From: a virus | Virus genome (UHGV): UHGV-1530050 | Length of the DNA: 30,949 nt | Direction: 5' to 3' (one strand) | Part shown: one piece after another, positions 1 to 30,949 of the stretch | Numbering within the stretch: position 1 is the first letter of the stretch | How the letters are laid out: the number at the start of each line of letters is the position of its first letter | Translations under genes and position numbers: made by a program | Notes under the pieces: generated by a model | What the model was told of the DNA's origin: nothing | Seen by the model: the letters and a program-made list of their open reading frames with translations, nothing else | The model's database searches: none

Positions 1-40
1 TAACGTATTCGCGCTACATCCAAAGCGTGTTATGAAACAA

Positions 41-70
41 GGGGTTAGCGAATTGCTAACCCCTTTTTCA
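41..70 (+). terminator. Rho-independent terminator-like hairpin, possibly bidirectional
   Basis: 9-bp stem GGGGTTAGC/GCTAACCCC with loop GAATT, followed by TTTTT on the + strand; an A-rich tract precedes it, so it may also work on the - strand. Confidence 0.5.
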
Positions 71-76
71 TTGGTG

Positions 77-122
77 GTGGCGGCAAATTGGCGGCAGAGA
101 TTGGCGCGATGGCGACAGATAT
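77..122. repeat. Three imperfect direct copies of a TGGCG(G/A)CA(R)A(K)AT motif; candidate att-region recombinase binding sites
   Basis: tggcggcaaat (77-88), tggcggcagagat (89-101), tggcgacagatat (110-122); similar copies occur at 30783..30806 in the int 3' end. Confidence 0.4.
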
Positions 123-144
123 AAAAAACCTGCCGAAGCAGGTT
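121..144 (-). terminator. Rho-independent terminator of the ogr/B-like gene
   Basis: On the - strand the stem AACCTGC/GCAGGTT with loop TTCG is followed by TTTTAT, starting at the ogr stop codon. Confidence 0.6.
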
Positions 145-362
145 CAAAGCCAAAGTTGCTGTTGTTGGTTTCTGATGGGGTGGGGCGGAGCAGGATCAAC
201 AGTGCCCGGTTTCACAATGAATCTTGATAGCGTCTCAAAAGTGATAAATGTACATCCGCAATTTATGTTCTGGCATTGGTGATAACGTTCTTTCGTTTCG
301 GTGCTAAGGTACCGGCTAGTACGAGCATGTGCGGCGTTTTGGCATAACGGGCAGTGCATCAT
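144..362 (-). CDS. ogr: Late gene transcriptional activator, Ogr/Delta (186 B) family zinc-finger protein
   Basis: 72 aa; C-P-L-C ... C-Q-N-I-N-C-G-C zinc-finger spacing and overall resemblance to P2 Ogr as I recall it; located after gene D as in P2/186. Confidence 0.85.
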   Translation of the reverse strand: MMHCPLCQNAAHARTSRYLSTETKERYHQCQNINCGCTFITFETLSRFIVKPGTVDPAPPHPIRNQQQQLWL

Positions 363-438
363 AATTTTTCCCCCTGCTGGCGCGTTTGAGGGAATAATAA
401 ACTCTAAAATTGCATTTGCAAGTTATGATTTGCTTTTT

Positions 439-1608
439 TTATATTTCGCTTTCCTCTGAGCTGTACTCTATATCAGATAGCTTAACCTCAAGCTCTAACC
501 CCGTCGTGAAGCCATTATTATTCAGAATGTGAGTTACTTTACTGATTAACCATACCTGTTCGTCTATTACACGCTTAAAGCCCGACACACGTACAGGCGT
601 CTCAGGAAATAAATCCGCTCGCCCTAGCGCCAGTGTGATTGAAAACTCCGCAACGCCTCGCTGCAGTTTATCCCACTTAGCCTGAGCGGCACGCATCGCC
701 TGCGCCTTTGATGCGTAGACCGTTGTCAGCGCCAGCACGTTATCGGCTTCACCGGCCATATACTCACCCTCGCGAGCCTCCTGCTCTTTTTTGGCCTTTG
801 TCTTTTTGCTGACAGGCTTTGCTTTCGGGTGCTCCAGTGCGCGTAGGTGTTTCTCTTTTGGCTGGCGTTTCAGCGTCACTTTTTGCTTTTGCGGCTTCGG
901 GTCTTTGGTGTGCAACCATTTTGCCGTTACGCCGGTATAAGCCCCACGGTCGGCAATAGCAAATTGATGACGGTCACCATTGCTACGGGTCAGCGTCATT
1001 TGCGGGATGGGTCTGCCGCTGGCCGTCATCGCACTACCGGCTTTCAGAAACAGCAATTTCCCCGCTTTCACTGACACCGCAGCTCCGTTTCGGTCAGCTA
1101 GCCGGGTCAGAAACACCGCGTCGGACTCCTGCGACTGGTCGATATGCGGTACCGGGATTTTTTTCAGTGAATCAGCGACACTGGCCGTCAGTTTATTGCG
1201 TTTTGCGATGGTGCTGACCAGTTCTCCGATGGTGGTGTCATGCCATGACTCTTCACGCCTGGAATTTAGCGTGCCGCGAAAGTCCGCGCTGCGCGCCCGG
1301 ATGGTCAGGGTGTCAGGCGCTCCCCGGTGCTCAATCTCATCGACCGTAAAATCCCCCTTATTCAGCAACGCCGAGCCCTGCCAGCCAAGCCACAGCGTCA
1401 GCACTGCCCCGCGCAGGGGTAACTCAACTTTCCCGTCGGTATCATCAAGCTCAATATCGAGCTGGTCAGCCTCAAAACCCCGGTTATCGGTCATGGTGAG
1501 AGAAATCAATCGGTCACTAAAATTGCTGGTAATGTCCTGGCTGTTCAGCGTCAACTTAAATGCCGGTGCAAGGCTGGCACCGGCGTCAATTGCCATCTCC
1601 GTTATCAT
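439..1608 (-). CDS. D: Tail protein D (late control gene D family)
   Basis: 389 aa; position downstream of U with ATGA start/stop coupling; P2 gpD-like sequence. Confidence 0.85.
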   Translation of the reverse strand: MITEMAIDAGASLAPAFKLTLNSQDITSNFSDRLISLTMTDNRGFEADQLDIELDDTDGKVELPLRGAVLTLWLGWQGSALLNKGDFTVDEIEHRGAPDTLTIRARSADFRGTLNSRREESWHDTTIGELVSTIAKRNKLTASVADSLKKIPVPHIDQSQESDAVFLTRLADRNGAAVSVKAGKLLFLKAGSAMTASGRPIPQMTLTRSNGDRHQFAIADRGAYTGVTAKWLHTKDPKPQKQKVTLKRQPKEKHLRALEHPKAKPVSKKTKAKKEQEAREGEYMAGEADNVLALTTVYASKAQAMRAAQAKWDKLQRGVAEFSITLALGRADLFPETPVRVSGFKRVIDEQVWLISKVTHILNNNGFTTGLELEVKLSDIEYSSEESEI

Positions 1609-2090
1609 GCAGTGAAACCTCCGGGCATACCCTGCAGTTTATCTGTCAAATTACCGGCAGAGCCGAGAAGCTCACTGGCCTGTTTATTCAGGTCACCAAA
1701 CATCTCTGTCAGCGATTCATCAACCCGTTTTAGCGAAAGCGTGAAATCAATCTTTCTGGCCGCACCATCACTGAAAAACTCGGTGCGTGTAGTCGATACT
1801 TTATCGACGATATACATCCCGAGGATATTTCCGGTTCCCTCTATCAACGGCCACGCTCTGCCTTCATTGGCCATCACCTCTACAGCCTTAAGTGAGATCC
1901 AACCGCCAGTGATAGCGGGGTATAGCGTACCAGCAAGCTGTATAGAGGTTTCCCCCTCGCCAAGAAACTGATAGGCAGGTGGTTTACCCACCCGGTCATT
2001 GGACACCCAGCGATAATCTTTCGAATGCTGCATCGACTGGTAAGGCAGGGTGCGAAGTTCAAACACAAACATTCCGAGAGCAAGCATCAT
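1605..2090 (-). CDS. U: Tail protein U
   Basis: 161 aa; sits between tape measure and D as in P2. Confidence 0.85.
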   Translation of the reverse strand: MMLALGMFVFELRTLPYQSMQHSKDYRWVSNDRVGKPPAYQFLGEGETSIQLAGTLYPAITGGWISLKAVEVMANEGRAWPLIEGTGNILGMYIVDKVSTTRTEFFSDGAARKIDFTLSLKRVDESLTEMFGDLNKQASELLGSAGNLTDKLQGMPGGFTA

Positions 2091-2103
2091 CGTTTAATCC
2101 CCC

Positions 2104-4548
2104 TCAATAGTCGTGGGTCATGTTGGCACGCTGGCGGGCGCGTTTATCGCGCTCAATCTGTTCGAGCGTGTCGCGTAGTTGTCTGTCAAGCTGATGCCCC
2201 GGCGCAACACCTCCCGGCAGATTGATGTTGTATTCGCTTTTGCTCTGGTCAATGTAAGAGCGCCCCGCCGGTGCGGTAACTGGCTGATAAGCCTGATAGC
2301 CGCCATATGTGCTGGTTGCCGGGATGTAGGAATTACCCTGTGTGGCGGCATTGGTTTTGGCGGCGGTCTGGTCGAGGCTGTCCGACTCTTTGTTGATGAT
2401 GCCTAGCTTTTCGAGAAGCCAGTCGACACCGCTGCGCAGCTTGTTAAAAACATTGAGCGGAGCCATCAAGGCAGAGGCCAGTGCCTGACCAAATATGACG
2501 CCGACACTTTTGCAGCTATCAAGCGTTTCCTGCGTGGCCTTAACCGGTGCTATCAGGTCTTTAAACCACTGCCAGACGCCGCGCAGTTTCTCGCCGAGGC
2601 CATCAAAAATGGGAGCCAGTGGAGCTAACATTTCCCCGACTGGGGCAAAGGCACTCATGATGCCCTCAATCACTCCCGAGAAAAATGCGCTGATGGGCTC
2701 CCAATATTTACGGATGAGTAGCGCCCCCGCCACAATCGCCGCACCGACGGCCACTATCGGCCAGGTAATCGCACCGAGCGCTGTCGCAATGGCACTACCG
2801 ACGACAGTAAAGACCGTACCCAGCACGCCAGCAGCGGCGATAATTGCATTAATCCCCATGACAACCGGCCACGCAACGAGACCAATGCCGCCGATGATAC
2901 CAATCAGTGCCAGCGCACCACCGGCGATGATGCCGATAGTTTCCGCTAACTCCTTGTTGTCTTTGATCCAGTCATCAAGCTTTAGCACATACCGTGTTGC
3001 TGTCTGAGTTAGCTGACGCAATGAGCTATCTTGCTGGTCATAGAGGTCAGTGCCGACCGCCTCATATGCTGACTGGAACTCCTTGAAGTCGCCGCCGAGG
3101 TTATCCTGCATAACCTTGACCAGCTCCTCTGTTTTACCGTCTGAATCCTTTATCGTGGCAGTTAGCTTATCGAGTTTTCCGCTTGCCGCTGCCGCCATAA
3201 GGACACTTGCAGACTTCATAGCCTCCTCGCCGAATATCGTTTTCACGTACTCGGCCTTTTGTGAGGTACCAAGATTGTTGCGTTTAAAACTGGCCTGCAT
3301 TTCTTTCAGGATGGTAAATAGCGGGCGCGTATTGCCTTTGCTGTCTGAGGTTTTAACTCCCAGCTCTTTGAGTGCATCGTATGCTTTGCCTGTGGGTGCC
3401 TGTAGTCTCGTGATAACAGCAGCGCCGCCAGTCCCAGCCATTGACCCCCTGATGTTATTATCATGAAGTGTGCCGGTAATCGCCGCCGCCTGTTCAAGAC
3501 TCACCCCAGCATTTTTCGCAACAGGGGCAAGGTAACTTAATGAGTCACTTAGTCCCTGAAAATCAGCGGTGGTTTTGTTCATCGTGGTTGAAAGAACATC
3601 ACCGATATGCGCAGCCGCGTCATTAGAAAGCTGAAAGGCGGCTTTTGTCCCCATCAACAGTTGCGCGTTTTCCTCCATTGTTTTTTTGTTTGCAAGCGAC
3701 AGGTTGAGAGTCACAGGTGTCATGGCCGCTATAGCCGCCGCATCACCACCACCTTTTGCAATGATAATCTGCGCACTGGCTGCATCATCAGCAGAAGCGG
3801 CTGTATTGTCACCGAGCTGGCGCGCCTGTTTGCGTAACGCCTGCATTTCTGGCGACTGCTTATCGACCCCGAGCACAGCCTGCAGCTCGGAGTTTTTTTG
3901 CGCAAAGTCATAACCGGGCATCAGCAATTTAACCCCGGCCATCGTTCCCGCTGTCGCAATACCGACCCCGGCAGCACCTGCAGCGGCCATGTTACCGGCA
4001 AGCTCCTTACCCGATTTATATCGCTCTTTCACTCGGTTTAGGTGCGCCTGCTGTGCGCTGACCTTCGCCAATGCTTCACGCTGCCGGTTGAGCTGCGCCG
4101 TCGTCTCGCTGATACGTGTTTTAAGCCCCCGCTCATCGTTTGCCAGATTGCGGGTATTGATACCGGCGGCACCCAGCTCGCGTTGCTGGCGTTTAACCGA
4201 CTCGGTGAGGCTGTTGTATTTAACCTGCAGCCCCTCGGCGGCACGTTTTGCGGATTCGAGCACCTGTGCCTGCGCTCGCGTCGGGCGCTCAGTATTTTTG
4301 AATTGCGTGGCAAGCGCTTCAGCCTCGCGCTTTGCCTTCTCCAGCGACTGGCCGGTTACGGCCAGTTGAGCGCTGGTTTTGCGAAAGCCGTCAATTTTTG
4401 CTGCCTGCCCGTTCAGGTCACGCAGCCCTTTTTGTGTGTCGCGAATATCTGCCGTCAGGGCTTTACTCGCAGTCTGAATGGATTTAAGCGGTCGGGTCGC
4501 CTGGTCGACCGCTTTCAGCAATACCTCAAGCCTCAGGTTATTACTCAT
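2104..4548 (-). CDS. T: Tail tape measure protein T
   Basis: 814 aa, Ala/Gly-rich coiled-coil N-terminal half and hydrophobic glycine-rich segment; follows E/E'. Confidence 0.9.
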   Translation of the reverse strand: MSNNLRLEVLLKAVDQATRPLKSIQTASKALTADIRDTQKGLRDLNGQAAKIDGFRKTSAQLAVTGQSLEKAKREAEALATQFKNTERPTRAQAQVLESAKRAAEGLQVKYNSLTESVKRQQRELGAAGINTRNLANDERGLKTRISETTAQLNRQREALAKVSAQQAHLNRVKERYKSGKELAGNMAAAGAAGVGIATAGTMAGVKLLMPGYDFAQKNSELQAVLGVDKQSPEMQALRKQARQLGDNTAASADDAASAQIIIAKGGGDAAAIAAMTPVTLNLSLANKKTMEENAQLLMGTKAAFQLSNDAAAHIGDVLSTTMNKTTADFQGLSDSLSYLAPVAKNAGVSLEQAAAITGTLHDNNIRGSMAGTGGAAVITRLQAPTGKAYDALKELGVKTSDSKGNTRPLFTILKEMQASFKRNNLGTSQKAEYVKTIFGEEAMKSASVLMAAAASGKLDKLTATIKDSDGKTEELVKVMQDNLGGDFKEFQSAYEAVGTDLYDQQDSSLRQLTQTATRYVLKLDDWIKDNKELAETIGIIAGGALALIGIIGGIGLVAWPVVMGINAIIAAAGVLGTVFTVVGSAIATALGAITWPIVAVGAAIVAGALLIRKYWEPISAFFSGVIEGIMSAFAPVGEMLAPLAPIFDGLGEKLRGVWQWFKDLIAPVKATQETLDSCKSVGVIFGQALASALMAPLNVFNKLRSGVDWLLEKLGIINKESDSLDQTAAKTNAATQGNSYIPATSTYGGYQAYQPVTAPAGRSYIDQSKSEYNINLPGGVAPGHQLDRQLRDTLEQIERDKRARQRANMTHDY

Positions 4549-4720
4549 TGTGGTTTCCGCTACGCTGCAGCGCCTTTTCGCGCCATGTGATGAGCTCGGT
4601 CAGGCTCAGGGAATAGAGCTCTGATGGCGGCCAGTGGAATATCACCGCGATATCCGCCATCAGGTCATCGGTCGACAGGTCGGGCGGGAAGTCTACTCCG
4701 CCGAAGCCGGTGACAAAAAA
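4541..4720 (-). CDS. E' extension of tail assembly chaperone (E+E' product made by -1 frameshift)
   Basis: The -1 frame after the slippery heptamer stays open to a TAA at 4543..4541 (traced manually), overlapping the T start; standard P2-family and tailed-phage chaperone arrangement. Confidence 0.7.
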   Translation of the reverse strand, partial: FFVTGFGGVDFPPDLSTDDLMADIAVIFHWPPSELYSLSLTELITWREKALQRSGNHNE

Positions 4721-5028
4721 CCAATCACCTTAGCGGCCAGCGACAGCATATCGGGCAGGTTCATCGCGGTTAGCTCCTGCGTGGTGAGCGCGGGATAGGT
4801 CATGCGGGGCAGCACTTTAATCAGCGCATCGACCTCGGACTGCGCCACCGCCGCCAGACTGACGCCGCGCAGGGTACCGGCGTTCGGCTCAATCAGGGTG
4901 ACTTTATCAATCGTCTGACCGGCGCGCTTAATCGGCTTGTCGAGGGTCACGACGTTCGGGTTTGCGGTGTCAATTTCATTGCCAACTGTATCAACAAATT
5001 CAGCGGGTTTACGTGGTGCTTTAGCCAT
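4693..5028 (-). CDS. E: Tail assembly chaperone E
   Basis: 111 aa ORF between FII and T containing the slippery site near its 3' end. Confidence 0.85.
   Translation of the reverse strand: MAKAPRKPAEFVDTVGNEIDTANPNVVTLDKPIKRAGQTIDKVTLIEPNAGTLRGVSLAAVAQSEVDALIKVLPRMTYPALTTQELTAMNLPDMLSLAAKVIGFLSPASAE
4714..4720 (-). other. Programmed -1 ribosomal frameshift slippery heptamer T_TTT_TTG
   Basis: - strand reads GGT TTT TTG in the E zero frame (Gly-Phe-Leu near the E C-terminus); X_XXY_YYZ motif as in P2 E/E' and dnaX. Confidence 0.75.
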
Positions 5029-5089
5029 GATTTTTACTCTGCTCTGAATGGGGTTAATAACCGGCCAGCAGTGCTGACCGGTCAGGGAA

Positions 5090-5608
5090 TTACAGCCCGA
5101 TTGCGCGGCGGTGCTGTTCCAGACGGTCGACGCCGTTCACCTTCTCGACCATGTTGACGGTGTCGATTTCGATGACGTCGCTACCATCAATCGTCAGGCG
5201 GTAATAGGTGCAAACGGTCGACAGTTTGGTCGAGGTGTTTTCACCCTGCTTATTTTCGCCGCCGTCGATTTCTTTATGACGGCCACGCATGACCACCTCG
5301 ACCGCGATGATTTCGCCGGTGTCGTCGCGCTGGTAGGATCCAGCAAAACGCAGCGGCACAGCGTCAGCACCCGGCGCGGCGTACTGCGCCCACAGAGCCA
5401 CATCAGGCAGGCCACCGACAGACCACTCGACGGTTAACGCATCATCGTCGAGACCGAGGTCAATCGCCGCCGCACCATTCATACCACCGCCGCGATAGTT
5501 TTCGAGCTTGCGGGTCAGCTTCGGCAGCGTCACGGATTCAACAACGCCCATGTAGCTCAGACCGTCGTTGAACATATTCAGATATTTGAGTTTGCGGGGT
5601 AGTGCCAT
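5090..5608 (-). CDS. FII: Tail tube protein FII
   Basis: 172 aa; immediately downstream of the sheath gene; P2 FII-like. Confidence 0.9.
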   Translation of the reverse strand: MALPRKLKYLNMFNDGLSYMGVVESVTLPKLTRKLENYRGGGMNGAAAIDLGLDDDALTVEWSVGGLPDVALWAQYAAPGADAVPLRFAGSYQRDDTGEIIAVEVVMRGRHKEIDGGENKQGENTSTKLSTVCTYYRLTIDGSDVIEIDTVNMVEKVNGVDRLEQHRRAIGL

Positions 5609-5623
5609 GTTATTTCAGGCTCC

Positions 5624-6811
5624 TTAGCTGTTGACCGATTCGGCCAGATTCACCAGATATTTATCGGTGATACGCTGGCGCAGGGTCAGGCTTTCCAGTG
5701 GTGGAACCGGCGTATAGTCGTAGTCGATATACAGTTTCCCGGCCTTGAGGGTTTCCTTATCGTTCGATTCCTCGTCGAACCAGCATTCACCGTCCACGAT
5801 GTAGCCATTTGATTTCAGCTCGCGGAATTTGGCATTAATGCCGTCGACAATGTCACGGATAAGCGATGCGGTGATGGGCTTATCGACCGCCCACATGTGC
5901 GCTTCGGCCATCGTGTCGGCCAGCACCTGCGCGGTGCGGGTGTAGTTCTCAAACAGGAAAAGCGGGTCATCCGAGCAGGTGCGGTTCCCCCAAAAACGGA
6001 AACCATCTTTACGCACCAGCGTCGTTACCCCGGCCTCGTTGAGCAGGTCGGCATCGGTGCCGGATGCCTGCAAATCCCAAAAGACTGACGCACTGATGCC
6101 GGTGACACCCTGCACGCCAACGTTAGACAGGGTTTTGTGCCAGCCGACGGTTTGGTCGATGTAGGCGCGCAGGCCGAGTGCGCGCGCGGTGGCGTAGGCC
6201 GTTGCGGTGGCGTTCGCGGTGGTGTCCCATGCAAGGAAATCAGGCCAGATGACCATCAGCTCGCGCTGACTGAAATTCTCGCGATAGGCCATCGCTTCGG
6301 AAATGGTCTTACAGCCCCATGCGCTGACATAGCCAAAGGCGCGCAGGCTAATACAGACCGACGCGAGCGCGGTTGCGACCTCCTGCGTATCGAGACCCGG
6401 CACGCCGAGAATGCGCGGCTTAACGCCGGTGACCGCTTCGGCAGTCAACAGCGCCTTGATACCGGTGTATTTACCGTTCTCATCCGTGCCGCCAATGATA
6501 TTAGAAATGGTCTGCGCCTGAGCTGCATCCGGGTCATCGTCGACCCCTTCGGCTACGCGCACGACAACGGTGACGGGTTTTGACTGGTCGGCGATAGCCT
6601 GCAGGGATGCAGCCAGCGTGCCTTTTTTACCGGCTTTCGCAATGGCGCTCTGCACATTGGTAATCAGTACCGGCTCATTGAGGGGGAATGTTTCGGCATC
6701 CGCATCGCTGGCCGTGCAGACCATGCCGACGATTGCGGTTGCTACAGTGGAAATGACGCGGGTGCCGTCGTTAATCTCAAGCACCTGTACGCCGTGGTGA
6801 AAATCACTCAT
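5624..6811 (-). CDS. FI: Contractile tail sheath protein FI
   Basis: 395 aa; P2 FI-like sequence and position. Confidence 0.9.
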   Translation of the reverse strand: MSDFHHGVQVLEINDGTRVISTVATAIVGMVCTASDADAETFPLNEPVLITNVQSAIAKAGKKGTLAASLQAIADQSKPVTVVVRVAEGVDDDPDAAQAQTISNIIGGTDENGKYTGIKALLTAEAVTGVKPRILGVPGLDTQEVATALASVCISLRAFGYVSAWGCKTISEAMAYRENFSQRELMVIWPDFLAWDTTANATATAYATARALGLRAYIDQTVGWHKTLSNVGVQGVTGISASVFWDLQASGTDADLLNEAGVTTLVRKDGFRFWGNRTCSDDPLFLFENYTRTAQVLADTMAEAHMWAVDKPITASLIRDIVDGINAKFRELKSNGYIVDGECWFDEESNDKETLKAGKLYIDYDYTPVPPLESLTLRQRITDKYLVNLAESVNS

Positions 6812-6911
6812 CCGGTTAACTCCGTGGTTAGTGGGCGAGTGTTATTGTCCTGGCTGGTCTGGTGAGGAGCTATTTGTCGGCGATGGGCAGGCGATGGCAC
6901 ATAAACAAATT

Positions 6912-6935
6912 AAAAAAAGACGGGCATCAGCCCGC
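6912..6935 (-). terminator. Rho-independent terminator downstream of tail fibre assembly gene G
   Basis: On the - strand the stem CGGGC/GCCCG with loop UGAU is followed by a U7 tract, 7 nt after the G stop codon. Confidence 0.6.
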
Positions 6936-6941
6936 CCTGCA

Positions 6942-7352
6942 TTACTCCGGTTTTACCGGCCACTCAATATCCGGTGCCGTTGAGGTGTCGACCGCGTTCA
7001 GCGTCTGAATGTATTTCATCCATGCAATGAGACTGGCCTTGTCATCGTCGCTGATGATGCCGAGCTGCAGCTCGGTCTGCCACAAGCTGATTGTATCTTT
7101 CGCCTCGTCAATCAGTGCTGCTTTTTGATTGTCTGCAAGCGAGATTAATTCCTCTTGTGTGAGAATCGGTTCGGGGGGCTCTATTGCAACCGGCAATCCG
7201 TTTTTATCATGCGATATAACGAGCCCCGCATCCTGTGCGCTCATCATTTCCGCATGCAGACTTACCGGAATCTCAAGCGTTCCCTCTGGCTGCTCAGGAA
7301 ACCATTGTTCAAGATAAAAACTGTCACTACTTGGATCAAACCATACTTTCAT
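6942..7352 (-). CDS. G: Tail fibre assembly protein (Tfa/gpG family)
   Basis: Conserved Tfa C-terminus (...LNAVDTSTAPDIEWPVKPE); start set at the internal ATG (MKVWFD...) that has a GGAG RBS and lies 1 nt after the H stop, rather than the longer ORF-track start at 7451. Confidence 0.8.
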   Translation of the reverse strand: MKVWFDPSSDSFYLEQWFPEQPEGTLEIPVSLHAEMMSAQDAGLVISHDKNGLPVAIEPPEPILTQEELISLADNQKAALIDEAKDTISLWQTELQLGIISDDDKASLIAWMKYIQTLNAVDTSTAPDIEWPVKPE

Positions 7353-7353
7353 T

Positions 7354-8376
7354 TCAGACTCCGATTGCAAGGTAGGTAGCATACGTCGCGCCATTGGTAA
7401 GCGGATTCGATAATGAGCGATAGTTCCAGCCAAACTTTGTACGCCCGTCACCCGACTGAGATGTTACAGAAACATAACCGGCATTTTGCGCAGCACCATC
7501 GCAACCACATGCAATAACAGCCAGAATTTTGTTAGGGAAAGCACTCGGCAAGGTACAAACACCCGTTATTGGGGTACCTGCTACTGACCCCGCAGGGTTG
7601 GTAAAATTCATGGCAAATGTCCCGATGACAGCCTTAAATCCATGAGGCAGGTCAAGCAGAGCATAACCATTTGCACTCGGGAAGTTATGTTCGAATTTAA
7701 ACGATGAAATGTCAGGTATTTGATTTGCGCCCTCACCAACGGCACGCGTTGCCGCATTACCAAGGCCTAAATTCTCAAACACCTTACCGATAATCCCAGC
7801 GTCAGCCATTTCTTTCAGTGCATTTGCTATCAGCGGGTACTGCTTATGCGGATTTGCAGCGTCAACATGCTTTTTCAACAGTTCATCAGCATAGGCTTTC
7901 ACCTCGATAACCTTATCGTCGACATACTGGCGCGTTGCCAGCACGACCGACGGGTCGATTTTCAGGGTAATAGCCGACGTACTCGACACGATAAGAATCA
8001 TGCGAATGGTCTGAGTGCGGCCGCTTCCCTCCTGCAGTTGTGGTTTGTAGGTTTCCGGGCAGTTCGCCACGGCAATAAGCACACCGGCATCATCATAGAG
8101 ACCAATCTCACGGATCCAGAAACCGCCCTCATTCTCGGGAATAATCTGTTCCGCGATAATCTGGCTGGTATTGGCCGGGTCAATGGTCAGCAGGTTCAGC
8201 GGCGCGATGCGCTTCTGGTTAATGAGCTTCGTCTGCGCCGGGTCAGGAGTCGGCAACGTACCATTCGCATCACCGACGGCCATCTGCGTCAGGTTGAGTT
8301 TGGTACCGAGTGCCGCCGCGTTCGCCAGCCGCGCCGCGCCCTGATTGGTCAGAATGGCAAAATATTTTGCGGTCAT
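7354..8376 (-). CDS. H: Tail fibre protein H (short variant)
   Basis: 340 aa; conserved P2 H-like N-terminal domain (...GGFWIREIGLYDDAGVLIAVAN...) with a divergent, lower-GC C-terminal receptor-binding part. Confidence 0.85.
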   Translation of the reverse strand: MTAKYFAILTNQGAARLANAAALGTKLNLTQMAVGDANGTLPTPDPAQTKLINQKRIAPLNLLTIDPANTSQIIAEQIIPENEGGFWIREIGLYDDAGVLIAVANCPETYKPQLQEGSGRTQTIRMILIVSSTSAITLKIDPSVVLATRQYVDDKVIEVKAYADELLKKHVDAANPHKQYPLIANALKEMADAGIIGKVFENLGLGNAATRAVGEGANQIPDISSFKFEHNFPSANGYALLDLPHGFKAVIGTFAMNFTNPAGSVAGTPITGVCTLPSAFPNKILAVIACGCDGAAQNAGYVSVTSQSGDGRTKFGWNYRSLSNPLTNGATYATYLAIGV

Positions 8377-8981
8377 GCGTTCACTCTCAGGTTATCAATC
8401 AAATGGATGGCCGAGGCCGGGTAATATTCACCGCCGACGACAATTTCCTCGGGGGTGTAGGGGTAAACGGTCAGCGCGTCGCCGTCGTAACATCCCGCGC
8501 CGACATACAGCTCGCCGGTTGCACTCAGGCTGATAGCCAGCCCCGTCAGGTGGCGACTTGCCGGTTTGGCGTCTTCAATCAGGCGCTCAAGCTCCTGATA
8601 CATTTCGTCAGTGATGCCACTGTCGAGCACACCGACAACGAGGCGAAATGTGCCTGGCTCCTCGTCGAGCTGCCACCACTCGCGCACCTCAATCAGAAAG
8701 CCGAGCGGCTCAACCACCCGACGCAATGCGCTGATGGTGCCTTTGTGCTGATGGACGAAAAAGGAGGATGCGCAGACGCTGCGCTTTGTCGCCTCCGGCC
8801 ACTTCTCATCCCACCTGTCAACCGACAGCGCCCACGCCAGATACGGCAGCAGGTTTACCGGGCAGGTGCGCCAGTTCCACAAAGTGCGCAGCGGTACCGG
8901 CACGCGCTGAATCTCAGAGAGCGCGGCAGCGGCGGCAACTTCCAGCGGCGACGAGCCAATGGGTAACAGCCGGTCACTCAT
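8373..8981 (-). CDS. I: Baseplate protein I
   Basis: 202 aa; overlaps J and H ends as in the P2 baseplate operon. Confidence 0.85.
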   Translation of the reverse strand: MSDRLLPIGSSPLEVAAAAALSEIQRVPVPLRTLWNWRTCPVNLLPYLAWALSVDRWDEKWPEATKRSVCASSFFVHQHKGTISALRRVVEPLGFLIEVREWWQLDEEPGTFRLVVGVLDSGITDEMYQELERLIEDAKPASRHLTGLAISLSATGELYVGAGCYDGDALTVYPYTPEEIVVGGEYYPASAIHLIDNLRVNA

Positions 8982-9882
8982 CCGAGCCCCCGATAGTTAT
9001 CTGGTACTCCGTGCAGTTCGACGCCTGCGACTTACTCAGCACAATGTCGGCCTGCGGTGATGCCAGCTCGACACGCTGAACCCCCTCAACATGCAGCGCC
9101 GCGTAAATGGCCGACAGACGGATATCACGCCCGAGGCGGTGCTGCGCGCTGATGTAGCTCTGCAGCTTCTGCTCTGATGCCTGCCTGATGGGCTCAGATT
9201 CGGGGCCGGGGTAAACGTAGAGCGTCGCGTCAATCTGGTACGGCACAATCTCGGCTGACTGGACAGTAACCCGGTCGGCCACCGGGCGCACATCCTCGGC
9301 ATTAAGCGCCTTTTCAACGATTGCCAGTAACTCAGGGCTGGCGGTGCCGTCATCCTCGCGAGATAGCACGGTAATCGTCACGCAGGCTGGCGACGGGCTT
9401 GCGACCGAAACATCAGCGACCCGCCCGTCGGCGCTGCGACCGTGATACTCATATGCGCCGACCGGCCCCGCCACGCTCAAGCCCTCAAACGCCTGTTGCG
9501 TGCGCAGACGCAGGTCGGTATCGGATTCCATAACGGCAGGTGTCGGCGGAATGGTGGTGTCATCCGCCGGGGTGATGGTCAGACGTTCGGTATTGTTGTT
9601 CCCTGCCACGACGTCGAGGTCGTTACCGGCGGAATAGGCCAGCGTCACCGCCTGCGCGGCTTCGTTCACCCGCTGACGCCAGATAACTTCACGGTAGGCG
9701 TTTTCCTGCAGCAGCTTAACAATCGGCTCTGACTCAAGCGCCAGTGTCCGGGCAATGGCCTCCTGCTGGTCTTCGGGATAGAGCGAAATCAGCGTCGCAA
9801 TGCGTTCCGCAAGGATAGTTTCATAGTCCAGTTCCTCAACCACATCGGGAACGGGTAACTGACTCAGGTCAACGGTTGCCAT
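8974..9882 (-). CDS. J: Baseplate assembly protein J
   Basis: 302 aa; P2 gpJ-like sequence and position. Confidence 0.9.
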   Translation of the reverse strand: MATVDLSQLPVPDVVEELDYETILAERIATLISLYPEDQQEAIARTLALESEPIVKLLQENAYREVIWRQRVNEAAQAVTLAYSAGNDLDVVAGNNNTERLTITPADDTTIPPTPAVMESDTDLRLRTQQAFEGLSVAGPVGAYEYHGRSADGRVADVSVASPSPACVTITVLSREDDGTASPELLAIVEKALNAEDVRPVADRVTVQSAEIVPYQIDATLYVYPGPESEPIRQASEQKLQSYISAQHRLGRDIRLSAIYAALHVEGVQRVELASPQADIVLSKSQASNCTEYQITIGGSDE

Positions 9883-9888
9883 AGTGAT

Positions 9889-10236
9889 TTAACTCAGTGA
9901 AACTGTGGTTGAAACTGACGCACCGGTATCGGTACGCATCCCGGTAATATCGACATACATTTCGCCAGCGTCGCCGGTCTCAAAGCTGATGGCGGTAAGC
10001 CTGATGCGCGGCTCCCACTTCTGGATAGCCGAATAGCACGCCACCATAATTTGTAGCCTGAGCGCCGGGTTTTGCGGCATATCAATCAGCGCCGACAGAA
10101 GCGAGCCATATTCACGGCGCATCACCCGCGAGCCGACCGGCGTCAGCAGTATGTCGCGCATGCTCTGGCTGATGTGCTCAGTGTCGCTGATGCCGAGGCC
10201 GGTATTTCGGTTCATACCCTGATAGCGCGCCGTCAT
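9889..10236 (-). CDS. W: Baseplate wedge protein W (gp25-like)
   Basis: 115 aa; located between V and J. Confidence 0.9.
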   Translation of the reverse strand: MTARYQGMNRNTGLGISDTEHISQSMRDILLTPVGSRVMRREYGSLLSALIDMPQNPALRLQIMVACYSAIQKWEPRIRLTAISFETGDAGEMYVDITGMRTDTGASVSTTVSLS

Positions 10237-10874
10237 TTAGTGCCCTCCGTCCAGCTCCCGCCCCGTTGCACGCCACCGTGACCGTGGTCATCAACCTGCA
10301 CACCGTTTGATTTCAACGTGCCGCCAGTATGTTCGATGTTTCCCCGCATGGTGCCGCCTTTCTGCACCTCAAGCGTCGCCGTCGTCAGTTTGTTGGTGCA
10401 GACCACCTCCGGGCTGTCGAGGGTGATGCGGGTTTCTGCTTTCACAAGCACCACCGGCACAGTGGCGGTGATGGACTCCGATGCCGTCACATCAGCAGTC
10501 TTAATGCCACTGACCGTCAGCGCACCGGTTTCCGGCTCATACTCCATAACCGCGCCATCAGGGAACACCACATGCCACGCATCCGCCGAGGCAGACGGGG
10601 CGGGGTTATCGTCTGAGAAAATCCCCGGCAGCACGAAAGCGGTATCAAGCTCGCCACCAATCGCCAGCAGCAGTACCTGCTCACCGACCGAGGGAGCCCA
10701 CCATGTACGCGAACGACCGGCGCGGGTAGTAAGCCAGTTCAGCCATGTAGTCTGGATCCCGCCGCTTTGTACGCGGCACAGCCCCTGCACGGTATCGACC
10801 TCAGTCACCACACCTGAGCGGATGAGATTGCGAATTGCACGAGCTAGTTCTTGAATGCTGTTTAGTGTGTTCAT
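10233..10874 (-). CDS. V: Baseplate spike/assembly protein V
   Basis: 213 aa; P2 gpV-like; first gene of the V-W-J-I-H-G operon. Confidence 0.9.
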   Translation of the reverse strand: MNTLNSIQELARAIRNLIRSGVVTEVDTVQGLCRVQSGGIQTTWLNWLTTRAGRSRTWWAPSVGEQVLLLAIGGELDTAFVLPGIFSDDNPAPSASADAWHVVFPDGAVMEYEPETGALTVSGIKTADVTASESITATVPVVLVKAETRITLDSPEVVCTNKLTTATLEVQKGGTMRGNIEHTGGTLKSNGVQVDDHGHGGVQRGGSWTEGTK

Positions 10875-11062
10875 GTAGCAAGAATGACGCAGTTAAAGCT
10901 ATGGGGCTACCGAGGGAAAATTGTTCAGCAATGGGACAACAAACATCGAGGTCTAGACCTTAAAAAAACAGCCTTGTTCTAGATCGCCCTTCCAATTACA
11001 CTTGATTTAATCTCGACAGAGATGGAATTCTAAATGGCTAGCTTATAATTCAGGATTGAAAA

Positions 11063-11926
11063 ATGGAAGAATCTAAAAGAATACGCCAATTAAAAGAAAA
11101 CCTCATAAAGGAACTACCTTTCTTTCCAAATGAAAAATCAATACGCACTGAACTAGAAAATCAAAGTTTAAATGGGGTTTTAATCGCTTACCTCCACTGG
11201 AAAACAAGAATTGTGCCGACCCGCAGAAGGAGAGTTCATATATATCCAGAGGTAACGAGCGATAAAAGATGGAAAGAACTAAAACTTGGTATTCATGGGT
11301 TACTGGATAAGGTCAGAAAAGGTGAAGACTTATACCCTCATCTTTCATTGCGCGCACATAAGTATGGCTACACTCCTGTTGAAAGAATTCGTAATGGAGA
11401 TGCTGATTCATGGGAAGACAAAGATCAGTTATTAAATACGAAAGGTTTTCATCATTTTCATTTGAGCATGAATATTCAAAGTACAGGCTTGGCCGAAAGG
11501 ACAAATAATGTTCTTTTTGCCTTCGTTTCTCGCGACCAGTTTCGTGCTGTGGGGATATTTGATCATAGTGTATTTGATAAACCCGATAGTTTAAATGGCA
11601 TGACTGAGGAACGTGAAAGAATGTGGACCCTGCATGAAAAATACATCACATTCGGAATGAAAGCTGGCACAGTGTATATAAACAATCTGATAACAGCATC
11701 CGGGCATCCTGTAAATCTTATCATGCTCGCCGATCGTTATGCTGCAATCATCCGAGAATATGACCAGAAGGCGGAAGACAGAATTTTTGTAAATGAGCTT
11801 TATGCTCAAAGCCCACTTCCCTCTCCAGAAAGGTTTAAATTTGAGTGGCGCATAGAGGGTTTGGATCTTGTTCTTTTTGATAAAAAAAACAGAGTGGCCT
11901 TTAACGTCTACAAAGCTCACATTTAA
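11063..11926 (+). CDS. Hypothetical protein; AT-rich cargo gene in the S-V (P2 orf30) slot, antisense to the late genes
   Basis: 287 aa ORF with AGGA RBS 7 nt upstream; markedly lower GC than the flanking S and V genes; no motif I recognise. Confidence 0.6.
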   Translation: MEESKRIRQLKENLIKELPFFPNEKSIRTELENQSLNGVLIAYLHWKTRIVPTRRRRVHIYPEVTSDKRWKELKLGIHGLLDKVRKGEDLYPHLSLRAHKYGYTPVERIRNGDADSWEDKDQLLNTKGFHHFHLSMNIQSTGLAERTNNVLFAFVSRDQFRAVGIFDHSVFDKPDSLNGMTEERERMWTLHEKYITFGMKAGTVYINNLITASGHPVNLIMLADRYAAIIREYDQKAEDRIFVNELYAQSPLPSPERFKFEWRIEGLDLVLFDKKNRVAFNVYKAHI

Positions 11927-11982
11927 GCATGTGAATATATTTTTCTCTGTTGCTATTAAATTAGCAGCAGAGAATTAATCAA

Positions 11983-12435
11983 TTATCTTAGGAAAAGATA
12001 CTGTAAGACCACTTCCTCCATCAATGTCACTTCATCTTGGTTAAATCCGAGCAACGGGCGCGCCTCGTACTGCACATCGCGGCTGTTGCGGTTTGGCCGG
12101 TCTTTGAGGCCATACTGATGCACCCGCGCCATGCGTTGCACCCTGCCGGTAAACTCCACCACAGCCGAACTGTCGCTGCCTTTGGCTTTCATAAAACGAC
12201 TGGTGCGCAGTCTGGTGAACATCTCGCGCTTAATGCGGCCTTTCTTGCTCCGCACAGGCTGGCGCTTTCGCGCGGCATACGGGGTGCCGTCGGGTGCCTG
12301 CTGCCGCTTAATTCGCTGTTGCTGGCTGGCGCGCAGCTTTTTCGCAATCTCAGCCGCCATTTGACGACGCGCCGCCGGTGACAGGCTGGCAATCAGACCG
12401 GCAAGGCGCTCCTGCAGCACGGTTAACTCACTCAT
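11983..12435 (-). CDS. S: Tail completion protein S
   Basis: 150 aa; P2 gpS-like; overlaps the R stop. Confidence 0.85.
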   Translation of the reverse strand: MSELTVLQERLAGLIASLSPAARRQMAAEIAKKLRASQQQRIKRQQAPDGTPYAARKRQPVRSKKGRIKREMFTRLRTSRFMKAKGSDSSAVVEFTGRVQRMARVHQYGLKDRPNRNSRDVQYEARPLLGFNQDEVTLMEEVVLQYLFLR

Positions 12436-12895
12436 CCCACTTACTCACCAGCTCACCGTTAACGTACAGCTCGACCGGGCGCGTCACCGGCTCAGGCAGC
12501 GACGGTTCCGGCGCATAGCTGACGTGCAGTGCGCCGTCGACCTCTTTGACGAGCGTGCGCTCGGTGAGTCTCAGGCTGATACTGATATCGAGCGAATCGT
12601 CGTTATTGATATCAATCATCCAGGTGAATCCTTTCTCCCGCCCGTCGTCGGTGGTCATAATGTCCGGCTGATGTTCACGCAGCCACGCCTGCACCGGCAC
12701 GAATATCAAATCGAGGTCGCCGGTGAAGTCAGTCACCACCACGTTAAGCACGTACACTTTTTCAAACGACAGCGAGCTCGCCAGTCGGGAATCCGTATGC
12801 CCGTTATCAGCGAACAGGCGCAGCATATCGGGATTATTTCGGAGCTGCGGCACGGCGTTAATCAGCGCTTTGCGCAGGCTTTTGTGCTTCTGCAT
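12428..12895 (-). CDS. R: Tail completion protein R
   Basis: Start placed at the internal ATG (MQKHKSLRKAL...) preceded by an AGGA RBS; the ORF track extends to 12940. Confidence 0.75.
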   Translation of the reverse strand: MQKHKSLRKALINAVPQLRNNPDMLRLFADNGHTDSRLASSLSFEKVYVLNVVVTDFTGDLDLIFVPVQAWLREHQPDIMTTDDGREKGFTWMIDINNDDSLDISISLRLTERTLVKEVDGALHVSYAPEPSLPEPVTRPVELYVNGELVSKWDE

Positions 12896-13154
12896 CGAGT
12901 TCATCCTGACAGTGTTTGACGGTTTTGACCTGCAGCGCACAGGCAGTCAGCGCGCCCTCAAGACGGCGAATATCCGCGCTCAGGTCACCATTTGTTTTCG
13001 GGTCACTTCCCGGCATCGGGCAAAGGCTCACCTTCGGGCATCCGTTGACCACAATCACCGGCGCTGGCGCTGGCGCAGGCGGGGCGGGTGTGCAGCCGAC
13101 GCACAACATCAGGCAGAGCAGCGTTATACCACCGGCGAAAGGCTTCATTTTCAT
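12858..13154 (-). CDS. lysC: Outer-membrane spanin lipoprotein (LysC/Rz1-like o-spanin)
   Basis: 98 aa; signal peptide with lipobox-like LCVGC followed by a proline-rich PAPPAPAPAP stretch; overlaps the 3' part of the i-spanin gene in another frame. Confidence 0.6.
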   Translation of the reverse strand: MKMKPFAGGITLLCLMLCVGCTPAPPAPAPAPVIVVNGCPKVSLCPMPGSDPKTNGDLSADIRRLEGALTACALQVKTVKHCQDELDAEAQKPAQSAD

Positions 13155-13422
13155 TAAGTAACCTCGTTATCGTCTGCTCACGGCGGCTGGCTTCTGCGCT
13201 TGCCTTTGCGAGCTGTTCGCGCAGTGCCACCTGCGCGGATTCATTACGTCTGGCGAGCTGACCGGCAACACTGAGCTGATTTTTCAGCATGCCAATCGTC
13301 GTCTTTTGCTCGCTCGCGACACGGTTTGCCGTCTCAAAGGAGCGGGATAAATTGCCGTTCTCATGACGCAACCACAGCAGCCCGAGCACGGCCAGCACAA
13401 GCAGCGTTATCAGGACTTTCAT
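13003..13422 (-). CDS. lysB: Inner-membrane spanin (LysB/Rz-like i-spanin)
   Basis: Start set at MKVLITLLVLAVLGLLWL (N-terminal TM helix) followed by a coiled-coil-like region; ATGA overlap with the endolysin stop. Confidence 0.7.
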   Translation of the reverse strand: MKVLITLLVLAVLGLLWLRHENGNLSRSFETANRVASEQKTTIGMLKNQLSVAGQLARRNESAQVALREQLAKASAEASRREQTITRLLNENEAFRRWYNAALPDVVRRLHTRPACASASAGDCGQRMPEGEPLPDAGK

Positions 13423-13916
13423 GCCACCACCCCGCCAGCCGTGCGCCAGACAGTGACCAGTTTTTCGAGGCTGTGCTCGCGCTGGCCGTAACCGGCACCC
13501 GGTAATGACGCCCAGATATTGCGACAACGGGAAACAGCACGCTCAATACGCCCCGCCCGGATATCATCAATAGCGCCACGCTCCCGGATTAACTGGAGCG
13601 CGAGCTTGTCCTGCGACAGTGGGCTGAAATCAGGCAGTGAGAGCTGTTTTTTATAGTGCGGCCAGAACAGATAAAGCTGCTGGTAACGCCCCGATGCCGT
13701 GGATTTCTCGCCACGGCGATTAAACACTTTCGGTGGTCGGCCATGTGCGAAAGGGTGGTCGCTGTAATCGGTGAAAATCTCTGGCTTACCATCAAGGCCG
13801 GTGACAATGACGTCATAGCCACGGTTTTTCGTCAGCGGATGGTTCGCTGTTCCTTCGGAATACGCCAGCATGTCCAGAAAGGCGGCGATATTCTGGTGAG
13901 TATTAATGACCGGCAT
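13419..13916 (-). CDS. K: Endolysin (phage lysozyme, P2 K-like)
   Basis: Start set at MPVINTHQNIAAFLDMLAYSEGT... with an AGGGGA RBS; lysozyme-like sequence; located between holin and spanins. Confidence 0.85.
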   Translation of the reverse strand: MPVINTHQNIAAFLDMLAYSEGTANHPLTKNRGYDVIVTGLDGKPEIFTDYSDHPFAHGRPPKVFNRRGEKSTASGRYQQLYLFWPHYKKQLSLPDFSPLSQDKLALQLIRERGAIDDIRAGRIERAVSRCRNIWASLPGAGYGQREHSLEKLVTVWRTAGGVVA

Positions 13917-14199
13917 CGTCTTCCCCTTTCTGTGACTTAAAGCGGCGCTGTATGGCGATTTCCACCACCTGATAACCGGCAATGCCGAGCATGGATCCAA
14001 TCCCGCACACGGCAGGCAGTGACATATCAGGAAACTGCACCAGAACAACACCGGCGACCATCGAAACGAAACCGCCGAGCAGCATGCGTCCGACAAACAG
14101 GCGCGGGGTGATGGGCTCACCACCTGCCAGCACTTTCCCGACAACAATCATCACGCCAATCACAAACAGTGACAGGACGCCTTTTTCCCCTTCTGTCAT
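13903..14199 (-). CDS. Y: Holin (P2 Y-like)
   Basis: 98 aa, three hydrophobic segments, charged C-terminus; immediately upstream of the endolysin. Confidence 0.8.
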   Translation of the reverse strand: MTEGEKGVLSLFVIGVMIVVGKVLAGGEPITPRLFVGRMLLGGFVSMVAGVVLVQFPDMSLPAVCGIGSMLGIAGYQVVEIAIQRRFKSQKGEDDAGH

Positions 14200-14202
14200 G
14201 GT

Positions 14203-14406
14203 TTACTCCCAAAGATTGATAGTGTTAGTTACTGGTGAAGACGGCACATCGGGCAGGTCAATCTCCGTGCCATGCGGCAGAATGACACCCAGCTCAGACA
14301 GACCCGGATTAGCCTGCAGCACCGTCTCGACCACGCCCTCAGTGCGCCCGTAATACCGGGCGCAAATCGCATCGAGGGTGTCGCCCTGCATTGCCCTGAC
14401 TTTCAT
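14203..14406 (-). CDS. X: Tail protein X (LysM-like domain)
   Basis: Start set at MKVRAMQGDTLDAICARYYGRTEGVVETVL... (P2 X-like); its ATG shares one nt with the L stop (TGATG). Confidence 0.8.
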   Translation of the reverse strand: MKVRAMQGDTLDAICARYYGRTEGVVETVLQANPGLSELGVILPHGTEIDLPDVPSSPVTNTINLWE

Positions 14407-14912
14407 CAGAGCTGACCCACAATGCAGCGCGGCTTGTCCTGCAGACGCGCAACTGACCAGCGCATATCCCGCCACAGGTCATCAATGGTGGTTTCCACAC
14501 TGTCGGCTTTTTTGTCACCCTTGCCGGTGGCCTCAACGCCGCGATAGCGCTCATACAGGGTGGCGGTTGCCATCGCCGTCACGGCGCTCAGATAATGGAA
14601 AACACGCACATTCTCGCCGTCGATTTCCTCGGCAGGCACGTCGGCCAGTTGCTTAAACCCGGCGGCCGTCTGGCGCAGCCGGTAGTCATAAAGCTCCGCA
14701 TTGGTCTCGGCCATGCCGGTCTTGATGGCATTGCGCAGGCGCGCATCGGAAACCGTCTGCTCAAGGCGCATCAGTTCGCGCACGCGCTTCGGATCCACAT
14801 CAGGGAAAAAGAACGTGTTTTTAATCATTGCACCGCCCGTCTCCGGTGCGGGAATCACCACGCCCGATACGTCCTGCGGTTCGTCGGGCTGGTTCAGTAT
14901 CACTGTCGTCAT
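14406..14912 (-). CDS. L: Head completion/stabilisation protein L
   Basis: 168 aa; located after M as in P2. Confidence 0.85.
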   Translation of the reverse strand: MTTVILNQPDEPQDVSGVVIPAPETGGAMIKNTFFFPDVDPKRVRELMRLEQTVSDARLRNAIKTGMAETNAELYDYRLRQTAAGFKQLADVPAEEIDGENVRVFHYLSAVTAMATATLYERYRGVEATGKGDKKADSVETTIDDLWRDMRWSVARLQDKPRCIVGQL

Positions 14913-15004
14913 GACAACCTCATCAGGTTGGGCGGTGGACGCCGGTCGCCGTCAGGTCTTTACCTGCTTTGACCGGCGTGCCGCCCGGCTCGGGGAGCGT
15001 TCAG

Positions 15005-15754
15005 TTAACCGGCGGTTTTTGCCGCCTTTGGTGGACGCCCGCGCTTTGCTGCCGGTTTGCTGGCAGGTTTGCGCGTGCGCGGTTTAGTCGTTTTACGGAG
15101 TGCGGTCTCTGGCTTTGGCTTCAATGCCCGTTCCAGTCGCTCAATCTCCTTGCGCACACCGGCATTGCGGTCGAGCTGCATCGCGCGCTGAAACTGCGCC
15201 AGCGCCTCTGCATTCATACCGACATCACGCAGGGTCAGGCCTGTCACCTTATGCAGACGGGCGCGCACCATGTCGGGAACGTCAGCACCGTCGGTCAGGT
15301 CGATAGTGGTCTGCAGCCAGGAAAGGTCGACAGACTCACCGGCATCGCGCAGACGCTGCGCGGCAAGCGCCACCTCCTCAACCAGCATGTAAGGTGTTGT
15401 GCGGCGATGGTCAGAGGTGAGGCCGTATTTCAGCGCGTAGGGGGCAATTTCCAGCGCGCCAGCGATATCACCGGCATCGAGACGCCACAGCATGACGGTC
15501 ATGACAATGTCATCCTGCGCACCACGGCCATCAGCCAGTACACCGGCGACCCACGGCGCATAGAACGGCAGCAGCTCGCGCTTCTTCTCGGCTTTACGTT
15601 CGTTTGAACGGATGTTTTTTAACGTACGGCGGTCATCGGCCAGCTTAACCAGCATCTGCTCATAGGCAGTTGCATGGCGCAGCGGGGCTTGCTCCCGCTG
15701 CGCGGCTTGAGAGGCCGAGACCCGCATCATGTGACGCTGTGCGGGGCTCGTCAT
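15005..15754 (-). CDS. M: Terminase endonuclease (small) subunit M
   Basis: 249 aa with a basic Lys/Arg/Pro-rich C-terminal tail; located after N. Confidence 0.85.
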   Translation of the reverse strand: MTSPAQRHMMRVSASQAAQREQAPLRHATAYEQMLVKLADDRRTLKNIRSNERKAEKKRELLPFYAPWVAGVLADGRGAQDDIVMTVMLWRLDAGDIAGALEIAPYALKYGLTSDHRRTTPYMLVEEVALAAQRLRDAGESVDLSWLQTTIDLTDGADVPDMVRARLHKVTGLTLRDVGMNAEALAQFQRAMQLDRNAGVRKEIERLERALKPKPETALRKTTKPRTRKPASKPAAKRGRPPKAAKTAG

Positions 15755-15757
15755 GGT

Positions 15758-16825
15758 TTAGGCTCCGCTTTCCGGTGCTGCAGGTGCAGTGAAATCGCCC
15801 AGGGTGATGTTTTCCAGCAGGCACCCGGCGGCATACGCCTCGACCACATAGTCGATATTCATCGACTCGTAGTTTTCCACGCGGTCTTTTTTCGGGTTTT
15901 CATCAATGCTGCGGCGGTGGCTCTCATCCATGAAATAGATAGAGAGGTTTTCCAGTGTGGTCACTAACACGGCATTCGCCGGGAAGTACGGCACACGCAC
16001 AGCAGGCAGGTTGCCGATTCGCTTCTGGCTGATGATGATATCTGCCGCAAGCGCCTCGCTGTTTTCCTGCGGCTTGTTCACCAGCGGGAAATATTTGTCG
16101 GCAAGCAGCTTACGGCCAACGATGGCAACGAGTTTCGGGTCATCCTGATAAACCTCGTCAATCAGGTTGTTGGTCGCATCCATCACCAGCGCGTCGAGGT
16201 TCTCATAGTCGCCGTTTCGACCGACACGAATCACTGCCGAAACGACCTTACCGTCAGCATCGGTGATATTGCTCATCACACGCGTCGGGGCTTCATTGCG
16301 GTATTTCTGCAGCCAGCCGACGGCCACATCCTGCAGCATCGGATTTTTGGTGCGGTCAGAGGTGGCGGCACGGCTGGTACCGTTAAAACCGGCCATGATG
16401 AAATCGAGCGCCTGACGCTTGACAATGGCGTCGCGGATGCGGCGCTGGAAGTCCTGAAAACGCGCCCACAGGTCGAGGGTTTTATATTTCAGATGGAAGT
16501 CAAAGTTAATCTGGTCGCACTCGTACTTGTTGGACTCAAGCGCGGTGAAGTCTGCGGTCTTACGCTCATCATCGCCCGAGGTGTCGGTCGTGCTGGCGAT
16601 AGTACCGGTCACACCGACGCCGATTTTCTCACCCTTCATTTCTGCGACCGGCAGAATGTTAATCGTCTGCAGAAACGCGGACGACTCCTGCACTTTGTTC
16701 ATCAGCGTTTGCGTGACGGACGGCTCGACAGTGAATTTTTTACTGACATCATCAGTGCTGATGCCGTTCAGCTCAGCGACGCGGGTCAGATAGGCATTGA
16801 ACTTAAAACGGGTTTCCGGGCGCAT
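15758..16825 (-). CDS. N: Major capsid protein N
   Basis: 355 aa; P2 gpN-like sequence and position. Confidence 0.9.
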   Translation of the reverse strand: MRPETRFKFNAYLTRVAELNGISTDDVSKKFTVEPSVTQTLMNKVQESSAFLQTINILPVAEMKGEKIGVGVTGTIASTTDTSGDDERKTADFTALESNKYECDQINFDFHLKYKTLDLWARFQDFQRRIRDAIVKRQALDFIMAGFNGTSRAATSDRTKNPMLQDVAVGWLQKYRNEAPTRVMSNITDADGKVVSAVIRVGRNGDYENLDALVMDATNNLIDEVYQDDPKLVAIVGRKLLADKYFPLVNKPQENSEALAADIIISQKRIGNLPAVRVPYFPANAVLVTTLENLSIYFMDESHRRSIDENPKKDRVENYESMNIDYVVEAYAAGCLLENITLGDFTAPAAPESGA

Positions 16826-16901
16826 AGTATTTCCTGTTTGAAATTATCGGTTAGTCACTGCATCGGGCGGGGTTGCCGCCCGGGTTCTGGTTTGCGGCTT
16901 A

Positions 16902-17756
16902 TCAGCAGTCGGTCAGCAGCTCATCGCCACCACCGCCGCTGGCTTTCGTGCGTCGCGGCTGGCTGAAACTTTCGGTTTTATCGAGGGTAGTTTTCAGGTC
17001 GGAAAATGCCTGGCTGGTTTCTTCAACCTTGCCGGTCAGTTCCTGTTTAAAGGTGGCAAATGCGGTTTCCATATCGGAAAGGCGCTTATCCTGCGTAGTG
17101 AGGTTGGTCTGCACATGCTCGCTGACGGCGGTCACCGCTTCATGCACATCATTCATGCGCGCATCGTCGCTGACCTGTTTACGGCTGAAAATGGCTTTCA
17201 CCTTATCAGTCAGGGCGGTAAATACCGTTTCCGGCTGGTCTTCAAACTCAAGCTCCGCAAGCGTTGCCGCTGAAATCAGGTTTTCAGGGTTAGCCTTAAA
17301 GCGGTTAAGCGGGTTGTTTTTTGCATTGCGACAGAATTCGAGGTATTCGGTGCCGAGGCTTGCCGGGTCATCGGTCACAGCCAGACCAACGAGATAGCAT
17401 TTGCCGGTATTGGCAAAATTCGGCTGAATTTCCATTGAGGTGTAGACCTTCTGCAATTTTTTATTCATTGCAATCAGGTCATCGGTGGGGGTGATTTTAG
17501 CGAACAACGCCCATTTGCCGTTAAGCGCAGAGTCGTCGTCAATCTTCTCGGCTTTCAGCTCAACCACATCACCCAGGCGCTTAAAGTCGCCGTCAGGGAA
17601 AAGACCGCGAATATGCTCAAGATTGATGCGGCAACCGTAGACGCGCGGGTCAAACGTGTCGGCCATTTCCTGAATATCACTGGCGCTGATAATGCGCCCG
17701 TCGCAGGTATCACCCTCGACGCCGATACGAAAGAATTTTGAGACTTTTTTTGCCAT
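16902..17756 (-). CDS. O: Capsid scaffolding protein O
   Basis: 284 aa; divergent from P as in P2. Confidence 0.9.
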   Translation of the reverse strand: MAKKVSKFFRIGVEGDTCDGRIISASDIQEMADTFDPRVYGCRINLEHIRGLFPDGDFKRLGDVVELKAEKIDDDSALNGKWALFAKITPTDDLIAMNKKLQKVYTSMEIQPNFANTGKCYLVGLAVTDDPASLGTEYLEFCRNAKNNPLNRFKANPENLISAATLAELEFEDQPETVFTALTDKVKAIFSRKQVSDDARMNDVHEAVTAVSEHVQTNLTTQDKRLSDMETAFATFKQELTGKVEETSQAFSDLKTTLDKTESFSQPRRTKASGGGGDELLTDC

Positions 17757-17921
17757 TGTCAGGAGTCCTGAGGTTAGGGTTACTGGTCAACGCCAGTTTC
17801 CAGACTCAGGGCACGCCAGACCACTAACGACGGCTGGACAATCGCCCACACAACAGCACCTTAGCGAATCACTGACGGCCATTAAGTAGCCTTGCCCTGA
17901 ATCCACTACGGCGAGGCATCA

Positions 17922-19691
17922 ATGACCATTTCCACCGATACAACCTTGTTGCATGACCCGCGACGACAGGCATCGCTGCTTTACTGGCAGGGCTTTTCCG
18001 TGCCACAGATTGCCGAAATGCTGCAGGTCAAGCGCCCGACCGTGCAGAGCTGGAAGCAGCGCGACGGCTGGGACGGCATCGCACCGATTTCCCGCGTTGA
18101 AAGCAGCCTTGAGGCGCGCCTGATTCAGCTCATCGCGAAACCACAGAAGACGGGCGGTGATTTCAAAGAGATTGACCTGCTCGGGCGGCAGATTGAGCGG
18201 CTGGCGCGCGTCAACCGCTACAGCCAGACCGGCAACGAAGCCGACCTTAACCCCAACGTCGCCAACCGCAACAAAGGGGAGCGCAAAAAGCCGAAAAAGA
18301 ATTTTTTCAGCGACGAGGCTATCGAGAAACTGGAGGAATTATTTTTCGACCAGTCTTTCGAGTACCAGTTGCAGTGGTACCGCGCAGGACTGGAGCACCG
18401 TATTCGTGACATTCTCAAATCCCGCCAGATTGGTGCGACGTTCTATTTCTCCCGCGAGGCGCTGCTGCGCGTGCTCAAAACAGGCCATAACCAGATATTT
18501 TTATCAGCCAGTAAAACGCAGGCTTACGTGTTTCGCGAATACATCATCCAGTTTGCACGACTGGTCGACGTTGACTTGACCGGCGACCCGATTGTCATCG
18601 GTAACAACGGCGCAAAACTGATTTTTCTCGGTACCAATTCCAACACCGCGCAGAGCCATAACGGCGACCTGTATGTCGATGAAATATTCTGGATCCCGAA
18701 CTTTCAGAAACTGCGCAAAGTCGCCTCGGGCATGGCTTCGCAGAAGCACCTGCGCTCGACCTACTTTTCGACACCCTCAACACTGGCGCACGGGGCTTAC
18801 CCCTTCTGGTCTGGTGAGCTGTTCAACAAGGGGCGCGCCAGTGCCGCTGACCGCATCGAAATCGACATCAGTCACCGCGCGCTCGCCGGTGGTCAGCTCT
18901 GCGACGATGGCCAGTGGCGGCAGATTGTCACCATTGAGGATGCCCTTGCCGGGGGCTGCACCCTGTTCGACCTCGACCAGCTCAAACGCGAAAACAGTGA
19001 TGAGGATTTTAAGAACCTGTTTATGTGCGAGTTTGTCGACGATAAAGCGTCGGTATTCCCGTTCGAGGAGCTGCAGCGCTGCATGGTCGACGTGATGGAA
19101 GAATGGGAGGACTTTGCCCCGTTCGCCGACCATCCGTTCGGCTCGCGCCCGGTCTGGATTGGCTACGACCCGTCACACACCGGCGACAGCGCCGGGTGCG
19201 TTGTGCTCGCGCCGCCGGTGGTCTCGGGTGGCAAGTTCCGCATGCTTGAGCGCCACCAGTGGAAAGGAATGGATTTTGCCGCTCAGGCCGAGGGCATCCG
19301 CAAGCTGACCGAGAAATACAACGTCGAATACATCGGCATTGACGCGACCGGCCTCGGTCTCGGCGTATTCCAGTTGGTGCGCTCATTCTACCCGGCGGCA
19401 CGCGGCATCCGTTACACACCTGAAATGAAAACCGCGATGGTACTCAAGGCGAAAGACACCATTCGCCGCGGCTGTCTGGAGTACGACGCCGGGGCGACCG
19501 ACGTCACGCAGTCGTTTATGTCCATCCGCAAAACCATGACCAGCAGCGGGCGCAGCGCCACTTACGAGGCCAGCCGCACCGAGGAAGCCAGTCACGCTGA
19601 TATCGCATGGGCGACCATGCACGCCCTGTTAAACGAACCGCTTTCTGCCGGTAGCGGCATGCAGCCTAAATCTATTCTGGAGTTCAACTAA
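17922..19691 (+). CDS. P: Terminase ATPase (large) subunit P
   Basis: 589 aa; P2 gpP-like; TAATG overlap with Q. Confidence 0.9.
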   Translation: MTISTDTTLLHDPRRQASLLYWQGFSVPQIAEMLQVKRPTVQSWKQRDGWDGIAPISRVESSLEARLIQLIAKPQKTGGDFKEIDLLGRQIERLARVNRYSQTGNEADLNPNVANRNKGERKKPKKNFFSDEAIEKLEELFFDQSFEYQLQWYRAGLEHRIRDILKSRQIGATFYFSREALLRVLKTGHNQIFLSASKTQAYVFREYIIQFARLVDVDLTGDPIVIGNNGAKLIFLGTNSNTAQSHNGDLYVDEIFWIPNFQKLRKVASGMASQKHLRSTYFSTPSTLAHGAYPFWSGELFNKGRASAADRIEIDISHRALAGGQLCDDGQWRQIVTIEDALAGGCTLFDLDQLKRENSDEDFKNLFMCEFVDDKASVFPFEELQRCMVDVMEEWEDFAPFADHPFGSRPVWIGYDPSHTGDSAGCVVLAPPVVSGGKFRMLERHQWKGMDFAAQAEGIRKLTEKYNVEYIGIDATGLGLGVFQLVRSFYPAARGIRYTPEMKTAMVLKAKDTIRRGCLEYDAGATDVTQSFMSIRKTMTSSGRSATYEASRTEEASHADIAWATMHALLNEPLSAGSGMQPKSILEFN

Positions 19692-20737
19692 TGGGTAAGC
19701 AAAAATCCCGCAAAGCCGCTGCGCAGAAGGCCAGCAAGCCACAACAACTGACCGCCAGCGCACCGCCAAAAACAACAGCTTTTACCTTCGGCGAGCCGGT
19801 GCCAGTGCTCGATAAGCGCGATATTCTGGATTACGTCGAGTGCATCAGTAACGGCAAATGGTACGAGCCGCCGGTCAGCTTCTCCGGGCTGGCAAAGAGC
19901 CTGCGCTCTGCAGTGCATCACAGCTCACCGATTTACGTTAAACGCAACGTGCTCGCTAGCACCTACATTCCGCACCCGCTGCTGTCCCGTCAGGATTTCA
20001 GCCGCTTTGCGCTCGACTATCTGGTATTTGGCAACGCCTTTCTTGAGCAGCGCCACAGCGTCACCGGCCAGTTAATCAAACTGCTGGCCTCGCCAGCCAA
20101 ATACACCCGACGCGGAGTCGACGATTCGATTTTCTGGTTTGTGGAAAACTTCACCCAGCCGCACGAGTTCGCGCCTGATACCGTGTTTCACCTGCTGGAG
20201 CCCGACATTAATCAGGAGATTTACGGCCTGCCCGAATATCTCAGCGCGCTAAATTCCGCCTGGCTGAATGAATCCGCGACGCTGTTCCGCCGCAAGTATT
20301 ATCAGAACGGCGCGCACGCGGGTTACATCATGTATGTGACTGACCCGGCGCAGAGCGCGACCGACGTCGAATCGCTGCGCGAGGCGATGCGCAACTCAAA
20401 AGGGCTCGGCAACTTTAAGAACCTGTTTTTCTACGCTCCCGGCGGAAAACCGGACGGCATCAAAATCGTGCCACTGAGCGAGGTCGCCACAAAGGATGAC
20501 TTTTTCAACATCAAGAAGGCCAGTGCCGCCGATCTGATGGACGCGCACCGCGTACCGTTCCAGCTCATGGGCGGCAAGCCCGAGAATATCGGTTCACTCG
20601 GTGATGTTGAGAAGGTGGCAAAGGTATTTGTGCGCAACGAGCTGTCGCCGCTACAGGACAGGTTCAGGGAGGTAAATGACTGGCTCGGCATGGAGGTCAT
20701 CAGATTCAAAGAGTACACCCTCGACAACCCAGAATAA
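19691..20737 (+). CDS. Q: Portal (capsid vertex) protein Q
   Basis: 348 aa; P2 gpQ-like sequence and position. Confidence 0.9.
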   Translation: MGKQKSRKAAAQKASKPQQLTASAPPKTTAFTFGEPVPVLDKRDILDYVECISNGKWYEPPVSFSGLAKSLRSAVHHSSPIYVKRNVLASTYIPHPLLSRQDFSRFALDYLVFGNAFLEQRHSVTGQLIKLLASPAKYTRRGVDDSIFWFVENFTQPHEFAPDTVFHLLEPDINQEIYGLPEYLSALNSAWLNESATLFRRKYYQNGAHAGYIMYVTDPAQSATDVESLREAMRNSKGLGNFKNLFFYAPGGKPDGIKIVPLSEVATKDDFFNIKKASAADLMDAHRVPFQLMGGKPENIGSLGDVEKVAKVFVRNELSPLQDRFREVNDWLGMEVIRFKEYTLDNPE

Positions 20738-20814
20738 CTTAGGCCGCCACAATCTCTGCGCTCATTATTGAAGATGCAATCTGCGAAAGCTATAGTGCAT
20801 CGAATATCAAAACA

Positions 20815-21819
20815 ATGGGCGCGGAGATTAATATTTTGGAAACTGATTTTAAAATAACCCTCGAAGGTTTCGCTACTGAGCAAGAAGCAAATAATATCGG
20901 TAATTTCACACTAGAAGCTATCCGAGCTTTAACAAAAAATCTCAATCTTGATATCTCCAAATTAAAATGCGTGATTGTTTCCTATAACTTCAGTGAAGCT
21001 CTTCAAAAGGTAACATCCTCTTACCAACACAAATCCCCTAGTTCATTTACCAATAGCAAACAGGGCGCAGCCGTCGGGCAGTTAGTAACAAAAATTGGCA
21101 ATGATGGGCTATGTGAAGAATATACCCTTGTGCTATCGATTGATTTTTTTGTTGAGCTTTTCAATGATGCTGGCTTCTTAAAACTGAAAGAAGAAGGATA
21201 CCTCGCAGTCATCCATCGCATTCACCATGAATTAGTGCACGTACATGAAAAAAACTTACTAACATGCTTAGCCCAAAACTTTACAGTCAACGAGTATGGT
21301 AGCGCGCTTCTTATCTCAGCCACGCGTGCATGGTCTGAATATCTCGCTAATTACATGTCTTCGGGGTCTGCCCCTCAAGAAACTATCGATTTATTTTTAG
21401 AGAATCTTGACACTGTTGTAAATGAAGTATCTGACGAAATTGAAAAACTCATCTGGGGTTATAAGTACGGTAATATTTCTCTGAATGACATGTATCTCGA
21501 AGTAAAAAAACGTATCAGGCTAATCATCAACTCTTATGCTTATGCGATGGGTTATGTCCATTCTCTAAACATCAATATTAAAGAATACGATCCAAAGCTA
21601 TCCCTTACACTATCCAACTCAAAGATAAGATATCAATTATCAGAATTAGGCATTGCTTTTCAGAATCTTTATGGGAAGTTTAATGACCAGCACATTACAG
21701 GTTTTGGTGATTTTCGGGAGATAACAATAATCATTGATGAAATATTCAAGCAGTTTGGGCTTGTTTTAGAGTGTCCCGATTGGTCTGGCGACGGTGAACT
21801 CTACATACATGTAAATTAG
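20815..21819 (+). CDS. Hypothetical protein with HExxH (HELVH) motif; AT-rich cargo gene between portal Q and cos
   Basis: 334 aa ORF with much lower GC than the backbone; ...VIHRIHHELVHVHEKN... contains a candidate zinc-metallopeptidase HExxH motif; RBS weak. Confidence 0.55.
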   Translation: MGAEINILETDFKITLEGFATEQEANNIGNFTLEAIRALTKNLNLDISKLKCVIVSYNFSEALQKVTSSYQHKSPSSFTNSKQGAAVGQLVTKIGNDGLCEEYTLVLSIDFFVELFNDAGFLKLKEEGYLAVIHRIHHELVHVHEKNLLTCLAQNFTVNEYGSALLISATRAWSEYLANYMSSGSAPQETIDLFLENLDTVVNEVSDEIEKLIWGYKYGNISLNDMYLEVKKRIRLIINSYAYAMGYVHSLNINIKEYDPKLSLTLSNSKIRYQLSELGIAFQNLYGKFNDQHITGFGDFREITIIIDEIFKQFGLVLECPDWSGDGELYIHVN

Positions 21820-22038
21820 TTTAATCATAGTAGAAACATAATTAGCAGTTTGAATCCTGCCACTCCTGTAAAGCCGCTGCTCCTGGTGGCTTTTCCATGC
21901 ACACCACCATCACGCATCAGATGTGTCTCACGCGCACGAACACACCTGACCACCAACGAACCAGCAGCGACCACGACAGCGCCATCACGATGCGCTCAGA
22001 AGATAATTTTTATTATTACGCATCACTGCTGGCGCGCA

Positions 22039-22057
22039 ATGCTTTCCCCGCCACGCC
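22039..22057 (-). other. cos site (19-nt cohesive end, 186-type)
   Basis: The reverse complement of 22039..22057 reads GGCGTGGCGGGGAAAGCAT, matching the 19-nt cohesive end of phage 186 as I recall it (P2 differs at 2 positions); lies between Q and A as expected. Confidence 0.6.
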
Positions 22058-22150
22058 TGCCCGCTTTATGGGGCGGTTTTAATGCAGTTGCATGACCACT
22101 CTGGATCCCCGCCAGCTCTTGCGGCGCACGTACAAAACGGGTAACCCCGG

Positions 22151-22185
22151 CGCATGCAGAACCATGCACCTGTTGCATGCACAGC
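22151..22185. repeat. Three direct copies of CATGCA(C/G) spaced 11-13 bp apart
   Basis: cgCATGCAgaacCATGCAcctgttgCATGCAcag; about 95-130 bp from cos and 110-140 bp upstream of the 22294 gene. Confidence 0.4.
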
Positions 22186-22293
22186 TTATTTATTGATAAA
22201 TCACCTTAAATTTACAAAAATTACGGACATTGGTTCTTTCCAAACATGATAGCCTCTCGATAATTATCGAGCCTATTTTGAACGGAGAAAGAT

Positions 22294-23235
22294 ATGCAAG
22301 GTGAAGTTGACGAACAGCAACCCAATGAGATTATGTCGGAGTTTGGATACTATCCAGTAGAAGTTAACATTGAGACTGAACAATTTTCTTTGCTTACTTT
22401 ACCTGGTCTCAATGAGAAAGTGGAGCGTGTTAACAATGATAAAAACGTTGTGAAAGGTTGGATATACCCTGGAAACCAAGATGTATATAACCTTAATGGT
22501 GGTATATCCACAATGCCTTATAGTCACCGAGTATTCAGTATGCCCAAAACGCACACACTAAAATTAAAAAATACATCCTCGTTAGAAACTCTCAACTTTA
22601 TTGTGTGGTGCCTTTCTTTTTTCAAGGGAATAAGATTGACAACCACTGACGCTGGTTTTTTAGATGCAACCACTATCAAGCCCACTAAGTTAACCGACTT
22701 TATTCTCGTTGGATGCTCTGAAAAAGAAGTCATAGAACTGGCTCTTAATTATATAAATGGCAAACATAAGGATGCGCACTCCCCCAAAAGAATTGCGGCA
22801 GTGGTGCATGCACTATTCTTATCTCAAAACCCACAATACCTTTCTTTTGAAAAATTCCAGTACCTTTACATGGCACTTGATGGGTGCTTTGCTTTGTCGT
22901 GGGCTGAGCATGACAAGGCTCCTGATAAAAAACCGCCAAATCATTACAAGCGATTAAAGTGGATGTGCAAAATTTATGGGTTATCAATCCCCACATGGGT
23001 GTCAGGTAAAAAAAACATTTCTGGCATCCGCAATGATAATTTTCATGAGGCTATTTTTTTTGGTCAACCGCTTGGTTTCTCAAGTGTTAATAACAGTCAA
23101 TATGGTAACGATATATTGCTGCAAATGCAGGCACTGGTATGTCGCCTATTAGCGGCAATACTGTCGGTTAATGATTGCAGTTATCTCAAATCTTCGGTCA
23201 ACTCACGAGATTACCATTCATTAAAAATAAATTAA
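22294..23235 (+). CDS. Hypothetical protein; AT-rich cargo gene in the cos-proximal Q/A slot (P2 tin/old position)
   Basis: 313 aa ORF with a strong GGAG RBS 8 nt upstream; low GC; convergent with replication gene A as P2 old/tin are. Confidence 0.6.
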   Translation: MQGEVDEQQPNEIMSEFGYYPVEVNIETEQFSLLTLPGLNEKVERVNNDKNVVKGWIYPGNQDVYNLNGGISTMPYSHRVFSMPKTHTLKLKNTSSLETLNFIVWCLSFFKGIRLTTTDAGFLDATTIKPTKLTDFILVGCSEKEVIELALNYINGKHKDAHSPKRIAAVVHALFLSQNPQYLSFEKFQYLYMALDGCFALSWAEHDKAPDKKPPNHYKRLKWMCKIYGLSIPTWVSGKKNISGIRNDNFHEAIFFGQPLGFSSVNNSQYGNDILLQMQALVCRLLAAILSVNDCSYLKSSVNSRDYHSLKIN

Positions 23236-23268
23236 TGCTAACGCCTCGCGGTGCTCGTTGTTCAACCC

Positions 23269-23303
23269 CCGCCAGTACTGAAAGCGAGTTTCAGAACCGG
23301 CGG
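23269..23303 (+). terminator. Candidate terminator hairpin downstream of the 22294 gene
   Basis: Nested inverted repeats ccgcc ... ctgaaa-gcgag-tttcag ... ggcgg, 35 nt after the stop, followed by cgtttgct. Confidence 0.3.
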
Positions 23304-23309
23304 CGTTTG

Positions 23310-23519
23310 CTATCGTCGACGTGGTGGTGGTGCGTATTGTTTCGACCTGCTGATGCTATCCAGCTTGCCGTAATTATCCCTGACTATTTCGGCACACCCG
23401 ACCAGCTCTGCGGGTGTCAAATTCTCATTGACCATTATCTGCTGCAAACGATGAACGATGGCCATCAGTTTGATGCTTTTAGTTTTGTGCTGCGGTATTT
23501 CACCTGGTAGTCGATGCAT
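23310..23519 (-). CDS. Small hypothetical ORF (69 aa)
   Basis: ORF only; uncertain start; located downstream of the dinI-like gene. Confidence 0.3.
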   Translation of the reverse strand: MHRLPGEIPQHKTKSIKLMAIVHRLQQIMVNENLTPAELVGCAEIVRDNYGKLDSISRSKQYAPPPRRR

Positions 23520-23718
23520 ATTATCACCCTCAATGAATTTTAATCAGTGCCGTCAAAACGCCACTATAAAACCATCTCAGGTCATGCCTCATTAATCATG
23601 GGCGTGTCATCAATAGCACATTGAGAAATTTTGAAAGGCAGGACTTAAGCCTCGTGGGCTAGTTACTCAACCCCGCCGACGCAAAAAGCTAGTTTTTGCG
23701 CCAGCACGGTTATTATGT

Positions 23719-23949
23719 TTAACGCCAGCTATCGTCTTCCCAAATCTCTTGTAATATGCTGCCTAATGTTTCTCTGTCCGCCTCTTTATCGAATCCGATA
23801 GCCTCTACACCAGTCATTGACCCTTTCTTAACGTTAACTTTTGTTGCAGGAAAAACGCATTGTACTCGATGTGTTATTTCATTCTGAAAAGCATCAATGA
23901 TCTGTTGCCCTAATTTTTGCTCTTTATCCAACGTGATATTGATTCTCAT
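23719..23949 (-). CDS. DinI-like damage-inducible protein domain (possible Tum-like antirepressor C-terminal part)
   Basis: 76 aa; MRINITLDK...RVQCVFPA...ILQEIWEDDSW resembles the DinI family; in the same frame as the upstream 60-aa ORF, separated by a single TAG. Confidence 0.7.
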   Translation of the reverse strand: MRINITLDKEQKLGQQIIDAFQNEITHRVQCVFPATKVNVKKGSMTGVEAIGFDKEADRETLGSILQEIWEDDSWR

Positions 23950-23952
23950 AAT

Positions 23953-24135
23953 CTAATCAGCCTTATAAAAATTATCATCTTCGGTTTCGTTATTTTCGCT
24001 GTTTGCTAGGTCTGCAATGAGAGTGAGCGCGAGCTTTAAGTCTGATGGCTTGCAGTTTGCAATCAGAGATACCTCGGCAATAAATTGCACACAAGCCCAC
24101 TTTTGCTGCGTTCGGCTGAAATGTTCGCCAACCAT
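23953..24135 (-). CDS. Small SOS-regulated ORF (60 aa), possible N-terminal part of a Tum-like antirepressor
   Basis: GGGAGGG RBS; near-consensus LexA box 20-40 bp upstream; in frame with the dinI-like ORF across one amber codon. Confidence 0.5.
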   Translation of the reverse strand: MVGEHFSRTQQKWACVQFIAEVSLIANCKPSDLKLALTLIADLANSENNETEDDNFYKAD

Positions 24136-24154
24136 GAAATCCCTCCCATAGGGT

Positions 24155-24174
24155 TACTGTATATTTATACAGTA
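24155..24174 (-). promoter_or_regulatory. LexA box (SOS operator)
   Basis: TACTGTATATTTATACAGTA is a CTGT-N8-ACAG palindrome matching the E. coli LexA consensus TACTGTATATATATACAGTA at 19/20; overlaps a candidate TTGCCA -35 on the - strand. Confidence 0.8.
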
Positions 24175-24248
24175 GCACGTATTGGCAAAAGATGGGAAGA
24201 AAAAAAACGAATAGAGCGATTGCTGTATGTGCATGATATGGATATGAA

Positions 24249-26471
24249 TTACTCATGTATTGGTTTTGATGCTTCAGCCATCGCCGCAACACGATTAAGG
24301 ATTTTCCGAGCTTTAGCCTCATGCGATGGTGCTGCGGAAAATATTTCTCCTTTGGCCGTTCCGCGTAGCCATTTACCATCAAAACAACTTTTACCACCGG
24401 CCATCAGGTGCAGGGCTTCGCCCCGGCTGATATTAATGCCGGTTGTCAGATGTATTTCGTCGATAGTTTTAGCTATAGCTGCGTTTTGCTCATCCGTTCC
24501 GTGGATGAATTTTCGCCGTGCTGCTGGCTTTTGCTTCCTGAGTCGGTTGGTCAATTCTCGTCTTTCACGCCGACTCAGTGGTTTTGTTAAATCCAGTATC
24601 GGTGGATCGCTTTCGCTTCCCGTACAGTTATTGACAGAACTCCGAGGGACGGCTTTGCCGTCCTGAAGGTCAACGGCCAAATCAACAGCACGCTTCGGAA
24701 CAATCTTCCACTGAGTGAGCCGGGTTAAAATCGGACTCCCTGCACCTATGGAGGAATCGTAGACTCCCTTAATACATACCGTTTCCTCACCGTACTGATT
24801 AAGCTCGGTACGCGGTTCATACAGTGTGCGCACCTGTAAATCATCGCGACGGACAAACGGCCCACCCTGAGCATTAACATAACCAGCCCAGTCACCAGCG
24901 TCGGCGGCATCATGGACGGCGGCAAACTCAACGCTCAGTCCGTGCGCGGTTTCGGTATCAGCGAGGCGACGCAACTCACGGTAAACCGTCACCGGCGCAC
25001 CACCGATAAACTGAAACTGACGGATGTGCCAGCGCGCAGCCCATGCTGAAACGGCGGGGGCTGTCTCTTTCAGTAGCTCACCGCTTTCATCATCGGTTTC
25101 ACCATCGAGAGCATAACCGTCGATATTTTTTGAAATGTATTTAGCAACATAGCCGGTTGCGCTGCCTTTCTCCGGGTCAATGGACTCGGCGTGGAAACGT
25201 GCTTTTTTGGATTTATCGCTTTTCAGTTCGTGGCGGTCTTCTTTCCATGCGTATTTACGGACGATGGAGCGAACATATTCAACATCTTCCGGCAGCATGA
25301 ACATCAGCATGTGCCAGTGTGGAGTGCCGTCGTGATGAGGCTCGGCGACACGAATACCGAAAATACGGACATCTTCCCGATGTAGTTTGGCACGGATACG
25401 CGCCCAGATACCGGTTAGATAGTTTTGCGTGTCAGCCGGGCTGGCACCGCTCCATTTGCTGTTACGGTAACCGGCTTTAGTCGTGGCGTGATATTTTGAC
25501 GGCGCGGTTAGAGTGTAAAACTCACCGACATAACCGAGCTCATTACAGATGTTTTCAAACCCACGAATGCGGGTCATGAGCTCACAGCGGCGAATCGCAG
25601 GGTTAGCAACTGAGCCATCATATTTTTCAATCAGGCTGATACGGTTGCCGTCTTCGTCTTCGAGATCCAGACCTTTGAGAAATTCACGAGTGCGGCGCTT
25701 TTGTTCACGCCAGTCAGTCACGCAGTTTTTACTCGCGTAAGTGTTTTTTTTCTTACTGACGTTGCCGACTGCAATTTGCAGGTGTTCGCGCCACGTAGCT
25801 GCAACACGGCGCAAACGACCGCGCCACCACCCATCGTTAAACATTTTGGCGATAGCCGGTGCGATTTCATCCGCACCGACATATTTTTTTTCAACCCGCT
25901 CCCAATGTGGTGGGATAACGTTAAATTGGAGGGAAATAAAGCCAGCACGAATATACCAGGTGTACAGCGTTTTAAGCTCGCCGAATCCGTGGTCATTAAT
26001 GTTGGCAAGTTCACCACGAATGAAATTAGCAATATCAGCGGCCAACAGGTCAACATCAGCGCGCGACATATCCGGGAGACGGTTATATCGGGCGACCATA
26101 TTAACCATGCGTGACGACAGATATTGCATTTGCTGAGTATCAAAATGACTTCCAAAAACAGCGGTTGATACCTTGCTGTTGATACCAGCGCATTCGTATT
26201 TTTTTGCGACCAGTTCAAGACGCGGCAATGCCTTTTTGCAGAAGTTGATTAAAAATGCATTGGCTCGTTGACTACCCTGATTTTGCTCCAGCACCGCAGC
26301 AGTGCGATAAACATCTAACCGCACGCAGTCGGGCTGGAGAGAAAGCACCTTTTTTGCATGCAGCAAAGCCGCGAACATACGGTCGCGGCGATGCTGTTGC
26401 TCATAAGTAAGGTATGGGCTGGAGATTGCCGACCGTGGGACGTTCCACGGATAAGCGAATTGAACAGCCAA
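24249..26471 (-). CDS. A: Replication initiation protein A (rolling-circle endonuclease)
   Basis: 740 aa; P2/186 gpA-like (HHDGTPHWHMLMF region); last gene of the early operon. Confidence 0.9.
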   Translation of the reverse strand: MAVQFAYPWNVPRSAISSPYLTYEQQHRRDRMFAALLHAKKVLSLQPDCVRLDVYRTAAVLEQNQGSQRANAFLINFCKKALPRLELVAKKYECAGINSKVSTAVFGSHFDTQQMQYLSSRMVNMVARYNRLPDMSRADVDLLAADIANFIRGELANINDHGFGELKTLYTWYIRAGFISLQFNVIPPHWERVEKKYVGADEIAPAIAKMFNDGWWRGRLRRVAATWREHLQIAVGNVSKKKNTYASKNCVTDWREQKRRTREFLKGLDLEDEDGNRISLIEKYDGSVANPAIRRCELMTRIRGFENICNELGYVGEFYTLTAPSKYHATTKAGYRNSKWSGASPADTQNYLTGIWARIRAKLHREDVRIFGIRVAEPHHDGTPHWHMLMFMLPEDVEYVRSIVRKYAWKEDRHELKSDKSKKARFHAESIDPEKGSATGYVAKYISKNIDGYALDGETDDESGELLKETAPAVSAWAARWHIRQFQFIGGAPVTVYRELRRLADTETAHGLSVEFAAVHDAADAGDWAGYVNAQGGPFVRRDDLQVRTLYEPRTELNQYGEETVCIKGVYDSSIGAGSPILTRLTQWKIVPKRAVDLAVDLQDGKAVPRSSVNNCTGSESDPPILDLTKPLSRRERRELTNRLRKQKPAARRKFIHGTDEQNAAIAKTIDEIHLTTGINISRGEALHLMAGGKSCFDGKWLRGTAKGEIFSAAPSHEAKARKILNRVAAMAEASKPIHE

Positions 26472-26472
26472 T

Positions 26473-26694
26473 TTATACCCCCCGATAGTGTTTGTTTTTT
26501 AGCTCTGCTATTTGCTGGCAGGTTACGCAAAAAGCCACGCCCGGAATCGCAATGCGGCGAGCTTCCGGGATTGGTGTGTCACATTCCTCGCAAAGAAAAC
26601 GGGAAGGTGCAGCGATACGGGGGCGTGCGTTGCTGATGTGGCGTTCGCGGTCTTCCTGCTCGCGCAGTTGTGCTAAATCCATTGCGTCGGCCAT
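26473..26694 (-). CDS. TraR/DksA-family C4 zinc-finger protein (P2 orf82-like)
   Basis: 73 aa; CEEC...(17 aa)...CVTC four-cysteine spacing typical of TraR/DksA-like phage proteins. Confidence 0.7.
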   Translation of the reverse strand: MADAMDLAQLREQEDRERHISNARPRIAAPSRFLCEECDTPIPEARRIAIPGVAFCVTCQQIAELKNKHYRGV

Positions 26695-26921
26695 TAGTGC
26701 AGCTCCTGTGATTCATTCTCAAAGCGGGTTGCTTCACGGCGCAGCAGTTCGGCAGCTTCGGTGCCGCTCATACCCTCTCTGGTAATATGGATAGCCAGCG
26801 CCTCAAGGCGGATGGAAACAGCGAGCGCGCGGTCTTTACGCTCTTCTTTTTTTGCATCGGTCAGCAATACGGCCAGCGCATTGCTATCAGTGTTAAAACT
26901 ACGGATTTCGGTATTACGCAT
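26694..26921 (-). CDS. Small early-operon protein (75 aa), function unknown
   Basis: ORF coupled start-to-stop with its neighbours in the early operon. Confidence 0.55.
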   Translation of the reverse strand: MRNTEIRSFNTDSNALAVLLTDAKKEERKDRALAVSIRLEALAIHITREGMSGTEAAELLRREATRFENESQELH

Positions 26922-26988
26922 AATTAACTCTCCTGATTTCGGGCAATAAGATGCCCGGCGGGTTTACGCCATTAAATTTCTGTTTGGA

Positions 26989-27327
26989 TTAATTCGGCAT
27001 GGTTAGCCGTTTGGGAAATAAGCTCACTACTGCACGAAAATGATTCATCGCTGTAATAAGCGCCTTTTTCTCGTCAGTAGTCAGCTCACTTAATTCGAGT
27101 TCATGACGAGCCGCCGGTATTTTTGCCAGAAAGAAAATAGCGGCCAGCGCCCGATTATTTTCTTCAAATTGTGGGTCACGTTTATCGCGCATATCATCGA
27201 CAAAACGTTCAACCTCTTTCCAGCTATCGCCCCAATATCTCGCGCGCAATTCGGCAACATGATTGAGACCGGCCAGACGTTCACCCGCTTTTAGCGGAAC
27301 AGTCGCGGAAACAGCTTCGATAGCCAT
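26989..27327 (-). CDS. Early-operon hypothetical protein (112 aa)
   Basis: ORF within the early operon between the CII-like gene and A. Confidence 0.5.
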   Translation of the reverse strand: MAIEAVSATVPLKAGERLAGLNHVAELRARYWGDSWKEVERFVDDMRDKRDPQFEENNRALAAIFFLAKIPAARHELELSELTTDEKKALITAMNHFRAVVSLFPKRLTMPN

Positions 27328-27497
27328 GATCCCCCCCGCTTTTGAGTAGAGAGGCCAGCCAGTAAATCAGCCTGCGAGTGGCTCGGGTGCCAGCGCTTGC
27401 CGTCCTTACCTGAGATCCAGCCGTGGCCGTAGTGCATGCCGGGGCTTTGCTTAACGAGCAGAGATGCGAATGACGGTTCACTTTTCAGCATACGCAC
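27291..27497 (-). CDS. Small early-operon hypothetical protein (68 aa)
   Basis: Start 1 nt after the stop of the CII-like gene (translational coupling); overlaps the next ORF by 37 nt. Confidence 0.4.
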   Translation of the reverse strand: MRMLKSEPSFASLLVKQSPGMHYGHGWISGKDGKRWHPSHSQADLLAGLSTQKRGGSWLSKLFPRLFR

Positions 27498-27498
27498 C

Positions 27499-28008
27499 TC
27501 AAATCAGACCAAACGATGCGCCAATACCGCTCATGGTATCGACCACGCTCGACATAGCTGGATTAGTCTGCAGACGTGCATGCAGCGCCAGAGCCGACAA
27601 TGACAACATGCGAATGCCGGAGTTAACGCTTTCAATCATGTTGTGCTTACGGGCAATGGTCAGACGTTCATCAGATACCGCGCCGCTCGCCAGTTCGCCG
27701 AGTTCACGCATTGCGCGCATGACATAAGACTGCAATTTGTCTTTAGCCAACTCATTAACCGGCACGCATGGTAGGCAGTGAATCTGCGCTAAAAAACCAT
27801 CAATGAGGGTTGAGTCTTCGGTCAGGTCAGTCAGCAGCCACAATTCAGGCGGCGTGAACTGGTGAGGCTGTTCCGGATTGAGCTTGTTACGTAACGTTTG
27901 AACGTTCATACCTGCACGCTCGGCCAGCTTCGCCATGTTGTGACGCTGTGCGAAAATGCGGCATGCTTCGTCATAGTGGGGATGTTTGGAAACCTGAAAA
28001 TCAAACAT
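27499..28008 (-). CDS. Early regulator with HTH motif, 186 CII-like or P2 B-like (second gene of the early operon)
   Basis: 169 aa from MFDFQ...; probable HTH (MAKLAERAGMNVQTLRNKL); size and position match 186 cII. Family assignment is from memory and uncertain. Confidence 0.6.
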   Translation of the reverse strand: MFDFQVSKHPHYDEACRIFAQRHNMAKLAERAGMNVQTLRNKLNPEQPHQFTPPELWLLTDLTEDSTLIDGFLAQIHCLPCVPVNELAKDKLQSYVMRAMRELGELASGAVSDERLTIARKHNMIESVNSGIRMLSLSALALHARLQTNPAMSSVVDTMSGIGASFGLI

Positions 28009-28040
28009 GGTTAAATTCCCTCTAACTTGCATAATCAAAT

Positions 28041-28412
28041 TCAGTTAAGAGCGGTGCGCTGGTCGATGTAGCGACAATCAATCGCTTGTTGAGTCAACTT
28101 ATCGCGCCATGCTTTTACATTTACGAGGGTTCGGCTTCGTTTAGCAGCTTCCTCTTTGTTGGAAAAGTCTTTGGTCGGAGCTTTGAGAAGGACTCCCTCA
28201 TCGAGCCATTGCCAGACCAGACGCTCGCTAACACCGCGAGTAGCGGCGAAGTCTTTCACAGTCATCGTGTCTGACATAGCGGAGCGAATCATTGTCTGTA
28301 GAGCTGGCAGCATGGCGGTAACGATGGCATCAAACTGTGTTGGATCTAGCAGCACAGTTTGATTTTGTGAGTTTTGCGAGTCGTGCGTCGAGATTGATTT
28401 TGCATCTGACAT
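28041..28412 (-). CDS. Apl/Cox-like HTH excisionase/early repressor (first gene of the lytic operon)
   Basis: 123 aa with AGGAGA RBS; HTH-like segment (MTVKDFAATRGVSERLVWQWL); divergent from cI. Longer than P2 Cox or 186 Apl; an internal start at 28313 is possible but lacks an RBS. Confidence 0.6.
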   Translation of the reverse strand: MSDAKSISTHDSQNSQNQTVLLDPTQFDAIVTAMLPALQTMIRSAMSDTMTVKDFAATRGVSERLVWQWLDEGVLLKAPTKDFSNKEEAAKRSRTLVNVKAWRDKLTQQAIDCRYIDQRTALN

Positions 28413-28475
28413 ATCGCATTATCTCCTGTTGTTTGAAATGTAGTGCAGTGGTGTGCATCTTGGTCGATGAATGCC

Positions 28476-28504
28476 ACTATAGATCGTAAAAAATTTTCTG
28501 TAAA
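28476..28504 (-). promoter_or_regulatory. Candidate sigma70 early lytic promoter (pR/Pe-like)
   Basis: On the - strand: -35 TTTACA (28504..28499), 17-nt spacer, -10 TATAGT (28481..28476), about 65 nt upstream of the Apl-like start. Confidence 0.5.
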
Positions 28505-28533
28505 CACCCATAAAATTATCTGTAGGGGTTTTT

Positions 28534-29394
28534 ATGAGTTCTGAGCTTGATGTTCAGTGGCGTGTTAGTGCAACGAACGGCGTATTGGAACGCTTAATGT
28601 CAGCCTATGGGGTCAAGATGCAAAAGGATTTGGCTGACCTGCTAGGTATCGCTAAACACAGCGTTAGCGGCTGGGTTCAGCGTGATGCAATACCTGGCAA
28701 TGTCATAGTTAGGTGTTGTCTTGACACGGGAGCTGATATCAATTGGCTTGTAAATGGAGAGCTTGCAAATGCAAATCACGAGCGAGTCAGTTGCAAGTTA
28801 AAAGGCAAAGAGCTTTATGACGAGATTATGACGAATGGTGGTAAAACCGTTTTGCGTAGGATTCTTGATGCGTATGGCTTTACCATGCAAAAGGAGCTCG
28901 GTGATTTGCTCGGCATTTCCTCTGGCACAATTAGCACATGGGTAAGGCGAGATTTTTTCCCTGGTGATGTTGTTGTTACATGCGCTCTTGATACCGATAC
29001 GTCACTGGAATGGTTAGCAACAGGCAAGGGGCAAATGCGAGCTAACAGGGAAGATGTCACATCTGGTTTTTCTATTAAAAAATCTCGTCTTGAATCTGGT
29101 GAGCTTAAGGATGCAGGAACGTGGCATCCTGACCCCTCAATGATTCCTTCTAACTCAGGGGAATTGATTTTTGTTGACGGTGTAGCTGCCTCTTGGCTTG
29201 TCGACTGTTCTGCTTCGAATATAAGTAATGGTCGCTGGTTAATTGATATCGACGGCGCTCTTGATGTTTTTGATGTAATTCGTTTACCTGGTGGAAAAGT
29301 CAGGTTGTCAAATAAGTCTGCTGAGTTTGAATGCAACATTACCGACATTACGCCTGCCGGGGTTGTAGTTTTCACATTGGAAAAACACGTATAA
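28534..29394 (+). CDS. cI: CI-type immunity repressor with tandem-duplicated N-terminal HTH domains
   Basis: 286 aa; residues ~14-75 and ~103-165 are clear paralogous copies (LERLMSAYGVKMQKDLADLLGIAKHSVSGWVQRD... vs LRRILDAYGFTMQKELGDLLGISSGTISTWVRRD...), resembling the 186 CI-type HTH domain; AGGGG RBS. Confidence 0.8.
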   Translation: MSSELDVQWRVSATNGVLERLMSAYGVKMQKDLADLLGIAKHSVSGWVQRDAIPGNVIVRCCLDTGADINWLVNGELANANHERVSCKLKGKELYDEIMTNGGKTVLRRILDAYGFTMQKELGDLLGISSGTISTWVRRDFFPGDVVVTCALDTDTSLEWLATGKGQMRANREDVTSGFSIKKSRLESGELKDAGTWHPDPSMIPSNSGELIFVDGVAASWLVDCSASNISNGRWLIDIDGALDVFDVIRLPGGKVRLSNKSAEFECNITDITPAGVVVFTLEKHV

Positions 29395-29402
29395 GGGAAA
29401 TT

Positions 29403-29741
29403 ATGAAACGTAAACTCTTTTTAGCTATGCTTCTTACCTTTTCTTTTGGCTCCTTAGCCGCTGAAAAAAAACAGGATTTAGATGGCGCTAAGTTTGGTGA
29501 GGATTGGCCGTTAACTTTTGAAAAAGCTACGGTGTCTTGCGTTAACGGTAAGTATGCCTTTGTATACGACAAAGCAACTGATGACCGATACCCATTAAAT
29601 GGTTTTGCTATTGATGGAGTAAAGTCTGGAAAGCTTGAGGGGAGCAATATTGATGCTGTTTGGAAAGACAGTCCAGAGTATGCAGGTGTAAAAATTCCTT
29701 TGGATCCTGTAATGGATGCCGCAACAGCACTTTGCGAATAA
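29403..29741 (+). CDS. Secreted small protein, YebY/DUF2511-like (possible lysogenic conversion gene)
   Basis: 112 aa from MKRKLFLAMLLTFSFGSLAAE (signal peptide); W..F..E....C ... YPLN ... SGK ... C-terminal Cys pattern resembles E. coli YebY as I recall it; AAGGGA RBS. Confidence 0.65.
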   Translation: MKRKLFLAMLLTFSFGSLAAEKKQDLDGAKFGEDWPLTFEKATVSCVNGKYAFVYDKATDDRYPLNGFAIDGVKSGKLEGSNIDAVWKDSPEYAGVKIPLDPVMDAATALCE

Positions 29742-29763
29742 TTAGAGTTGCCTCGGTGACATT

Positions 29764-30813
29764 ATGACTGTAAGTAAGCAAAAAAATGGCAAATGGTTAT
29801 GCGAGCTCTATCCAAATGGTCGAGAAGGGCGACGTATACGTCGGCAATTCAATACCAAAGGTGAGGCTGAGGCATTCGAAGCATTTACCAAAAGCGAGAG
29901 TGAAGATAAGCCGTGGCTTGGCAAGAAAGAAGACCGCCGACGCTTAAGCGAGATTATTCAGCTTTGGCACAATTTGCACGGTCAAGCGTTAGTCGCCAGT
30001 AAGTCGAGGTTAGCAAAGCTTCAAATCGTATGTAATGGGCTTGGTGACCCGATTGCATCTCGCCTTACCGCGAAAGACTGGGCTCATTATCGTGACCGTC
30101 GATTACGTGGTGAAATAGACAACGGTTATCATAAAGACCCCTCGAAATGGATCGCCAAACCTATAACCGTCAATCGCGAACAGCAATACCTAGAAGCAGT
30201 GTTTAATGAGCTCCGCCGGTTAGGGGAGTGGAGCCTACCCAATCCACTTGATGGGATTCGAGTATTCAAAGAAGCTGAGAAAGAAATGTCCTGGCTAACT
30301 TTGTCTCAGCTCCCGGAGCTGTTTCGAGCCTGCGAGCAATACGGCAAAGAAGACCTCACCATGATTGTTAAGGTGTGCCTTGCAACCGGCGCTCGATGGG
30401 GGGAGGCGGAGAGATTGACCCGCCCTCAACTTTCTCCATATAAACTGACGTTCACCAAAACCAAAGGTAAGAAGAATCGCACAGTTCCTATTCCTAAATG
30501 GCTGTACGACGAGTTGTCCGAACGTCAGGGCAGAATGTTTAAACCCTGCTATCAGGAGTTTAAAAAGATGCTCAAACTAACGAATATTGAATTGACGGAA
30601 GGGCAGAAGACGCACGTTTTGCGTCATACTTTTGGTGCGCATTTTATGATGAACGGCGGGAATATACTGGTACTGCAGAAAATTCTCGGGCATGCCAATA
30701 TTCGAGAAACAATGAAGTATGCACACTTTGCTCCTGACCACCTTGAACAAGCTGTAACCCTTAATCCGTTATCGCTGTATGTTGGCGACAATATGGCGGC
30801 AGAGGTTGCATAA
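29764..30813 (+). CDS. int: Tyrosine integrase (P2/186 Int family)
   Basis: 349 aa; C-terminal catalytic-domain residues (R...HVLRHTF...KYAHF Tyr); last gene before the att region. Confidence 0.9.
   Translation: MTVSKQKNGKWLCELYPNGREGRRIRRQFNTKGEAEAFEAFTKSESEDKPWLGKKEDRRRLSEIIQLWHNLHGQALVASKSRLAKLQIVCNGLGDPIASRLTAKDWAHYRDRRLRGEIDNGYHKDPSKWIAKPITVNREQQYLEAVFNELRRLGEWSLPNPLDGIRVFKEAEKEMSWLTLSQLPELFRACEQYGKEDLTMIVKVCLATGARWGEAERLTRPQLSPYKLTFTKTKGKKNRTVPIPKWLYDELSERQGRMFKPCYQEFKKMLKLTNIELTEGQKTHVLRHTFGAHFMMNGGNILVLQKILGHANIRETMKYAHFAPDHLEQAVTLNPLSLYVGDNMAAEVA
30783..30806. repeat. Two copies of the TGGCG(G/A)CA motif in the int 3' end; candidate att core/arm sites
   Basis: tggcgacaata (30783-30793) and tggcggcagaggt (30794-30806); caaWWtggcggcagagRttg matches 84..103 at 17/20. 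Confidence 0.4.
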
Positions 30814-30949
30814 CACTGCAATTCACTGCATTAAAAATTACTTTAACTAGTTGTTTTTTATGGTAAGTATTTGTTTATTGTGGTCTGTTAATAGGAGCGT
30901 CTTAACTAAGATTTCGCTTAAGCGACATCCTGTTAAGAAGGGCTGGCCA

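Follow-up and report, generated by a model that had tools for sequence, protein, structure and literature searches.

The integrase of phage lambda is bivalent and bridges arm and core sites with the aid of bending proteins. In lambda attP, five arm sites (P1, P2, P'1-P'3) are split 2+3 across the core. Among P2-like phages and prophages, arm repeats were described in every one analysed but one, with tgccGCCActt as the 186-type and tgTGGaCa as the P2-type consensus (Nilsson et al. 2011, PMC3448106). For phage 186, RefSeq (NC_001317) lists 'predicted' Int arm-type sites with the consensus YAYCGCCAYTY, three to the left of attP and two to the right, together with IHF footprints that flank the core on both sides and five Apl sites on the int side. 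The annotation of P2 in RefSeq (NC_001895) puts an Int arm site (24470-24496) within the final codons of int, whose CDS end is given as 24462. The 186-type layout of arm sites is already known for the P2/186-like family and is a textbook component of attP. For the PsP3 branch of this family, our literature search found no experimental study of att; it returned only the insertion 'yfiN-rplS', given for the PsP3-like prophage phiSPU2 of Salmonella Pullorum in Table 1 of PMC6449608.

Here we analyse the TGGCGRCA repeats near both ends of the virus genome UHGV-1530050, a stretch of 30,949 nucleotides read 5' to 3' on one strand (the window).

Results

A PsP3-like prophage between rplS and yfiB

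Both ends of the window aligned with Salmonella phage PsP3 on the minus strand at 89% nucleotide identity (window 4-2500 with PsP3 19202-21699, and window 28500-30911 with PsP3 21701-24112). In PsP3 virion DNA, window position 30911 is joined almost directly to position 4. ON470592 (vB_EcoM-613R3) aligns collinearly with the whole prophage (99% identity to the window) and has E. coli genes on either side, in the order ...trmD, rplS / ogr ... int / yfiB, dgcN. Because of this collinearity with E. coli genes on both sides, the window is an integrated PsP3-like prophage (Eganvirus, 186-type P2-like) that occupies the rplS-yfiB interval of E. coli. The window ends at the prophage junctions and is not, as the original prediction had offered as an alternative, a circular genome cut at attP. 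The left edge lies just after the rplS stop codon and the right edge 55 bp into host DNA. Pfam identified Ogr at 144-362 on the minus strand and a tyrosine integrase at 29764-30813, as well as a CI repressor of the 186 type and a DUF2511 protein. The genes that matter for the analysis are the following:

144-362, minus strand: ogr/pag late-gene activator (Pfam Ogr_Delta)
28041-28412, minus strand: 123-aa protein in the Cox/Apl position, without Pfam match
29764-30813, plus strand: int, tyrosine integrase of 349 aa (Pfam Int_N and Phage_integrase)

Note that the GenBank 'phage' record ON470592.1 (L002 in our set) contains E. coli chromosome at 1-11404 (11.4 kb, smpB to rplS) and yfiB-dgcN at 43298-44992; the phage boundaries of this record are mis-set.

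The att core lies in the last rplS codons

We rebuilt the empty site by joining the rplS 3' end to the right flank of the window, at ...cgtcttaac/taagatttcgc...yfiB. The resulting 632 bp matched E. coli chromosomes at 100% identity, and the site was uninterrupted in 5339 of the 5426 complete genomes. When window 30600-30949 was used as the query, prophage-free E. coli genomes matched query positions 296-350 only, corresponding to window 30895-30949. Window 1-350 was found in only 66/5426 genomes, always at full length, and was absent from 5360; it is therefore not host flank. Since empty sites match only from 30895 on and window 1-350 is rare, the prophage breakpoints map to GAGCGTCTTAACT and not to the repeats:

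30895-30907, plus strand: att core identity block GAGCGTCTTAACT, in the last rplS codons (from the empty-site and junction comparisons)
30895-30949: host DNA, from the core to the right window end

The core consists of the rplS codons for E, R, L and N plus the first base of the stop codon, and its second copy directly precedes window base 1. The rplS-side junction reads rplS...aaaGAGCGTCTTAACTgaTAAcgtattcgcg and the yfiB-side junction ...aataGGAGCGTCTTAACTaagatttcgcttaagcg...yfiB, both in ON470592 and in E. coli TK3888, whose chromosome is complete. The attP of PsP3 reads ...gtagGAGCGTCTTAACTAAGAgcgtattcacg. After the core, the attP deduced for the window continues with AACTGATAACG, whereas PsP3 has AACTAAGAGCG, and the block of identity with rplS is consequently 13 bp long here and 17 bp in PsP3.

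About 87 of the 5426 complete genomes lacked an uninterrupted rplS-yfiB site, compared with the 66 that carried this ogr-side arm and 48 that contained most of window 30600-30949 (int 3' end, att core and right flank). Thus, other elements, or relatives with other int modules, also occupy rplS-yfiB.

The spacers and terminators around the core are:

30814-30894: AT-rich spacer between the int-proximal arm sites and the core (27% GC, compared with 52% overall)
39-65, plus strand: intrinsic terminator, phage-borne, between the core and the ogr-proximal arm sites (-23.1 kcal/mol, z -6.6)
126-145, minus strand: ogr terminator, at which the attP region ends

Among relatives, the stem of the terminator at 39-65 has undergone a compensatory change from A-U to G-C. 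As this phage terminator comes just after the core, integration replaces the rplS terminator. The host rplS terminator remains past the right junction, from about 30939, and is completed outside the window. At the rplS junction, the TAA stop codon becomes TGA, followed by an in-frame TAA. A scan of the whole window against Rfam matched no family, and hence no known RNA explains the region.

Five TGGCGRCA copies on the two arms of attP

The pattern CAAWWTGGCGGCAGAGRTTG matched without mismatch at 84-103 and at 30789-30808, against a chance expectation of 0.01 when up to 3 mismatches are allowed. Direct comparison confirmed that the two 20-mers are identical at 17/20 positions, 11 of them contiguous (TGGCGGCAGAG), as originally reported. 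TGGCGRCA was found 11 times in the window, compared with 3.24 +/- 1.83 expected, and 0/100 shuffles reached 11. Five copies are on the plus strand in two tight clusters (78, 89 and 110 on the left; 30783 and 30794 on the right). The further 'degenerate copies' that had been noted at 77-88, 110-122 and 30783-30793 correspond to members of these clusters. Six more copies of TGGCGGCA occur elsewhere in the window. The clustered copies are:

78-85, plus strand: predicted ogr-proximal arm-type Int site 1, TGGCGGCA; invariant in PsP3, SEN1, SW9, Midge and RCIP0057
89-96, plus strand: predicted ogr-proximal arm-type Int site 2, TGGCGGCA; offset by 11 bp from site 1
110-117, plus strand: predicted ogr-proximal arm-type Int site 3, TGGCGACA; conserved, with R as A or G among relatives
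30783-30790, plus strand: predicted int-proximal arm-type Int site 1, TGGCGACA; within the final codons of int, unchanged across six phage genomes
30794-30801, plus strand: predicted int-proximal arm-type Int site 2, TGGCGGCA; 11 bp after int-proximal site 1

The copies are direct repeats, 2 + 3 in number, in a single orientation and with neighbours 11 bp apart. PsP3, SEN1, SW9, Midge and RCIP0057 share this 2+3 plan, the spacings being 11, about 193, 11 and 21 bp; the counterpart of 89-96 in Midge and RCIP0057 is TGGCGACG. Because the six phage attP regions compared are 82-90% identical along their whole length, conservation within this set is weak evidence by itself. At the position of a look-alike at 102-109 (TGGCGCGA), relatives have TTGCTGCGA, TTGCCGCGA or TTTACTTGA, and E. 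coli TK3888 has TTGGAGCGA. As its sequence is not conserved, the look-alike is probably not an Int site.

With respect to the core, the int-side copies start 112 and 101 bp upstream (overall start range 94-112 bp) and the ogr-side copies about 80-112 bp downstream; overall, the repeats are about 95-125 bp away from the core on both sides. Since the two window ends are contiguous in PsP3 virion DNA, both clusters belong to one attP. The repeats are situated inside attP, apart from the core and on both sides of it, the arrangement found for arm sites.

The repeats also carry the family consensus. The reverse complement of tgccGCCActt is aagTGGCggca, which matches TGGCGGCA exactly at 3 sites; TGGCGACA is one base off. 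TGGCGR also agrees with the 186 RefSeq consensus, but the base that follows is C in the window and T in 186. Read in the int sense, the int side of 186 has TGGCGATA, TGGCGGTA and TGGCGAAT and the B side TGGCGATA and TGGCGGTG, spaced 11-12 bp.

The repeat motif co-varies with the Int N-terminus

Int shares 51% identity with 186 Int and 38% with P2 Int. Residues 1-45 are presumed to form the arm-binding N-domain. The N-terminus aligns with those of 186 and P2 Int and has W, E and Y at three 186-type discriminator positions. Nilsson et al. 2011 (PMC3448106) had proposed these three positions (W11, E14 and Y16 in the window Int) as discriminators. A model of the N-domain (pLDDT about 78 for residues 1-40) has the order strand-strand-strand-helix; fold searches with this moderate-confidence model gave no significant structural match.

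From bacterial genomes and viral contigs we gathered 160 loci encoding Int homologues, with identities between 96% and 50%. Most of them have a tandem pair spaced 11 bp at, or just past, the int 3' end, and the sequence of the pair varies between Int lineages. Pairs were classed by their first five bases and integrases by the residues aligned to W11, E14 and Y16:

W-E-Y: TGGCG, 57/57
W-Q-F: TGGCA, 10/10
(W/Y)-D-R: TGTCC, 6/6
W-D-Y: TGACT, 2/2
W-D-L: TGACA, 1

Among the recognised arm classes, 0/76 classified pairs (160 loci plus reference phages) fell off the diagonal, these counts not being phylogenetically independent. The W-Q-F and D-R classes each occur both in integrases 74-83% identical to the window Int and in integrases at most 52% identical to it.

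Several observations bear on whether the repeats are constrained as DNA or as protein. Being 11 bp apart, the two int-side copies are in different reading frames (GTT GGC GAC AAT and ATG GCG GCA GAG). At three loci (L052, L060 and L068) the tandem pair lies past the int stop codon. The last 13 Int residues (SLYVGDNMAAEVA, window 30775-30813) are without counterpart in 186 or P2 Int; the alignments of both to the window Int end at ..LNPL, and the tail is encoded by arm-site DNA. The ogr-side copies are non-coding. On these four grounds, the constraint on the repeats acts on the DNA and not on the protein. The 13-residue tail of Int may exist only because the sites overlap the gene.

Candidate accessory sites in the spacers

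One-mismatch matches to the IHF consensus were found in the attP region at 35-47, 30844-30856 and 30864-30876, the latter two on the minus strand. Note that across the window the consensus matched 28 times compared with 23.6 expected, which is not above chance, and these matches are therefore hints only. The int-side spacer contains a 20-bp tandem repeat (30844-30863 and 30864-30883, 80% identical) with an IHF-like match in each unit, as well as a pair of CACTGCA words 10 bp apart at 30814 and 30824. By analogy with the annotation of 186, the CACTGCA pair and the tandem repeat may be candidate excisionase or IHF sites. Two overlapping copies of CACTRCA (28439 and 28444; region 28439-28450) are present on the other strand in the early-promoter switch region. 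An excisionase operator of CACTGCA/CACTRCA type common to attP and the switch region is a lead only, the counts being not above chance. The PsP3 Cox/Apl analogue was described as a singleton, unrelated to other Cox/Apl proteins (Nilsson et al. 2011, PMC3448106), and for the protein in the position of 28041-28412, the Midge annotation notes an HHpred resemblance to a DNA-binding protein of Mesorhizobium R7A.

What the repeats are

The TGGCGRCA repeats are very probably arm-type binding sites of the prophage's heterobivalent tyrosine integrase. We base this identification on the 186 RefSeq annotation, on the consensus of Nilsson et al. and on the int-proximal layout of P2. The comparisons show where the junctions lie, that both clusters come from the phage, that their layout agrees with the 186 type and that the motif changes together with the N-terminal residues of Int.

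The original prediction had taken the repeats for the att core, the crossover sequence common to phage and host that is duplicated at the prophage ends, and had let it overlap the end of int. In favour of this, the repeats are direct, lie close to the two ends of the ogr-to-int block and agree at 17/20 positions, and P2-type integrases are known to tolerate imperfect cores. Comparison with an uninterrupted attB had been named as a check. That comparison refutes this interpretation, to which we attach next to no probability. The breakpoints of the empty site do not coincide with the repeat: the rplS-yfiB site lacks TGGCGGCAGAG and matches the window only over 30895-30949. Nor do the repeats mark the prophage/host boundary, because PsP3 virions carry the DNA outside them (4-83 and 30809-30911) as one uninterrupted phage sequence and window 1-350 is missing from all but 66 of the E. 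coli genomes, whereas another block, of 13 bp, is the one common to phage and rplS. The core is at 30895-30907, and both repeat clusters are phage DNA. The second proposal of the original prediction, that the repeats bind Int and flank an AT-rich core, is right in its essentials: the probable Int arm repeats do flank the core, but AT-richness is limited to the int-side spacer and the core itself is not AT-rich.

That the repeats are sites for the excisionase (the Cox/Apl analogue, 28041-28412) or for a regulator such as CI, and not for Int, is very unlikely, even though recombination directionality factors do bind direct repeats in attP about one helical turn apart (PMC7498355). In P2-like phages, such factors use their attP motif in the early-promoter switch region as well, yet TGGCGRCA is absent from 28412-28534; annotated Cox/Apl sites are restricted to the int side of the core, whereas the repeats occupy both arms. 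An excisionase operator would be expected between the early promoters and on one side of the core, a distribution that the repeats do not show. Furthermore, the motif co-varies with the Int N-terminus, and it matches the 186-type arm consensus although the Cox/Apl analogue of PsP3 is an unrelated singleton. It is also extremely improbable that the similarity is incidental, arising on the right as a by-product of the Int C-terminal amino acids and on the left from chance G+C-rich words near ogr. The right-hand copies are indeed in coding sequence and TGGCGGCA recurs six times elsewhere, but clustering and shared strand are far above shuffle expectation, the two coding copies use different frames while the left copies are non-coding, and the arrangement recurs in distant relatives with another motif. 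Arm-type Int sites remain the reading that we adopt.

rplS as a shared target

The rplS 3'-end core (AGCGTCT[T/G]AACTAA) was located 64-107 bp after int in 39/160 Int-homologue loci from many enterobacterial genera (loci scanned, L009-L168; examples L014, L021, L031, L104, L106, L110 and L144). The rplS-targeting integrases carry five arm classes, each with its own triple:

W-E-Y: TGGCG
W-D-R: TGTCC
W-D-Y: TGTCCACA and TGACTACC
W-Q-F: TGGCAGCA
W-D-L: TGACAACA

For this reason, arm specificity appears to be shuffled independently of core specificity. For a change of both arms in concert, the comparison covered P2, 186 and the PsP3 group. In three of the 160 loci int, core and ogr were contiguous, and all three have mismatched arm classes:

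L087: 2125-2730
L110: 2440-3050
L131: 1350-1960

L110, for example, has TGTCCACA/TGACCACG on the int side and TGGCGGCA twice on the ogr side, around the rplS core. Such mismatches speak against the arm-site reading, but the three loci are probably tandem lysogens of two different phages at one attB.

Discussion

From the lambda/P2/186 paradigm we infer that Int binds the repeats and that IHF and excisionase sites accompany them, and a working model can be outlined on this basis. The attP spans the last int codons to the ogr terminator, in the order arm sites at 30783 and 30794, 80-bp AT-rich spacer, 13-bp core, terminator and arm sites at 78, 89 and 110. The small N-terminal domain of Int would bind the five TGGCGRCA arm elements, while the core-binding and catalytic domains of those protomers would bind the core at the rplS end. 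IHF would bend the int-side and ogr-side spacers, bringing arms and core together; for excision, the phage excisionase (PsP3-type singleton, 28041-28412) would add bending. Strand exchange would take place within GAGCGTCTTAACT. Integration splits attP and leaves the three-site arm beside rplS and the two-site arm beside yfiB. Because of this split, each prophage end carries one arm cluster, mimicking terminal direct repeats.

Terminal direct repeats of a prophage are thus not always the att core, and split arm sites of P2/186-like elements can imitate one. Taking the arm repeats for the core puts both prophage boundaries off by about 100 bp, and here the misplaced boundary would credit a phage-borne terminator to the host. 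With the boundary correctly placed, the phage is seen to enter the last rplS codons, rebuild the gene end and supply a new terminator.

A broader reading, which we put forward tentatively and consider rather doubtful, combines the shared target with the arm classes. According to this reading, the rplS end is shared by P2-like phages of the same core specificity, which use at least five arm classes as orthogonal 'addresses' governed by a residue code. If true, the mismatched junctions of L087, L110 and L131 would be tandem lysogens, arm classes might keep prophages that share one attB from rearranging or excising one another, and the residues E/Q/D and Y/F/R would amount to a simple, engineerable recognition code for arm-site bases 3-5. 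The shuffling of arms among rplS-targeting phages could be of modest use for the design of orthogonal integrase systems.

Among the closest counterparts of the window prophage are the PsP3/phiSPU2-like prophages, which share its attP sequence plan and insertion locus; the PsP3-like phiSPU2 resides in Salmonella Pullorum, the window copy in E. coli. Lambda resembles it in the 2+3 split of five arm sites across the core. However, the lambda motif is unrelated, its Int is not closely related, and its Xis sites are on the int-distal arm.

P2 (NC_001895) also has two direct repeats 11 bp apart on each arm, with the int-proximal pair in the last int codons, and its attP has a like order of ogr terminator, arm, IHF site, core, Cox sites, arm and int. 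The P and P' arm sites of P2 were footprinted. P2 has 2+2 arm sites compared with 2+3 here, of motif class TGTCCACA (int sense) and with Y-D-R in the N-domain instead of W-E-Y. Its core differs from that of the window and is not within a gene end.

Phage 186 (NC_001317) belongs to the same genus, Eganvirus, and its Int N-terminus is near-identical. Three arm sites are annotated on its ogr/B side and two on its int side, like the 3+2 predicted here; its TGGCG repeats have a like orientation and lie roughly 100-135 bp from the crossover, and it too has a terminator between the core and the ogr-side arm. The two differ in the core (tRNA-Ile 3' end in 186, rplS 3' end in the window prophage), in the motif (TGGCGRTR compared with TGGCGRCA) and in the excisionase (Apl compared with the PsP3 singleton protein). 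In addition, an extra gene, orf69, separates int from attP in 186, and the arm sites of that phage are therefore not inside int.

What the first reader, a model, noticed from the sequence alone, without database searches (positions are those of the whole stretch)
11063..11926. Antisense AT-rich moron in the S-V (orf30) slot of the late region
A 287-aa ORF on the + strand sits between the S and V genes (both - strand), with its own RBS, an upstream AT-rich region and much lower GC than its neighbours. This is the position of P2 orf30, a variable cargo site, but here the gene is transcribed against the late operons, which suggests expression in the lysogen. Function is unknown.
Basis: partly seen in the sequence, partly recalled or inferred. 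Interest (0 to 1): 0.7.

Follow-up and report, generated by a model that had tools for sequence, protein, structure and literature searches.

The report
RelE-fold defence-like gene in prophage slot
The AT-rich gene between the tail genes S and V of this P2/186-like prophage is a real, conserved single-gene cargo whose core has the fold of RelE-type mRNA-cutting toxins and which belongs to the superfamily of PD-T4-7, a validated E. coli abortive-infection anti-phage protein, so it is most likely a prophage-carried defence gene, not a virion part.

The parts
10233..10874 (-). gpV baseplate spike gene, the first gene of the late V operon. It is the left conserved anchor of the slot.
   Evidence: Pfam Phage_spike 1.1e-28 and Phage_base_V 7e-19. 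Annotated as baseplate assembly protein V in identical E. coli prophages.
10921..10939 (.). TTGT-N11-ACAA dyad, the likely Ogr/B activator-binding site of the late promoter P_V. It shows that the V promoter lies between V and the cargo.
   Evidence: It aligns with the activator-binding site annotated in P2 (NC_001895 10239-10266) and is conserved in the K. aerogenes prophage. Its function is inferred from the P2 annotation.
10945..11062 (+). AT-rich upstream region of the cargo gene. It holds a TTGATT at 11002-11007, a perfect TATAAT at 11044-11049 and the Shine-Dalgarno AGGA at 11052-11055. The promoter is not pinned down.
   Evidence: Sequence. The region is nearly identical in the K. aerogenes copy and 'CACTTGA' is kept in the E. 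roggenkampii copy. The strict sigma-70 scan found no site.
11063..11926 (+). Cargo gene: a 287-aa protein of the PD-T4-7 superfamily.
   Evidence: ORF. PADLOC PD-T4-7 E=4.8e-9. 157 homologues. 1,418 representative clusters. hhalign against the PD-T4-7-like clade gives E=5.9e-45 over the full length. AF2 pLDDT 84.1, pTM 0.82.
11063..11212 (+). N-terminal three-helix region (aa 1-50). P19, F20, F21, P22, H45, W46 and R49 are invariant within the 287-aa family. It is a candidate autoinhibitory or ribosome-binding module (inferred).
   Evidence: Secondary structure of the model. Conservation.
11225..11578 (+). RelE/ParE-fold (BECR) domain, aa about 55-172. Order: strand 57-60, helix 70-85, insertion 86-128, strands 129-133, 149-155 and 159-167.
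11450..11461 (+). H130-H131-F132-H133 motif on strand beta2. Together with D121, R146, R157 and H168 it is the candidate catalytic site.
   Evidence: H131, H133 and D121 are invariant across 82 sequences down to 22% identity, and H168 is kept in at least 90%. The HHxHL motif is also invariant in the PD-T4-7-like clade. Assigning it to catalysis is an inference.
11600..11923 (+). C-terminal domain (aa about 180-287): three helices and a three-stranded meander. S213-G214-H215-P216 is invariant in the 287-aa family and W262 in the wider set. It is the candidate sensor or regulatory domain.
   Evidence: Model. Conservation. The PD-T4-7 HMMs do not recognise this half directly, but it is collinear with the PD-T4-7-like clade. 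There are weak Phage_sheath_1 hits in 3 of 82 members.
11943..11974 (+). Hairpin with a 13-bp stem between the convergent cargo gene and gpS. It is a probable transcription terminator, but there is no clean U-tract.
   Evidence: RNA fold -20.1 kcal/mol, z = -4.3 on the + strand, and -14.9 kcal/mol on the - strand. Kept in the K. aerogenes copy with a compensatory change at the stem base, C...G to A...T. The consensus terminator scan did not call it.
11983..12435 (-). gpS tail-completion gene, the last gene of the late O operon. It is the right conserved anchor of the slot.
   Evidence: Pfam Phage_tail_S 1.2e-35. P2 annotation places the O-operon terminator just after S.

Best explanation
The gene is an autonomous, horizontally acquired cargo gene in the S-V (orf30) slot of a 186/PSP3-like P2-family prophage. 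It encodes a divergent member of the PD-T4-7 superfamily. PD-T4-7 is a single-protein, experimentally validated abortive-infection defence of E. coli. The protein has three parts: an N-terminal helical region, a central RelE/ParE-fold toxin domain with an invariant D...HxH...H constellation, and a C-terminal domain. Proposed mechanism (inferred): the protein is made in the lysogen from its own promoter, antisense to the silent late operons. Its flanking domains keep the toxin domain inactive in cis, which would explain why no separate antitoxin gene exists. When another phage infects, a phage product or an infection-induced change relieves the inhibition. The RelE-like domain then cleaves mRNA, most likely on the ribosome. 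Translation stops and the infected cell fails to yield phage, which protects the lysogen population and therefore the prophage. Shown here: the gene is real and under purifying selection, it has a RelE fold, it is homologous to the PD-T4-7 superfamily, it has no conserved partner, and it sits in a variable slot and in other mobile contexts. Inferred: expression in the lysogen, RNase activity, autoinhibition, trigger sensing and defence itself.
Against: The direct match to the PD-T4-7 models covers only the N-terminal half, about 47% of the model. I could not obtain the validated E. coli PD-T4-7 protein (RRN43039.1) for a direct comparison. No Pfam RelE-superfamily model matches. hhalign against E. 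coli YafO is not significant (E=0.085), so the toxin assignment rests on fold. The fold cannot tell RelE-type RNases from ParE-type gyrase poisons. I could not map the conserved His/Arg/Asp residues onto known catalytic positions because no residue-level structural alignment was available. No sigma-70 promoter or canonical terminator was called. The mechanism of PD-T4-7 itself is unpublished. Several homologues sit in ordinary chromosomal neighbourhoods with no defence genes nearby.
Confidence: 0.55

Rival explanations
1. The protein does defend against phages, but not as an mRNA interferase. The RelE/ParE-fold domain acts like ParE (a gyrase poison), or it acts without catalysis by binding and blocking a phage or host factor.
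Against: The best fold hits are the RNases RelE, YafQ and YoeB. The invariant His-x-His on a beta strand, a further conserved His and several conserved Arg residues resemble the His/Arg/Lys active sites of YafQ, YoeB and RelE (established knowledge of those families). ParE toxins lack such a site. hhalign pairs FHHFHL with the VAHIHL of YafO, but only weakly.
Confidence: 0.15
2. It is a toxin that serves the prophage rather than a defence against other phages. Examples would be a fused toxin-antitoxin addiction module, or a brake on growth or translation used in the lysis-lysogeny decision.
For: It has a RelE-fold toxin domain. It is carried on mobile elements, namely prophages, integron-like cassette arrays and IS-flanked islands, where addiction modules are common.
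Against: A single polypeptide has no separate labile antitoxin, which post-segregational killing normally needs. The closest validated relative, PD-T4-7, protects against phage by abortive infection (PMC9519451). Most related phages, including 186 and PSP3, lack the gene entirely, so it is not part of the phage's own life cycle.
Confidence: 0.12
3. It is a lysogenic-conversion or host-fitness gene unrelated to phages, and the resemblance to PD-T4-7 reflects only a shared ancient fold.
For: Several homologues are lone genes among housekeeping genes, with no defence or mobile genes nearby: Shewanella, Amphritea, Aeromonas and Pseudovibrio. Other cargos of the same slot, such as the pentapeptide-repeat and UPF0489 proteins, are not known defence genes.
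Against: Homology to the PD-T4-7-recognised clade runs over the full length and is highly significant. It is not just a shared fold. Lone islets are also typical of single-gene defence systems.
Confidence: 0.1
4. It is a virion or tail-assembly component, for example an accessory baseplate or tail-completion factor, as its position among the tail genes might suggest.
For: It lies between gpS and gpV. A few superfamily members give very weak Phage_sheath_1 hits (3 of 82, best E=0.024), which echoes the 'sheath-like' HHpred hint for PD-T4-7.
Against: It is on the opposite strand to the late operons, with its own ribosome-binding site. It is absent from 186, PSP3 and most relatives, whose slot is empty. 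There is no PHROGs family, no tblastn hit in 50,697 phage genomes and no fold match in BFVD. Homologues occur outside prophages. GC is 39% against 59% for the flanking tail genes.
Confidence: 0.02

Closest known systems
PD-T4-7 (Vassallo et al. 2022, Nat Microbiol; PADLOC PDLC04065/PDLC04066)
   Same: Both are single-gene systems with no partner. The N-terminal half is significantly similar in sequence (E=4.8e-9). Full-length collinear homology holds through an intermediate clade (E=5.9e-45). The RelE/YafO-like toxin core lies at the same relative position: PD-T4-7 residues 118-164, here about 115-170. Both are carried on mobile DNA in Enterobacteriaceae.
   Different: This protein is shorter: 287 aa against 352 aa for the validated protein and 333-337 model positions. 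The PD-T4-7 models do not recognise its C-terminal half directly. It forms a separate, tightly conserved 287-aa subfamily. No phenotype has been measured. I could not establish where the validated PD-T4-7 sits in its genome.
RelE/ParE (BECR-fold) type II toxins: RelE, YafQ, YoeB, HigB, YafO, ParE
   Different: There is no detectable sequence-model match. The domain carries an insertion of about 40 residues and is embedded between N- and C-terminal domains. There is no adjacent antitoxin gene. The protein is about three times the size of a monodomain toxin.
CapRel(SJ46) fused toxin-antitoxin defence (Zhang et al. 2022, Nature; PMC9712102)
   Same: The proposed logic is the same. One polypeptide carries a translation-targeting toxin domain and a cis-inhibitory, phage-sensing domain. 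It is prophage-encoded and defends by abortive infection.
   Different: The toxin is unrelated: CapRel pyrophosphorylates tRNA, whereas a RelE-type RNase is proposed here. Autoinhibition and direct sensing are demonstrated for CapRel and only inferred here.
Cami1 (CRISPR-associated CARF-RelE ribosome-dependent RNase; PDB 8phb)
   Different: The Cami1 sensor is a CARF domain that binds cyclic oligoadenylate from a type III CRISPR system. No CARF domain and no associated signalling genes are present here.
P2 morons: orf30, old/tin, Z/fun
   Same: It occupies the same slot as P2 orf30, in the same antisense orientation, with low GC, and it is non-essential cargo at an operon boundary. old, tin and fun are phage-exclusion genes at the other two P2 cargo sites.
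   Different: It is unrelated in sequence to P2 Orf30 (hhalign E=0.63). Orf30 itself has no known function. The papers I searched on P2 defence hotspots do not mention orf30 or this slot.

Membership tests
PD-T4-7 defence system (PADLOC/DefenseFinder; Vassallo 2022) | Significant match to the PD-T4-7 profile HMMs | tested here: met
   PDLC04065 E=4.8e-9 (34.2 bits) and PDLC04066 E=1.5e-7. These were the only PADLOC families hit.
PD-T4-7 defence system (PADLOC/DefenseFinder; Vassallo 2022) | Match over the full length of the model and protein (collinear architecture) | tested here: inconclusive
   The direct match covers only aa 23-168 against model positions 16-171 of 333. Indirectly, the family aligns over its full length (281 columns, E=5.9e-45) with a clade whose 27 members all hit PD-T4-7. 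P0211 from that clade covers model positions 25-302 of 337. I could not retrieve the validated protein RRN43039.1 for a direct alignment.
PD-T4-7 defence system (PADLOC/DefenseFinder; Vassallo 2022) | Single-gene system with no conserved partner gene | tested here: met
   Twelve contexts were sampled. Neighbours differ in all of them, and the two small upstream ORFs tested are unrelated to each other (BLASTP E=3.5).
PD-T4-7 defence system (PADLOC/DefenseFinder; Vassallo 2022) | Abortive-infection protection against T4-like phage | not testable with these tools
   This needs efficiency-of-plaquing and MOI-dependent growth assays like those in PMC9519451.
RelE/ParE (BECR-fold) toxin superfamily | The RelE/ParE fold, as judged by structural comparison | tested here: met
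RelE/ParE (BECR-fold) toxin superfamily | [quoted passage not shown] | tested here: not met
   The protein has no Pfam hit. Among 82 superfamily members only one reaches YafQ_toxin, at E=0.081. hhalign against E. coli YafO gives E=0.085 and against YafQ 0.61.
RelE/ParE (BECR-fold) toxin superfamily | Adjacent cognate antitoxin gene (bicistronic type II module) | tested here: not met
   There is no ORF in the 188-nt upstream gap other than short chance frames. The gene downstream is the convergent gpS. No neighbour is conserved elsewhere.
RelE/ParE (BECR-fold) toxin superfamily | Conserved catalytic residues on the beta sheet and C-terminal segment | tested here: inconclusive
   D121, H131 and H133 are invariant and H168 is kept in at least 90% of 82 sequences. 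H131 and H133 lie on strand 129-133 and H168 follows strand 159-167. No residue-level superposition on known active sites was available.
RelE/ParE (BECR-fold) toxin superfamily | mRNA cleavage (ribosome-dependent) or gyrase inhibition | not testable with these tools
   This is a biochemical property.
P2-family moron / hotspot cargo | Lies between conserved core genes at a site whose content differs among related phages | tested here: met
   The slot is empty in 186, PSP3 and many E. coli prophages (68-bp gap in L013). Other cargos are P2 Orf30, a pentapeptide-repeat protein, a UPF0489-domain protein, a two-gene cassette and a 347-aa protein with a weak LmuA match.
P2-family moron / hotspot cargo | Base composition unlike the phage backbone | tested here: met
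   0.387 GC against 0.58-0.59 in gpV and gpS. The gene is 0.37-0.39 GC in all six hosts examined.
P2-family moron / hotspot cargo | Own promoter and terminator (an independent transcription unit) | tested here: inconclusive
   The hairpin at 11943-11974 folds at -20.1 kcal/mol (z = -4.3) and shows a compensatory change in K. aerogenes. There is a perfect TATAAT at 11044-11049 but only a poor -35, and the consensus scan found no promoter or terminator.
P2-family moron / hotspot cargo | Expressed from the repressed prophage | not testable with these tools
   This needs RNA-seq or 5'-RACE on the lysogen.

The most novel reading that the evidence does not exclude
The S-V (orf30) slot is a third true anti-phage hotspot of P2-family phages, one that the recent hotspot surveys I searched do not describe. 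On this reading, the 287-aa family is a self-contained immune sensor and effector. Its RelE-type mRNase is held off in cis and is switched on when its C-terminal domain binds a structural protein of the invading phage directly. The faint sheath-like similarity hints at a tail protein. That would make it a RelE-based counterpart of CapRel, with a large unannotated superfamily behind it (1,418 representative clusters).
Probability: 0.3. Interest if true: 0.6.

Novelty: new member of a known kind. Interest (0 to 1): 0.4.

Why it matters
First, it gives a testable function and mechanism to a widespread family that carries only 'hypothetical protein' or no name in every source seen, and has no Pfam, NCBIfam or PHROGs model. 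Second, the confident RelE-fold model supplies structure-level support for the PD-T4-7 superfamily, where the original paper had only a 51%-probability HHpred hint, and it names specific residues to mutate (H131, H133, D121, H168). Third, it suggests that the old 'orf30' slot of P2-like phages is another place to look for defence genes. At least five other unrelated, uncharacterised cargos sit in the same slot, nearly all antisense to the late genes. The slot is not mentioned in the passages I searched in three P2 hotspot papers (Rousset 2022, Vassallo 2022, iLund4u 2024).

Tried and rejected
Pfam, PHROGs and NCBIfam scans of the protein found nothing. tblastn against 50,697 phage genomes found no match. 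An HMM search of all PDB sequences returned only chance hits. Foldseek against BFVD viral structures found nothing at E<=0.001. The afdb50 library was unavailable.

A YafO link at sequence level is not significant. hhalign gives E=0.43 with the narrow profile and 0.085 with the broad one. It does align FHHFHL with YafO's VAHIHL, so I kept it only as a hint. YafQ gives nothing. A Pfam scan of 82 superfamily members gave only sub-threshold noise.

I tested for a conserved upstream partner or antitoxin and rejected it. The small ORFs upstream in Shewanella and Amphritea are unrelated, and the window has none. I tested homology to P2 Orf30 and rejected it. The UPF0489 cargo is also unrelated to P2 Orf30, despite having the same length.

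An attempt to reach the validated E. coli PD-T4-7 sequence through the bridging protein P0211 returned only environmental and alphaproteobacterial relatives. The consensus promoter and terminator scan found nothing in 10700-12200. My reading of the upstream region by eye gave only a perfect -10 with a poor -35, placed so close to the ATG that it would exclude the Shine-Dalgarno, so I left the promoter unassigned.

Full report
**1. The observation**

The window holds an ORF at 11063-11926 on the + strand (287 aa, ATG to TAA). On its left is 10233-10874 (-), which matches Pfam Phage_base_V and Phage_spike and is therefore gpV. On its right is 11983-12435 (-), which matches Phage_tail_S and is gpS. 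gpR follows at 12428-12940. GC falls from about 0.60 to 0.35-0.42 across about 10850-12050. The gene is 0.387 GC (GC3 0.333), against 0.593 for gpV and 0.581 for gpS. AGGA lies 7 nt before the ATG.

**2. It is a real gene**

A search of 5.8 billion proteins found 157 homologues. Nearly all are 287 aa and 52-88% identical to the query. They come from Gamma- and Betaproteobacteria: Klebsiella, Serratia, Enterobacter, Shewanella, Vibrio, Pseudoalteromonas, Aeromonas, Gallionella and Comamonas. Every one that has a name is called 'hypothetical', and none has a Pfam domain. A profile search of 1.84 billion cluster representatives found 1,418 at E<=0.001 and 495 at E<=1e-10. Against the K. aerogenes copy, dN/dS is 0.126 at dS 0.46. 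The gene stays at 0.37-0.39 GC in six very different hosts.

**3. The slot**

The prophage belongs to the 186/PSP3 branch of the P2 family. Its flanks are 90-95% identical to PSP3 and 186, and in those phages the S-V gap is empty. An E. coli prophage with an empty slot has only 68 bp between V and S.

Of 5,426 complete E. coli genomes, 70 matched part of the query region and 7 carry this exact insert at 99.7-99.8% identity. Other prophages carry different genes at the same place:
- a pentapeptide-repeat protein, also called YjcF;
- a 261-aa protein with a UPF0489 domain;
- a two-gene cassette of 170 and 140 aa;
- P2's own Orf30;
- in a Klebsiella phage, a 347-aa protein with a weak match to LmuA.

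None of those tested is related to the present protein or to P2 Orf30.

Homologues of the present gene at 88% identity (K. aerogenes) and 63% identity (E. roggenkampii) occupy the same slot in the same orientation.

P2's annotation explains why the slot tolerates cargo. S ends the O operon and is followed by a terminator. V starts the V operon and is preceded by an activator-binding site. That dyad, TTGT-N11-ACAA, is conserved at window 10921-10939. The cargo therefore lies between two late transcription units without interrupting either.

P2 orf30 is itself antisense to S and V, and so is every other cargo found in the E. coli prophages examined. Orientation against the late genes is thus the rule for this slot. 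It is not a peculiarity of this gene, as the finding implied.

The literature has long listed orf30 as one of three regions of horizontally acquired genes in P2-like phages (PMC3091744). In the papers I searched on P2 defence hotspots, Rousset 2022 never mentions orf30. The Vassallo 2022 and iLund4u 2024 passages describe the old/tin and Z/fun loci, and iLund4u adds a tail-to-cI locus, but none describes this slot.

**4. What the protein is**

Pfam, PHROGs and NCBIfam give nothing. PADLOC gives one family, PD-T4-7, with E=4.8e-9 and 1.5e-7 over residues 23-168.

PD-T4-7 came from the Laub laboratory's functional selection. It is a single 352-aa E. coli protein that protects against T4 by abortive infection when expressed from its native promoter. 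It was labelled 'RelE toxin-like' on the strength of an HHpred match to YafO_toxin with only 51% probability, at residues 118-164. It also showed faint sheath-like similarity further along (PMC9519451).

The direct HMM match here covers only half of the protein, so I looked for intermediates. Superfamily members of 300-320 aa hit the PD-T4-7 models at 1e-11 to 2e-24. One of them, P0211, hits both the PD-T4-7 models and the profile of this family over its full length. All 27 members of an alignment built around P0211 hit PD-T4-7. Profile-profile comparison of that alignment with this family gives 100% probability, E=5.9e-45, over 281 columns, that is, end to end. The gene therefore belongs to the PD-T4-7 superfamily as a distinct, compact, tightly conserved subfamily.

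**5. Structure**

Both halves of the protein have a helix-helix-strand-strand-strand order, so I modelled residues 50-180 alone (pLDDT 79.4) and searched again. The hits were cleaner and stronger:

Across 82 sequences down to 22% identity, D121, H131, H133 and W262 never vary. P19, P22, W46, R49, R56, G87, L94, S95, G102, D119, L124, H168, F171 and G214 are kept in at least 90%. H131 and H133 sit on the first strand of the sheet, and H168 follows the last strand. RelE-type RNases place their catalytic Lys/Arg/His/Tyr residues in this region (established knowledge of RelE, YafQ and YoeB).

At sequence level the YafO link stays non-significant (E=0.085), and no Pfam toxin model matches any member convincingly. 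The viral structure library gave no match.

**6. Context across bacteria**

I sampled twelve contexts:
- three P2-family prophages, at the same slot;
- a Mu-like prophage in Pseudoalteromonas, again antisense to its neighbours;
- two Vibrio vulnificus arrays of short same-strand cassettes that look like a superintegron, alongside Phd/ParE, DarT-NADAR, HEPN and DUF4435 genes;
- two IS-rich islands, one beside an AAA_13 ATPase and one beside Fic and a group II intron reverse transcriptase;
- four lone islets among housekeeping genes.

No neighbour recurs. The two small upstream ORFs I tested are unrelated to each other. The gene behaves as a self-sufficient mobile unit.

**7. Transcription signals**

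A hairpin with a 13-bp stem at 11943-11974 separates the convergent cargo gene and gpS. It folds at -20.1 kcal/mol on the + strand (z = -4.3). The K. aerogenes copy keeps it, with a compensatory change at the base of the stem.

Upstream there is a perfect TATAAT at 11044-11049 and a TTGATT at 11002-11007, both conserved in K. aerogenes. Their spacing does not make a canonical promoter, and the strict scan called none. Expression in the lysogen is therefore plausible but unproven.

**8. Most likely mechanism**

I commit to a prophage-encoded, single-protein abortive-infection system. The RelE-fold domain is the effector, most likely a ribosome-dependent mRNA endonuclease. The flanking domains keep it off in cis and respond to infection, as shown for the unrelated fused toxin-antitoxin CapRel (PMC9712102).

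I rate membership of the PD-T4-7 superfamily at about 0.95, the RelE/ParE fold at about 0.9, an anti-phage role at about 0.6 and RNase chemistry at about 0.5. The whole chain comes to about 0.55.

The rivals, each scored in the structured fields, are:
- ParE-like or non-catalytic action;
- a toxin that serves the prophage itself;
- a host-fitness gene unrelated to phages;
- a virion component (very unlikely).

**9. Novelty**

The kind is known: PD-T4-7, and defence morons in P2-family prophages. Three things are new. This subfamily has not been annotated. The confident fold assignment firms up what was a weak hint for the whole superfamily. And the location suggests the orf30 slot is a further defence hotspot. 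This is a solid, useful annotation but not a surprise, so I score interest at 0.4.

Noticed in passing
window 20815-21819 (+) and 22294-23235 (+): Two ORFs of 334 and 313 aa occupy the classic P2 hotspot between the portal gene (19691-20737) and the replication gene A (24249-26471, -). That is the old/tin position. Neither has any Pfam or PADLOC hit, so both are candidate unknown defence cargo.
   Followed up: partly
L023:504-1438 (E. coli EC6622) and L022:446-1231 (E. coli A38): Other cargos in the same S-V slot, both antisense. One is a two-gene cassette of 170 and 140 aa whose ORFs overlap by one base, a layout like a toxin-antitoxin pair, with no Pfam hits. The other is a 261-aa protein with a UPF0489 domain (E=7e-8). 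It is unrelated to P2 Orf30 although the two are the same length.
   Followed up: partly
L015:1285-2328 (Klebsiella phage ST147-VIM1phi7.1): In this phage the S-V slot holds a 347-aa hypothetical protein on the same strand as the late genes. It is the only sense-oriented cargo I saw. It has a weak PADLOC match to the Lamassu effector LmuA (E=2e-6).
   Followed up: no
L014:1813-2649 and L017:992-1828: A 278-aa pentapeptide-repeat protein, annotated YjcF, is a recurrent cargo of this slot in E. coli P2-like prophages. It appears in at least 5 of the 60 genomes listed. Its role in a prophage is unexplained.
   Followed up: no
L019:1-14415 and L020:1-8395 (Vibrio vulnificus): The Vibrio homologue sits in long arrays of short, same-strand genes that look like superintegron cassettes. 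They lie next to Phd/ParE, DarT-NADAR, HEPN_Cthe2314 and AAA_21+DUF4435 genes. I did not search for attC sites.
   Followed up: no
L021:7001-7864 (Pseudoalteromonas luteoviolacea): A 57%-identical homologue lies inside a Mu-like prophage (Mu transposase, CI-like repressor, Mu Gp36, Phage_tail_S). It is again on the strand opposite its neighbours.
   Followed up: no
window 28534-29394 (+): The CI-repressor ORF as listed is 286 aa. It has two stretches matching Phage_CI_repr and extra N-terminal HTH hits. Either the ORF call over-extends upstream of the true start, or the DNA-binding domain is duplicated.
   Followed up: no
window 11063-11926 and homologues in L002, L004, L007, L010, L021: The gene stays at 37-39% GC (GC3 30-34%) in every host examined. 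Its prophage flanks in E. coli and in the two other enterobacterial hosts are 58-60% GC. So it has not drifted toward the local composition, which suggests either frequent transfer or selection for AT-richness.
   Followed up: partly
A2 members; protein residues about 190-240: Three of 82 superfamily members give sub-threshold Phage_sheath_1 hits (best E=0.024). This echoes the 'phage-sheath-like' HHpred hint reported for PD-T4-7 residues 193-241. It is too weak to interpret, but it lies in the putative sensor half.
   Followed up: no
L001:28500-29720 (E. coli ET490): In strain ET490 the otherwise near-identical prophage carries an ISKox3 (ISL3-family) transposase next to the replication gene. 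The prophage lies directly downstream of rplS.
   Followed up: no

Follow-up and report, generated by a model that had tools for sequence, protein, structure and literature searches.

Protease-based immunity is well known in eukaryotes, and few bacterial cases have been characterized, among them Lit, CHAT/SAVED and CalpL, and IetS. Lit, from the cryptic prophage e14, is latent until the Gol peptide of phage T4 activates its cleavage of EF-Tu, which aborts the infection. A homologue of Lit has been reported in a P2-like prophage (PMC13586616). The gpQ-gpA interval of P2-like phages is a published defense hotspot, whose cargo includes old, tin, DUF4238, DprA+PRTase and TIR systems; activity was seen for more than one-third of the systems that were cloned from hotspots of this kind (Rousset et al. 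2022, PMC9122126). Of eight randomly chosen P4 hotspot loci of unknown function, six were active (PMC13586616).

The stretch of DNA analyzed here (hereafter the window; UHGV virus genome UHGV-1530050, 30,949 nt) belongs to the P2 group (Peduoviridae) and resembles 186. An earlier note on this DNA had singled out an ORF of 334 aa between the portal gene Q and cos, and this ORF (hereafter ORF334) is present in the ORF list. The coordinates of the locus are collected in Table 1. The Q-to-cos distance, estimated in the earlier note at about 1.3 kb, is 1301 nt as measured from the Q stop. The figure of about 130 bp given there for P2 was roughly right; by our measurement, the Q stop of that phage (187) lies 167 nt from cosL (1–19). 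The corresponding distance in 186, from the W stop (196) to cos, is 176 nt, and this interval holds nothing but a terminator. The annotations of ON470592 and of E. coli prophages name Q as the portal gene. The cos 19-mer of the window is the reverse complement of the 186 cohesive end, and on alignment it is identical to the cos of 186 and PSP3.

Table 1. Features of the Q-to-A region of the window (positions are those of the window).
Feature	Position	Strand	Basis or remark
Terminase gene P	17922–19691	+	ORF list
Portal gene Q, homologous to 186 W; final conserved late gene ahead of the insertion	19691–20737	+	ORF list
Left boundary, what remains of the Q/W terminator's left arm, AGGCCGCCA	20741–20749	+	Last stretch that aligns to the 186 tW region
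Inserted AT-rich cargo segment, ~1.1 kb, one gene	20750–21864	+	Homology gap, GC profile
Sigma-70-like promoter candidate TTGAAG-17-TATAGT, before ORF334	20768–20796	+	Consensus scan, predicted
ORF334, 334 codons	20815–21819	+	Between Q and cos
GGAG Shine-Dalgarno (20823–20826), 9-nt spacer, TTG (20836–20838)	20823–20838	+	Alignment
HExxH codons H138-E139-L-V-H142	21226–21240, within HRIHHELVHVHEKN	+	Invariant in 29 and 91 sequences; helix 126–148
E175 codon (in WSEY), predicted third zinc ligand	21337–21339	+	Invariant in 91 sequences; helix 160–185
Right boundary, retained Q/W terminator copy, AAGCCGCTGCTCCTGGTGGCTTTTCC	21871–21895	+	Aligns to 186/PSP3 tW
cos cohesive-end 19-mer, ATGCTTTCCCCGCCACGCC	22039–22057	-	Sequence; alignment to annotated cos of 186 and PSP3
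ORF313, second AT-rich ORF	22294–23235	+	Across cos from ORF334
Small ORF	23310–23519	-	ORF list
dinI	23719–23949	-	
Tum-like ORF	23953–24135	-	
Replication gene A	24249–26471	-	

The order Q, ORF334, cos, A places the gene inside the gpQ-gpA hotspot of PMC9122126, and the Q-cos-A interval is thus the known accessory and anti-phage hotspot that the earlier note took it to be. Table S5A of that study lists WP_001622301 together with WP_001622299, WP_001622297, DinI and two more proteins, all of them described as “hypothetical” or DinI, and also pairs WP_001622301 with other companions (PMC9122126). From its position and neighbors, we infer that WP_001622301 is ORF334. Neither ORF334 nor a relative is among the cloned constructs in Table S2 of the same study. 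A “Peptidase + TM” candidate (pFR104) described there consists of a membrane protein and a 161-aa protein with a HELAH motif (PMC9122126); we tentatively read the latter as ImmA/IrrE-like, and it is unrelated to ORF334. Because of the base rates of activity in such hotspots, a defense role for ORF334 is plausible.

The edges of the insertion were mapped by aligning the window with 186 and PSP3. Homology to these phages runs past the Q stop, covers the first half of tW, a rho-independent terminator annotated in 186 at 8 nt after the W stop, and stops at 20749. It restarts at 21865/21871 and continues to cos. The tW copy retained at this right edge is complete, slightly degenerate, and now 3′ of ORF334; a scan placed a terminator-like site at 21876–21890. 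The segment between the two edges is missing from 186, PSP3, and many relatives. We conclude that about 1.1 kb of foreign DNA was inserted within the terminator of the late P-Q operon, exactly at tW. The base composition comports with this origin, and the earlier note's description of AT-rich cargo with a GC content far below that of the backbone was borne out: 0.38 vs. 0.56–0.58 or, gene by gene, 0.376 for ORF334 vs. 0.576 for P and 0.562 for Q. At third codon positions, the GC content of ORF334 is 0.36, compared to 0.73 (P) and 0.71 (Q).

The true start of ORF334 is probably the TTG at 20836 rather than the ORF start at 20815. This TTG is the likelier start because the GGAG-N9-TTG arrangement is conserved (invariant in 9/9 aligned loci, very distant phages included), because the RefSeq product is 327 aa long, and because the AlphaFold confidence is below 50 for residues 1–7. 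Most homologues begin at the equivalent Met. The promoter candidate upstream matches the sigma-70 consensus at 9 of 12 positions; it is conserved among the enterobacterial copies, and two distant viral loci (L035 and L037) keep its −35 element only.

ORF334 is a patchily distributed gene. Of 5426 complete E. coli genomes, 26 contain its DNA, single-copy and chromosomal in every case, whereas a P2-type Q gene was detectable in 1208; about 98% of the E. coli genomes with a P2-type portal gene therefore lack ORF334. A single phage record, vB_EcoM-613R3, contains it, and P2, 186, PSP3, and most prophages do not. The gene is absent from most P2-like prophages: rather than the same gene in all P2-like phages with conserved GC content, we found one that is rare and AT-rich. 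The end of Q directly joins the cos region in PSP3 and in at least eight Yersinia phages. A 186-type Q-end/cos stretch was matched in 63 E. coli genomes, and the empty site is uninterrupted in 12 of them; at least one of the 63 (strain EC12) has this slot filled by a DUF2188 gene of opposite strand, with an identical portal protein beside it. Because such empty sites exist and EC12 carries another gene there, we conclude that the Q-terminator junction constitutes a separate swap site inside the gpQ-gpA hotspot.

Where it is present, ORF334 is intact in nearly all copies, and pairwise dN/dS values against its orthologues are 0.17–0.33. From these data, we conclude that the gene is under purifying selection and functional. 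One IMG/VR copy (L031) has in-frame stops when read in the frame of the window.

The position of the gene bears on whom it serves. In 13 of 13 IMG/VR loci, the ORF334 homologue comes directly after Q on the same strand, and the same arrangement holds in all of the E. coli, Citrobacter, and Escherichia sp. prophages inspected. L035 and L037, which are distantly P2-like (P 38–40% and Q 33–36% identical), have an Ogr/Delta-type zinc-finger ORF between Q and the homologue. In the window, ORF334 lies on the strand of the late P-Q operon and 5′ of the operon terminator, and no terminator was found between Q and ORF334 in the stretch from the Q stop to the retained tW. Since the gene has the same strand as P-Q and lies 5′ of the terminator in every phage locus, late lytic expression is expected. 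Such expression would suit a function that benefits the phage, such as counter-defense, as well as one that benefits the lysogen. The main rival to a lysogen-protecting role is thus a protease gene of the late P-Q unit that aids the phage's own lytic growth by counter-defense or host remodeling. The invariable position inside the P-Q transcription unit, distant phages included, keeps this explanation alive. However, the gene is strongly AT-rich even in those distant phages (GC of 0.33–0.36 vs. 0.54–0.56 in L035 and L037), the great majority of E. coli genomes with a P2-type portal gene do without it, and a promoter-like site precedes it. Together with the genomic neighborhoods described below, these observations render the explanation unlikely.

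A word-indexed search returned 78 ORF334 clusters, all annotated as hypothetical, from Escherichia, Salmonella, Citrobacter, Klebsiella, Serratia, Yersinia, Pectobacterium, Enterobacter, Kosakonia, Shewanella, and Psychromonas; two Salmonella clusters were each present on at least 1000 contigs. An exhaustive profile search expanded the family to 348 representatives at 50% identity, nearly all of 300–340 aa. These roughly 350 clusters extend from the prophages of Enterobacterales to marine Gammaproteobacteria and beyond, and they include Tn7 cargo and residents of defense islands. The HELVH motif that the earlier note had proposed as a candidate zinc-peptidase site corresponds to residues 138–142. 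In 29 homologues with identities down to 42%, HHELVHVHE and WSEYxAN are invariant. In a wider set of 91 sequences (about 20% mean identity to ORF334), the sole invariant columns are H138, E139, H142, and E175, while W173, Y176, and A178 are shared by 90% or more of the sequences. The four invariant columns match the HExxH-plus-Glu signature of gluzincins exactly, and the motif is no chance occurrence.

The AlphaFold2 model, calculated with the alignment (pLDDT 90.9, pTM 0.90), comports with this assignment. It features a four-stranded sheet with helices (residues ~13–115), the helix bearing HExxH, the helix bearing the Glu, and a C-terminal helical domain (188–313) that is closed by a small hairpin. 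The family-conserved HExxH is thus placed on a predicted active-site helix and E175 on the helix that follows it, and the mixed N-terminal sheet with a helical subdomain resembles the thermolysin-like catalytic fold. By the model, the catalytic domain would comprise roughly residues 8–187 and the helical domain roughly residues 188–334. Neither a signal peptide nor a membrane segment was found in ORF334, and the model is fully globular. Thus, ORF334 is very probably a cytoplasmic zinc metallohydrolase with a gluzincin fold, belonging to a family that has not yet been described. The family-wide signature and the predicted fold lend weight to HELVH as a putative zinc-peptidase site.

Database comparisons placed the family apart from those already named. 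ORF334 had no match in Pfam (E ≤ 1), NCBIfam, or PADLOC-DB 2.0.0 (E ≤ 1), so that the check for a known defense system suggested in the earlier note came back negative. Among the 91 family members, searches of Pfam and PADLOC gave scattered, single, weak matches at chance level and no family model. In PHROGs, ORF334 falls into phrog_11743 (annotated “unknown”), and its PHROG matches are to families of unknown function only. Profile searches of PDB sequences with the 29- and 91-sequence profiles yielded coiled-coil noise only. Foldseek of the model, also suggested earlier, retrieved nothing significant from PDB or BFVD; the weak matches included M61, YbeY, Wss1, PPEP-1, and a viral “Peptidase”. 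An hhalign comparison of the family profile with the PepN catalytic domain gave no match, and that of the 91-sequence profile with K-12 Lit aligned 17 columns at 16% probability, covering the motif only. Because these comparisons gave the motif alone for Lit and nothing for PepN, the kinship of the family with known peptidases is visible at the fold level only. We searched the literature on zincin and metalloprotease defense genes, and the ORF334 family was not found there.

Two other readings of the protein can be weighed against these data. The first is a zincin-fold hydrolase without protease activity (metallo-ribonucleases like YbeY and amidases being examples) or a scaffold with no catalytic activity, in whatever role. 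We regard this reading as improbable. The second is a structural, packaging, or morphogenetic protein, which we rejected in view of the rarity of the gene and its foreign composition; the protein also has no homology to capsid, portal, terminase, or scaffold proteins. The assertion in the earlier note that no phage structural role can be assigned therefore holds, as the Pfam and PHROG results also indicate.

The surroundings of relatives outside of phages were examined for further hints of function. One homologue resides in Tn7-like cargo with AAA+Peptidase_S8, SMODS+SLATT, and a type I RM system; another adjoins Wadjet (Mks/JetD) and a TerB protein; and a third is near Mrr_cat and two TIR_2 proteins. 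In Colwellia, the homologue lies between a TIR effector and PD-T4-7. The Psychromonas aquimarina homologue adjoins a DRT-associated DUF1848 protein, the Vibrio homologue adjoins PDC-S32, and that of Psychromonas marina is near HsdR and other candidates. At the Serratia fonticola locus, a faint HEPN match and pP_pnuc proteins are found nearby. Of ten nearby (mostly adjacent) genes that were scanned, five match PADLOC at E < 1e-5. This association with defense genes was judged on about a dozen loci and is one of guilt by association. Uninformative or housekeeping contexts also occur: the homologue lies after putA in one locus (L018) and beside groES/EL-region genes in Shewanella.

These neighborhoods speak against a gene that serves the lytic growth of its own phage, as solitary homologues are found in non-phage islands beside components of RM, Wadjet, TIR, SMODS/SLATT, PD-T4-7, and DRT systems, and such islands gather defense genes, not counter-defense genes. 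They also bear on a further alternative, namely that ORF334 is a moron conferring some other advantage on the host or lysogen (metabolic, stress-related, or in virulence) or a selfish passenger that confers none. The gpQ-gpA hotspot does carry non-defense cargo, including partition systems and cytolethal distending toxin (PMC9122126). However, the recurrence of the family beside defense genes in unrelated taxa and the purifying selection on ORF334 argue against this alternative, and a secreted virulence factor in particular is unlikely because the globular model has neither a signal peptide nor a membrane segment. We therefore find the non-defense alternative rather improbable. The proposal in the earlier note of a defense or abortive-infection effector thus gains circumstantial support from the hotspot position and from the defense-gene neighbors of distant homologues.

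That note had also suggested that ORF334 might act with the gene at 22294 (ORF313), which would make for a two-gene system operating across cos. Both genes are AT-rich (GC of 0.38 and 0.39), they are on the same strand and 475 nt apart, and 17 complete E. coli genomes carry both, as does phage vB_EcoM-613R3. ORF313 is nevertheless found in 93 E. coli genomes and ORF334 in 26, such that 76 of the former lack ORF334 and nine of the latter lack ORF313 (e.g., PKF8 and 1008S13). Prophages that are nearly identical in other respects can carry either gene without the other. Homologues of ORF313 are found in P2-EC67 and several Yersinia phages that lack ORF334, and both genes are present in only 1 of the 13 IMG/VR loci. 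In the non-phage loci examined, an ORF313-like neighbor was not found, and a 312-aa neighbor in Psychromonas is dissimilar to ORF313. In the window, cos and the tW terminator separate the two genes. ORF313 itself had no match in PDB sequences, Pfam, or PADLOC. Because the two genes assort independently, the partnership is not supported, and we deem it very unlikely. An all-against-all BLASTP comparison of the neighbors at 18 loci revealed no conserved partner outside of the P2 backbone. Because of this result and the independent assortment from ORF313, we conclude that ORF334 is a single-gene unit.

Taken together, these considerations lead us to favor, at a probability of about one-half, the reading that ORF334 is a single-gene anti-phage or abortive-infection module, i.e., a latent zinc protease that would protect the lysogen. 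In this proposal, ORF334 is a stand-alone moron that recombined into the terminator just 3′ of Q, at the Q-side edge of the gpQ-gpA hotspot. Its product would be a soluble protein of about 37 kDa whose N-terminal half would form a zinc metallopeptidase of the thermolysin-like (gluzincin) type, with H138, H142, and E175 expected as zinc ligands and E139 as the catalytic base. The C-terminal α-helical domain may recognize the substrate or a trigger. The gene's own promoter would drive synthesis of the enzyme in the lysogen, and read-through from P-Q would do so late in the prophage's lytic cycle. Presumably, the enzyme would stay latent until a competing phage brought the trigger or substrate, whereupon it would cut either an essential host factor, causing abortive infection as Lit does with EF-Tu, or a phage protein. 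More tentatively, ORF334 could be the founding member of a new family in which stand-alone gluzincin proteases serve, each as a single gene, in abortive infection or phage defense, with a trigger and target unlike those of Lit; such a family would also mark the cargo slot at the Q terminator.

If this proposal is correct, ORF334 represents a new, compact class of one-gene zinc-protease effectors that block phages and whose biochemistry is tractable: one protein, four obvious (predicted) active-site residues, and a confident model would open the search for the trigger and the cleavage target. It would also establish the Q side of cos, within the late-operon terminator, as a separate cargo slot in 186-like phages, and it would give a function to a “hypothetical” gene in prophages of E. 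coli, Salmonella, Citrobacter, Klebsiella, Serratia, Yersinia, and Pectobacterium. Should ORF334 instead prove to be a counter-defense protease of the phage, the outcome would be equally useful, because few proteolytic anti-defense proteins are known to us.

How does ORF334 compare with the systems already described? Like the hotspot cargo of Rousset et al., it is located in the gpQ-gpA interval, is AT-rich and patchy in its presence (GC of 0.38 vs. 0.56), and is swapped between near-identical prophages. Unlike old and tin, which are on the A side of cos, it is found on the Q side and inside the terminator of the late operon.

With respect to the enzyme, the gluzincins of clan MA(E) that we compared (the M1 aminopeptidase catalytic domain, M4 thermolysin, M9 collagenase, M30 lugdulysin, and the uncharacterized 3cmn) are just 8–13% identical to ORF334, which has no Pfam peptidase match. 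The spacing from HExxH to the Glu is 32 residues in ORF334 and 18–20 residues in M1 and M4. ORF334 also differs from these gluzincins in being small and stand-alone, in having its own helical C-terminal domain, and in lacking a secretion signal.

The ImmA/IrrE (M78) and CapP-type peptidases are, as is predicted for ORF334, cytoplasmic HExxH zinc peptidases on mobile elements. They are small and paired with an adjacent HTH repressor, which they cleave. ORF334 is about twice their size. We rejected a regulator of this type for ORF334: it has no M78 match and no HTH neighbor, its flanks being Q and cos, and no neighbor is conserved in the 18 loci.

A further comparison is with Lit (Peptidase_U49, PF10463). 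Lit and ORF334 are both prophage-borne, single-gene, cytoplasmic proteins of about 300 aa, and their zinc motifs share the form HHExxH (HHEISH in Lit, HHELVH in ORF334) with a downstream Glu in both. The two proteins may differ in the C-terminal helical domain and N-terminal sheet of ORF334. We rejected ORF334 as a homologue of Lit, as there was no Pfam U49 match at E ≤ 1 in ORF334 and none in the 91 family members, and the hhalign similarity was confined to the motif. Although not detectably homologous, Lit is the best functional analogue for the mechanism that we propose. The ORF334 family is new and uncharacterized, and it lies within a known enzyme fold and in a known kind of locus.

Does the Q side of cos always carry the same cargo? 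In the prophage of E. coli EC12, the slot that ORF334 (the AT-rich gene for a predicted gluzincin-type zinc metallopeptidase) occupies at the junction of the portal gene Q and the terminator is taken by a gene for a DUF2188-domain protein. This prophage and the ORF334-bearing one of E. coli strain 222 share identical portal, DinI, and Tum-like proteins. Because the DUF2188 gene lies at the same junction, we conclude that cargo is swapped on the Q side of cos, where at least two alternatives occur.

On the other side of cos, toward the replication gene A, lies a further AT-rich cargo gene, ORF313. It had no match in Pfam, NCBIfam, PADLOC, or PDB sequences; it belongs to phrog_5937, a PHROG family whose annotated function is unknown. 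Carriers of ORF313 include 93 E. coli genomes as well as P2-EC67 (AM157369), Yersinia phages, Enterobacter, and Citrobacter. Its distribution across genomes shows that it is inherited independently of ORF334, and it is therefore a separate candidate hotspot gene in its own right. The remainder of the cos–A interval is occupied by a small phrog_11386 ORF, a DinI-family gene, and a Tum-like ORF; the DinI allele varies (47–100% identity) among otherwise similar prophages.

In one IMG/VR copy of the ORF334 gene, the reading frame used in the window is interrupted by five stops; this copy is probably frameshifted or decaying, or else the product of an assembly error. An exhaustive profile search returned two distant members of about 595 amino acids, P0139 and P0210, in which an N-terminal DUF2971 domain is fused to the part of the protein running from the HExxH motif to the C-terminus; this arrangement could point to a role as a sensor or partner. 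Two viral contigs, P2-like but distant, carry an ORF that overlaps the Q stop and precedes the ORF334 homologue. Judged by eye, its zinc-finger motifs read as Ogr/Delta-type; the Q stop would be an unusual position for such a late-gene activator.

Features near cos in the window and in comparison loci
Feature	Locus	Coordinates	Strand	Remarks
Short ORF spanning cos 19-mer	window	21850-22095	+	"hypothetical protein" in phage record ON470592 and some RefSeq genomes
Short ORF spanning cos 19-mer	window	21897-22082	+	as preceding
GC-rich hairpin, then TTTTAATGC	window	22057-22076	+	directly after cos 19-mer
ORF313	window	22294-23235	+	GC 0.385
phrog_11386 ORF	window	23310-23519	-	function unknown
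DinI-family gene	window	23719-23949	-	Pfam E 1.7e-17
Tum-like ORF, 60 aa	window	23953-24135	-	phrog_1993; "UV induction of prophage" in ON470592
ORF334 gene copy	L031 (IMG/VR)	5001-6002		
108-aa ORF	L035	4639-4965	+	CPECG...C..C motifs
108-aa ORF	L037	4624-4950	+	CPECG...C..C motifs
DUF2188-domain gene	L045 (EC12, NZ_CP060933.1)	1638-1949	-	Q-terminator junction

The two short ORFs across cos fall in conserved non-coding sequence flanking the site and are probably spurious gene calls. The adjoining hairpin was flagged as terminator-like; it may terminate transcription, belong to the terminase recognition region, or do both. The inserts of the P2-hotspot constructs pFR106 and pFR108 (PMC9122126) have a near-identical sequence after the cos core.

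Follow-up and report, generated by a model that had tools for sequence, protein, structure and literature searches.

A probable single-gene abortive-infection HEPN ribonuclease in the tin/old hotspot of a P2/186-like Escherichia coli prophage

ORF313, encoded next to cos in an Escherichia coli prophage, combines a beta-rich N-terminal domain with a HEPN-like domain and would represent a new architecture of a well-known defence type. We think it likely that the protein is a stand-alone, prophage-borne HEPN RNase acting by abortive infection, with its N-terminal domain as the sensor. The overall model follows the analogy with ApeA, HepS and DARNA, while the fold, the motif, the autonomy of the gene and its genomic context are its observed part.

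The window, meaning the whole stretch of 30,949 nt analysed here, is a P2/186-like (Peduoviridae) E. coli prophage. Phage vB_EcoM-613R3 and 17 complete E. coli genomes matched positions 20700-24300 with 99.6% identity. One genome, NZ_CP100947.1 (E. coli ET490), carried an ISL3-like ISKox3 transposase insertion in an otherwise identical Q-to-A region. The genes and sites around ORF313 were the following:

17922-19691, plus strand: terminase gene P
19691-20737, plus strand: portal gene Q
20815-21819, plus strand: ORF334
22039-22057, unstranded: cos cohesive end, by match to the phage 186 record
22294-23235, plus strand: ORF313, ATG start, 313 aa plus stop (RefSeq CDS WP_001622299.1)
23310-23519, minus strand: ORF69
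23719-23949, minus strand: DinI-like gene (Pfam DinI, E 1.7e-17)
23953-24135, minus strand: Tum-like gene, 60 aa, "UV induction of prophage" (phrog_1993)
24249-26471, minus strand: gpA

The cos site was placed at 22039-22057 because base 1 of phage 186, its annotated cos, aligns to 22057. The order P, Q, ORF334, cos, ORF313 and then minus-strand genes up to gpA puts ORF313 in the cos-proximal slot of the Q-A (tin/old) hotspot, with its variable cargo between Q/cos and A. ORF313 is the first gene past cos, where P2 has tin and old. It is convergent with the A-tum-dinI transcription and co-oriented with ORF334, from which it is separated by cos in virion DNA. The preliminary description had proposed this slot and these orientations, and the gene order agrees with it. 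Table S5A of Rousset 2022 lists the same arrangement (WP_001622301 + WP_001622299 + ...).

Other parts of the window were also recorded. The DinI-like and Tum-like genes lie downstream of gpA (23719-24135, minus strand), indicating that the backbone here is 186/PSP3-like (SOS-inducible) and not P2-like. ORF69, convergent with ORF313, belongs to phrog_11386 (function unknown). About 50 of its codons are kept (76% aa identity) 3' of ORF313 in P2-EC67-type loci, where the RefSeq counterpart is a 51-aa "meiotically up-regulated 80 protein". ORF334 gave no Pfam or PADLOC match. Its HxxHHExxHxHE block (H134, H137, H138-E139-x-x-H142, H144, E145) was invariant in 14 homologues, down to 42% identity, and resembles the HExxH motif of zinc metallopeptidases. 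ORF334 homologues formed 78 clusters from Enterobacterales, Shewanella and Psychromonas, and were very common in Salmonella. A third AT-rich cargo gene (11063-11926, plus strand, 287 aa, local GC 37-38%) sits in the P2 orf30 slot, between tail genes at 10233-10874 and 11983-12435, both on the minus strand. The encoded protein had no Pfam match, and over residues 23-168 it was recognised by the PADLOC models of PD-T4-7, a validated defence system (E 4.8e-9).

ORF313 is a genuine gene, far beyond a chance ORF, as judged from its dN/dS, its RefSeq CDS and its large homologue family. The dN/dS against four E. coli orthologues was 0.13-0.33, signifying purifying selection. Homologues, nearly all of ~300 aa, formed 398 clusters at 90% identity and 657 clusters at 50% identity, the latter spanning Alpha-, Beta- and Gammaproteobacteria. 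The RBS, GGAG at 22284-22287 (plus strand), lies six bases 5' of the ATG and is also kept in four other P2-like loci. The G + C content was 38.5% (GC3 36.6%), compared with 57.6% for P, 56.2% for Q and 52% for the whole window. An ORF of 313 aa with an RBS and low GC, as described earlier, was thus confirmed. Its hotspot position, together with the defence-island neighbours and the DefensePredictor score described below, supports ORF313 being a horizontally acquired cargo gene of the tin/old hotspot.

Two flanking regions were considered as potential signals:

22058..22283, plus strand: leader between cos and ORF313, 91% mean column identity over five loci
23236..23309, unstranded: hairpin region separating the convergent genes ORF313 and ORF69 (folding of the minus strand at -31.9 kcal/mol, z = -2.1)

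The leader presumably holds ORF313's own promoter. Two sigma-70-like matches were found in it, at 22193-22221 and 22237-22264, at about chance level for the promoter scan. A perfect 16-bp palindrome, CTCGATAATTATCGAG, is located at 22256-22271, 13 bases 5' of the RBS. A -10-like GATAAT shares bases with it and a T-run comes next; four other P2-like loci keep it in part, with a single mismatch in an arm. Its role may be that of an operator, a leader hairpin or an insulator terminator. The hairpin in the leader had z = -2.5, with RNA folds here at or near chance. A terminator-like hairpin was found at 22057-22076, and the region 23236..23309 is a weak candidate for a bidirectional terminator. 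The promoter scans, terminator scans and RNA folds around ORF313 were all at or near chance, and were not counted as evidence.

The ORF313 protein was divided as follows:

22330..22713, plus strand: N-terminal beta-rich domain, residues ~13-140, no recognisable fold
22720..23193, plus strand: C-terminal all-helical HEPN-like domain, residues ~143-300
23029..23049, plus strand: HEPN motif R246-N-D-N-F-H251-E252 (Rx4H), translation RNDNFHE

The canonical HEPN signature is Rx4-6H, usually with a polar residue right after the R, and ORF313 has both. In an alignment of 28 homologues R246-N247-x3-H251-E252 was invariant. Among 86 members, with identities down to 24%, H251 was conserved in 100%, R246 in 99%, E252 in 94% and N247 in 93%. 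The AlphaFold2 model built from the alignment (pLDDT 79.9, pTM 0.82) was beta-rich in its N-terminal half and all-helical in its C-terminal half, the latter predicted to form the all-alpha up-and-down helical bundle of the HEPN superfamily. The fold matches, with their scores, were the following:

Sacsin HEPN 7.8, Csm6 7.4, AbiA 7.4, AF0298 7.3, HepT toxins 6.9-7.2, AbiV 5.6, HepS 5.1

The motif lies within the predicted helix 242-256, which, together with the following loop, is the least confident part of the model (pLDDT 45-60). Faint Pfam matches among the 86 members were 15 in all, two of them to HEPN families, and one UniRef homologue entry was labelled "Apea-like HEPN". Together, these results make it very likely that the C-terminal half of ORF313 is a HEPN domain. 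The earlier statement that no nuclease or other motif is recognisable was wrong, since both the invariant RNxxxHE motif and the HEPN fold are present.

Remote homology and structure prediction had been proposed earlier as a check. Fold comparison pointed to HEPN; profile and Foldseek searches gave nothing significant. No significant match to Pfam, NCBIfam or PADLOC profiles was found for ORF313 or up to 86 relatives, and none at E <= 0.001 when the ORF313 model was compared by Foldseek with the PDB. In PHROGs, ORF313 falls in phrog_5937, with matches only to families of "unknown function". With PADLOC v2.0.0, ORF313 and five of seven divergent members had no family at E <= 1, and the sole match among the seven was PDC-M01B, at chance level (E 0.041). 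The Pfam domains AAA, SMC and TOPRIM were absent from ORF313, in contrast to GajA, a neighbour of one homologue, which shows them. No Pfam domain was found in any of the longer family members, which were searched for domain fusions.

The N-terminal domain was as conserved as the HEPN half, with mean pairwise identities of 35.6 and 35.2%, respectively. The best-conserved block of the family lies in this domain, at residues 101-140 (WCLSFFxGxRLT..GFLDAT..LxDF), and its conserved polar residues are R79, T86, H87, R114 and D135. We infer that it is a sensor or regulatory domain. Residues 1-56 (22294-22461) had weak profile matches to the bacterial RyR-domain structures 3nrt, 6ug5 and 6uag, with a common Y-x-P...helix...GW-x-Y pattern. 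The E values were 0.14-0.4 per single domain, and 0.003 was reached only for a two-copy chimera. The only other match of the family profiles to PDB sequences, over 40 residues at the N-terminus of ribonucleotide reductase R2 (E 0.008), was spurious or marginal. Both the R2 match and the assignment of the first ~55 residues to a RyR domain were treated as unproven, because Pfam scans support neither; Pfam RyR matched none of the 86 members.

The earliest record of the family is ORF313 of P2-EC67 (AM157369.1, CAJ43160.1), in the variable "TO region" of P2-like coliphages. The P2-EC67 gene shares 88% nucleotide and 90% amino-acid identity with ours, as well as its length and position. The two loci differ toward gpA, where P2-EC67 has ORF226 and ORF73/DUF2158 in place of ORF69, DinI and Tum. 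A 74%-identical orthologue, of the GF161-type locus, is the unannotated system 11 of Rousset 2022 (Table S5B), with 218 occurrences, placing the family, at rank 11, among the commonest unannotated occupants of the P2 hotspot. System 11 had no domain annotation and was not among the cloned systems; both its record and that of P2-EC67 ORF313 read hypothetical protein, with no domain. The "Putative HEPN" pFR103 (E. coli S88), ineffective in the test by Rousset et al., is a different protein. Of the systems that they tested from this hotspot, about 3 of 8 were validated. DefensePredictor, whose strict cut-off is 4, scored the 74%-identical orthologue (WP_001161722.1) at 9.68 (mean log-odds) and labelled it "Predicted novel defense gene", without remote homologues among the defence genes already known. 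The gene was absent from those DefensePredictor tables of cloned candidates that were consulted. Literature searches by accession, PHROG id or "P2-EC67" returned nothing on it, and no published HEPN annotation or phage test was found, Brenes and Laub 2025 lying outside the scope of the search. As far as we have seen, the family was thus already catalogued and predicted to be defensive, and the HEPN reading is apparently new.

Several known systems resemble ORF313. ApeA (Gao et al. 2020; Pfam HEPN_Apea PF18739) also occurs in P4 and P2 hotspots. A ligand bound in the pocket that separates its N-terminal and HEPN regions switches it on, and it cuts tRNAs at their anticodon loops. Like ORF313, it is one protein with a C-terminal HEPN effector, and its N-terminal region, without known homology, is packed against the HEPN. 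Unlike ORF313, with its 313 aa and beta-rich N-domain, ApeA has ~580 aa, is almost all-helical and is organised as N, Mid and split-HEPN regions. ORF313 does not belong to the ApeA family: it had no Pfam or PADLOC match, and only one of 86 members matched HEPN_Apea, at E 0.15. HepS, from the Gifsy-1 prophage of Salmonella (PDB 9oik), is a 218-aa tetramer triggered by the siphovirus tail-tip protein J. It differs from ORF313 in being essentially HEPN only, with no counterpart of the N-domain and no sequence similarity. DARNA / PD-T7-3, AbiV, AbiF/AbiD, PrrC/RloC and RnlA/LsoA also have a HEPN Rx4-6H effector that is inactive until infection, and none of them was detected by sequence in ORF313. 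DARNA is switched on by SSB-bound ssDNA and cleaves tRNAs. Unlike ORF313, DARNA begins with the HEPN and ends in a Pds5-like domain, and the N-domain of PrrC is an ATPase. P2 tin and old share with ORF313 the cos-gpA slot, the orientation relative to A and the character of AT-rich lysogenic-conversion cargo, but the proteins are unrelated. Both tin and old exclude other phages (Christie and Calendar 2016). Old is an ABC-ATPase plus TOPRIM nuclease. ORF313 has neither an ABC ATPase nor a TOPRIM domain and is not a member of the OLD family.

When one genome per species was scanned, 24 loci with an ORF313 homologue were obtained. These included the Betaproteobacteria Achromobacter, Comamonas, Thauera and Verticiella, and the Alphaproteobacteria Shinella, Ponticaulis and Allosphingosinicella. 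The same protein was present in two different Providencia islands, in one after HsdM/S/R (type I R-M) and GmrSD, and in the other beside an integrase, flanked by DUF3800 and by AbiH plus a TIR protein. In P. aeruginosa the homologue lay ~3 kb from Gabija (GajA/GajB), and in Stenotrophomonas within a TniB / Mu-transposase element. Aeromonas was an exception, with the homologue among housekeeping genes. For a qualitative view of the surroundings, with no matched control, we collected 131 crude ORFs located up to 4.5 kb from the homologue in 17 non-redundant non-P2 loci. Strong PADLOC matches among them were Drt5, Hhe, a CBASS phospholipase effector and JAB, MkoA, mad3, DpdC, PDC-S37, PDC-S49 and PDC-M06B, and the Pfam matches were to integrases, resolvases, conjugation genes, and phage capsid and portal genes. 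Qualitatively, this points clearly to the non-P2 relatives being part of mobile elements and defence islands. One common block of ORFs surrounded the homologue in Xanthomonas, Achromobacter, Albidiferax and Thauera (four genera, two proteobacterial classes), with 418, 115 and 174 aa upstream and ~425, 610-650 and 461 aa downstream. The arrangement points to a shared mobile element, which would move the homologue between distant hosts. The earlier suggestion that ORF313 may be an uncharacterised defence gene is supported by the hotspot site, the defence-island neighbours and the DefensePredictor log-odds of 9.7.

ORF313 is an autonomous single-gene module, as indicated by its independent distribution, its changing companions and the lack of a conserved neighbour. 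Among 5426 complete E. coli genomes, 98 (1.8%) had a relative of it, always on the chromosome, and 26 had ORF334; both genes were present in 17, and nine had ORF334 with other cargo in the tin/old slot. The preliminary description had suggested a two-gene system, contiguous across cos in the prophage. Both genes are co-oriented and AT-rich (38.5% GC for ORF313 and 37.6% for ORF334), and they are adjacent as prophage genes in the 17 genomes and in phage vB_EcoM-613R3. However, ORF313 and ORF334 are distributed independently of each other, and the proposed co-occurrence check does not support the pairing. In three other P2-like locus types ORF313 comes directly after Q and cos, with nothing in the Q-cos gap, and its companions toward gpA are a hypothetical gene and an ImmA/IrrE peptidase in one type, and a 51-aa ORF, ORF226 and DUF2158 in the remaining types. 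ORF334 relatives were absent by tblastn from seven non-P2 loci with an ORF313 homologue. Furthermore, the 474 bp between the genes contain cos and the terminator-like hairpin at 22057-22076. An obligate ORF313-ORF334 system is already refuted by these data, and we regard any two-gene system of this pair as very improbable. Even less room is left for a phage replication or packaging accessory gene that would be cos-adjacent for that reason, a reading that is scarcely credible. In its favour there is only the position beside cos. Against it, P2-like prophages are common, yet just 1.8% of E. coli genomes have ORF313; its base composition is foreign, and unrelated genes take the slot in other P2-like phages. 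Homologues also occur without nearby phage genes, in islands or transposon-like elements of Pseudomonas, Acinetobacter, Stenotrophomonas, Xanthomonas, Thauera, Shinella and others. A conserved accessory gene, an identification named earlier as one that would speak against a defence role, is excluded by this low presence, the variable companions and the non-phage contexts.

The remaining alternatives accept the HEPN-like fold. The domain might be non-catalytic, with a nucleotide- or ligand-binding or regulatory role, making the protein a regulator or a counter-defence factor, for example. HEPN domains without catalysis generally lack the Rx4-6H motif, whereas the R, N, H and E of the ORF313 motif are 93-100% conserved across Proteobacteria; this conservation argues for catalysis, and we consider a non-catalytic domain improbable. 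It is likewise unlikely that ORF313 is a toxin-like HEPN RNase serving the maintenance of the prophage or element by addiction or post-segregational killing, or the competition between P2-like phages and P4 satellites, rather than general defence. HEPN domains are often toxins in toxin-antitoxin systems, and HepT was among the fold matches. The family is carried by prophages and by transposon-like and integrative elements, and hotspot systems are able to act against closely related P2-like phages (Rousset et al.). However, we searched across loci for a conserved partner or antitoxin and found neither an MNT nucleotidyltransferase nor a small ORF that was conserved beside it. An adjacent nucleotidyltransferase (HEPN-MNT, HepT/MntA antitoxin) was absent from the window and from the loci inspected elsewhere, and no neighbour of the homologue was conserved among Pseudomonas, Aeromonas, Acinetobacter, Stenotrophomonas and Providencia. 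Of the three P2 locus types compared, only two had ORF69 together with ORF313; ORF69 was missing from the GF161-type locus and from every non-P2 locus. Moreover, defence systems were more often neighbours of the ORF313 family than plasmid or prophage stability genes.

For the abortive-infection RNase, which we favour, the following course of events can be proposed. In the lysogen ORF313 would be expressed constitutively from its own promoter, with the HEPN effector held in an autoinhibited state. By analogy with other HEPN RNases, the protein probably forms a dimer or a higher oligomer with a composite active site. The tightly packed N-domain would detect an infection cue and release the C-terminal HEPN, a putative metal-independent endoribonuclease acting through R246 and H251. 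The freed RNase may then cleave RNAs of the host, the anticodon loops of tRNAs being the likeliest target, in the manner of ApeA, HepS, DARNA and PrrC. Translation would halt and the superinfecting phage could not replicate. Regarding the trigger, we lean slightly, as a speculation, towards a conserved ligand of nucleic-acid or nucleotide type over a fast-evolving phage protein, because the N-domain is as conserved as the effector. A bolder and more tentative idea, which we hold to be possible but doubtful, is that ORF313 is the founder of a distinct, widespread family of single-protein immune RNases. Its compact N-domain, for which there is no structural relative, would be a new sensor of a conserved small-molecule or nucleic-acid cue, as opposed to a variable phage protein, and an allosteric switch of the HEPN. 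If true, ORF313 would be a minimal RNase (~35 kDa) gated by a ligand, and might find use in biotechnology.

Another HEPN gene in the P2 hotspot will not surprise specialists, yet the family is abundant and broadly distributed. The view that the AT-rich genes on either side of cos work as a pair is corrected by its distribution. Despite the spread throughout Proteobacteria, no functional annotation from Pfam, NCBIfam, PADLOC or PHROG covers the family, and the HEPN assignment, with R246 and H251, makes a "hypothetical protein" directly testable. If confirmed, ORF313 would add a new and very compact sensor-plus-HEPN architecture to the abortive-infection systems targeting tRNA or other RNA, and several hundred more loci would become recognisable by defence-annotation tools.

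Follow-up and report, generated by a model that had tools for sequence, protein, structure and literature searches.

The region from 23,719 to 24,174 of the virus genome UHGV-1530050 very probably carries the SOS induction operon of a PSP3/186-type (Eganvirus) prophage, intact and in the form with two genes, tumA-tumB. Judged by comparison with homologous loci, the TAG codon between both reading frames is simply the stop codon of tumA, a gene in its own right that naturally ends at this conserved place. The stretch of DNA that was analysed as a whole (30,949 nt, referred to as the window) is a P2-like, 186/PSP3-type prophage that is essentially complete, with terminase, portal, and integrase genes, a perfect 186-type cos core at 22040-22057, a CII homologue (PF06892), and a Cox/Apl-like ORF. 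The tum locus is situated directly downstream of the replication gene A (24249-26471, minus strand; Phage_GPA, E 2e-130), and the same slot after gene A is occupied by the LexA-repressed p95 promoter and tum in phage 186. The following elements were assigned to the locus and to its presumed target:

24193..24198, minus strand: -35 hexamer TTCCCA of a putative p95-type SOS promoter, assigned by homology to the 186 annotation
24155-24174, no strand assigned: LexA operator (SOS box) TACTGTATATTTATACAGTA, agreeing with the consensus TACTGTATATATATACAGTA at 19 of 20 positions
24140..24147, minus strand: Shine-Dalgarno sequence GGGAGGGA of tumA, read from the sequence, 4 nt before the ATG and identical in PSP3
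23953..24135, minus strand: tumA, encoding a predicted antirepressor of 60 aa (ATG at 24135, TAG 23955..23953 included)
23719..23949, minus strand: tumB, encoding a DinI-family protein of 76 aa (ATG 23949..23947, TAA 23721..23719)
23668..23712, minus strand: strong RNA hairpin directly after tumB (dG -26.9 kcal/mol, z -4.3, no shuffle as stable)
23310..23519, minus strand: ORF of 69 aa, homologue of PSP3 orf37 (PHROG 11386, unknown function)
28534..29394, plus strand: cI, immunity repressor of 286 aa with Phage_CI_repr (two copies) and Phage_CI_C (PF07022/PF16452)

Read on the minus strand, the operator is TACTGTATAAATATACAGTA (24174..24155), followed by 7 nt and the Shine-Dalgarno sequence of tumA. 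A scan of the 30.9-kb window allowing up to three mismatches returned this LexA box as the sole match, and no match was obtained in 100 shuffles. The box occupies the position of the LexA site annotated in 186, and a CTG-N10-CAG box is located 17-23 nt upstream of the tumA ATG in 104 out of 105 related loci. The hexamer TTCCCA aligns with the annotated p95 -35 element of 186 (TTCACA), with an 18-nt spacer to TACTGT in both sequences; TACTGT (24174..24169, minus strand) constitutes bases 1-6 of the LexA box and is the -10 element annotated in 186. Along an alignment of the window, 186, and PSP3, the promoter region is conserved nearly base for base. The p95-type promoter was not called by a generic sigma-70 scan of the sequence and is placed by the alignment to the 186 annotation.

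The last codons of tumA are GAT-TAG, to which ATT (23952..23950) and the ATG of tumB (23949..23947) are attached. Thus, tumA and tumB share one frame, and a read-through product would comprise 138 aa. TumA belongs to PHROG 1993 and is identical to TumA of PSP3 at 59 out of 60 residues; searches with Pfam and PADLOC returned nothing for TumA or the adjacent cargo ORFs. Its AlphaFold model suggests, at moderate confidence (pLDDT 69), a hairpin of two helices and an acidic, disordered tail. The tumB product matches the Pfam DinI family (PF06183) with 63.9 bits (cut-off 24.2, E 1.7e-17) over profile positions 2-62 of 63, and is a member of PHROG 189 (RecA filament binding protein DinI). With residues 71-146 of 186 Tum, which correspond to the separately translated Tum95.5, it shares 70% identity, but with TumB of PSP3 only 47%. 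TumB resembles E. coli DinI in that the family match extends over the whole length; unlike E. coli DinI, it is phage-borne and co-transcribed with the antirepressor gene, and it is a predicted RecA binder. An initial annotation of this DNA, which had described a LexA-controlled Tum/DinI-like frame interrupted by an in-frame amber codon, was accurate with regard to the near-perfect operator upstream of the 60-aa ORF, the common frame across TAG-ATT-ATG, and the likeness of the downstream ORF to the C-terminus of 186 Tum. Its assignment to a LexA-controlled Tum locus of a 186-like prophage is borne out as well by the aligned p95/LexA site and the place after gene A.

The distribution of both modules over two genes is an ordinary and already known architecture, as evident from the PSP3 annotation and from the literature. 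Tum resembles an antirepressor fused to DinI, and in PSP3 and Fels-2 a stop codon divides tum into an upstream antirepressor gene and a downstream gene for a DinI homologue (Lemire, Figueroa-Bossi & Bossi 2011, PMC3121763). In the PSP3 record (AY135486), tumA (AAN08399) is described as "similar to 5' end 186 tum; UV induction of prophage" and tumB (AAN08400) as "similar to dinI and 3' end of 186 tum". Lemire et al. 2011 (PMC3121763) attribute an antirepressor activity to PSP3 TumA on the basis of a personal communication, and PSP3 is among the UV-inducible tum-carrying P2-like phages (Lavigne et al. 2009). The junction GATTAGATTATGAGA (TAG-ATT-ATG) is identical in PSP3 and the window, with the tumB ATG 3 nt past the stop of a 60-aa tumA, and both have in common the site after gene A, the promoter, the LexA box, the Shine-Dalgarno sequence, CI, and the downstream orf37. 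Differences concern TumB, which in the window is a 186-like allele with a switch of similarity approximately 40 nt into tumB, and the cargo beyond orf37.

Phage 186 (U32222) likewise carries a LexA-repressed p95-type promoter at the same genome position, an N-terminal antirepressor module that is a distant homologue of TumA, a C-terminal DinI-like module with the aforementioned 70% identity, and a terminator annotation (t95a) at the place of the hairpin. According to Shearwin 1998, as referred to in PMC3121763, 186 Tum binds CI, prevents its operator binding, and is needed for UV induction. In contrast to the two ORFs of the window, 186 Tum is encoded by one ORF of 146 aa with a 12-codon linker that contains an internal SD-GTG; furthermore, orf97 of 186 is absent from the window. 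The 186 record lists Tum95.5 as a protein of 76 aa with its own GTG start and GGAGG that "modulates SOS induction", and this protein is the residue-for-residue counterpart of TumB. Since Tum95.5 is initiated separately, the DinI part is an independent protein even in a phage with a fused tum. Due to the fact that the TAG at 23953-23955 parts the modules and a stop at this place is conserved in all TumA homologues, the locus is to be regarded as the PSP3-type split variant and not as the fused form of 186. The dinI-gfoA/gftA loci of Gifsy-1/2/3 (Salmonella; PMC3121763), compared here by description, are also LexA-controlled and combine a small antirepressor with a separate DinI homologue. Unlike in the window, dinI comes first, and the antirepressors and repressors are those of unrelated lambdoid prophages.

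A single-sequence BLASTP comparison of TumA with 186 Tum gave no alignment. By means of hhalign, a TumA profile (30 sequences) was matched to a profile of the 186-type N-terminal domain (26 sequences) over 33 columns, TumA 16-48 and Tum 14-46 (84.6%, E 6.8e-6), and a MAFFT alignment yielded the common core V-x-x-I-A-x7-C-x5-x-A-L-x-L-I-A-[DE]-[IL]-A. Tblastn with 186 Tum as a query crosses the stop in PSP3-type phages (residues 14-146). Considering the profile match and the fact that promoter, operator, and genome position are identical, homology of TumA to Tum residues ~1-70 is well supported though distant; given the negative BLASTP result, it relies on the 33-column profile match and on synteny. 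Such a distance is what co-evolution of each antirepressor with its cognate CI would produce, and the N-terminal modules of 186 and the window go along with differing CI types (192 aa with one HTH in 186, compared to 286 aa). The 186-type N-terminal domain also occurs as stand-alone "Tum protein" genes of 63-73 aa, so the modules are separable in both lineages.

CI of the window is presumed to be the target of TumA. It is identical to PSP3 CI at 280 out of 286 residues (98%), and since TumA is almost identical as well, the cognate pair of repressor and antirepressor looks intact at the level of sequence. Besides, CI contains a tandem pair of Phage_CI_repr HTH domains at residues ~14-75 and 103-165, alike by eye, in front of the CI C-terminal domain. 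This duplication is also present in PSP3 CI, and no comment on it was found in the sources examined.

A homologue search with the 60-aa TumA identified 208 sequences, the best 120 of which all end at the same position. Among these best 120, 106 have a length of 59-63 aa, the longer ones without exception owe their extra length to an N-terminal over-extension across the LexA box ("LLYKYTV..."), and a fusion to a DinI domain occurs in none of the 120. They span approximately 12 enterobacterial genera, i.e., Escherichia, Salmonella, Klebsiella, Citrobacter, Cronobacter, Enterobacter, Yokenella, Kluyvera, Pluralibacter, Atlantibacter, Kosakonia, and Buttiauxella, and some are already named TumA in UniRef. 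Two loci with enterobacterial-type tumA, L009 and L012, come from assemblies that bear the labels "Bacillota bacterium" (a MAG contig of 1 kb) and "Chryseobacterium sp."; probably these labels reflect contamination or mis-binning of public assemblies.

Nei-Gojobori estimates of dN/dS ranged from 0.007 to 0.1 for tumA (the misaligned row of the 59-aa variant L026 was left out) and from 0.01 to 0.3 for tumB; compared to L008, tumA shows 19 synonymous and 1 nonsynonymous differences. Both ORFs are thus under strong purifying selection. These data bear on the alternative that a nonsense mutation broke a fused gene and that SOS inducibility was lost. A fused form of 146 aa does exist in 186 and about 40 phage records, and the in-frame layout suggests that split and fused forms are one simple event apart. 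Nevertheless, loss of function by such a mutation is highly improbable: the stop is of ancient origin and retained in genera with saturated synonymous sites, the tumB start and the tumA stop are both maintained, and seven isolated, viable phages (PSP3, SEN1, SW9, SI22, Midge, RCIP0057, and 613R3) contain this tumA in the same arrangement, of which PSP3 is reported to be UV-inducible.

The whole segment was found at an identity of at least 97.8% in 27 of 5426 complete E. coli genomes, and at least tumA in 81. In every full-length E. coli genome among the matches listed, RefSeq annotates two genes and no pseudogene flag, which also speaks against inactivation. Some of the listed E. coli matches show 100% identity, and identical sequence occurs moreover in phages 613R3 and PSP3 and in dozens of IMG/VR contigs. 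Due to this recurrence in many independent assemblies, a false stop produced by sequencing or assembly error, for which the initial annotation had advised checking the reads, is excluded for all practical purposes.

To describe the stop codon and the junction in related loci, 105 loci were compiled from 25 species-representative genome loci and 80 IMG/VR contigs (L004-L028, L030-L109). TumA has 59-66 aa and ends at the same position in all of them, with TAG in 79, TAA in 19, and TGA in 7 cases. The stop is polymorphic even inside clusters of 90% nucleotide identity, the cluster of the window itself comprising 50 loci with TAG and 4 with TAA. Following tumA, tumB is present in 55 loci and absent from 50. 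For 51 of the 55 tumB-bearing loci, TAG, 3 nt, and ATG are arranged in frame, the spacer codon being ATT, TTT, GTT, or ATC. Exceptions are given by L016 with the junction TAA-GCG-ATG, L024 with TAGATATG and an out-of-frame tumB, and L028 with a 17-nt spacer that carries its own Shine-Dalgarno sequence and an out-of-frame tumB. Four independent tumB-bearing junction types can be distinguished, two of which use TAA (L016, L028) and two of which are out of frame (L024, L028).

In case of L016 (1687-1907, an Atlantibacter MAG), tumB seems to be frameshifted, as two tblastn pieces lie in different frames; either this is an error of the MAG assembly, or a decaying tumB is situated beside an intact tumA. 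At L026 (1690-2080; Escherichia sp. ESNIH1), dinI after tumA is replaced by an ORF of 129 aa with the UmuD-like motif "GFPSPAQDY", and other loci lacking tumB contain different small genes or nothing after tumA. Due to the varied genes found in place of tumB, the slot after the antirepressor gene in this LexA-controlled operon is regarded as variable.

Against this background, programmed or leaky read-through of the amber codon was considered, by which some ribosomes would produce a 138-aa TumA-X-Ile-TumB fusion resembling 186 Tum and aiding induction. Both ORFs are in frame with one codon between them, the in-frame arrangement is kept in nearly all tumB-bearing loci, tumA ends in TAG more often than expected, and 186 provides a natural fused form. 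Since the 51 in-frame loci are closely related (TumA at least 93% identical), they amount to roughly one event and are compatible with shared descent. Furthermore, the identity of the stop varies at the same position, also in the cluster of the window, two of the four junction types use TAA and two are out of frame, and tumB is missing entirely from half of the loci. The window contains no tRNA genes and consequently no phage suppressor tRNA, and a search against Rfam gave only a snoRNA match at chance level. Since 186 makes its DinI part from an internal start, a fusion is not needed for this purpose either. A joint conservation of stop identity and in-frame downstream ORF, as expected for read-through, was not observed among the homologues, and read-through is therefore considered very unlikely. 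The same low probability is assigned to a variant confined to the PSP3 clade, in which low-level UAG read-through would yield a third, 138-aa TumA-TumB product like 186 Tum that tunes the induction threshold. If this were true, the high share of TAG would reflect selection for read-through or RF1-dependent termination-reinitiation.

TAG accounts for 75% of the loci and 48 of 66 unique sequences, and is the majority stop in approximately 13 of 24 clusters at 90% identity. TAG is the rarest stop codon in E. coli, and its share in tumA is far above general E. coli usage. Phylogenetic inertia or selection, e.g., on coupling, may account for this excess; since the loci share ancestry and differ in their stop codon even within clusters, selection for TAG is not claimed.

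Taken together, the ends of the homologues, the junction survey, and the dN/dS values exclude a recent inactivation and argue against an amber-specific requirement, which leaves TAG as the regular stop of tumA. Consequently, the notion of an interrupted frame is not supported, nor is there a sense codon at the TAG position in any of the 105 loci, where the initial annotation had proposed to look for one. Out of its three options, the splitting of tum into two products agrees with PSP3 tumA/tumB, whereas amber suppression is not supported by the survey, and inactivation is contradicted by the survey and dN/dS. The arrangement which it had named as speaking against an interruption, two independent genes with the same stop in homologous prophages, is indeed that of PSP3 (PMC3121763), and the possibility of a sequencing error is dispelled by the identical segment in independent complete E. 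coli genomes and phages.

With regard to translation of tumB, an AAGG motif inside the end of tumA, 11 nt before the tumB ATG, represents a weak and distant Shine-Dalgarno sequence. The motif [AG]AGG is found in the last 12 nt of tumA in 27 of 28 unique junctions with tumB and in 17 of 38 without, a suggestive bias among non-independent loci that fits a Shine-Dalgarno-aided translation of tumB. Since this sequence is weak and distant and the start codon is located 3 nt after the tumA stop, tumB is most likely translated via termination-reinitiation coupling at UAG-AUU-AUG, helped by the upstream AAGG.

A terminator-like call overlaps the hairpin at 23668..23712, and 186 is annotated with the partial terminator t95a directly after tum. 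As the hairpin has no clear U-tract, we infer its function as a terminator from its t95a-like position. PSP3 gp37 and a hypothetical protein of 613R3 occupy the same place as the 69-aa ORF, which could belong to the SOS operon as its distal gene. This ORF is situated 3' of the hairpin on the same strand and may be SOS-regulated by read-through of the hairpin, similar to orf97 in 186.

The window combines a PSP3-type tumA with a 186-like tumB allele that is common to the 27 E. coli genomes, and the same tumA occurs with either tumB allele in E. coli genomes. Where similarity to E. coli genomes is lost, the break lies either approximately 40 nt inside tumB (query 1-291) or right at the junction (query 1-248/254). 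This pairing is ordinary phage mosaicism, and the mosaicism of the tumB allele is further evidence for tumA and tumB being independent modules. The first ~40 nt of the DinI module (23910-23949, minus strand; ATGAGAATCAATATCACGTTGGATAAAGA.CAAAAA; protein MRINITLDKEQK) are almost invariant between 186, PSP3, and the window, in contrast to the rest of tumB (47% amino-acid identity), and coincide with the breakpoint of allele exchange. This stretch may represent a recombination patch or a constrained translation-initiation region.

Two large ORFs flank cos, at 22294-23235 (plus strand, 313 aa) and 20815-21819 (plus strand, 334 aa). Neither has a Pfam or PADLOC match, and both were assigned only to PHROGs of "unknown function" (5937, 11743). 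The site of the 313-aa ORF, at which E. coli D3 contains different genes, corresponds to the place of orf97 in 186 and of old/tin in P2, a known hotspot of anti-phage cargo. Both ORFs are candidate cargo or defence genes.

Assuming that the operon functions by analogy with 186, for which LexA control and antirepression are documented, and with the upstream gene of PSP3, LexA would keep it switched off in the lysogen by binding to the operator that overlaps the -10 element of the p95-type promoter. Upon DNA damage, activated RecA would promote the self-cleavage of LexA and thereby release the tumA-tumB transcript, which possibly runs partly past the hairpin into the orf37 homologue. TumA, a small and presumably helical protein, would then bind the PSP3-type CI and prevent its operator binding, thereby activating the lytic promoter and inducing the prophage. 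TumB, made separately by reinitiation, would act as a DinI-type binder of RecA filaments that modulates the SOS signal, as a counterpart of Tum95.5 of 186.

The prophage is therefore predicted to be SOS-inducible through an antirepressor and not through cleavage of its repressor, as in 186 and PSP3. In more general terms, the Tum antirepressor and DinI modules are separable, as they occur fused (186), adjacent in or out of frame, or with DinI missing, and they recombine independently. Beyond correct annotation the finding matters little; since TumA-type proteins are mostly annotated as "hypothetical protein", naming tumA would improve predictions of prophage inducibility.

Follow-up and report, generated by a model that had tools for sequence, protein, structure and literature searches.

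Genes and proteins at the immunity locus

The window, by which we mean the whole 30,949-nucleotide stretch of UHGV virus genome UHGV-1530050, carries near its right end a lysis-lysogeny switch laid out like that of phage 186. The local gene order is cII (−), orf30 (−), cI (+), a DUF2511 gene and int (+). As in 186, cI and int diverge from the lytic operon, which begins with a gene in the apl position and continues with cII. A strong, leftward, pR-like promoter lies just upstream of cI and points away from it toward orf30 and cII, and an equivalent promoter is present in relatives. The genes and protein domains of the region are as follows.

27499..28008 (−): cII homologue (Phage_CP76)
28041..28412 (−): orf30, a 123-aa gene in the Apl/Cox position, divergent from cI
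28476..28504 (−): pR-like lytic promoter; −35 TTTACA at 28504-28499, 17-nt spacer, −10 TATAGT at 28481-28476
28534..29394 (+): cI, 286-aa immunity repressor; N1 HTH, linker, N2 HTH, linker, 186-type C-terminal domain
28576..28776 (+): N1 HTH domain, residues 15-81 (HMM envelope)
28654-28683 (+): N1 recognition helix, residues 41-50, KHSVSGWVQR (helices from the AlphaFold2 model)
28840..29040 (+): N2 HTH domain, residues 103-169 (HMM envelope, AlphaFold2 helices)
28921-28947 (+): N2 recognition helix, residues 130-138, SGTISTWVR
29071..29385 (+): C-terminal oligomerisation domain, residues 180-284, with the 186 CI C-terminal fold (PF16452, Foldseek)
29764..30813 (+): int

The initial annotation had described CI as two adjacent paralogous helix-turn-helix (HTH) modules followed by a C-terminal domain, and Pfam, BLASTP self-comparison and an AlphaFold2 model all agree with this description. 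PF07022 (Phage_CI_repr) matches the 286-aa protein twice (E = 1.3e-52), and PF16452 (Phage_CI_C) matches residues 180-274 (E = 1.2e-20). Residues 1-91 are 49% identical to part of residues 92-286 over 77 aa (E = 8e-24, BLASTP). Self-alignment gave one strong repeat offset, 89 aa with 40 identities, against at most 19 identities at every other offset. In the AlphaFold2 model (mean pLDDT 76.5, from a 45-sequence alignment), five-helix bundles occupy residues 17-74 and 103-163, with helices 2 and 3 forming an HTH in each; the second copy is thus an HTH by predicted fold as well as by family. The linkers at residues 78-89 and 168-177 have pLDDT values below 50, and the C-terminal domain is all-beta.

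By its PF07022 HTH and its PF16452 C-terminal beta domain, CI belongs to the 186-type repressor family. The canonical plan of that family is one HTH plus a C-terminal domain in about 190 aa, whereas this CI has 286 aa and two HTHs. The best Foldseek match of the model is the 186 CI structure 2fjr (E = 1.5e-17), and the C-terminal domain superimposes on 2fkd with a TM score of 0.88 and an rmsd of 1.6 Å. In a phmmer search, 2fjr covered residues 105-279 only (E = 1.1e-21), so the extra module is the N-terminal one and 186 CI has a single HTH, as the initial annotation had stated. Pfam returned no Peptidase_S24 match, the self-cleaving type of LexA and lambda CI, and LexA C-terminal domains gave only weak fold matches (TM 0.55-0.6, Foldseek). 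No specific NCBIfam family was found for CI.

A module under apparent SOS control lies several kilobases to the left of the switch.

23719..24172 (−): SOS module, comprising LexA box, Tum-position ORF and dinI homologue
24157-24172: LexA box CTGTATATTTATACAG, directly upstream of the 60-aa ORF
23953..24135 (−): Tum-position ORF, 60 aa, without a family match
23719..23949 (−): dinI homologue

The succession of LexA box, 60-aa ORF and dinI looks like the 'split tum' antirepressor module of PSP3, which has been described (PMC3121763). A putative SOS-controlled antirepressor would be a further likeness to 186, and prophage induction probably proceeds through this module.

Several neighboring genes deserve mention in their own right. 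No Pfam family was matched by orf30; the PsP3 Cox/Apl analogue has been termed a singleton (PMC3448106), and the Apl-position genes of the window and 186 are unrelated. In Pantoea loci (L087-L089), orf30 co-occurs with a double-HTH cI, and the Midge record reports for its Apl-position gene an HHpred match to a Mesorhizobium R7A DNA-binding protein. The DUF2511/YebY-family gene between cI and int (29403-29741, +) has a signal-peptide-like N-terminus, keeps its place between cI and int in most relatives, and is probably expressed from the lysogenic operon. Elsewhere in the window, three plus-strand ORFs of 287, 334 and 313 aa (11063-11926, 20815-21819 and 22294-23235) had no Pfam match; the first has a weak match to the PADLOC candidate defence family PD-T4-7 (E = 4.8e-9). 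All three may be accessory or defence genes in P2-like hotspots.

Spread and history of the double-HTH repressor

Positions 28000-29800 of the window match Escherichia phage vB_EcoM-613R3 at 99.6% identity and the Salmonella phages SEN1 and PSP3 at 96.6% and 93%, respectively; PSP3 is a member of the genus Eganvirus, the 186-type P2-like phages. We read cI as the 186-type immunity repressor of a PSP3-like E. coli prophage. The same region was found in 68 of 5426 complete E. coli genomes. CI is 98% identical over its 286 aa to PSP3 CI (AAN08403.1, annotated 'cI, immunity repressor'), essentially the same protein with the same immunity type, and the two phages have near-identical switch regions and pag promoters. 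The possibility of a novel immunity specificity, raised in the initial annotation, therefore falls away: the protein is already in databases as PSP3 CI, its immunity type was known before, and the architecture occurs widely. Note that PsP3 CI has been recorded as longer than 186 CI, the difference being ascribed to 'a longer C-terminal domain' (Nilsson et al. 2011, PMC3448106). Our literature search for a tandem HTH in PSP3-type CI found no description. What appears to be new is the recognition of the tandem-HTH CI as a widespread variant of the 186 switch.

The cI reading frame is intact in phages PSP3, SEN1, Midge, RCIP0057 and vB_EcoM-613R3, and occurs in at least 44 complete E. coli genomes and in 462 stretches in IMG/VR. 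The architecture was found in approximately 75 species-representative Enterobacterales genomes, and a scan of one genome per species yielded 100 loci. Among 5.8 billion proteins we found 731 relatives. The best 120 of these 731, from Klebsiella, Enterobacter, Salmonella, Citrobacter, Pantoea, Cronobacter, Brenneria and others, are nearly all 267-290 aa long with the same Pfam content, and include one 208-aa entry without the C-terminal domain. It had been considered that the ORF might be a fusion artefact of two genes; the presence of the same frame in isolated phages, E. coli genomes and IMG/VR stretches excludes this. More broadly, that the long ORF arose through annotation or assembly, or is a decaying pseudogene, has a negligible probability, given a frame that is intact in isolated viable phages (PSP3, SEN1 and Midge) and that hundreds of prophages retain at 45-99% identity, both domains bearing signs of selection.

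The history of the two modules was read from a domain tree built on 75 copies each of N1 and N2, together with the N-terminal domain of 186 CI and those of four single-HTH relatives. Seventy of the 75 N1 domains form one pure clade. The sole HTH of the single-HTH relatives groups with N2 (73-79% identical to N2, 39-45% to N1), which marks N1 as the added copy, and the 186 domain is equidistant from both (35% and 39%). N1 would thus be an old N-terminal addition to a repressor made of N2 and the C-terminal domain, with N2 ancestral. The single-HTH relatives are 196-aa CI proteins of Rahnella, Ewingella and Chimaeribacter prophages (L078-L085). They share with the window CI a homologous C-terminal domain, the N2-type helix SSGTISTW and the same family of DNA dyad, but are without N1.

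N1 and N2 have evolved very differently. Over 75 loci, mean pairwise identity is 58% in N1, 77% in N2 and 46% in the C-terminal domain, and helix 3 scores 7-9 in N2 versus 4-6 in N1; because N2 peptide motifs served to retrieve the 80 genome loci, that set overstates how conserved N2 is. A set of 45 sequences from a whole-protein search, not chosen by domain, has 32 invariant columns in N2 versus 12 in N1. The N2 recognition helix is near-invariant (I-S-S-G-T-I-S-T-W), whereas that of N1 is hypervariable (AKHSVSG, PSNSVST, PANNISS, APNNISS, AKSNVAS, PTNTISN, PLPTINN, PRSTVSN, PKSTVSN and others).

Tandem HTHs are not confined to this lineage. The Kapieceevirus-type CI (Klebsiella phage ST11-OXA245phi3.1, P0137, L091) and the P0162/P0166/P0172 group both have two PF07022-like HTHs and a CI-type C-terminal domain. 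Their HTH copies are 63% and 52-67% identical, respectively, with similar recognition helices within each pair, and their domains are only 23-48% identical to those of PSP3 type. On this comparison, we judge tandem HTHs to have arisen independently at least two further times. The mycobacteriophage immunity repressor, a monomer, also has two DNA-binding domains in one chain, which bind one asymmetric site (PMC9283540); it belongs to an unrelated family and reads one site rather than two classes, so it serves as an analogy only.

A query with N2 alone retrieved about 13 full-length clusters with two matched stretches from a library clustered at 50% identity. Four proteins of 517-1312 aa (P0156, P0189, P0173 and P0216) have six to seven tandem HTH stretches related to the CI HTH; P0156 and P0189, whose sequences were fetched, are acidic and repeat-rich. 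IMG/VR has many N2-like, single-HTH cI genes in terminal positions on viral contigs of only approximately 13-16 kb (L196-L230). Such contigs may represent satellite-like or defective elements and not complete P2-like prophages.

Candidate operators at pR, within cI and at the late-activator promoter

The window has operator-like sites at pR, at the late-activator promoter, inside cI and at the apl/cII junction, positions that correspond to the CI sites annotated in the 186 GenBank record (U32222): pR, pB (the late-activator promoter), FL (inside cI) and FR (the apl/cII junction).

144..362 (−): pag/ogr late-gene activator, 72 aa, C4 zinc finger, 100% identical to PSP3 Pag
410..421: pB-like dyad TTGCAAATGCAA over the pag/ogr −35 (TTGCAA, 421-416); −10 TATTAT ending at 394, minus strand
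28027..28038: degenerate FR-like dyad TTGCATAATCAA at the orf30/cII junction
28492..28517: candidate N1 operator, AT-rich inverted repeat AATTTTCTG / CATAAAATT, straddling the pR −35
28763..28774: FL-like dyad TTGCAAATGCAA inside cI, codons L77-N81, in the N1-N2 linker

The initial annotation had proposed a search for repeated half-sites in the switch region at 28413..28533 and in other intergenic regions. The clearest conserved site lies outside that switch region: TTGCAAATGCAA, a perfect dyad of the form TTGCA-NN-TGCAA, occurs exactly twice in the 30.9-kb window, at 28763-28774 and 410-421, where 0.01 copies are expected. The intragenic copy is at cI +229, approximately 265 bp from the pR −35.

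We ranked conservation along cI after codon alignment of 40 non-redundant double-HTH genes (<85% amino-acid identity). Of 846 windows of 12 nt, the one at +229 ranks first in conservation; it codes for a variable linker, yet its third-codon positions are conserved. The dyad has at most one arm mismatch in 33 of the 40 genes and at most two in 37, against a background of 0.0037 per equivalent window for one mismatch or fewer, an approximately 200-fold enrichment. It is shifted by 8 nt in seven genes. Phage SW9, which has a different N1 type, carries perfect dyads at the same two places, plus one other. At the pag promoter, the dyad is kept in PSP3, Midge, RCIP0057 and SW9, as a one-mismatch variant (TTGAAAATGCAA) in SEN1, and in IMG/VR contigs with a linked cI; few IMG/VR contigs can be linked in this way, and the linked cI and pag data cover three or four N1 types. 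A clean pag dyad is absent from the double-HTH phage L261/L185, though its intragenic dyad is present. The −35 hexamer TTGCAA lies within the pag dyad, and promoter sequence therefore accounts for some of the conservation there.

Among the single-HTH relatives, CTTGCATTTGCGAG or CTTGAYTTTGCAAG lies in the spacer of a pR-like promoter (TTGACA, 17 nt, TAGATT), so that the N2-type dyad itself would be the pR-spacer operator there. This provides the decisive cross-check, as relatives that have only the N2 helix carry the dyad at pR, and the N2 helix therefore goes with the dyad. Both double-HTH loci whose N2 helix ends in TMSAW (L053 and L067) have +229 variants ending in TGTAA (TTGCAAATGTAA and TTAAAAATGTAA). 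This pairing hints that the N2 helix and the dyad may covary; a variant ending in TGTAA was also seen at one pag promoter (L188).

Other explanations for the intragenic dyad were considered. An RNA hairpin was rejected, as 5-bp arms around a 2-nt center cannot fold stably. The dyad is possibly just a recombination linker, a reading that leaves the identical pag copy and the pR-spacer dyad of the single-HTH relatives unexplained. A general FR-like site was also dropped: the dyad at the orf30/cII junction is good in only 4 of the 40 non-redundant loci, being perfect or with one mismatch in L076 and the Kosakonia loci.

At pR, the sequence in the promoter spacer or −35 region of relatives is a palindrome that differs with the type of N1 helix, as the following examples show.

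PANNISS: AATCGCAAATGCGATT, in Kosakonia, and also in Pluralibacter with a different left half of the switch
APNNISS: TCGCAAAATGCGA
PTNTISN: ACACGTAACGTGT
PLPTINN: ATCCATATGGAT
PRSTVSN: ATGCCGCATTATGCGGCAT
PKSTVSN: ATCCCGCATTTTGCGGGAT
AKSNVAS: TTTTATTTA-actg-TAAATAAAA

Across 55 distinct loci, pR-spacer identity correlated with N1 helix 3 (Mantel r = 0.71; partial r = 0.63 controlling for the C-terminal domain) and less with N2 helix 3 (0.38; partial 0.25). Among pairs with C-terminal domains more than 80% identical, 53% of spacer bases are shared when the N1 helix differs versus 93% when it is the same. Where the C-terminal domains are less than 50% identical, 74% of spacer bases are shared with the same N1 helix versus 43% with a different one. 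The window and Midge have near-identical DNA to the left of the pR −10, as well as near-identical N2 and C-terminal domains, and diverge from the pR −10 through N1. Note that N1 adjoins pR, and their covariation could also come from linkage in mosaic recombination, without function.

No clean pR palindrome was found for the KHSV-type N1 of the window. Loci with this N1 have a conserved stretch, TATAGATCGTWAAAAATTWYCTGTAAA, at pR. The AT-rich repeat AATTTTCTG / CATAAAATT is a weak candidate for the N1 operator of the KHSV immunity type; comparable inverted repeats, their arms 8 nt apart, occur in Pantoea loci that share this N1 helix. TCTGTA, which occurs on the plus strand at 28295, 28497 and 28519 (within 225 bp, out of six copies on both strands of the whole window), was dropped as an N1 half-site, as its third copy is not conserved in the Pantoea loci with the same N1 helix.

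Two further repeats were observed in the switch. The conserved palindrome CATCT-tggt-CGATG (28454-28473) lies between the pR −10 and orf30, with a Kosakonia counterpart, TGCTGTGCAT-N8-ATGCACAGCA (L013, about 2385-2412); it may serve as an operator for the Apl-position protein or as one more CI site. Toward the 5′ end of orf30 there is a 14-nt inverted repeat, ATCAAACTGTGTTG / CAGCACAGTTTGAT (28329-28363), 93% complementary with its arms 7 nt apart, at about the place where analogy with 186 pL would put a cI-sense promoter.

A proposed division of two heads between two classes of site

Taken with the protein comparisons, these sites suggest a pairing in which the invariant N2 helix goes with the invariant dyad and the variable N1 helix with the variable palindromes. 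We consider it probable, from this comparative sequence evidence, that N1 sets immunity specificity at pR and that N2 reads TTGCA-NN-TGCAA. The altered operator architecture that the initial annotation had drawn from the duplicated domain thus appears to hold, in that the two HTHs seem tied to two different classes of DNA site; comparative evidence that the heads serve different operator classes also appears to be new. Under this proposal, an ancient tandem duplication would have placed two HTH heads on flexible linkers in front of a 186-CI-type oligomerisation domain, through which CI most likely oligomerises. N1, the immunity-specific head, would bind an operator overlapping the lytic promoter pR, while N2, the ancestral head, would bind the family-conserved dyad at the pag/ogr −35 and inside cI. 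Repression of pag by CI and a wheel-type oligomer are both steps that we infer.

The comparison with 186 is instructive here. In 186, pB, FL and FR carry ATTCAC-N5-GTGAAT, unlike the 186 pR sites. One HTH reads both operator classes, and FL and FR lie approximately 300 bp from pR (PMC3675496). The window has a different dyad and two HTHs, which are only 38% identical to the 186 N-terminal domain. Two operator classes read by one HTH in 186 CI would here be the province of two dedicated HTHs.

Three other assignments of the two heads have to be weighed against this proposal. Both HTHs might act jointly at every operator, on composite sites of N1 and N2 half-sites and with no split between promoters. 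We regard this as unlikely: the linker between the two heads is short and flexible, a Serratia N2-like dyad (TTGTAAATGCAA) directly adjoins the N1 palindrome at pR, and TGCA-containing repeats lie 40-50 bp from the pR operator of the window, but the window and most loci are without an N2-type dyad at pR, and no lineage-specific N1-type sequence accompanies the FL and pag sites. At the opposite extreme, N2 might be the only DNA reader and N1 a fast-evolving module that does not bind DNA, such as an antirepressor decoy or sensor in an arms race. The hypervariability of N1, concentrated at exposed positions, would suit such a role. That variation is nevertheless centered on the HTH recognition helix and follows the distinct pR palindromes, and pR in the window, being without an N2-type dyad, would be left with no operator at all; this assignment seems very improbable.

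The remaining possibility is that N1 alone reads operators and N2 is a structural spacer or a docking surface, for a Tum-like antirepressor or for positioning in the wheel. The conserved dyad would in that case be bound by another factor. We consider this assignment quite unlikely. N2 is conserved across its whole surface, beyond helix 3, and a putative SOS-controlled antirepressor module is present; the high conservation of N2 could instead come from antirepressor docking. Three observations speak for DNA reading by N2: the single-HTH relatives depend on an N2-like HTH alone and have the dyad between the −35 and −10 of pR, the places where it lies match the CI sites annotated in 186, and no other regulator is known to act both at a late-activator promoter and inside cI.

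If the division of labor between N1 and N2 holds, one CI oligomer could have two independent DNA-binding surfaces, staying on pR by means of N1 and at the same time occupying the distal FL and pag sites by means of N2; the 186 sites, by comparison, compete for one set of HTHs. Furthermore, because N2 and the dyad are common to heteroimmune relatives, a prophage might shut off the late-gene activator of a heteroimmune phage that superinfects its host. Taken jointly, as we assess them, these two extensions are conceivable but doubtful.

186 CI is a classic model of cooperative, wheel-shaped repressors, in which a wheel of seven dimers wraps or loops DNA, and how its one HTH recognizes two unrelated operator sequences is a long-standing puzzle. 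A widespread relative that apparently splits these site classes between two HTHs would offer a natural dissection of that puzzle. It also gives a testable rule: immunity would change when N1 is exchanged along with the pR operator next to it, N2 and its sites being left as they are. The proposed division of labor predicts cross-talk between heteroimmune prophages at the late-activator promoter. If true, cross-repression of pag would amount to a layer of partial cross-immunity among the P2/186-like prophages of Enterobacterales.

Follow-up and report, generated by a model that had tools for sequence, protein, structure and literature searches.

A small gene at 29403..29741 separates the immunity repressor gene cI from the integrase gene int of a temperate phage and encodes a protein that is predicted to leave the cytoplasm. 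The locus raises the question of what such a protein does when it is tied to a lysogeny operon. The window is the whole stretch of DNA that was analysed, 30,949 nt of the UHGV virus genome UHGV-1530050, and its relevant features are as follows.

27499..28412, minus strand: early lytic genes facing the lysogenic operon (PHROG, Pfam)
27499..28038, minus strand: CII (Pfam Phage_CP76)
28041..28412, minus strand: Apl/Cox analogue, 123 aa (PHROG 3554, weak Cox-like match)
28413..28533, unstranded: putative switch region from the divergent apl-like gene to cI (consensus scan and analogy with the face-to-face pR/pL of 186)
28504..28476, minus strand: pR-like promoter in the switch region (consensus scan)
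28534..29394, plus strand: opening gene of the lysogenic operon, cI immunity repressor of 286 aa (Pfam PF07022 in two stretches, PF16452)
29393..29398, plus strand: Shine-Dalgarno-like AAGGGA, overlapping the cI stop, 4 nt 5' of the ATG (sequence reading)
29403..29741, plus strand: DUF2511/YebY-family gene, orthologue of PSP3 orf28/gp28 (ORF, Pfam, PHROG, structure model)
29403..29462, plus strand: predicted Sec-type (SPase I) signal peptide, residues 1-19/20, MKRK / LFLAMLLTFSFGS / LAA (rule-based)
29463..29738, plus strand: predicted mature periplasmic domain, about 92 aa, acidic (alignments)
29750..29758, plus strand: junction motif GCCTCGGTG, from the DUF2511 stop to the int start (kept across allele types)
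29764..30813, plus strand: closing gene of the operon, tyrosine integrase of 349 aa (Pfam Int_N, Phage_integrase)

The gene and its operon

The list of open reading frames contains an ATG-started frame of 112 aa plus stop at 29403..29741 (+). This frame was kept in 87 related loci with dN/dS values of 0.08-0.36, and an origin as a chance ORF was therefore dismissed. The junction TAAGG(G/A)A...ATG was kept across the allele types of the DUF2511 gene. On grounds of sequence conservation, 29403..29741 was confirmed as a real, functional gene. Two other frames were rejected: a longer ORF of 136 aa (29331..29741) begins at an upstream ATG that is missing in most homologous loci, all of which retain the 112-aa start, and a minus-strand ORF of 91 aa (29372..29647) was without support.

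The phage is a PSP3/186-type Eganvirus of the P2 family, with CI, CII, Fil and an Apl analogue. Its cI product comprises two tandem Phage_CI_repr HTH domains and a Phage_CI_C domain and is 98% identical to CI of PSP3. The prophage integration site adjoins yfiB, with the flank yfiB-dgcN-yfiR in prophages of both E. coli and Salmonella. The earlier note had placed the gene between repressor and integrase in the same orientation as both, which the coordinates of cI and int bear out, and had pointed to P2, in which the 115-bp gap between C and int indeed holds no annotated gene. For an Eganvirus of this type, however, the proper comparator is 186 rather than P2. According to the annotation of 186, cI directly abuts int and the lysogenic promoters, including that for establishment, drive one transcript through both genes.

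The three genes of the window are closely spaced on one strand, with 8 nt between cI and the DUF2511 gene and 22 nt between the latter and int, and gaps of 8-9 nt and 22-24 nt recur in nearly all of the 87 loci. A consensus scan between cI, DUF2511 and int returned neither terminators nor promoters (0 each), and a lysogenic promoter was not found by consensus scan either. In the 186-like Salmonella prophage BTP5, repressor and integrase are transcribed under all conditions (PMC7067206). By analogy, we infer that the DUF2511 gene is co-expressed with cI in the lysogen. A single transcript like that of 186 would supply every lysogen with the DUF2511 protein alongside the repressor, and would do so already while lysogeny is being established.

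Family membership, fold and predicted export

The assignment to the DUF2511/YebY family proposed in the earlier note stood up to the Pfam search, in which PF10709 matched residues 29-111 with an E value of 2.1e-17 and 63.7 bits (gathering cutoff 21 bits) over profile positions 5-87 of 87. PHROG 2950, labelled 'unknown function', was matched over the full length (E 4e-52), and a sequence search of the PDB returned YebY 7N0J (E 3.9e-7). In the comparison with the host's own chromosomal yebY, which the note had also called for, BLASTP gave 33% identity to E. coli YebY over 83 residues, and the host copy proved conserved. None of the NCBIfam models matched the protein (0 hits).

An AlphaFold model built from an alignment of 121 sequences reached a pLDDT of 90.4 overall, with low values for residues 1-20 and about 97 for the remainder; 16 close sequences alone gave 69.8. 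The model contains the four-stranded antiparallel sheet packed by helices that characterises the DUF2511 family, and Foldseek superposed it on YebY 7N0J with a TM score of 0.90-0.92 and an rmsd of 1.2-1.4 Å. MlbQ, ranking after YebY, was the sole further PDB fold matched by Foldseek, and the viral structure library BFVD yielded no significant match to the model. In the alignments the mature domain carries Trp35, Cys46, the motif Y63-P-L-N66 and Cys111. Trp35, Cys46 and Cys111 align with Trp37, Cys48 and Cys113 of YebY; the 121 family sequences all have W35 and C46, and at least 90% of them have C111. As Cys48 and Cys113 form a stabilising disulfide in YebY (PMC8689200), Cys46 and Cys111 are predicted to pair in the same way.

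The rule-based analysis described a signal peptide with the n-region MKRK (charge +3), a hydrophobic core of 13 residues, LFLAMLLTFSFGS, with a mean Kyte-Doolittle value of 1.9, and a cleavage motif of the A-x-A type, cut either between SLA and A or between LAA and E. By the same rules the protein showed no lipobox and no second hydrophobic segment beyond the signal peptide. A charged n-region followed by a hydrophobic core was present in 52 of 53 distinct homologues, among which A-E-K is a nearly invariant mature N-terminus. E. coli YebY is periplasmic by experiment (PMC8689200), and the phage protein is likewise predicted to be exported to the periplasm. The mature form, of about 10 kDa and pI 4.5 with both Cys46 and Cys111 present, would accumulate there as a soluble acidic protein. 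Judged from sequence and model, the protein is a small exported member of the YebY/MlbQ (DUF2511) fold with a Sec signal peptide and no lipid anchor. In a neighbour-joining tree of 112 family members the phage-borne proteins were not resolved as a single clade, and no single origin is therefore claimed for the distant phage-borne members, which are 31-37% identical.

Distribution and allelic variability

The protein is 96% identical to gp28 of PSP3 (NP_958085.1) and to its counterpart in SEN1, 99% identical to that of vB_EcoM-613R3 and 70-88% identical to the copies in SW9/SI22, Midge and RCIP0057. All of these are the same gene in the same slot, cI - orf28 - int, and the window protein is merely another allele. 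The records assign no function; the names given are 'DUF2511 domain-containing protein' in RefSeq and 'putative periplasmic protein' in Midge. The YebY paper of 2021 mentions, in its section 5, homologues that are flanked by a phage CI repressor and a recombinase (PMC8689200). The gene and its placement between cI and int are already in databases and literature and are not new, and finding them once more adds little. What is added here is the lineage-wide presence, the linkage to repressor genes, the hypervariability and the positional parallel to Glo.

The earlier note had viewed the gene as cargo, which would suggest sporadic occurrence. This does not fit its distribution: all 10 phage records with an integrase at least 90% identical carry it, as do all inspected E. 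coli prophages of the PSP3 type. Eight of the nine nearest family representatives examined lie directly 3' of a repressor gene in a P2-like phage or prophage, with four repressor types among them, and the ninth lies at a contig end beside P2-like tail genes. The prophage group in which the gene is fixed is widespread, covering Escherichia, Salmonella, Klebsiella, Enterobacter and Pantoea. Contigs of species-representative genomes yielded 2 loci only, as a PSP3-type prophage is rarely carried there. Matches in the plasmid search were only mislabelled chromosomes or host yebY, so the phage gene is not considered plasmid-borne. Extra ORFs occasionally accompany DUF2511 in the slot between cI and int. 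Capture of host yebY by aberrant excision was rejected as an origin, because the gene lies inward of int, not past the attachment site, and shares only about 33% identity with the host copy. In Winslowiella, a prophage remnant lies near copC-copD-yebY, which was regarded as coincidence.

Fixation within the lineage, and a position that always directly follows the repressor gene, of whichever type, could point to a role in the phage life cycle itself: conditioning of the envelope when lysogeny is established, sensing of the envelope or periplasm for induction, or sparing progeny phages from injection into sibling lysogens. The establishment promoter, going by the 186 annotation, would transcribe the gene too. 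The gene is nevertheless absent from phage 186 and from a 186-type prophage that shares the yfiB site, it is not evident how a soluble protein in the periplasm would reach the switch in the cytoplasm, and the hypervariability described below is unusual for a housekeeping function. We therefore regard a life-cycle role as quite improbable.

Between prophages with 98-100% identical integrases, the identity of the DUF2511 proteins falls to 46-50%. Locus L083 illustrates the pattern, since compared with the window its Int is 100%, Apl 99% and CII 99% identical, while CI shares 78% and DUF2511 only 48%. The 66 loci whose Int is at least 90% identical fall into about 9 allele clusters of DUF2511 and about 13 of cI, and the two sets are mutually reassorted. 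At a single attachment site in E. coli, three types of the mature protein co-circulate with 50-73% identity, and one mature type is identical between E. coli and Salmonella. Some alleles alter near-invariant residues of the family (W87L, N66S). At the nucleotide level the 3' half of cI is 81-90%, DUF2511 57-65% and int 98-100% identical; the low value for DUF2511 next to the more conserved 3' half of cI argues against plain hitch-hiking with the cI specificity region. Identity rises from about 60% to 98% at the GCCTCGGTG junction, a motif that also occurs at the 3' end of an extra ORF cassette (locus L023) and is a candidate cassette boundary and/or ribosome-binding region of int. DUF2511 is a fixed yet hypervariable component of the PSP3-type lysogeny module.

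Diversity of this kind might also arise in a passenger gene that at present does little or nothing, if balancing selection on the immunity region maintains old haplotypes. The gene adjoins the highly polymorphic cI, and the cluster representative P0001 is without the C-terminal cysteine, a loss whose equivalent abolished the expression of YebY (PMC8689200). A passenger is nonetheless very improbable: dN/dS is 0.08-0.36, the ORFs recovered from the 87 loci all reach full length, at 110-120 aa, and keep their signal peptide, the alleles of DUF2511 and cI reassort, and the 3' half of cI, which lies between the specificity region and DUF2511, is far more conserved than DUF2511 itself.

Comparison with characterised proteins and proposed function

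E. coli YebY (7N0J) shares with the phage protein the Pfam family, the fold, the Sec signal peptide, the periplasmic compartment, the pair of cysteines and the tryptophan. It is, however, the product of the third gene of the copper-uptake operon yobA-yebZ-yebY (AZY), whereas the phage gene belongs to a lysogeny operon. The host AZY operon is located elsewhere in the genome, and at the examined loci the phage module had neither copC (yobA) nor copD (yebZ) as neighbours, which were cI and int instead. YebY lowers YebZ-dependent copper accumulation, binds copper with low affinity when reduced, and with the other AZY proteins is needed for mar activation (PMC11923076); the activity of NDH-2 requires YebY and YobA (PMC8689200). 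A phage protein that mimics YebY at the YobA/YebZ importer could tune copper uptake and thereby NDH-2 and mar-dependent antibiotic tolerance. The common family and fold are consistent with this, and the AZY operon in every E. coli host means that the partner would always be there. We consider a copper-related role rather unlikely all the same, as identity to YebY is only about 30-33% and copper genes are absent nearby at every examined locus. Moreover, YebY is a conserved core gene with at least 90% DNA identity in 5426 of 5426 E. coli genomes, while the phage alleles are hypervariable even at W87 and N66, which is unexpected for a protein that docks on a conserved transporter.

MlbQ (2MVO/6QFP) of Microbispora, associated with self-resistance to the lantibiotic NAI-107, resembles the phage protein in fold and disulfide position, at about 23-26% identity, and is a putatively protective, extracytoplasmic protein. 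Self-protection by MlbQ would proceed by binding of the lantibiotic. As the only other characterised member of the family it is described as a putative lantibiotic self-resistance protein (PMC8689200), which suggests an alternative in which the phage protein sequesters a bacteriocin, a microcin, a tailocin component or another antimicrobial peptide and confers resistance to competitors rather than phages; allelic diversity could then follow toxin diversity. MlbQ is, however, a lipoprotein with a long linker, encoded in a lantibiotic-resistance operon with ABC-transporter genes in a Gram-positive host, whereas the phage protein is predicted to be soluble. The latter has no lipobox or other sign of a lipoprotein signal peptide, no lantibiotic, bacteriocin or ABC-transporter genes lie nearby, and its strict linkage is to phage repressor genes and not to toxin loci. 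Immunity to peptide toxins is thus distinctly unlikely.

A different comparison is offered by Glo, which the Peduoviridae phage K139 of Vibrio cholerae encodes; this protein, too, is small and has a signal peptide, and cysteines lie close to each of its termini. The PL operon of K139 has the order cI-orf2-glo-int, so that Glo occupies the same interval between cI and int as DUF2511. It is annotated in GenBank as periplasmic and involved in phage exclusion, and is cited as such in PMC3952083. In hhalign the two proteins aligned with a probability of 4% and over the signal peptide alone, and Glo gave no match to the DUF2511 Pfam family. Glo is a positional and topological analogue only and, as it is not homologous, the analogy is confined to position and cell compartment. 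Ltp of the Streptococcus thermophilus phage TP-J34 and lactococcal proteins of the Sie2009 type are likewise exported, encoded in the lysogeny module and expressed from the prophage, and they block DNA injection. The gene of Sie2009 sits between repressor and integrase. Unlike the phage protein, these are Gram-positive lipoproteins or membrane proteins of unrelated fold. Small sequence differences in proteins of this group shift which phages are excluded (PMC3952083). In common with the genes of this exclusion class, the DUF2511 gene lies in the lysogenic operon, near repressor and integrase and on the same strand, and the signal peptide together with the periplasmic homologue YebY predicts export of its product.

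Our best guess, with a probability of roughly 0.4, is that the DUF2511 phage protein serves in periplasmic superinfection exclusion or defence, a role that gains support from the hypervariability of the alleles and from the positional analogue Glo. The protein would have no structural or regulatory part in the phage itself. It would be a binding protein that stops superinfecting phages after adsorption, as their ejection machinery or DNA crosses the periplasm, in parallel with the action of Glo in K139 and with the putative self-protection afforded by MlbQ at the cell surface. Divergent, cassette-swapped alleles among near-identical prophages would represent different target specificities. The more specific proposal, that phage DUF2511 proteins form a new family of soluble periplasmic exclusion factors behind P2-family repressor genes, with alleles that recognise different periplasm-exposed phage parts such as the tape-measure or tail-tip, is more tentative.

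Several observations stand against exclusion. The characterised relatives act otherwise, YebY in the modulation of copper import and MlbQ in putative lantibiotic self-resistance; dN/dS is below 1 overall; and balancing selection on the adjoining immunity region may maintain old allelic lineages and so add to the variability. The protein is also without a match in PADLOC-DB 2.0, where no family was found at E <= 0.1, and Glo and two extra ORFs of the slot had no PADLOC match either. The literature covered contained no experimental work on a DUF2511 protein from a phage, and the five papers there that mention DUF2511 never treat the family as a phage protein.

The protein is small, readily cloned and probably made in every lysogen, and at least three very different natural alleles exist in near-isogenic backgrounds. 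Should exclusion hold, the protein would be one of few soluble exclusion factors that work in the periplasm of enterobacteria and would bear on host range in phage therapy. The YebY/MlbQ fold might then prove to serve generally for 'sequestering' in the periplasm, and a lead on the ligand of chromosomal YebY would follow. An effect on copper import and mar instead would make the phage protein a modifier of antibiotic tolerance that lysogens acquire with the prophage. In both cases the DUF2511 fold would gain its first function linked to a phage. The interval between cI and int is a known defence hotspot in K139-like Vibrio phages (PMC9122126), and hotspots of this kind have been documented in P2-related phages (PMC13586616). 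Those hotspots hold many unrelated cytoplasmic systems (RM, Septu, PARIS), whereas in the PSP3-type phages the slot is filled by a single exported family in differing alleles.

The DUF2511 gene and its place in the lysogeny module

In essence, the window comprises an entire P2-family prophage of the PSP3/186 type (genus Eganvirus). Its region 28400-30949 shares 99.1% identity with Escherichia phage vB_EcoM-613R3 and 89% with Salmonella phage PSP3. As described in the earlier note, the DUF2511 gene lies between repressor and integrase genes on the same strand as both:

28041-28412 (-): Apl/Cox analogue, 123 aa; beside CII, both on the opposite strand facing cI-DUF2511-int
28534..29394 (+): cI, 286 aa, two tandem Phage_CI_repr HTH domains and Phage_CI_C; 5' of the DUF2511 gene
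29403..29741 (+): DUF2511 gene, ATG start, 112 codons and stop
29764..30813 (+): int, 3' of the DUF2511 gene

The 112-aa product was indeed a YebY-like protein, with a match to Pfam PF10709 (DUF2511, YebY family) of 63.7 bits (E 2.1e-17; gathering score 21) and a full-length match to PHROG 2950 (E 4e-52; labelled 'unknown function'), while searches of NCBIfam and PADLOC returned no model. Among solved structures it matched E. coli YebY (7N0J, E 3.9e-7) and, weakly, the Microbispora protein MlbQ (2MVO). An AlphaFold model based on a 121-sequence alignment (pLDDT 90.4; ~97 for residues 21-112) superimposed on YebY with a TM of 0.90-0.92 and an rmsd of 1.2-1.4 Å; besides YebY, MlbQ was the only fold matched in the PDB search. 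In the alignment Trp35 corresponds to YebY Trp37, and Cys46 and Cys111 to the YebY disulfide pair Cys48-Cys113. YebY is a negative modulator of the YobA/YebZ copper importer (PMC11923076), and modulation of this host importer is one alternative role for the window protein.

The proposed signal peptide held up under rule-based criteria, which predicted an MKRK n-region (+3), a hydrophobic core of 13 residues and an A-x-A-type cleavage site, between SLA and A or between LAA and E. The same scan found neither a lipobox nor a later hydrophobic segment. The predicted mature protein has ~10 kDa, a pI of 4.5 and two cysteines. Of 53 distinct homologues, 52 retain this signal-peptide layout; the mature N-terminus A-E-K is nearly invariant among them, and the signal-peptide sequence varies freely. 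In an E. coli protein-cluster representative (P0001, 93% identical) Trp replaces the C-terminal cysteine (…ALWE). Since the equivalent Cys-to-Ala/Ser change abolishes YebY expression (PMC8689200), some circulating alleles may be defective.

The packing is operon-like: an AAGGGA Shine-Dalgarno sequence overlaps the cI stop 4 nt 5' of the DUF2511 ATG, and 22 nt separate DUF2511 from int. In a consensus scan, neither a terminator nor a promoter turned up between cI and int, and the lysogenic promoter of the window was not located. The earlier note had taken P2 as comparator. The P2 C-int gap indeed holds no annotated gene, but for a PSP3/186-type window the proper comparator is 186, in which cI and int abut without a gene between them. 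The phage 186 annotation places cI, int and orf69 in a single lysogenic operon that is transcribed from pL and pE and ends at a terminator. In BTP5, a 186-like Salmonella prophage, repressor and integrase transcripts were present in all conditions (PMC7067206). From the cI gap packing, the 186 operon and BTP5 transcription we infer, on good grounds, that the DUF2511 gene would be co-transcribed with cI in the lysogen.

The HTH domains of the window CI span roughly residues 14-77 and 106-169, followed by Phage_CI_C, whereas 186 CI (192 aa) has one. The Apl/Cox analogue had no Pfam domain and, apart from a weak Cox-like hit, matched only PHROG 3554, over its full length; its PSP3 version has been termed a 'singleton' among P2-like Cox/Apl proteins (PMC3448106).

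Variability of the DUF2511 cassette

Across 87 loci the DUF2511 gene kept its position with few exceptions, spaced 8-9 nt from cI and 22-24 nt from int. Its sequence was highly variable: ~13 cI and ~9 DUF2511 clusters (drawn at 90%), shuffled in many combinations, occurred in the 66 loci whose Int has 90% or more identity to that of the window. The related locus L083 shares 100% identity with the window in Int, 99% in Apl and 99% in CII, but 78% in CI and 48% in DUF2511. Between these two, nucleotide identity fell from 95-100% in the flanks to 38-66% over the cI 5' half, recovered to 81-90% over the cI 3' half, dropped to 57-65% in DUF2511 and jumped to 98-100% in int. Thus, given the better-conserved cI 3' stretch in between, DUF2511 is a second variable cassette apart from the cI specificity region. 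Conserved junctions flank it, formed by the cI end with the Shine-Dalgarno sequence on the 5' side and by GCCTCGGTG at 29750-29758 on the 3' side.

The gene could alternatively be a near-neutral passenger. Its dN/dS ratios of 0.08-0.36 (int, 0.02-0.06; cI, 0.04-0.17) point to purifying selection and indicate a functional protein with a higher rate of evolution than its neighbours. Three mature-protein types (A, that of the window, B and C; 50-73% identical) co-circulate in E. coli; type B is identical in E. coli and Salmonella, and type C has changes in near-invariant family residues (W87L, N66S). In contrast, host yebY was found in 5426 of 5426 E. coli genomes at nucleotide identities of at least 90%.

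Among related prophages, variability in the region peaks in the cI 5' half. GCCTCGGTG, just 5' of the int start, is kept across very different DUF2511 alleles and marks the point where nucleotide identity climbs from about 60% to 98%; it is possibly a cassette-exchange boundary sequence or the int ribosome-binding region. Two loci (L023, about 5562-6000, and L047) have an extra 134-aa ORF between cI and DUF2511 with its own predicted signal peptide (MKRSIFALVLLTSFAVHA, cleaved before QP...), the same TAAGGGAA-ATG junction and the AGCCTCGGT motif at its end; it matched nothing in Pfam or PADLOC. Four others (L062-L065) carry, between DUF2511 and int, an additional cytoplasmic ORF of 166 aa with bacterial PH (bPH_3/GRAM) and SHOCT domains, which had no PADLOC match and also follows DUF2511 in a Winslowiella remnant (L015/L016, 5475-5975).

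Distribution and link to repressor genes

Exactly those ten phage records (seven phages) with an integrase at least 90% identical to that of the window carry the gene. The term 'cargo' in the earlier note therefore understated its status, as the gene is fixed in the lineage; the protein might alternatively serve the phage's own cycle. Among 5426 complete E. coli genomes, 81 contain this integrase and the cI 3' half. The DUF2511 gene was detected by blastn in only 45 of these 81, and in the inspected 'missing' cases it was present but too diverged for blastn. All these prophages adjoin yfiB. At the same site, E. coli RM14516 (L094, 2917-5456) harbours a 186-type prophage with a single-HTH cI (192 aa) directly before int; therefore, the gene goes with the PSP3-type module and not with the attachment site. 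In the same locus a 309-aa hypothetical gene lies between int and the host flank, another cargo position, located between int and the attachment site.

IMG/VR held 64 further contigs with the gene, mostly of P2-like size, and the plasmid search found it absent from true plasmids. A profile search of 1.84 billion cluster representatives yielded 780 family members at E <= 0.001. Genomic context was retrieved for nine groups, those scoring best beyond the immediate clade (Pantoea, Yersinia, Winslowiella, Edwardsiella, Gibbsiella and three metagenomic groups). Eight have the gene in a P2-like (pro)phage directly 3' of a repressor gene; in the ninth it sits at a contig end beside P2-like tail genes, with the upstream neighbour out of view. 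Four repressor kinds occur: double-HTH CI, single-HTH CI, a 149-aa HTH_3 protein and a 118-aa protein. Identity to the window protein is as low as 31-37% for some proteins of these groups, which are no closer to it than YebY of the host is, and a neighbour-joining tree did not resolve the outlying phage-borne proteins as one clade. The link to repressor genes may go back to a single old association or to repeated captures.

The Winslowiella toletana remnant (L015/L016, 1-5339) is degraded, keeping double-HTH cI and DUF2511 without an adjacent int. It lies ~3.5 kb from host copC-copD-yebY, so that two DUF2511 paralogues are <4 kb apart; we treat this nearness as coincidence.

Possible function and precedents

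Gene and placement were already known at annotation level: the gene is PSP3 orf28/gp28 (RefSeq, 'DUF2511 domain-containing protein'; submitter note, similar to an E. coli hypothetical protein) and a 'putative periplasmic protein' in phage Midge. The 2021 YebY paper (PMC8689200) also mentions homologues flanked by a phage CI repressor and a recombinase. The searched papers that mention DUF2511 neither handle it as a phage protein nor give a phage copy a function, and no experiment on the window protein was found. New are the hypervariability of the gene as a cassette, its broader association with P2-family repressor genes and the parallel to Glo, which together make a cheap experimental test worthwhile. 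The observation in the earlier note is confirmed, and its interpretation is partly supported: identity and placement are right, and the proposed function is plausible.

The nearest parallel comes from Glo of the P2-family Vibrio phage K139 (lysogenic operon cI-orf2-glo-int), a signal-peptide protein which both its annotation and the literature (PMC3952083) describe as periplasmic and as taking part in phage exclusion. Because Glo is non-homologous to the window protein, the two are alike in position and compartment only. In K139-like phages the cI-int interval has been described as a defence hotspot (PMC9122126), and the int-primase interval of P2-like prophages holds 8% of the defence systems found there (PMC13586616). 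Ltp of TP-J34 is an exported exclusion protein from the lysogeny module, whose target range shifts with small sequence differences (PMC3952083). MlbQ, a DUF2511 family member, has a putative part in the self-resistance of its producer strain to a lantibiotic (PMC8689200); immunity to a peptide toxin is a further alternative.

A role in genetic conflict would account for the variability pattern better than housekeeping would. Considering this pattern, the Glo, Ltp and MlbQ precedents and the defence hotspots, we consider superinfection exclusion or defence in the periplasm to be the most likely function, plausible at a probability of roughly 0.4. The protein would be made together with CI in lysogens, exported and oxidised, and would act as a soluble periplasmic binding protein.

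Other cargo was noted in the window. A 287-aa ORF (11063-11926, +), on the strand opposite to the surrounding tail genes, had no Pfam match; in PADLOC its residues 23-168 gave a partial match to PD-T4-7, a single-gene defence system (E 4.8e-9). It is probably anti-phage cargo located in the Z/fun-type hotspot of the P2 tail region. Three ORFs of 334, 313 and 111 aa (20815-23510, +), without Pfam or PADLOC matches, follow right after the portal gene (19691..20737), where P2 has its old/tin defence hotspot, and are possibly cargo encoding an undescribed defence system.
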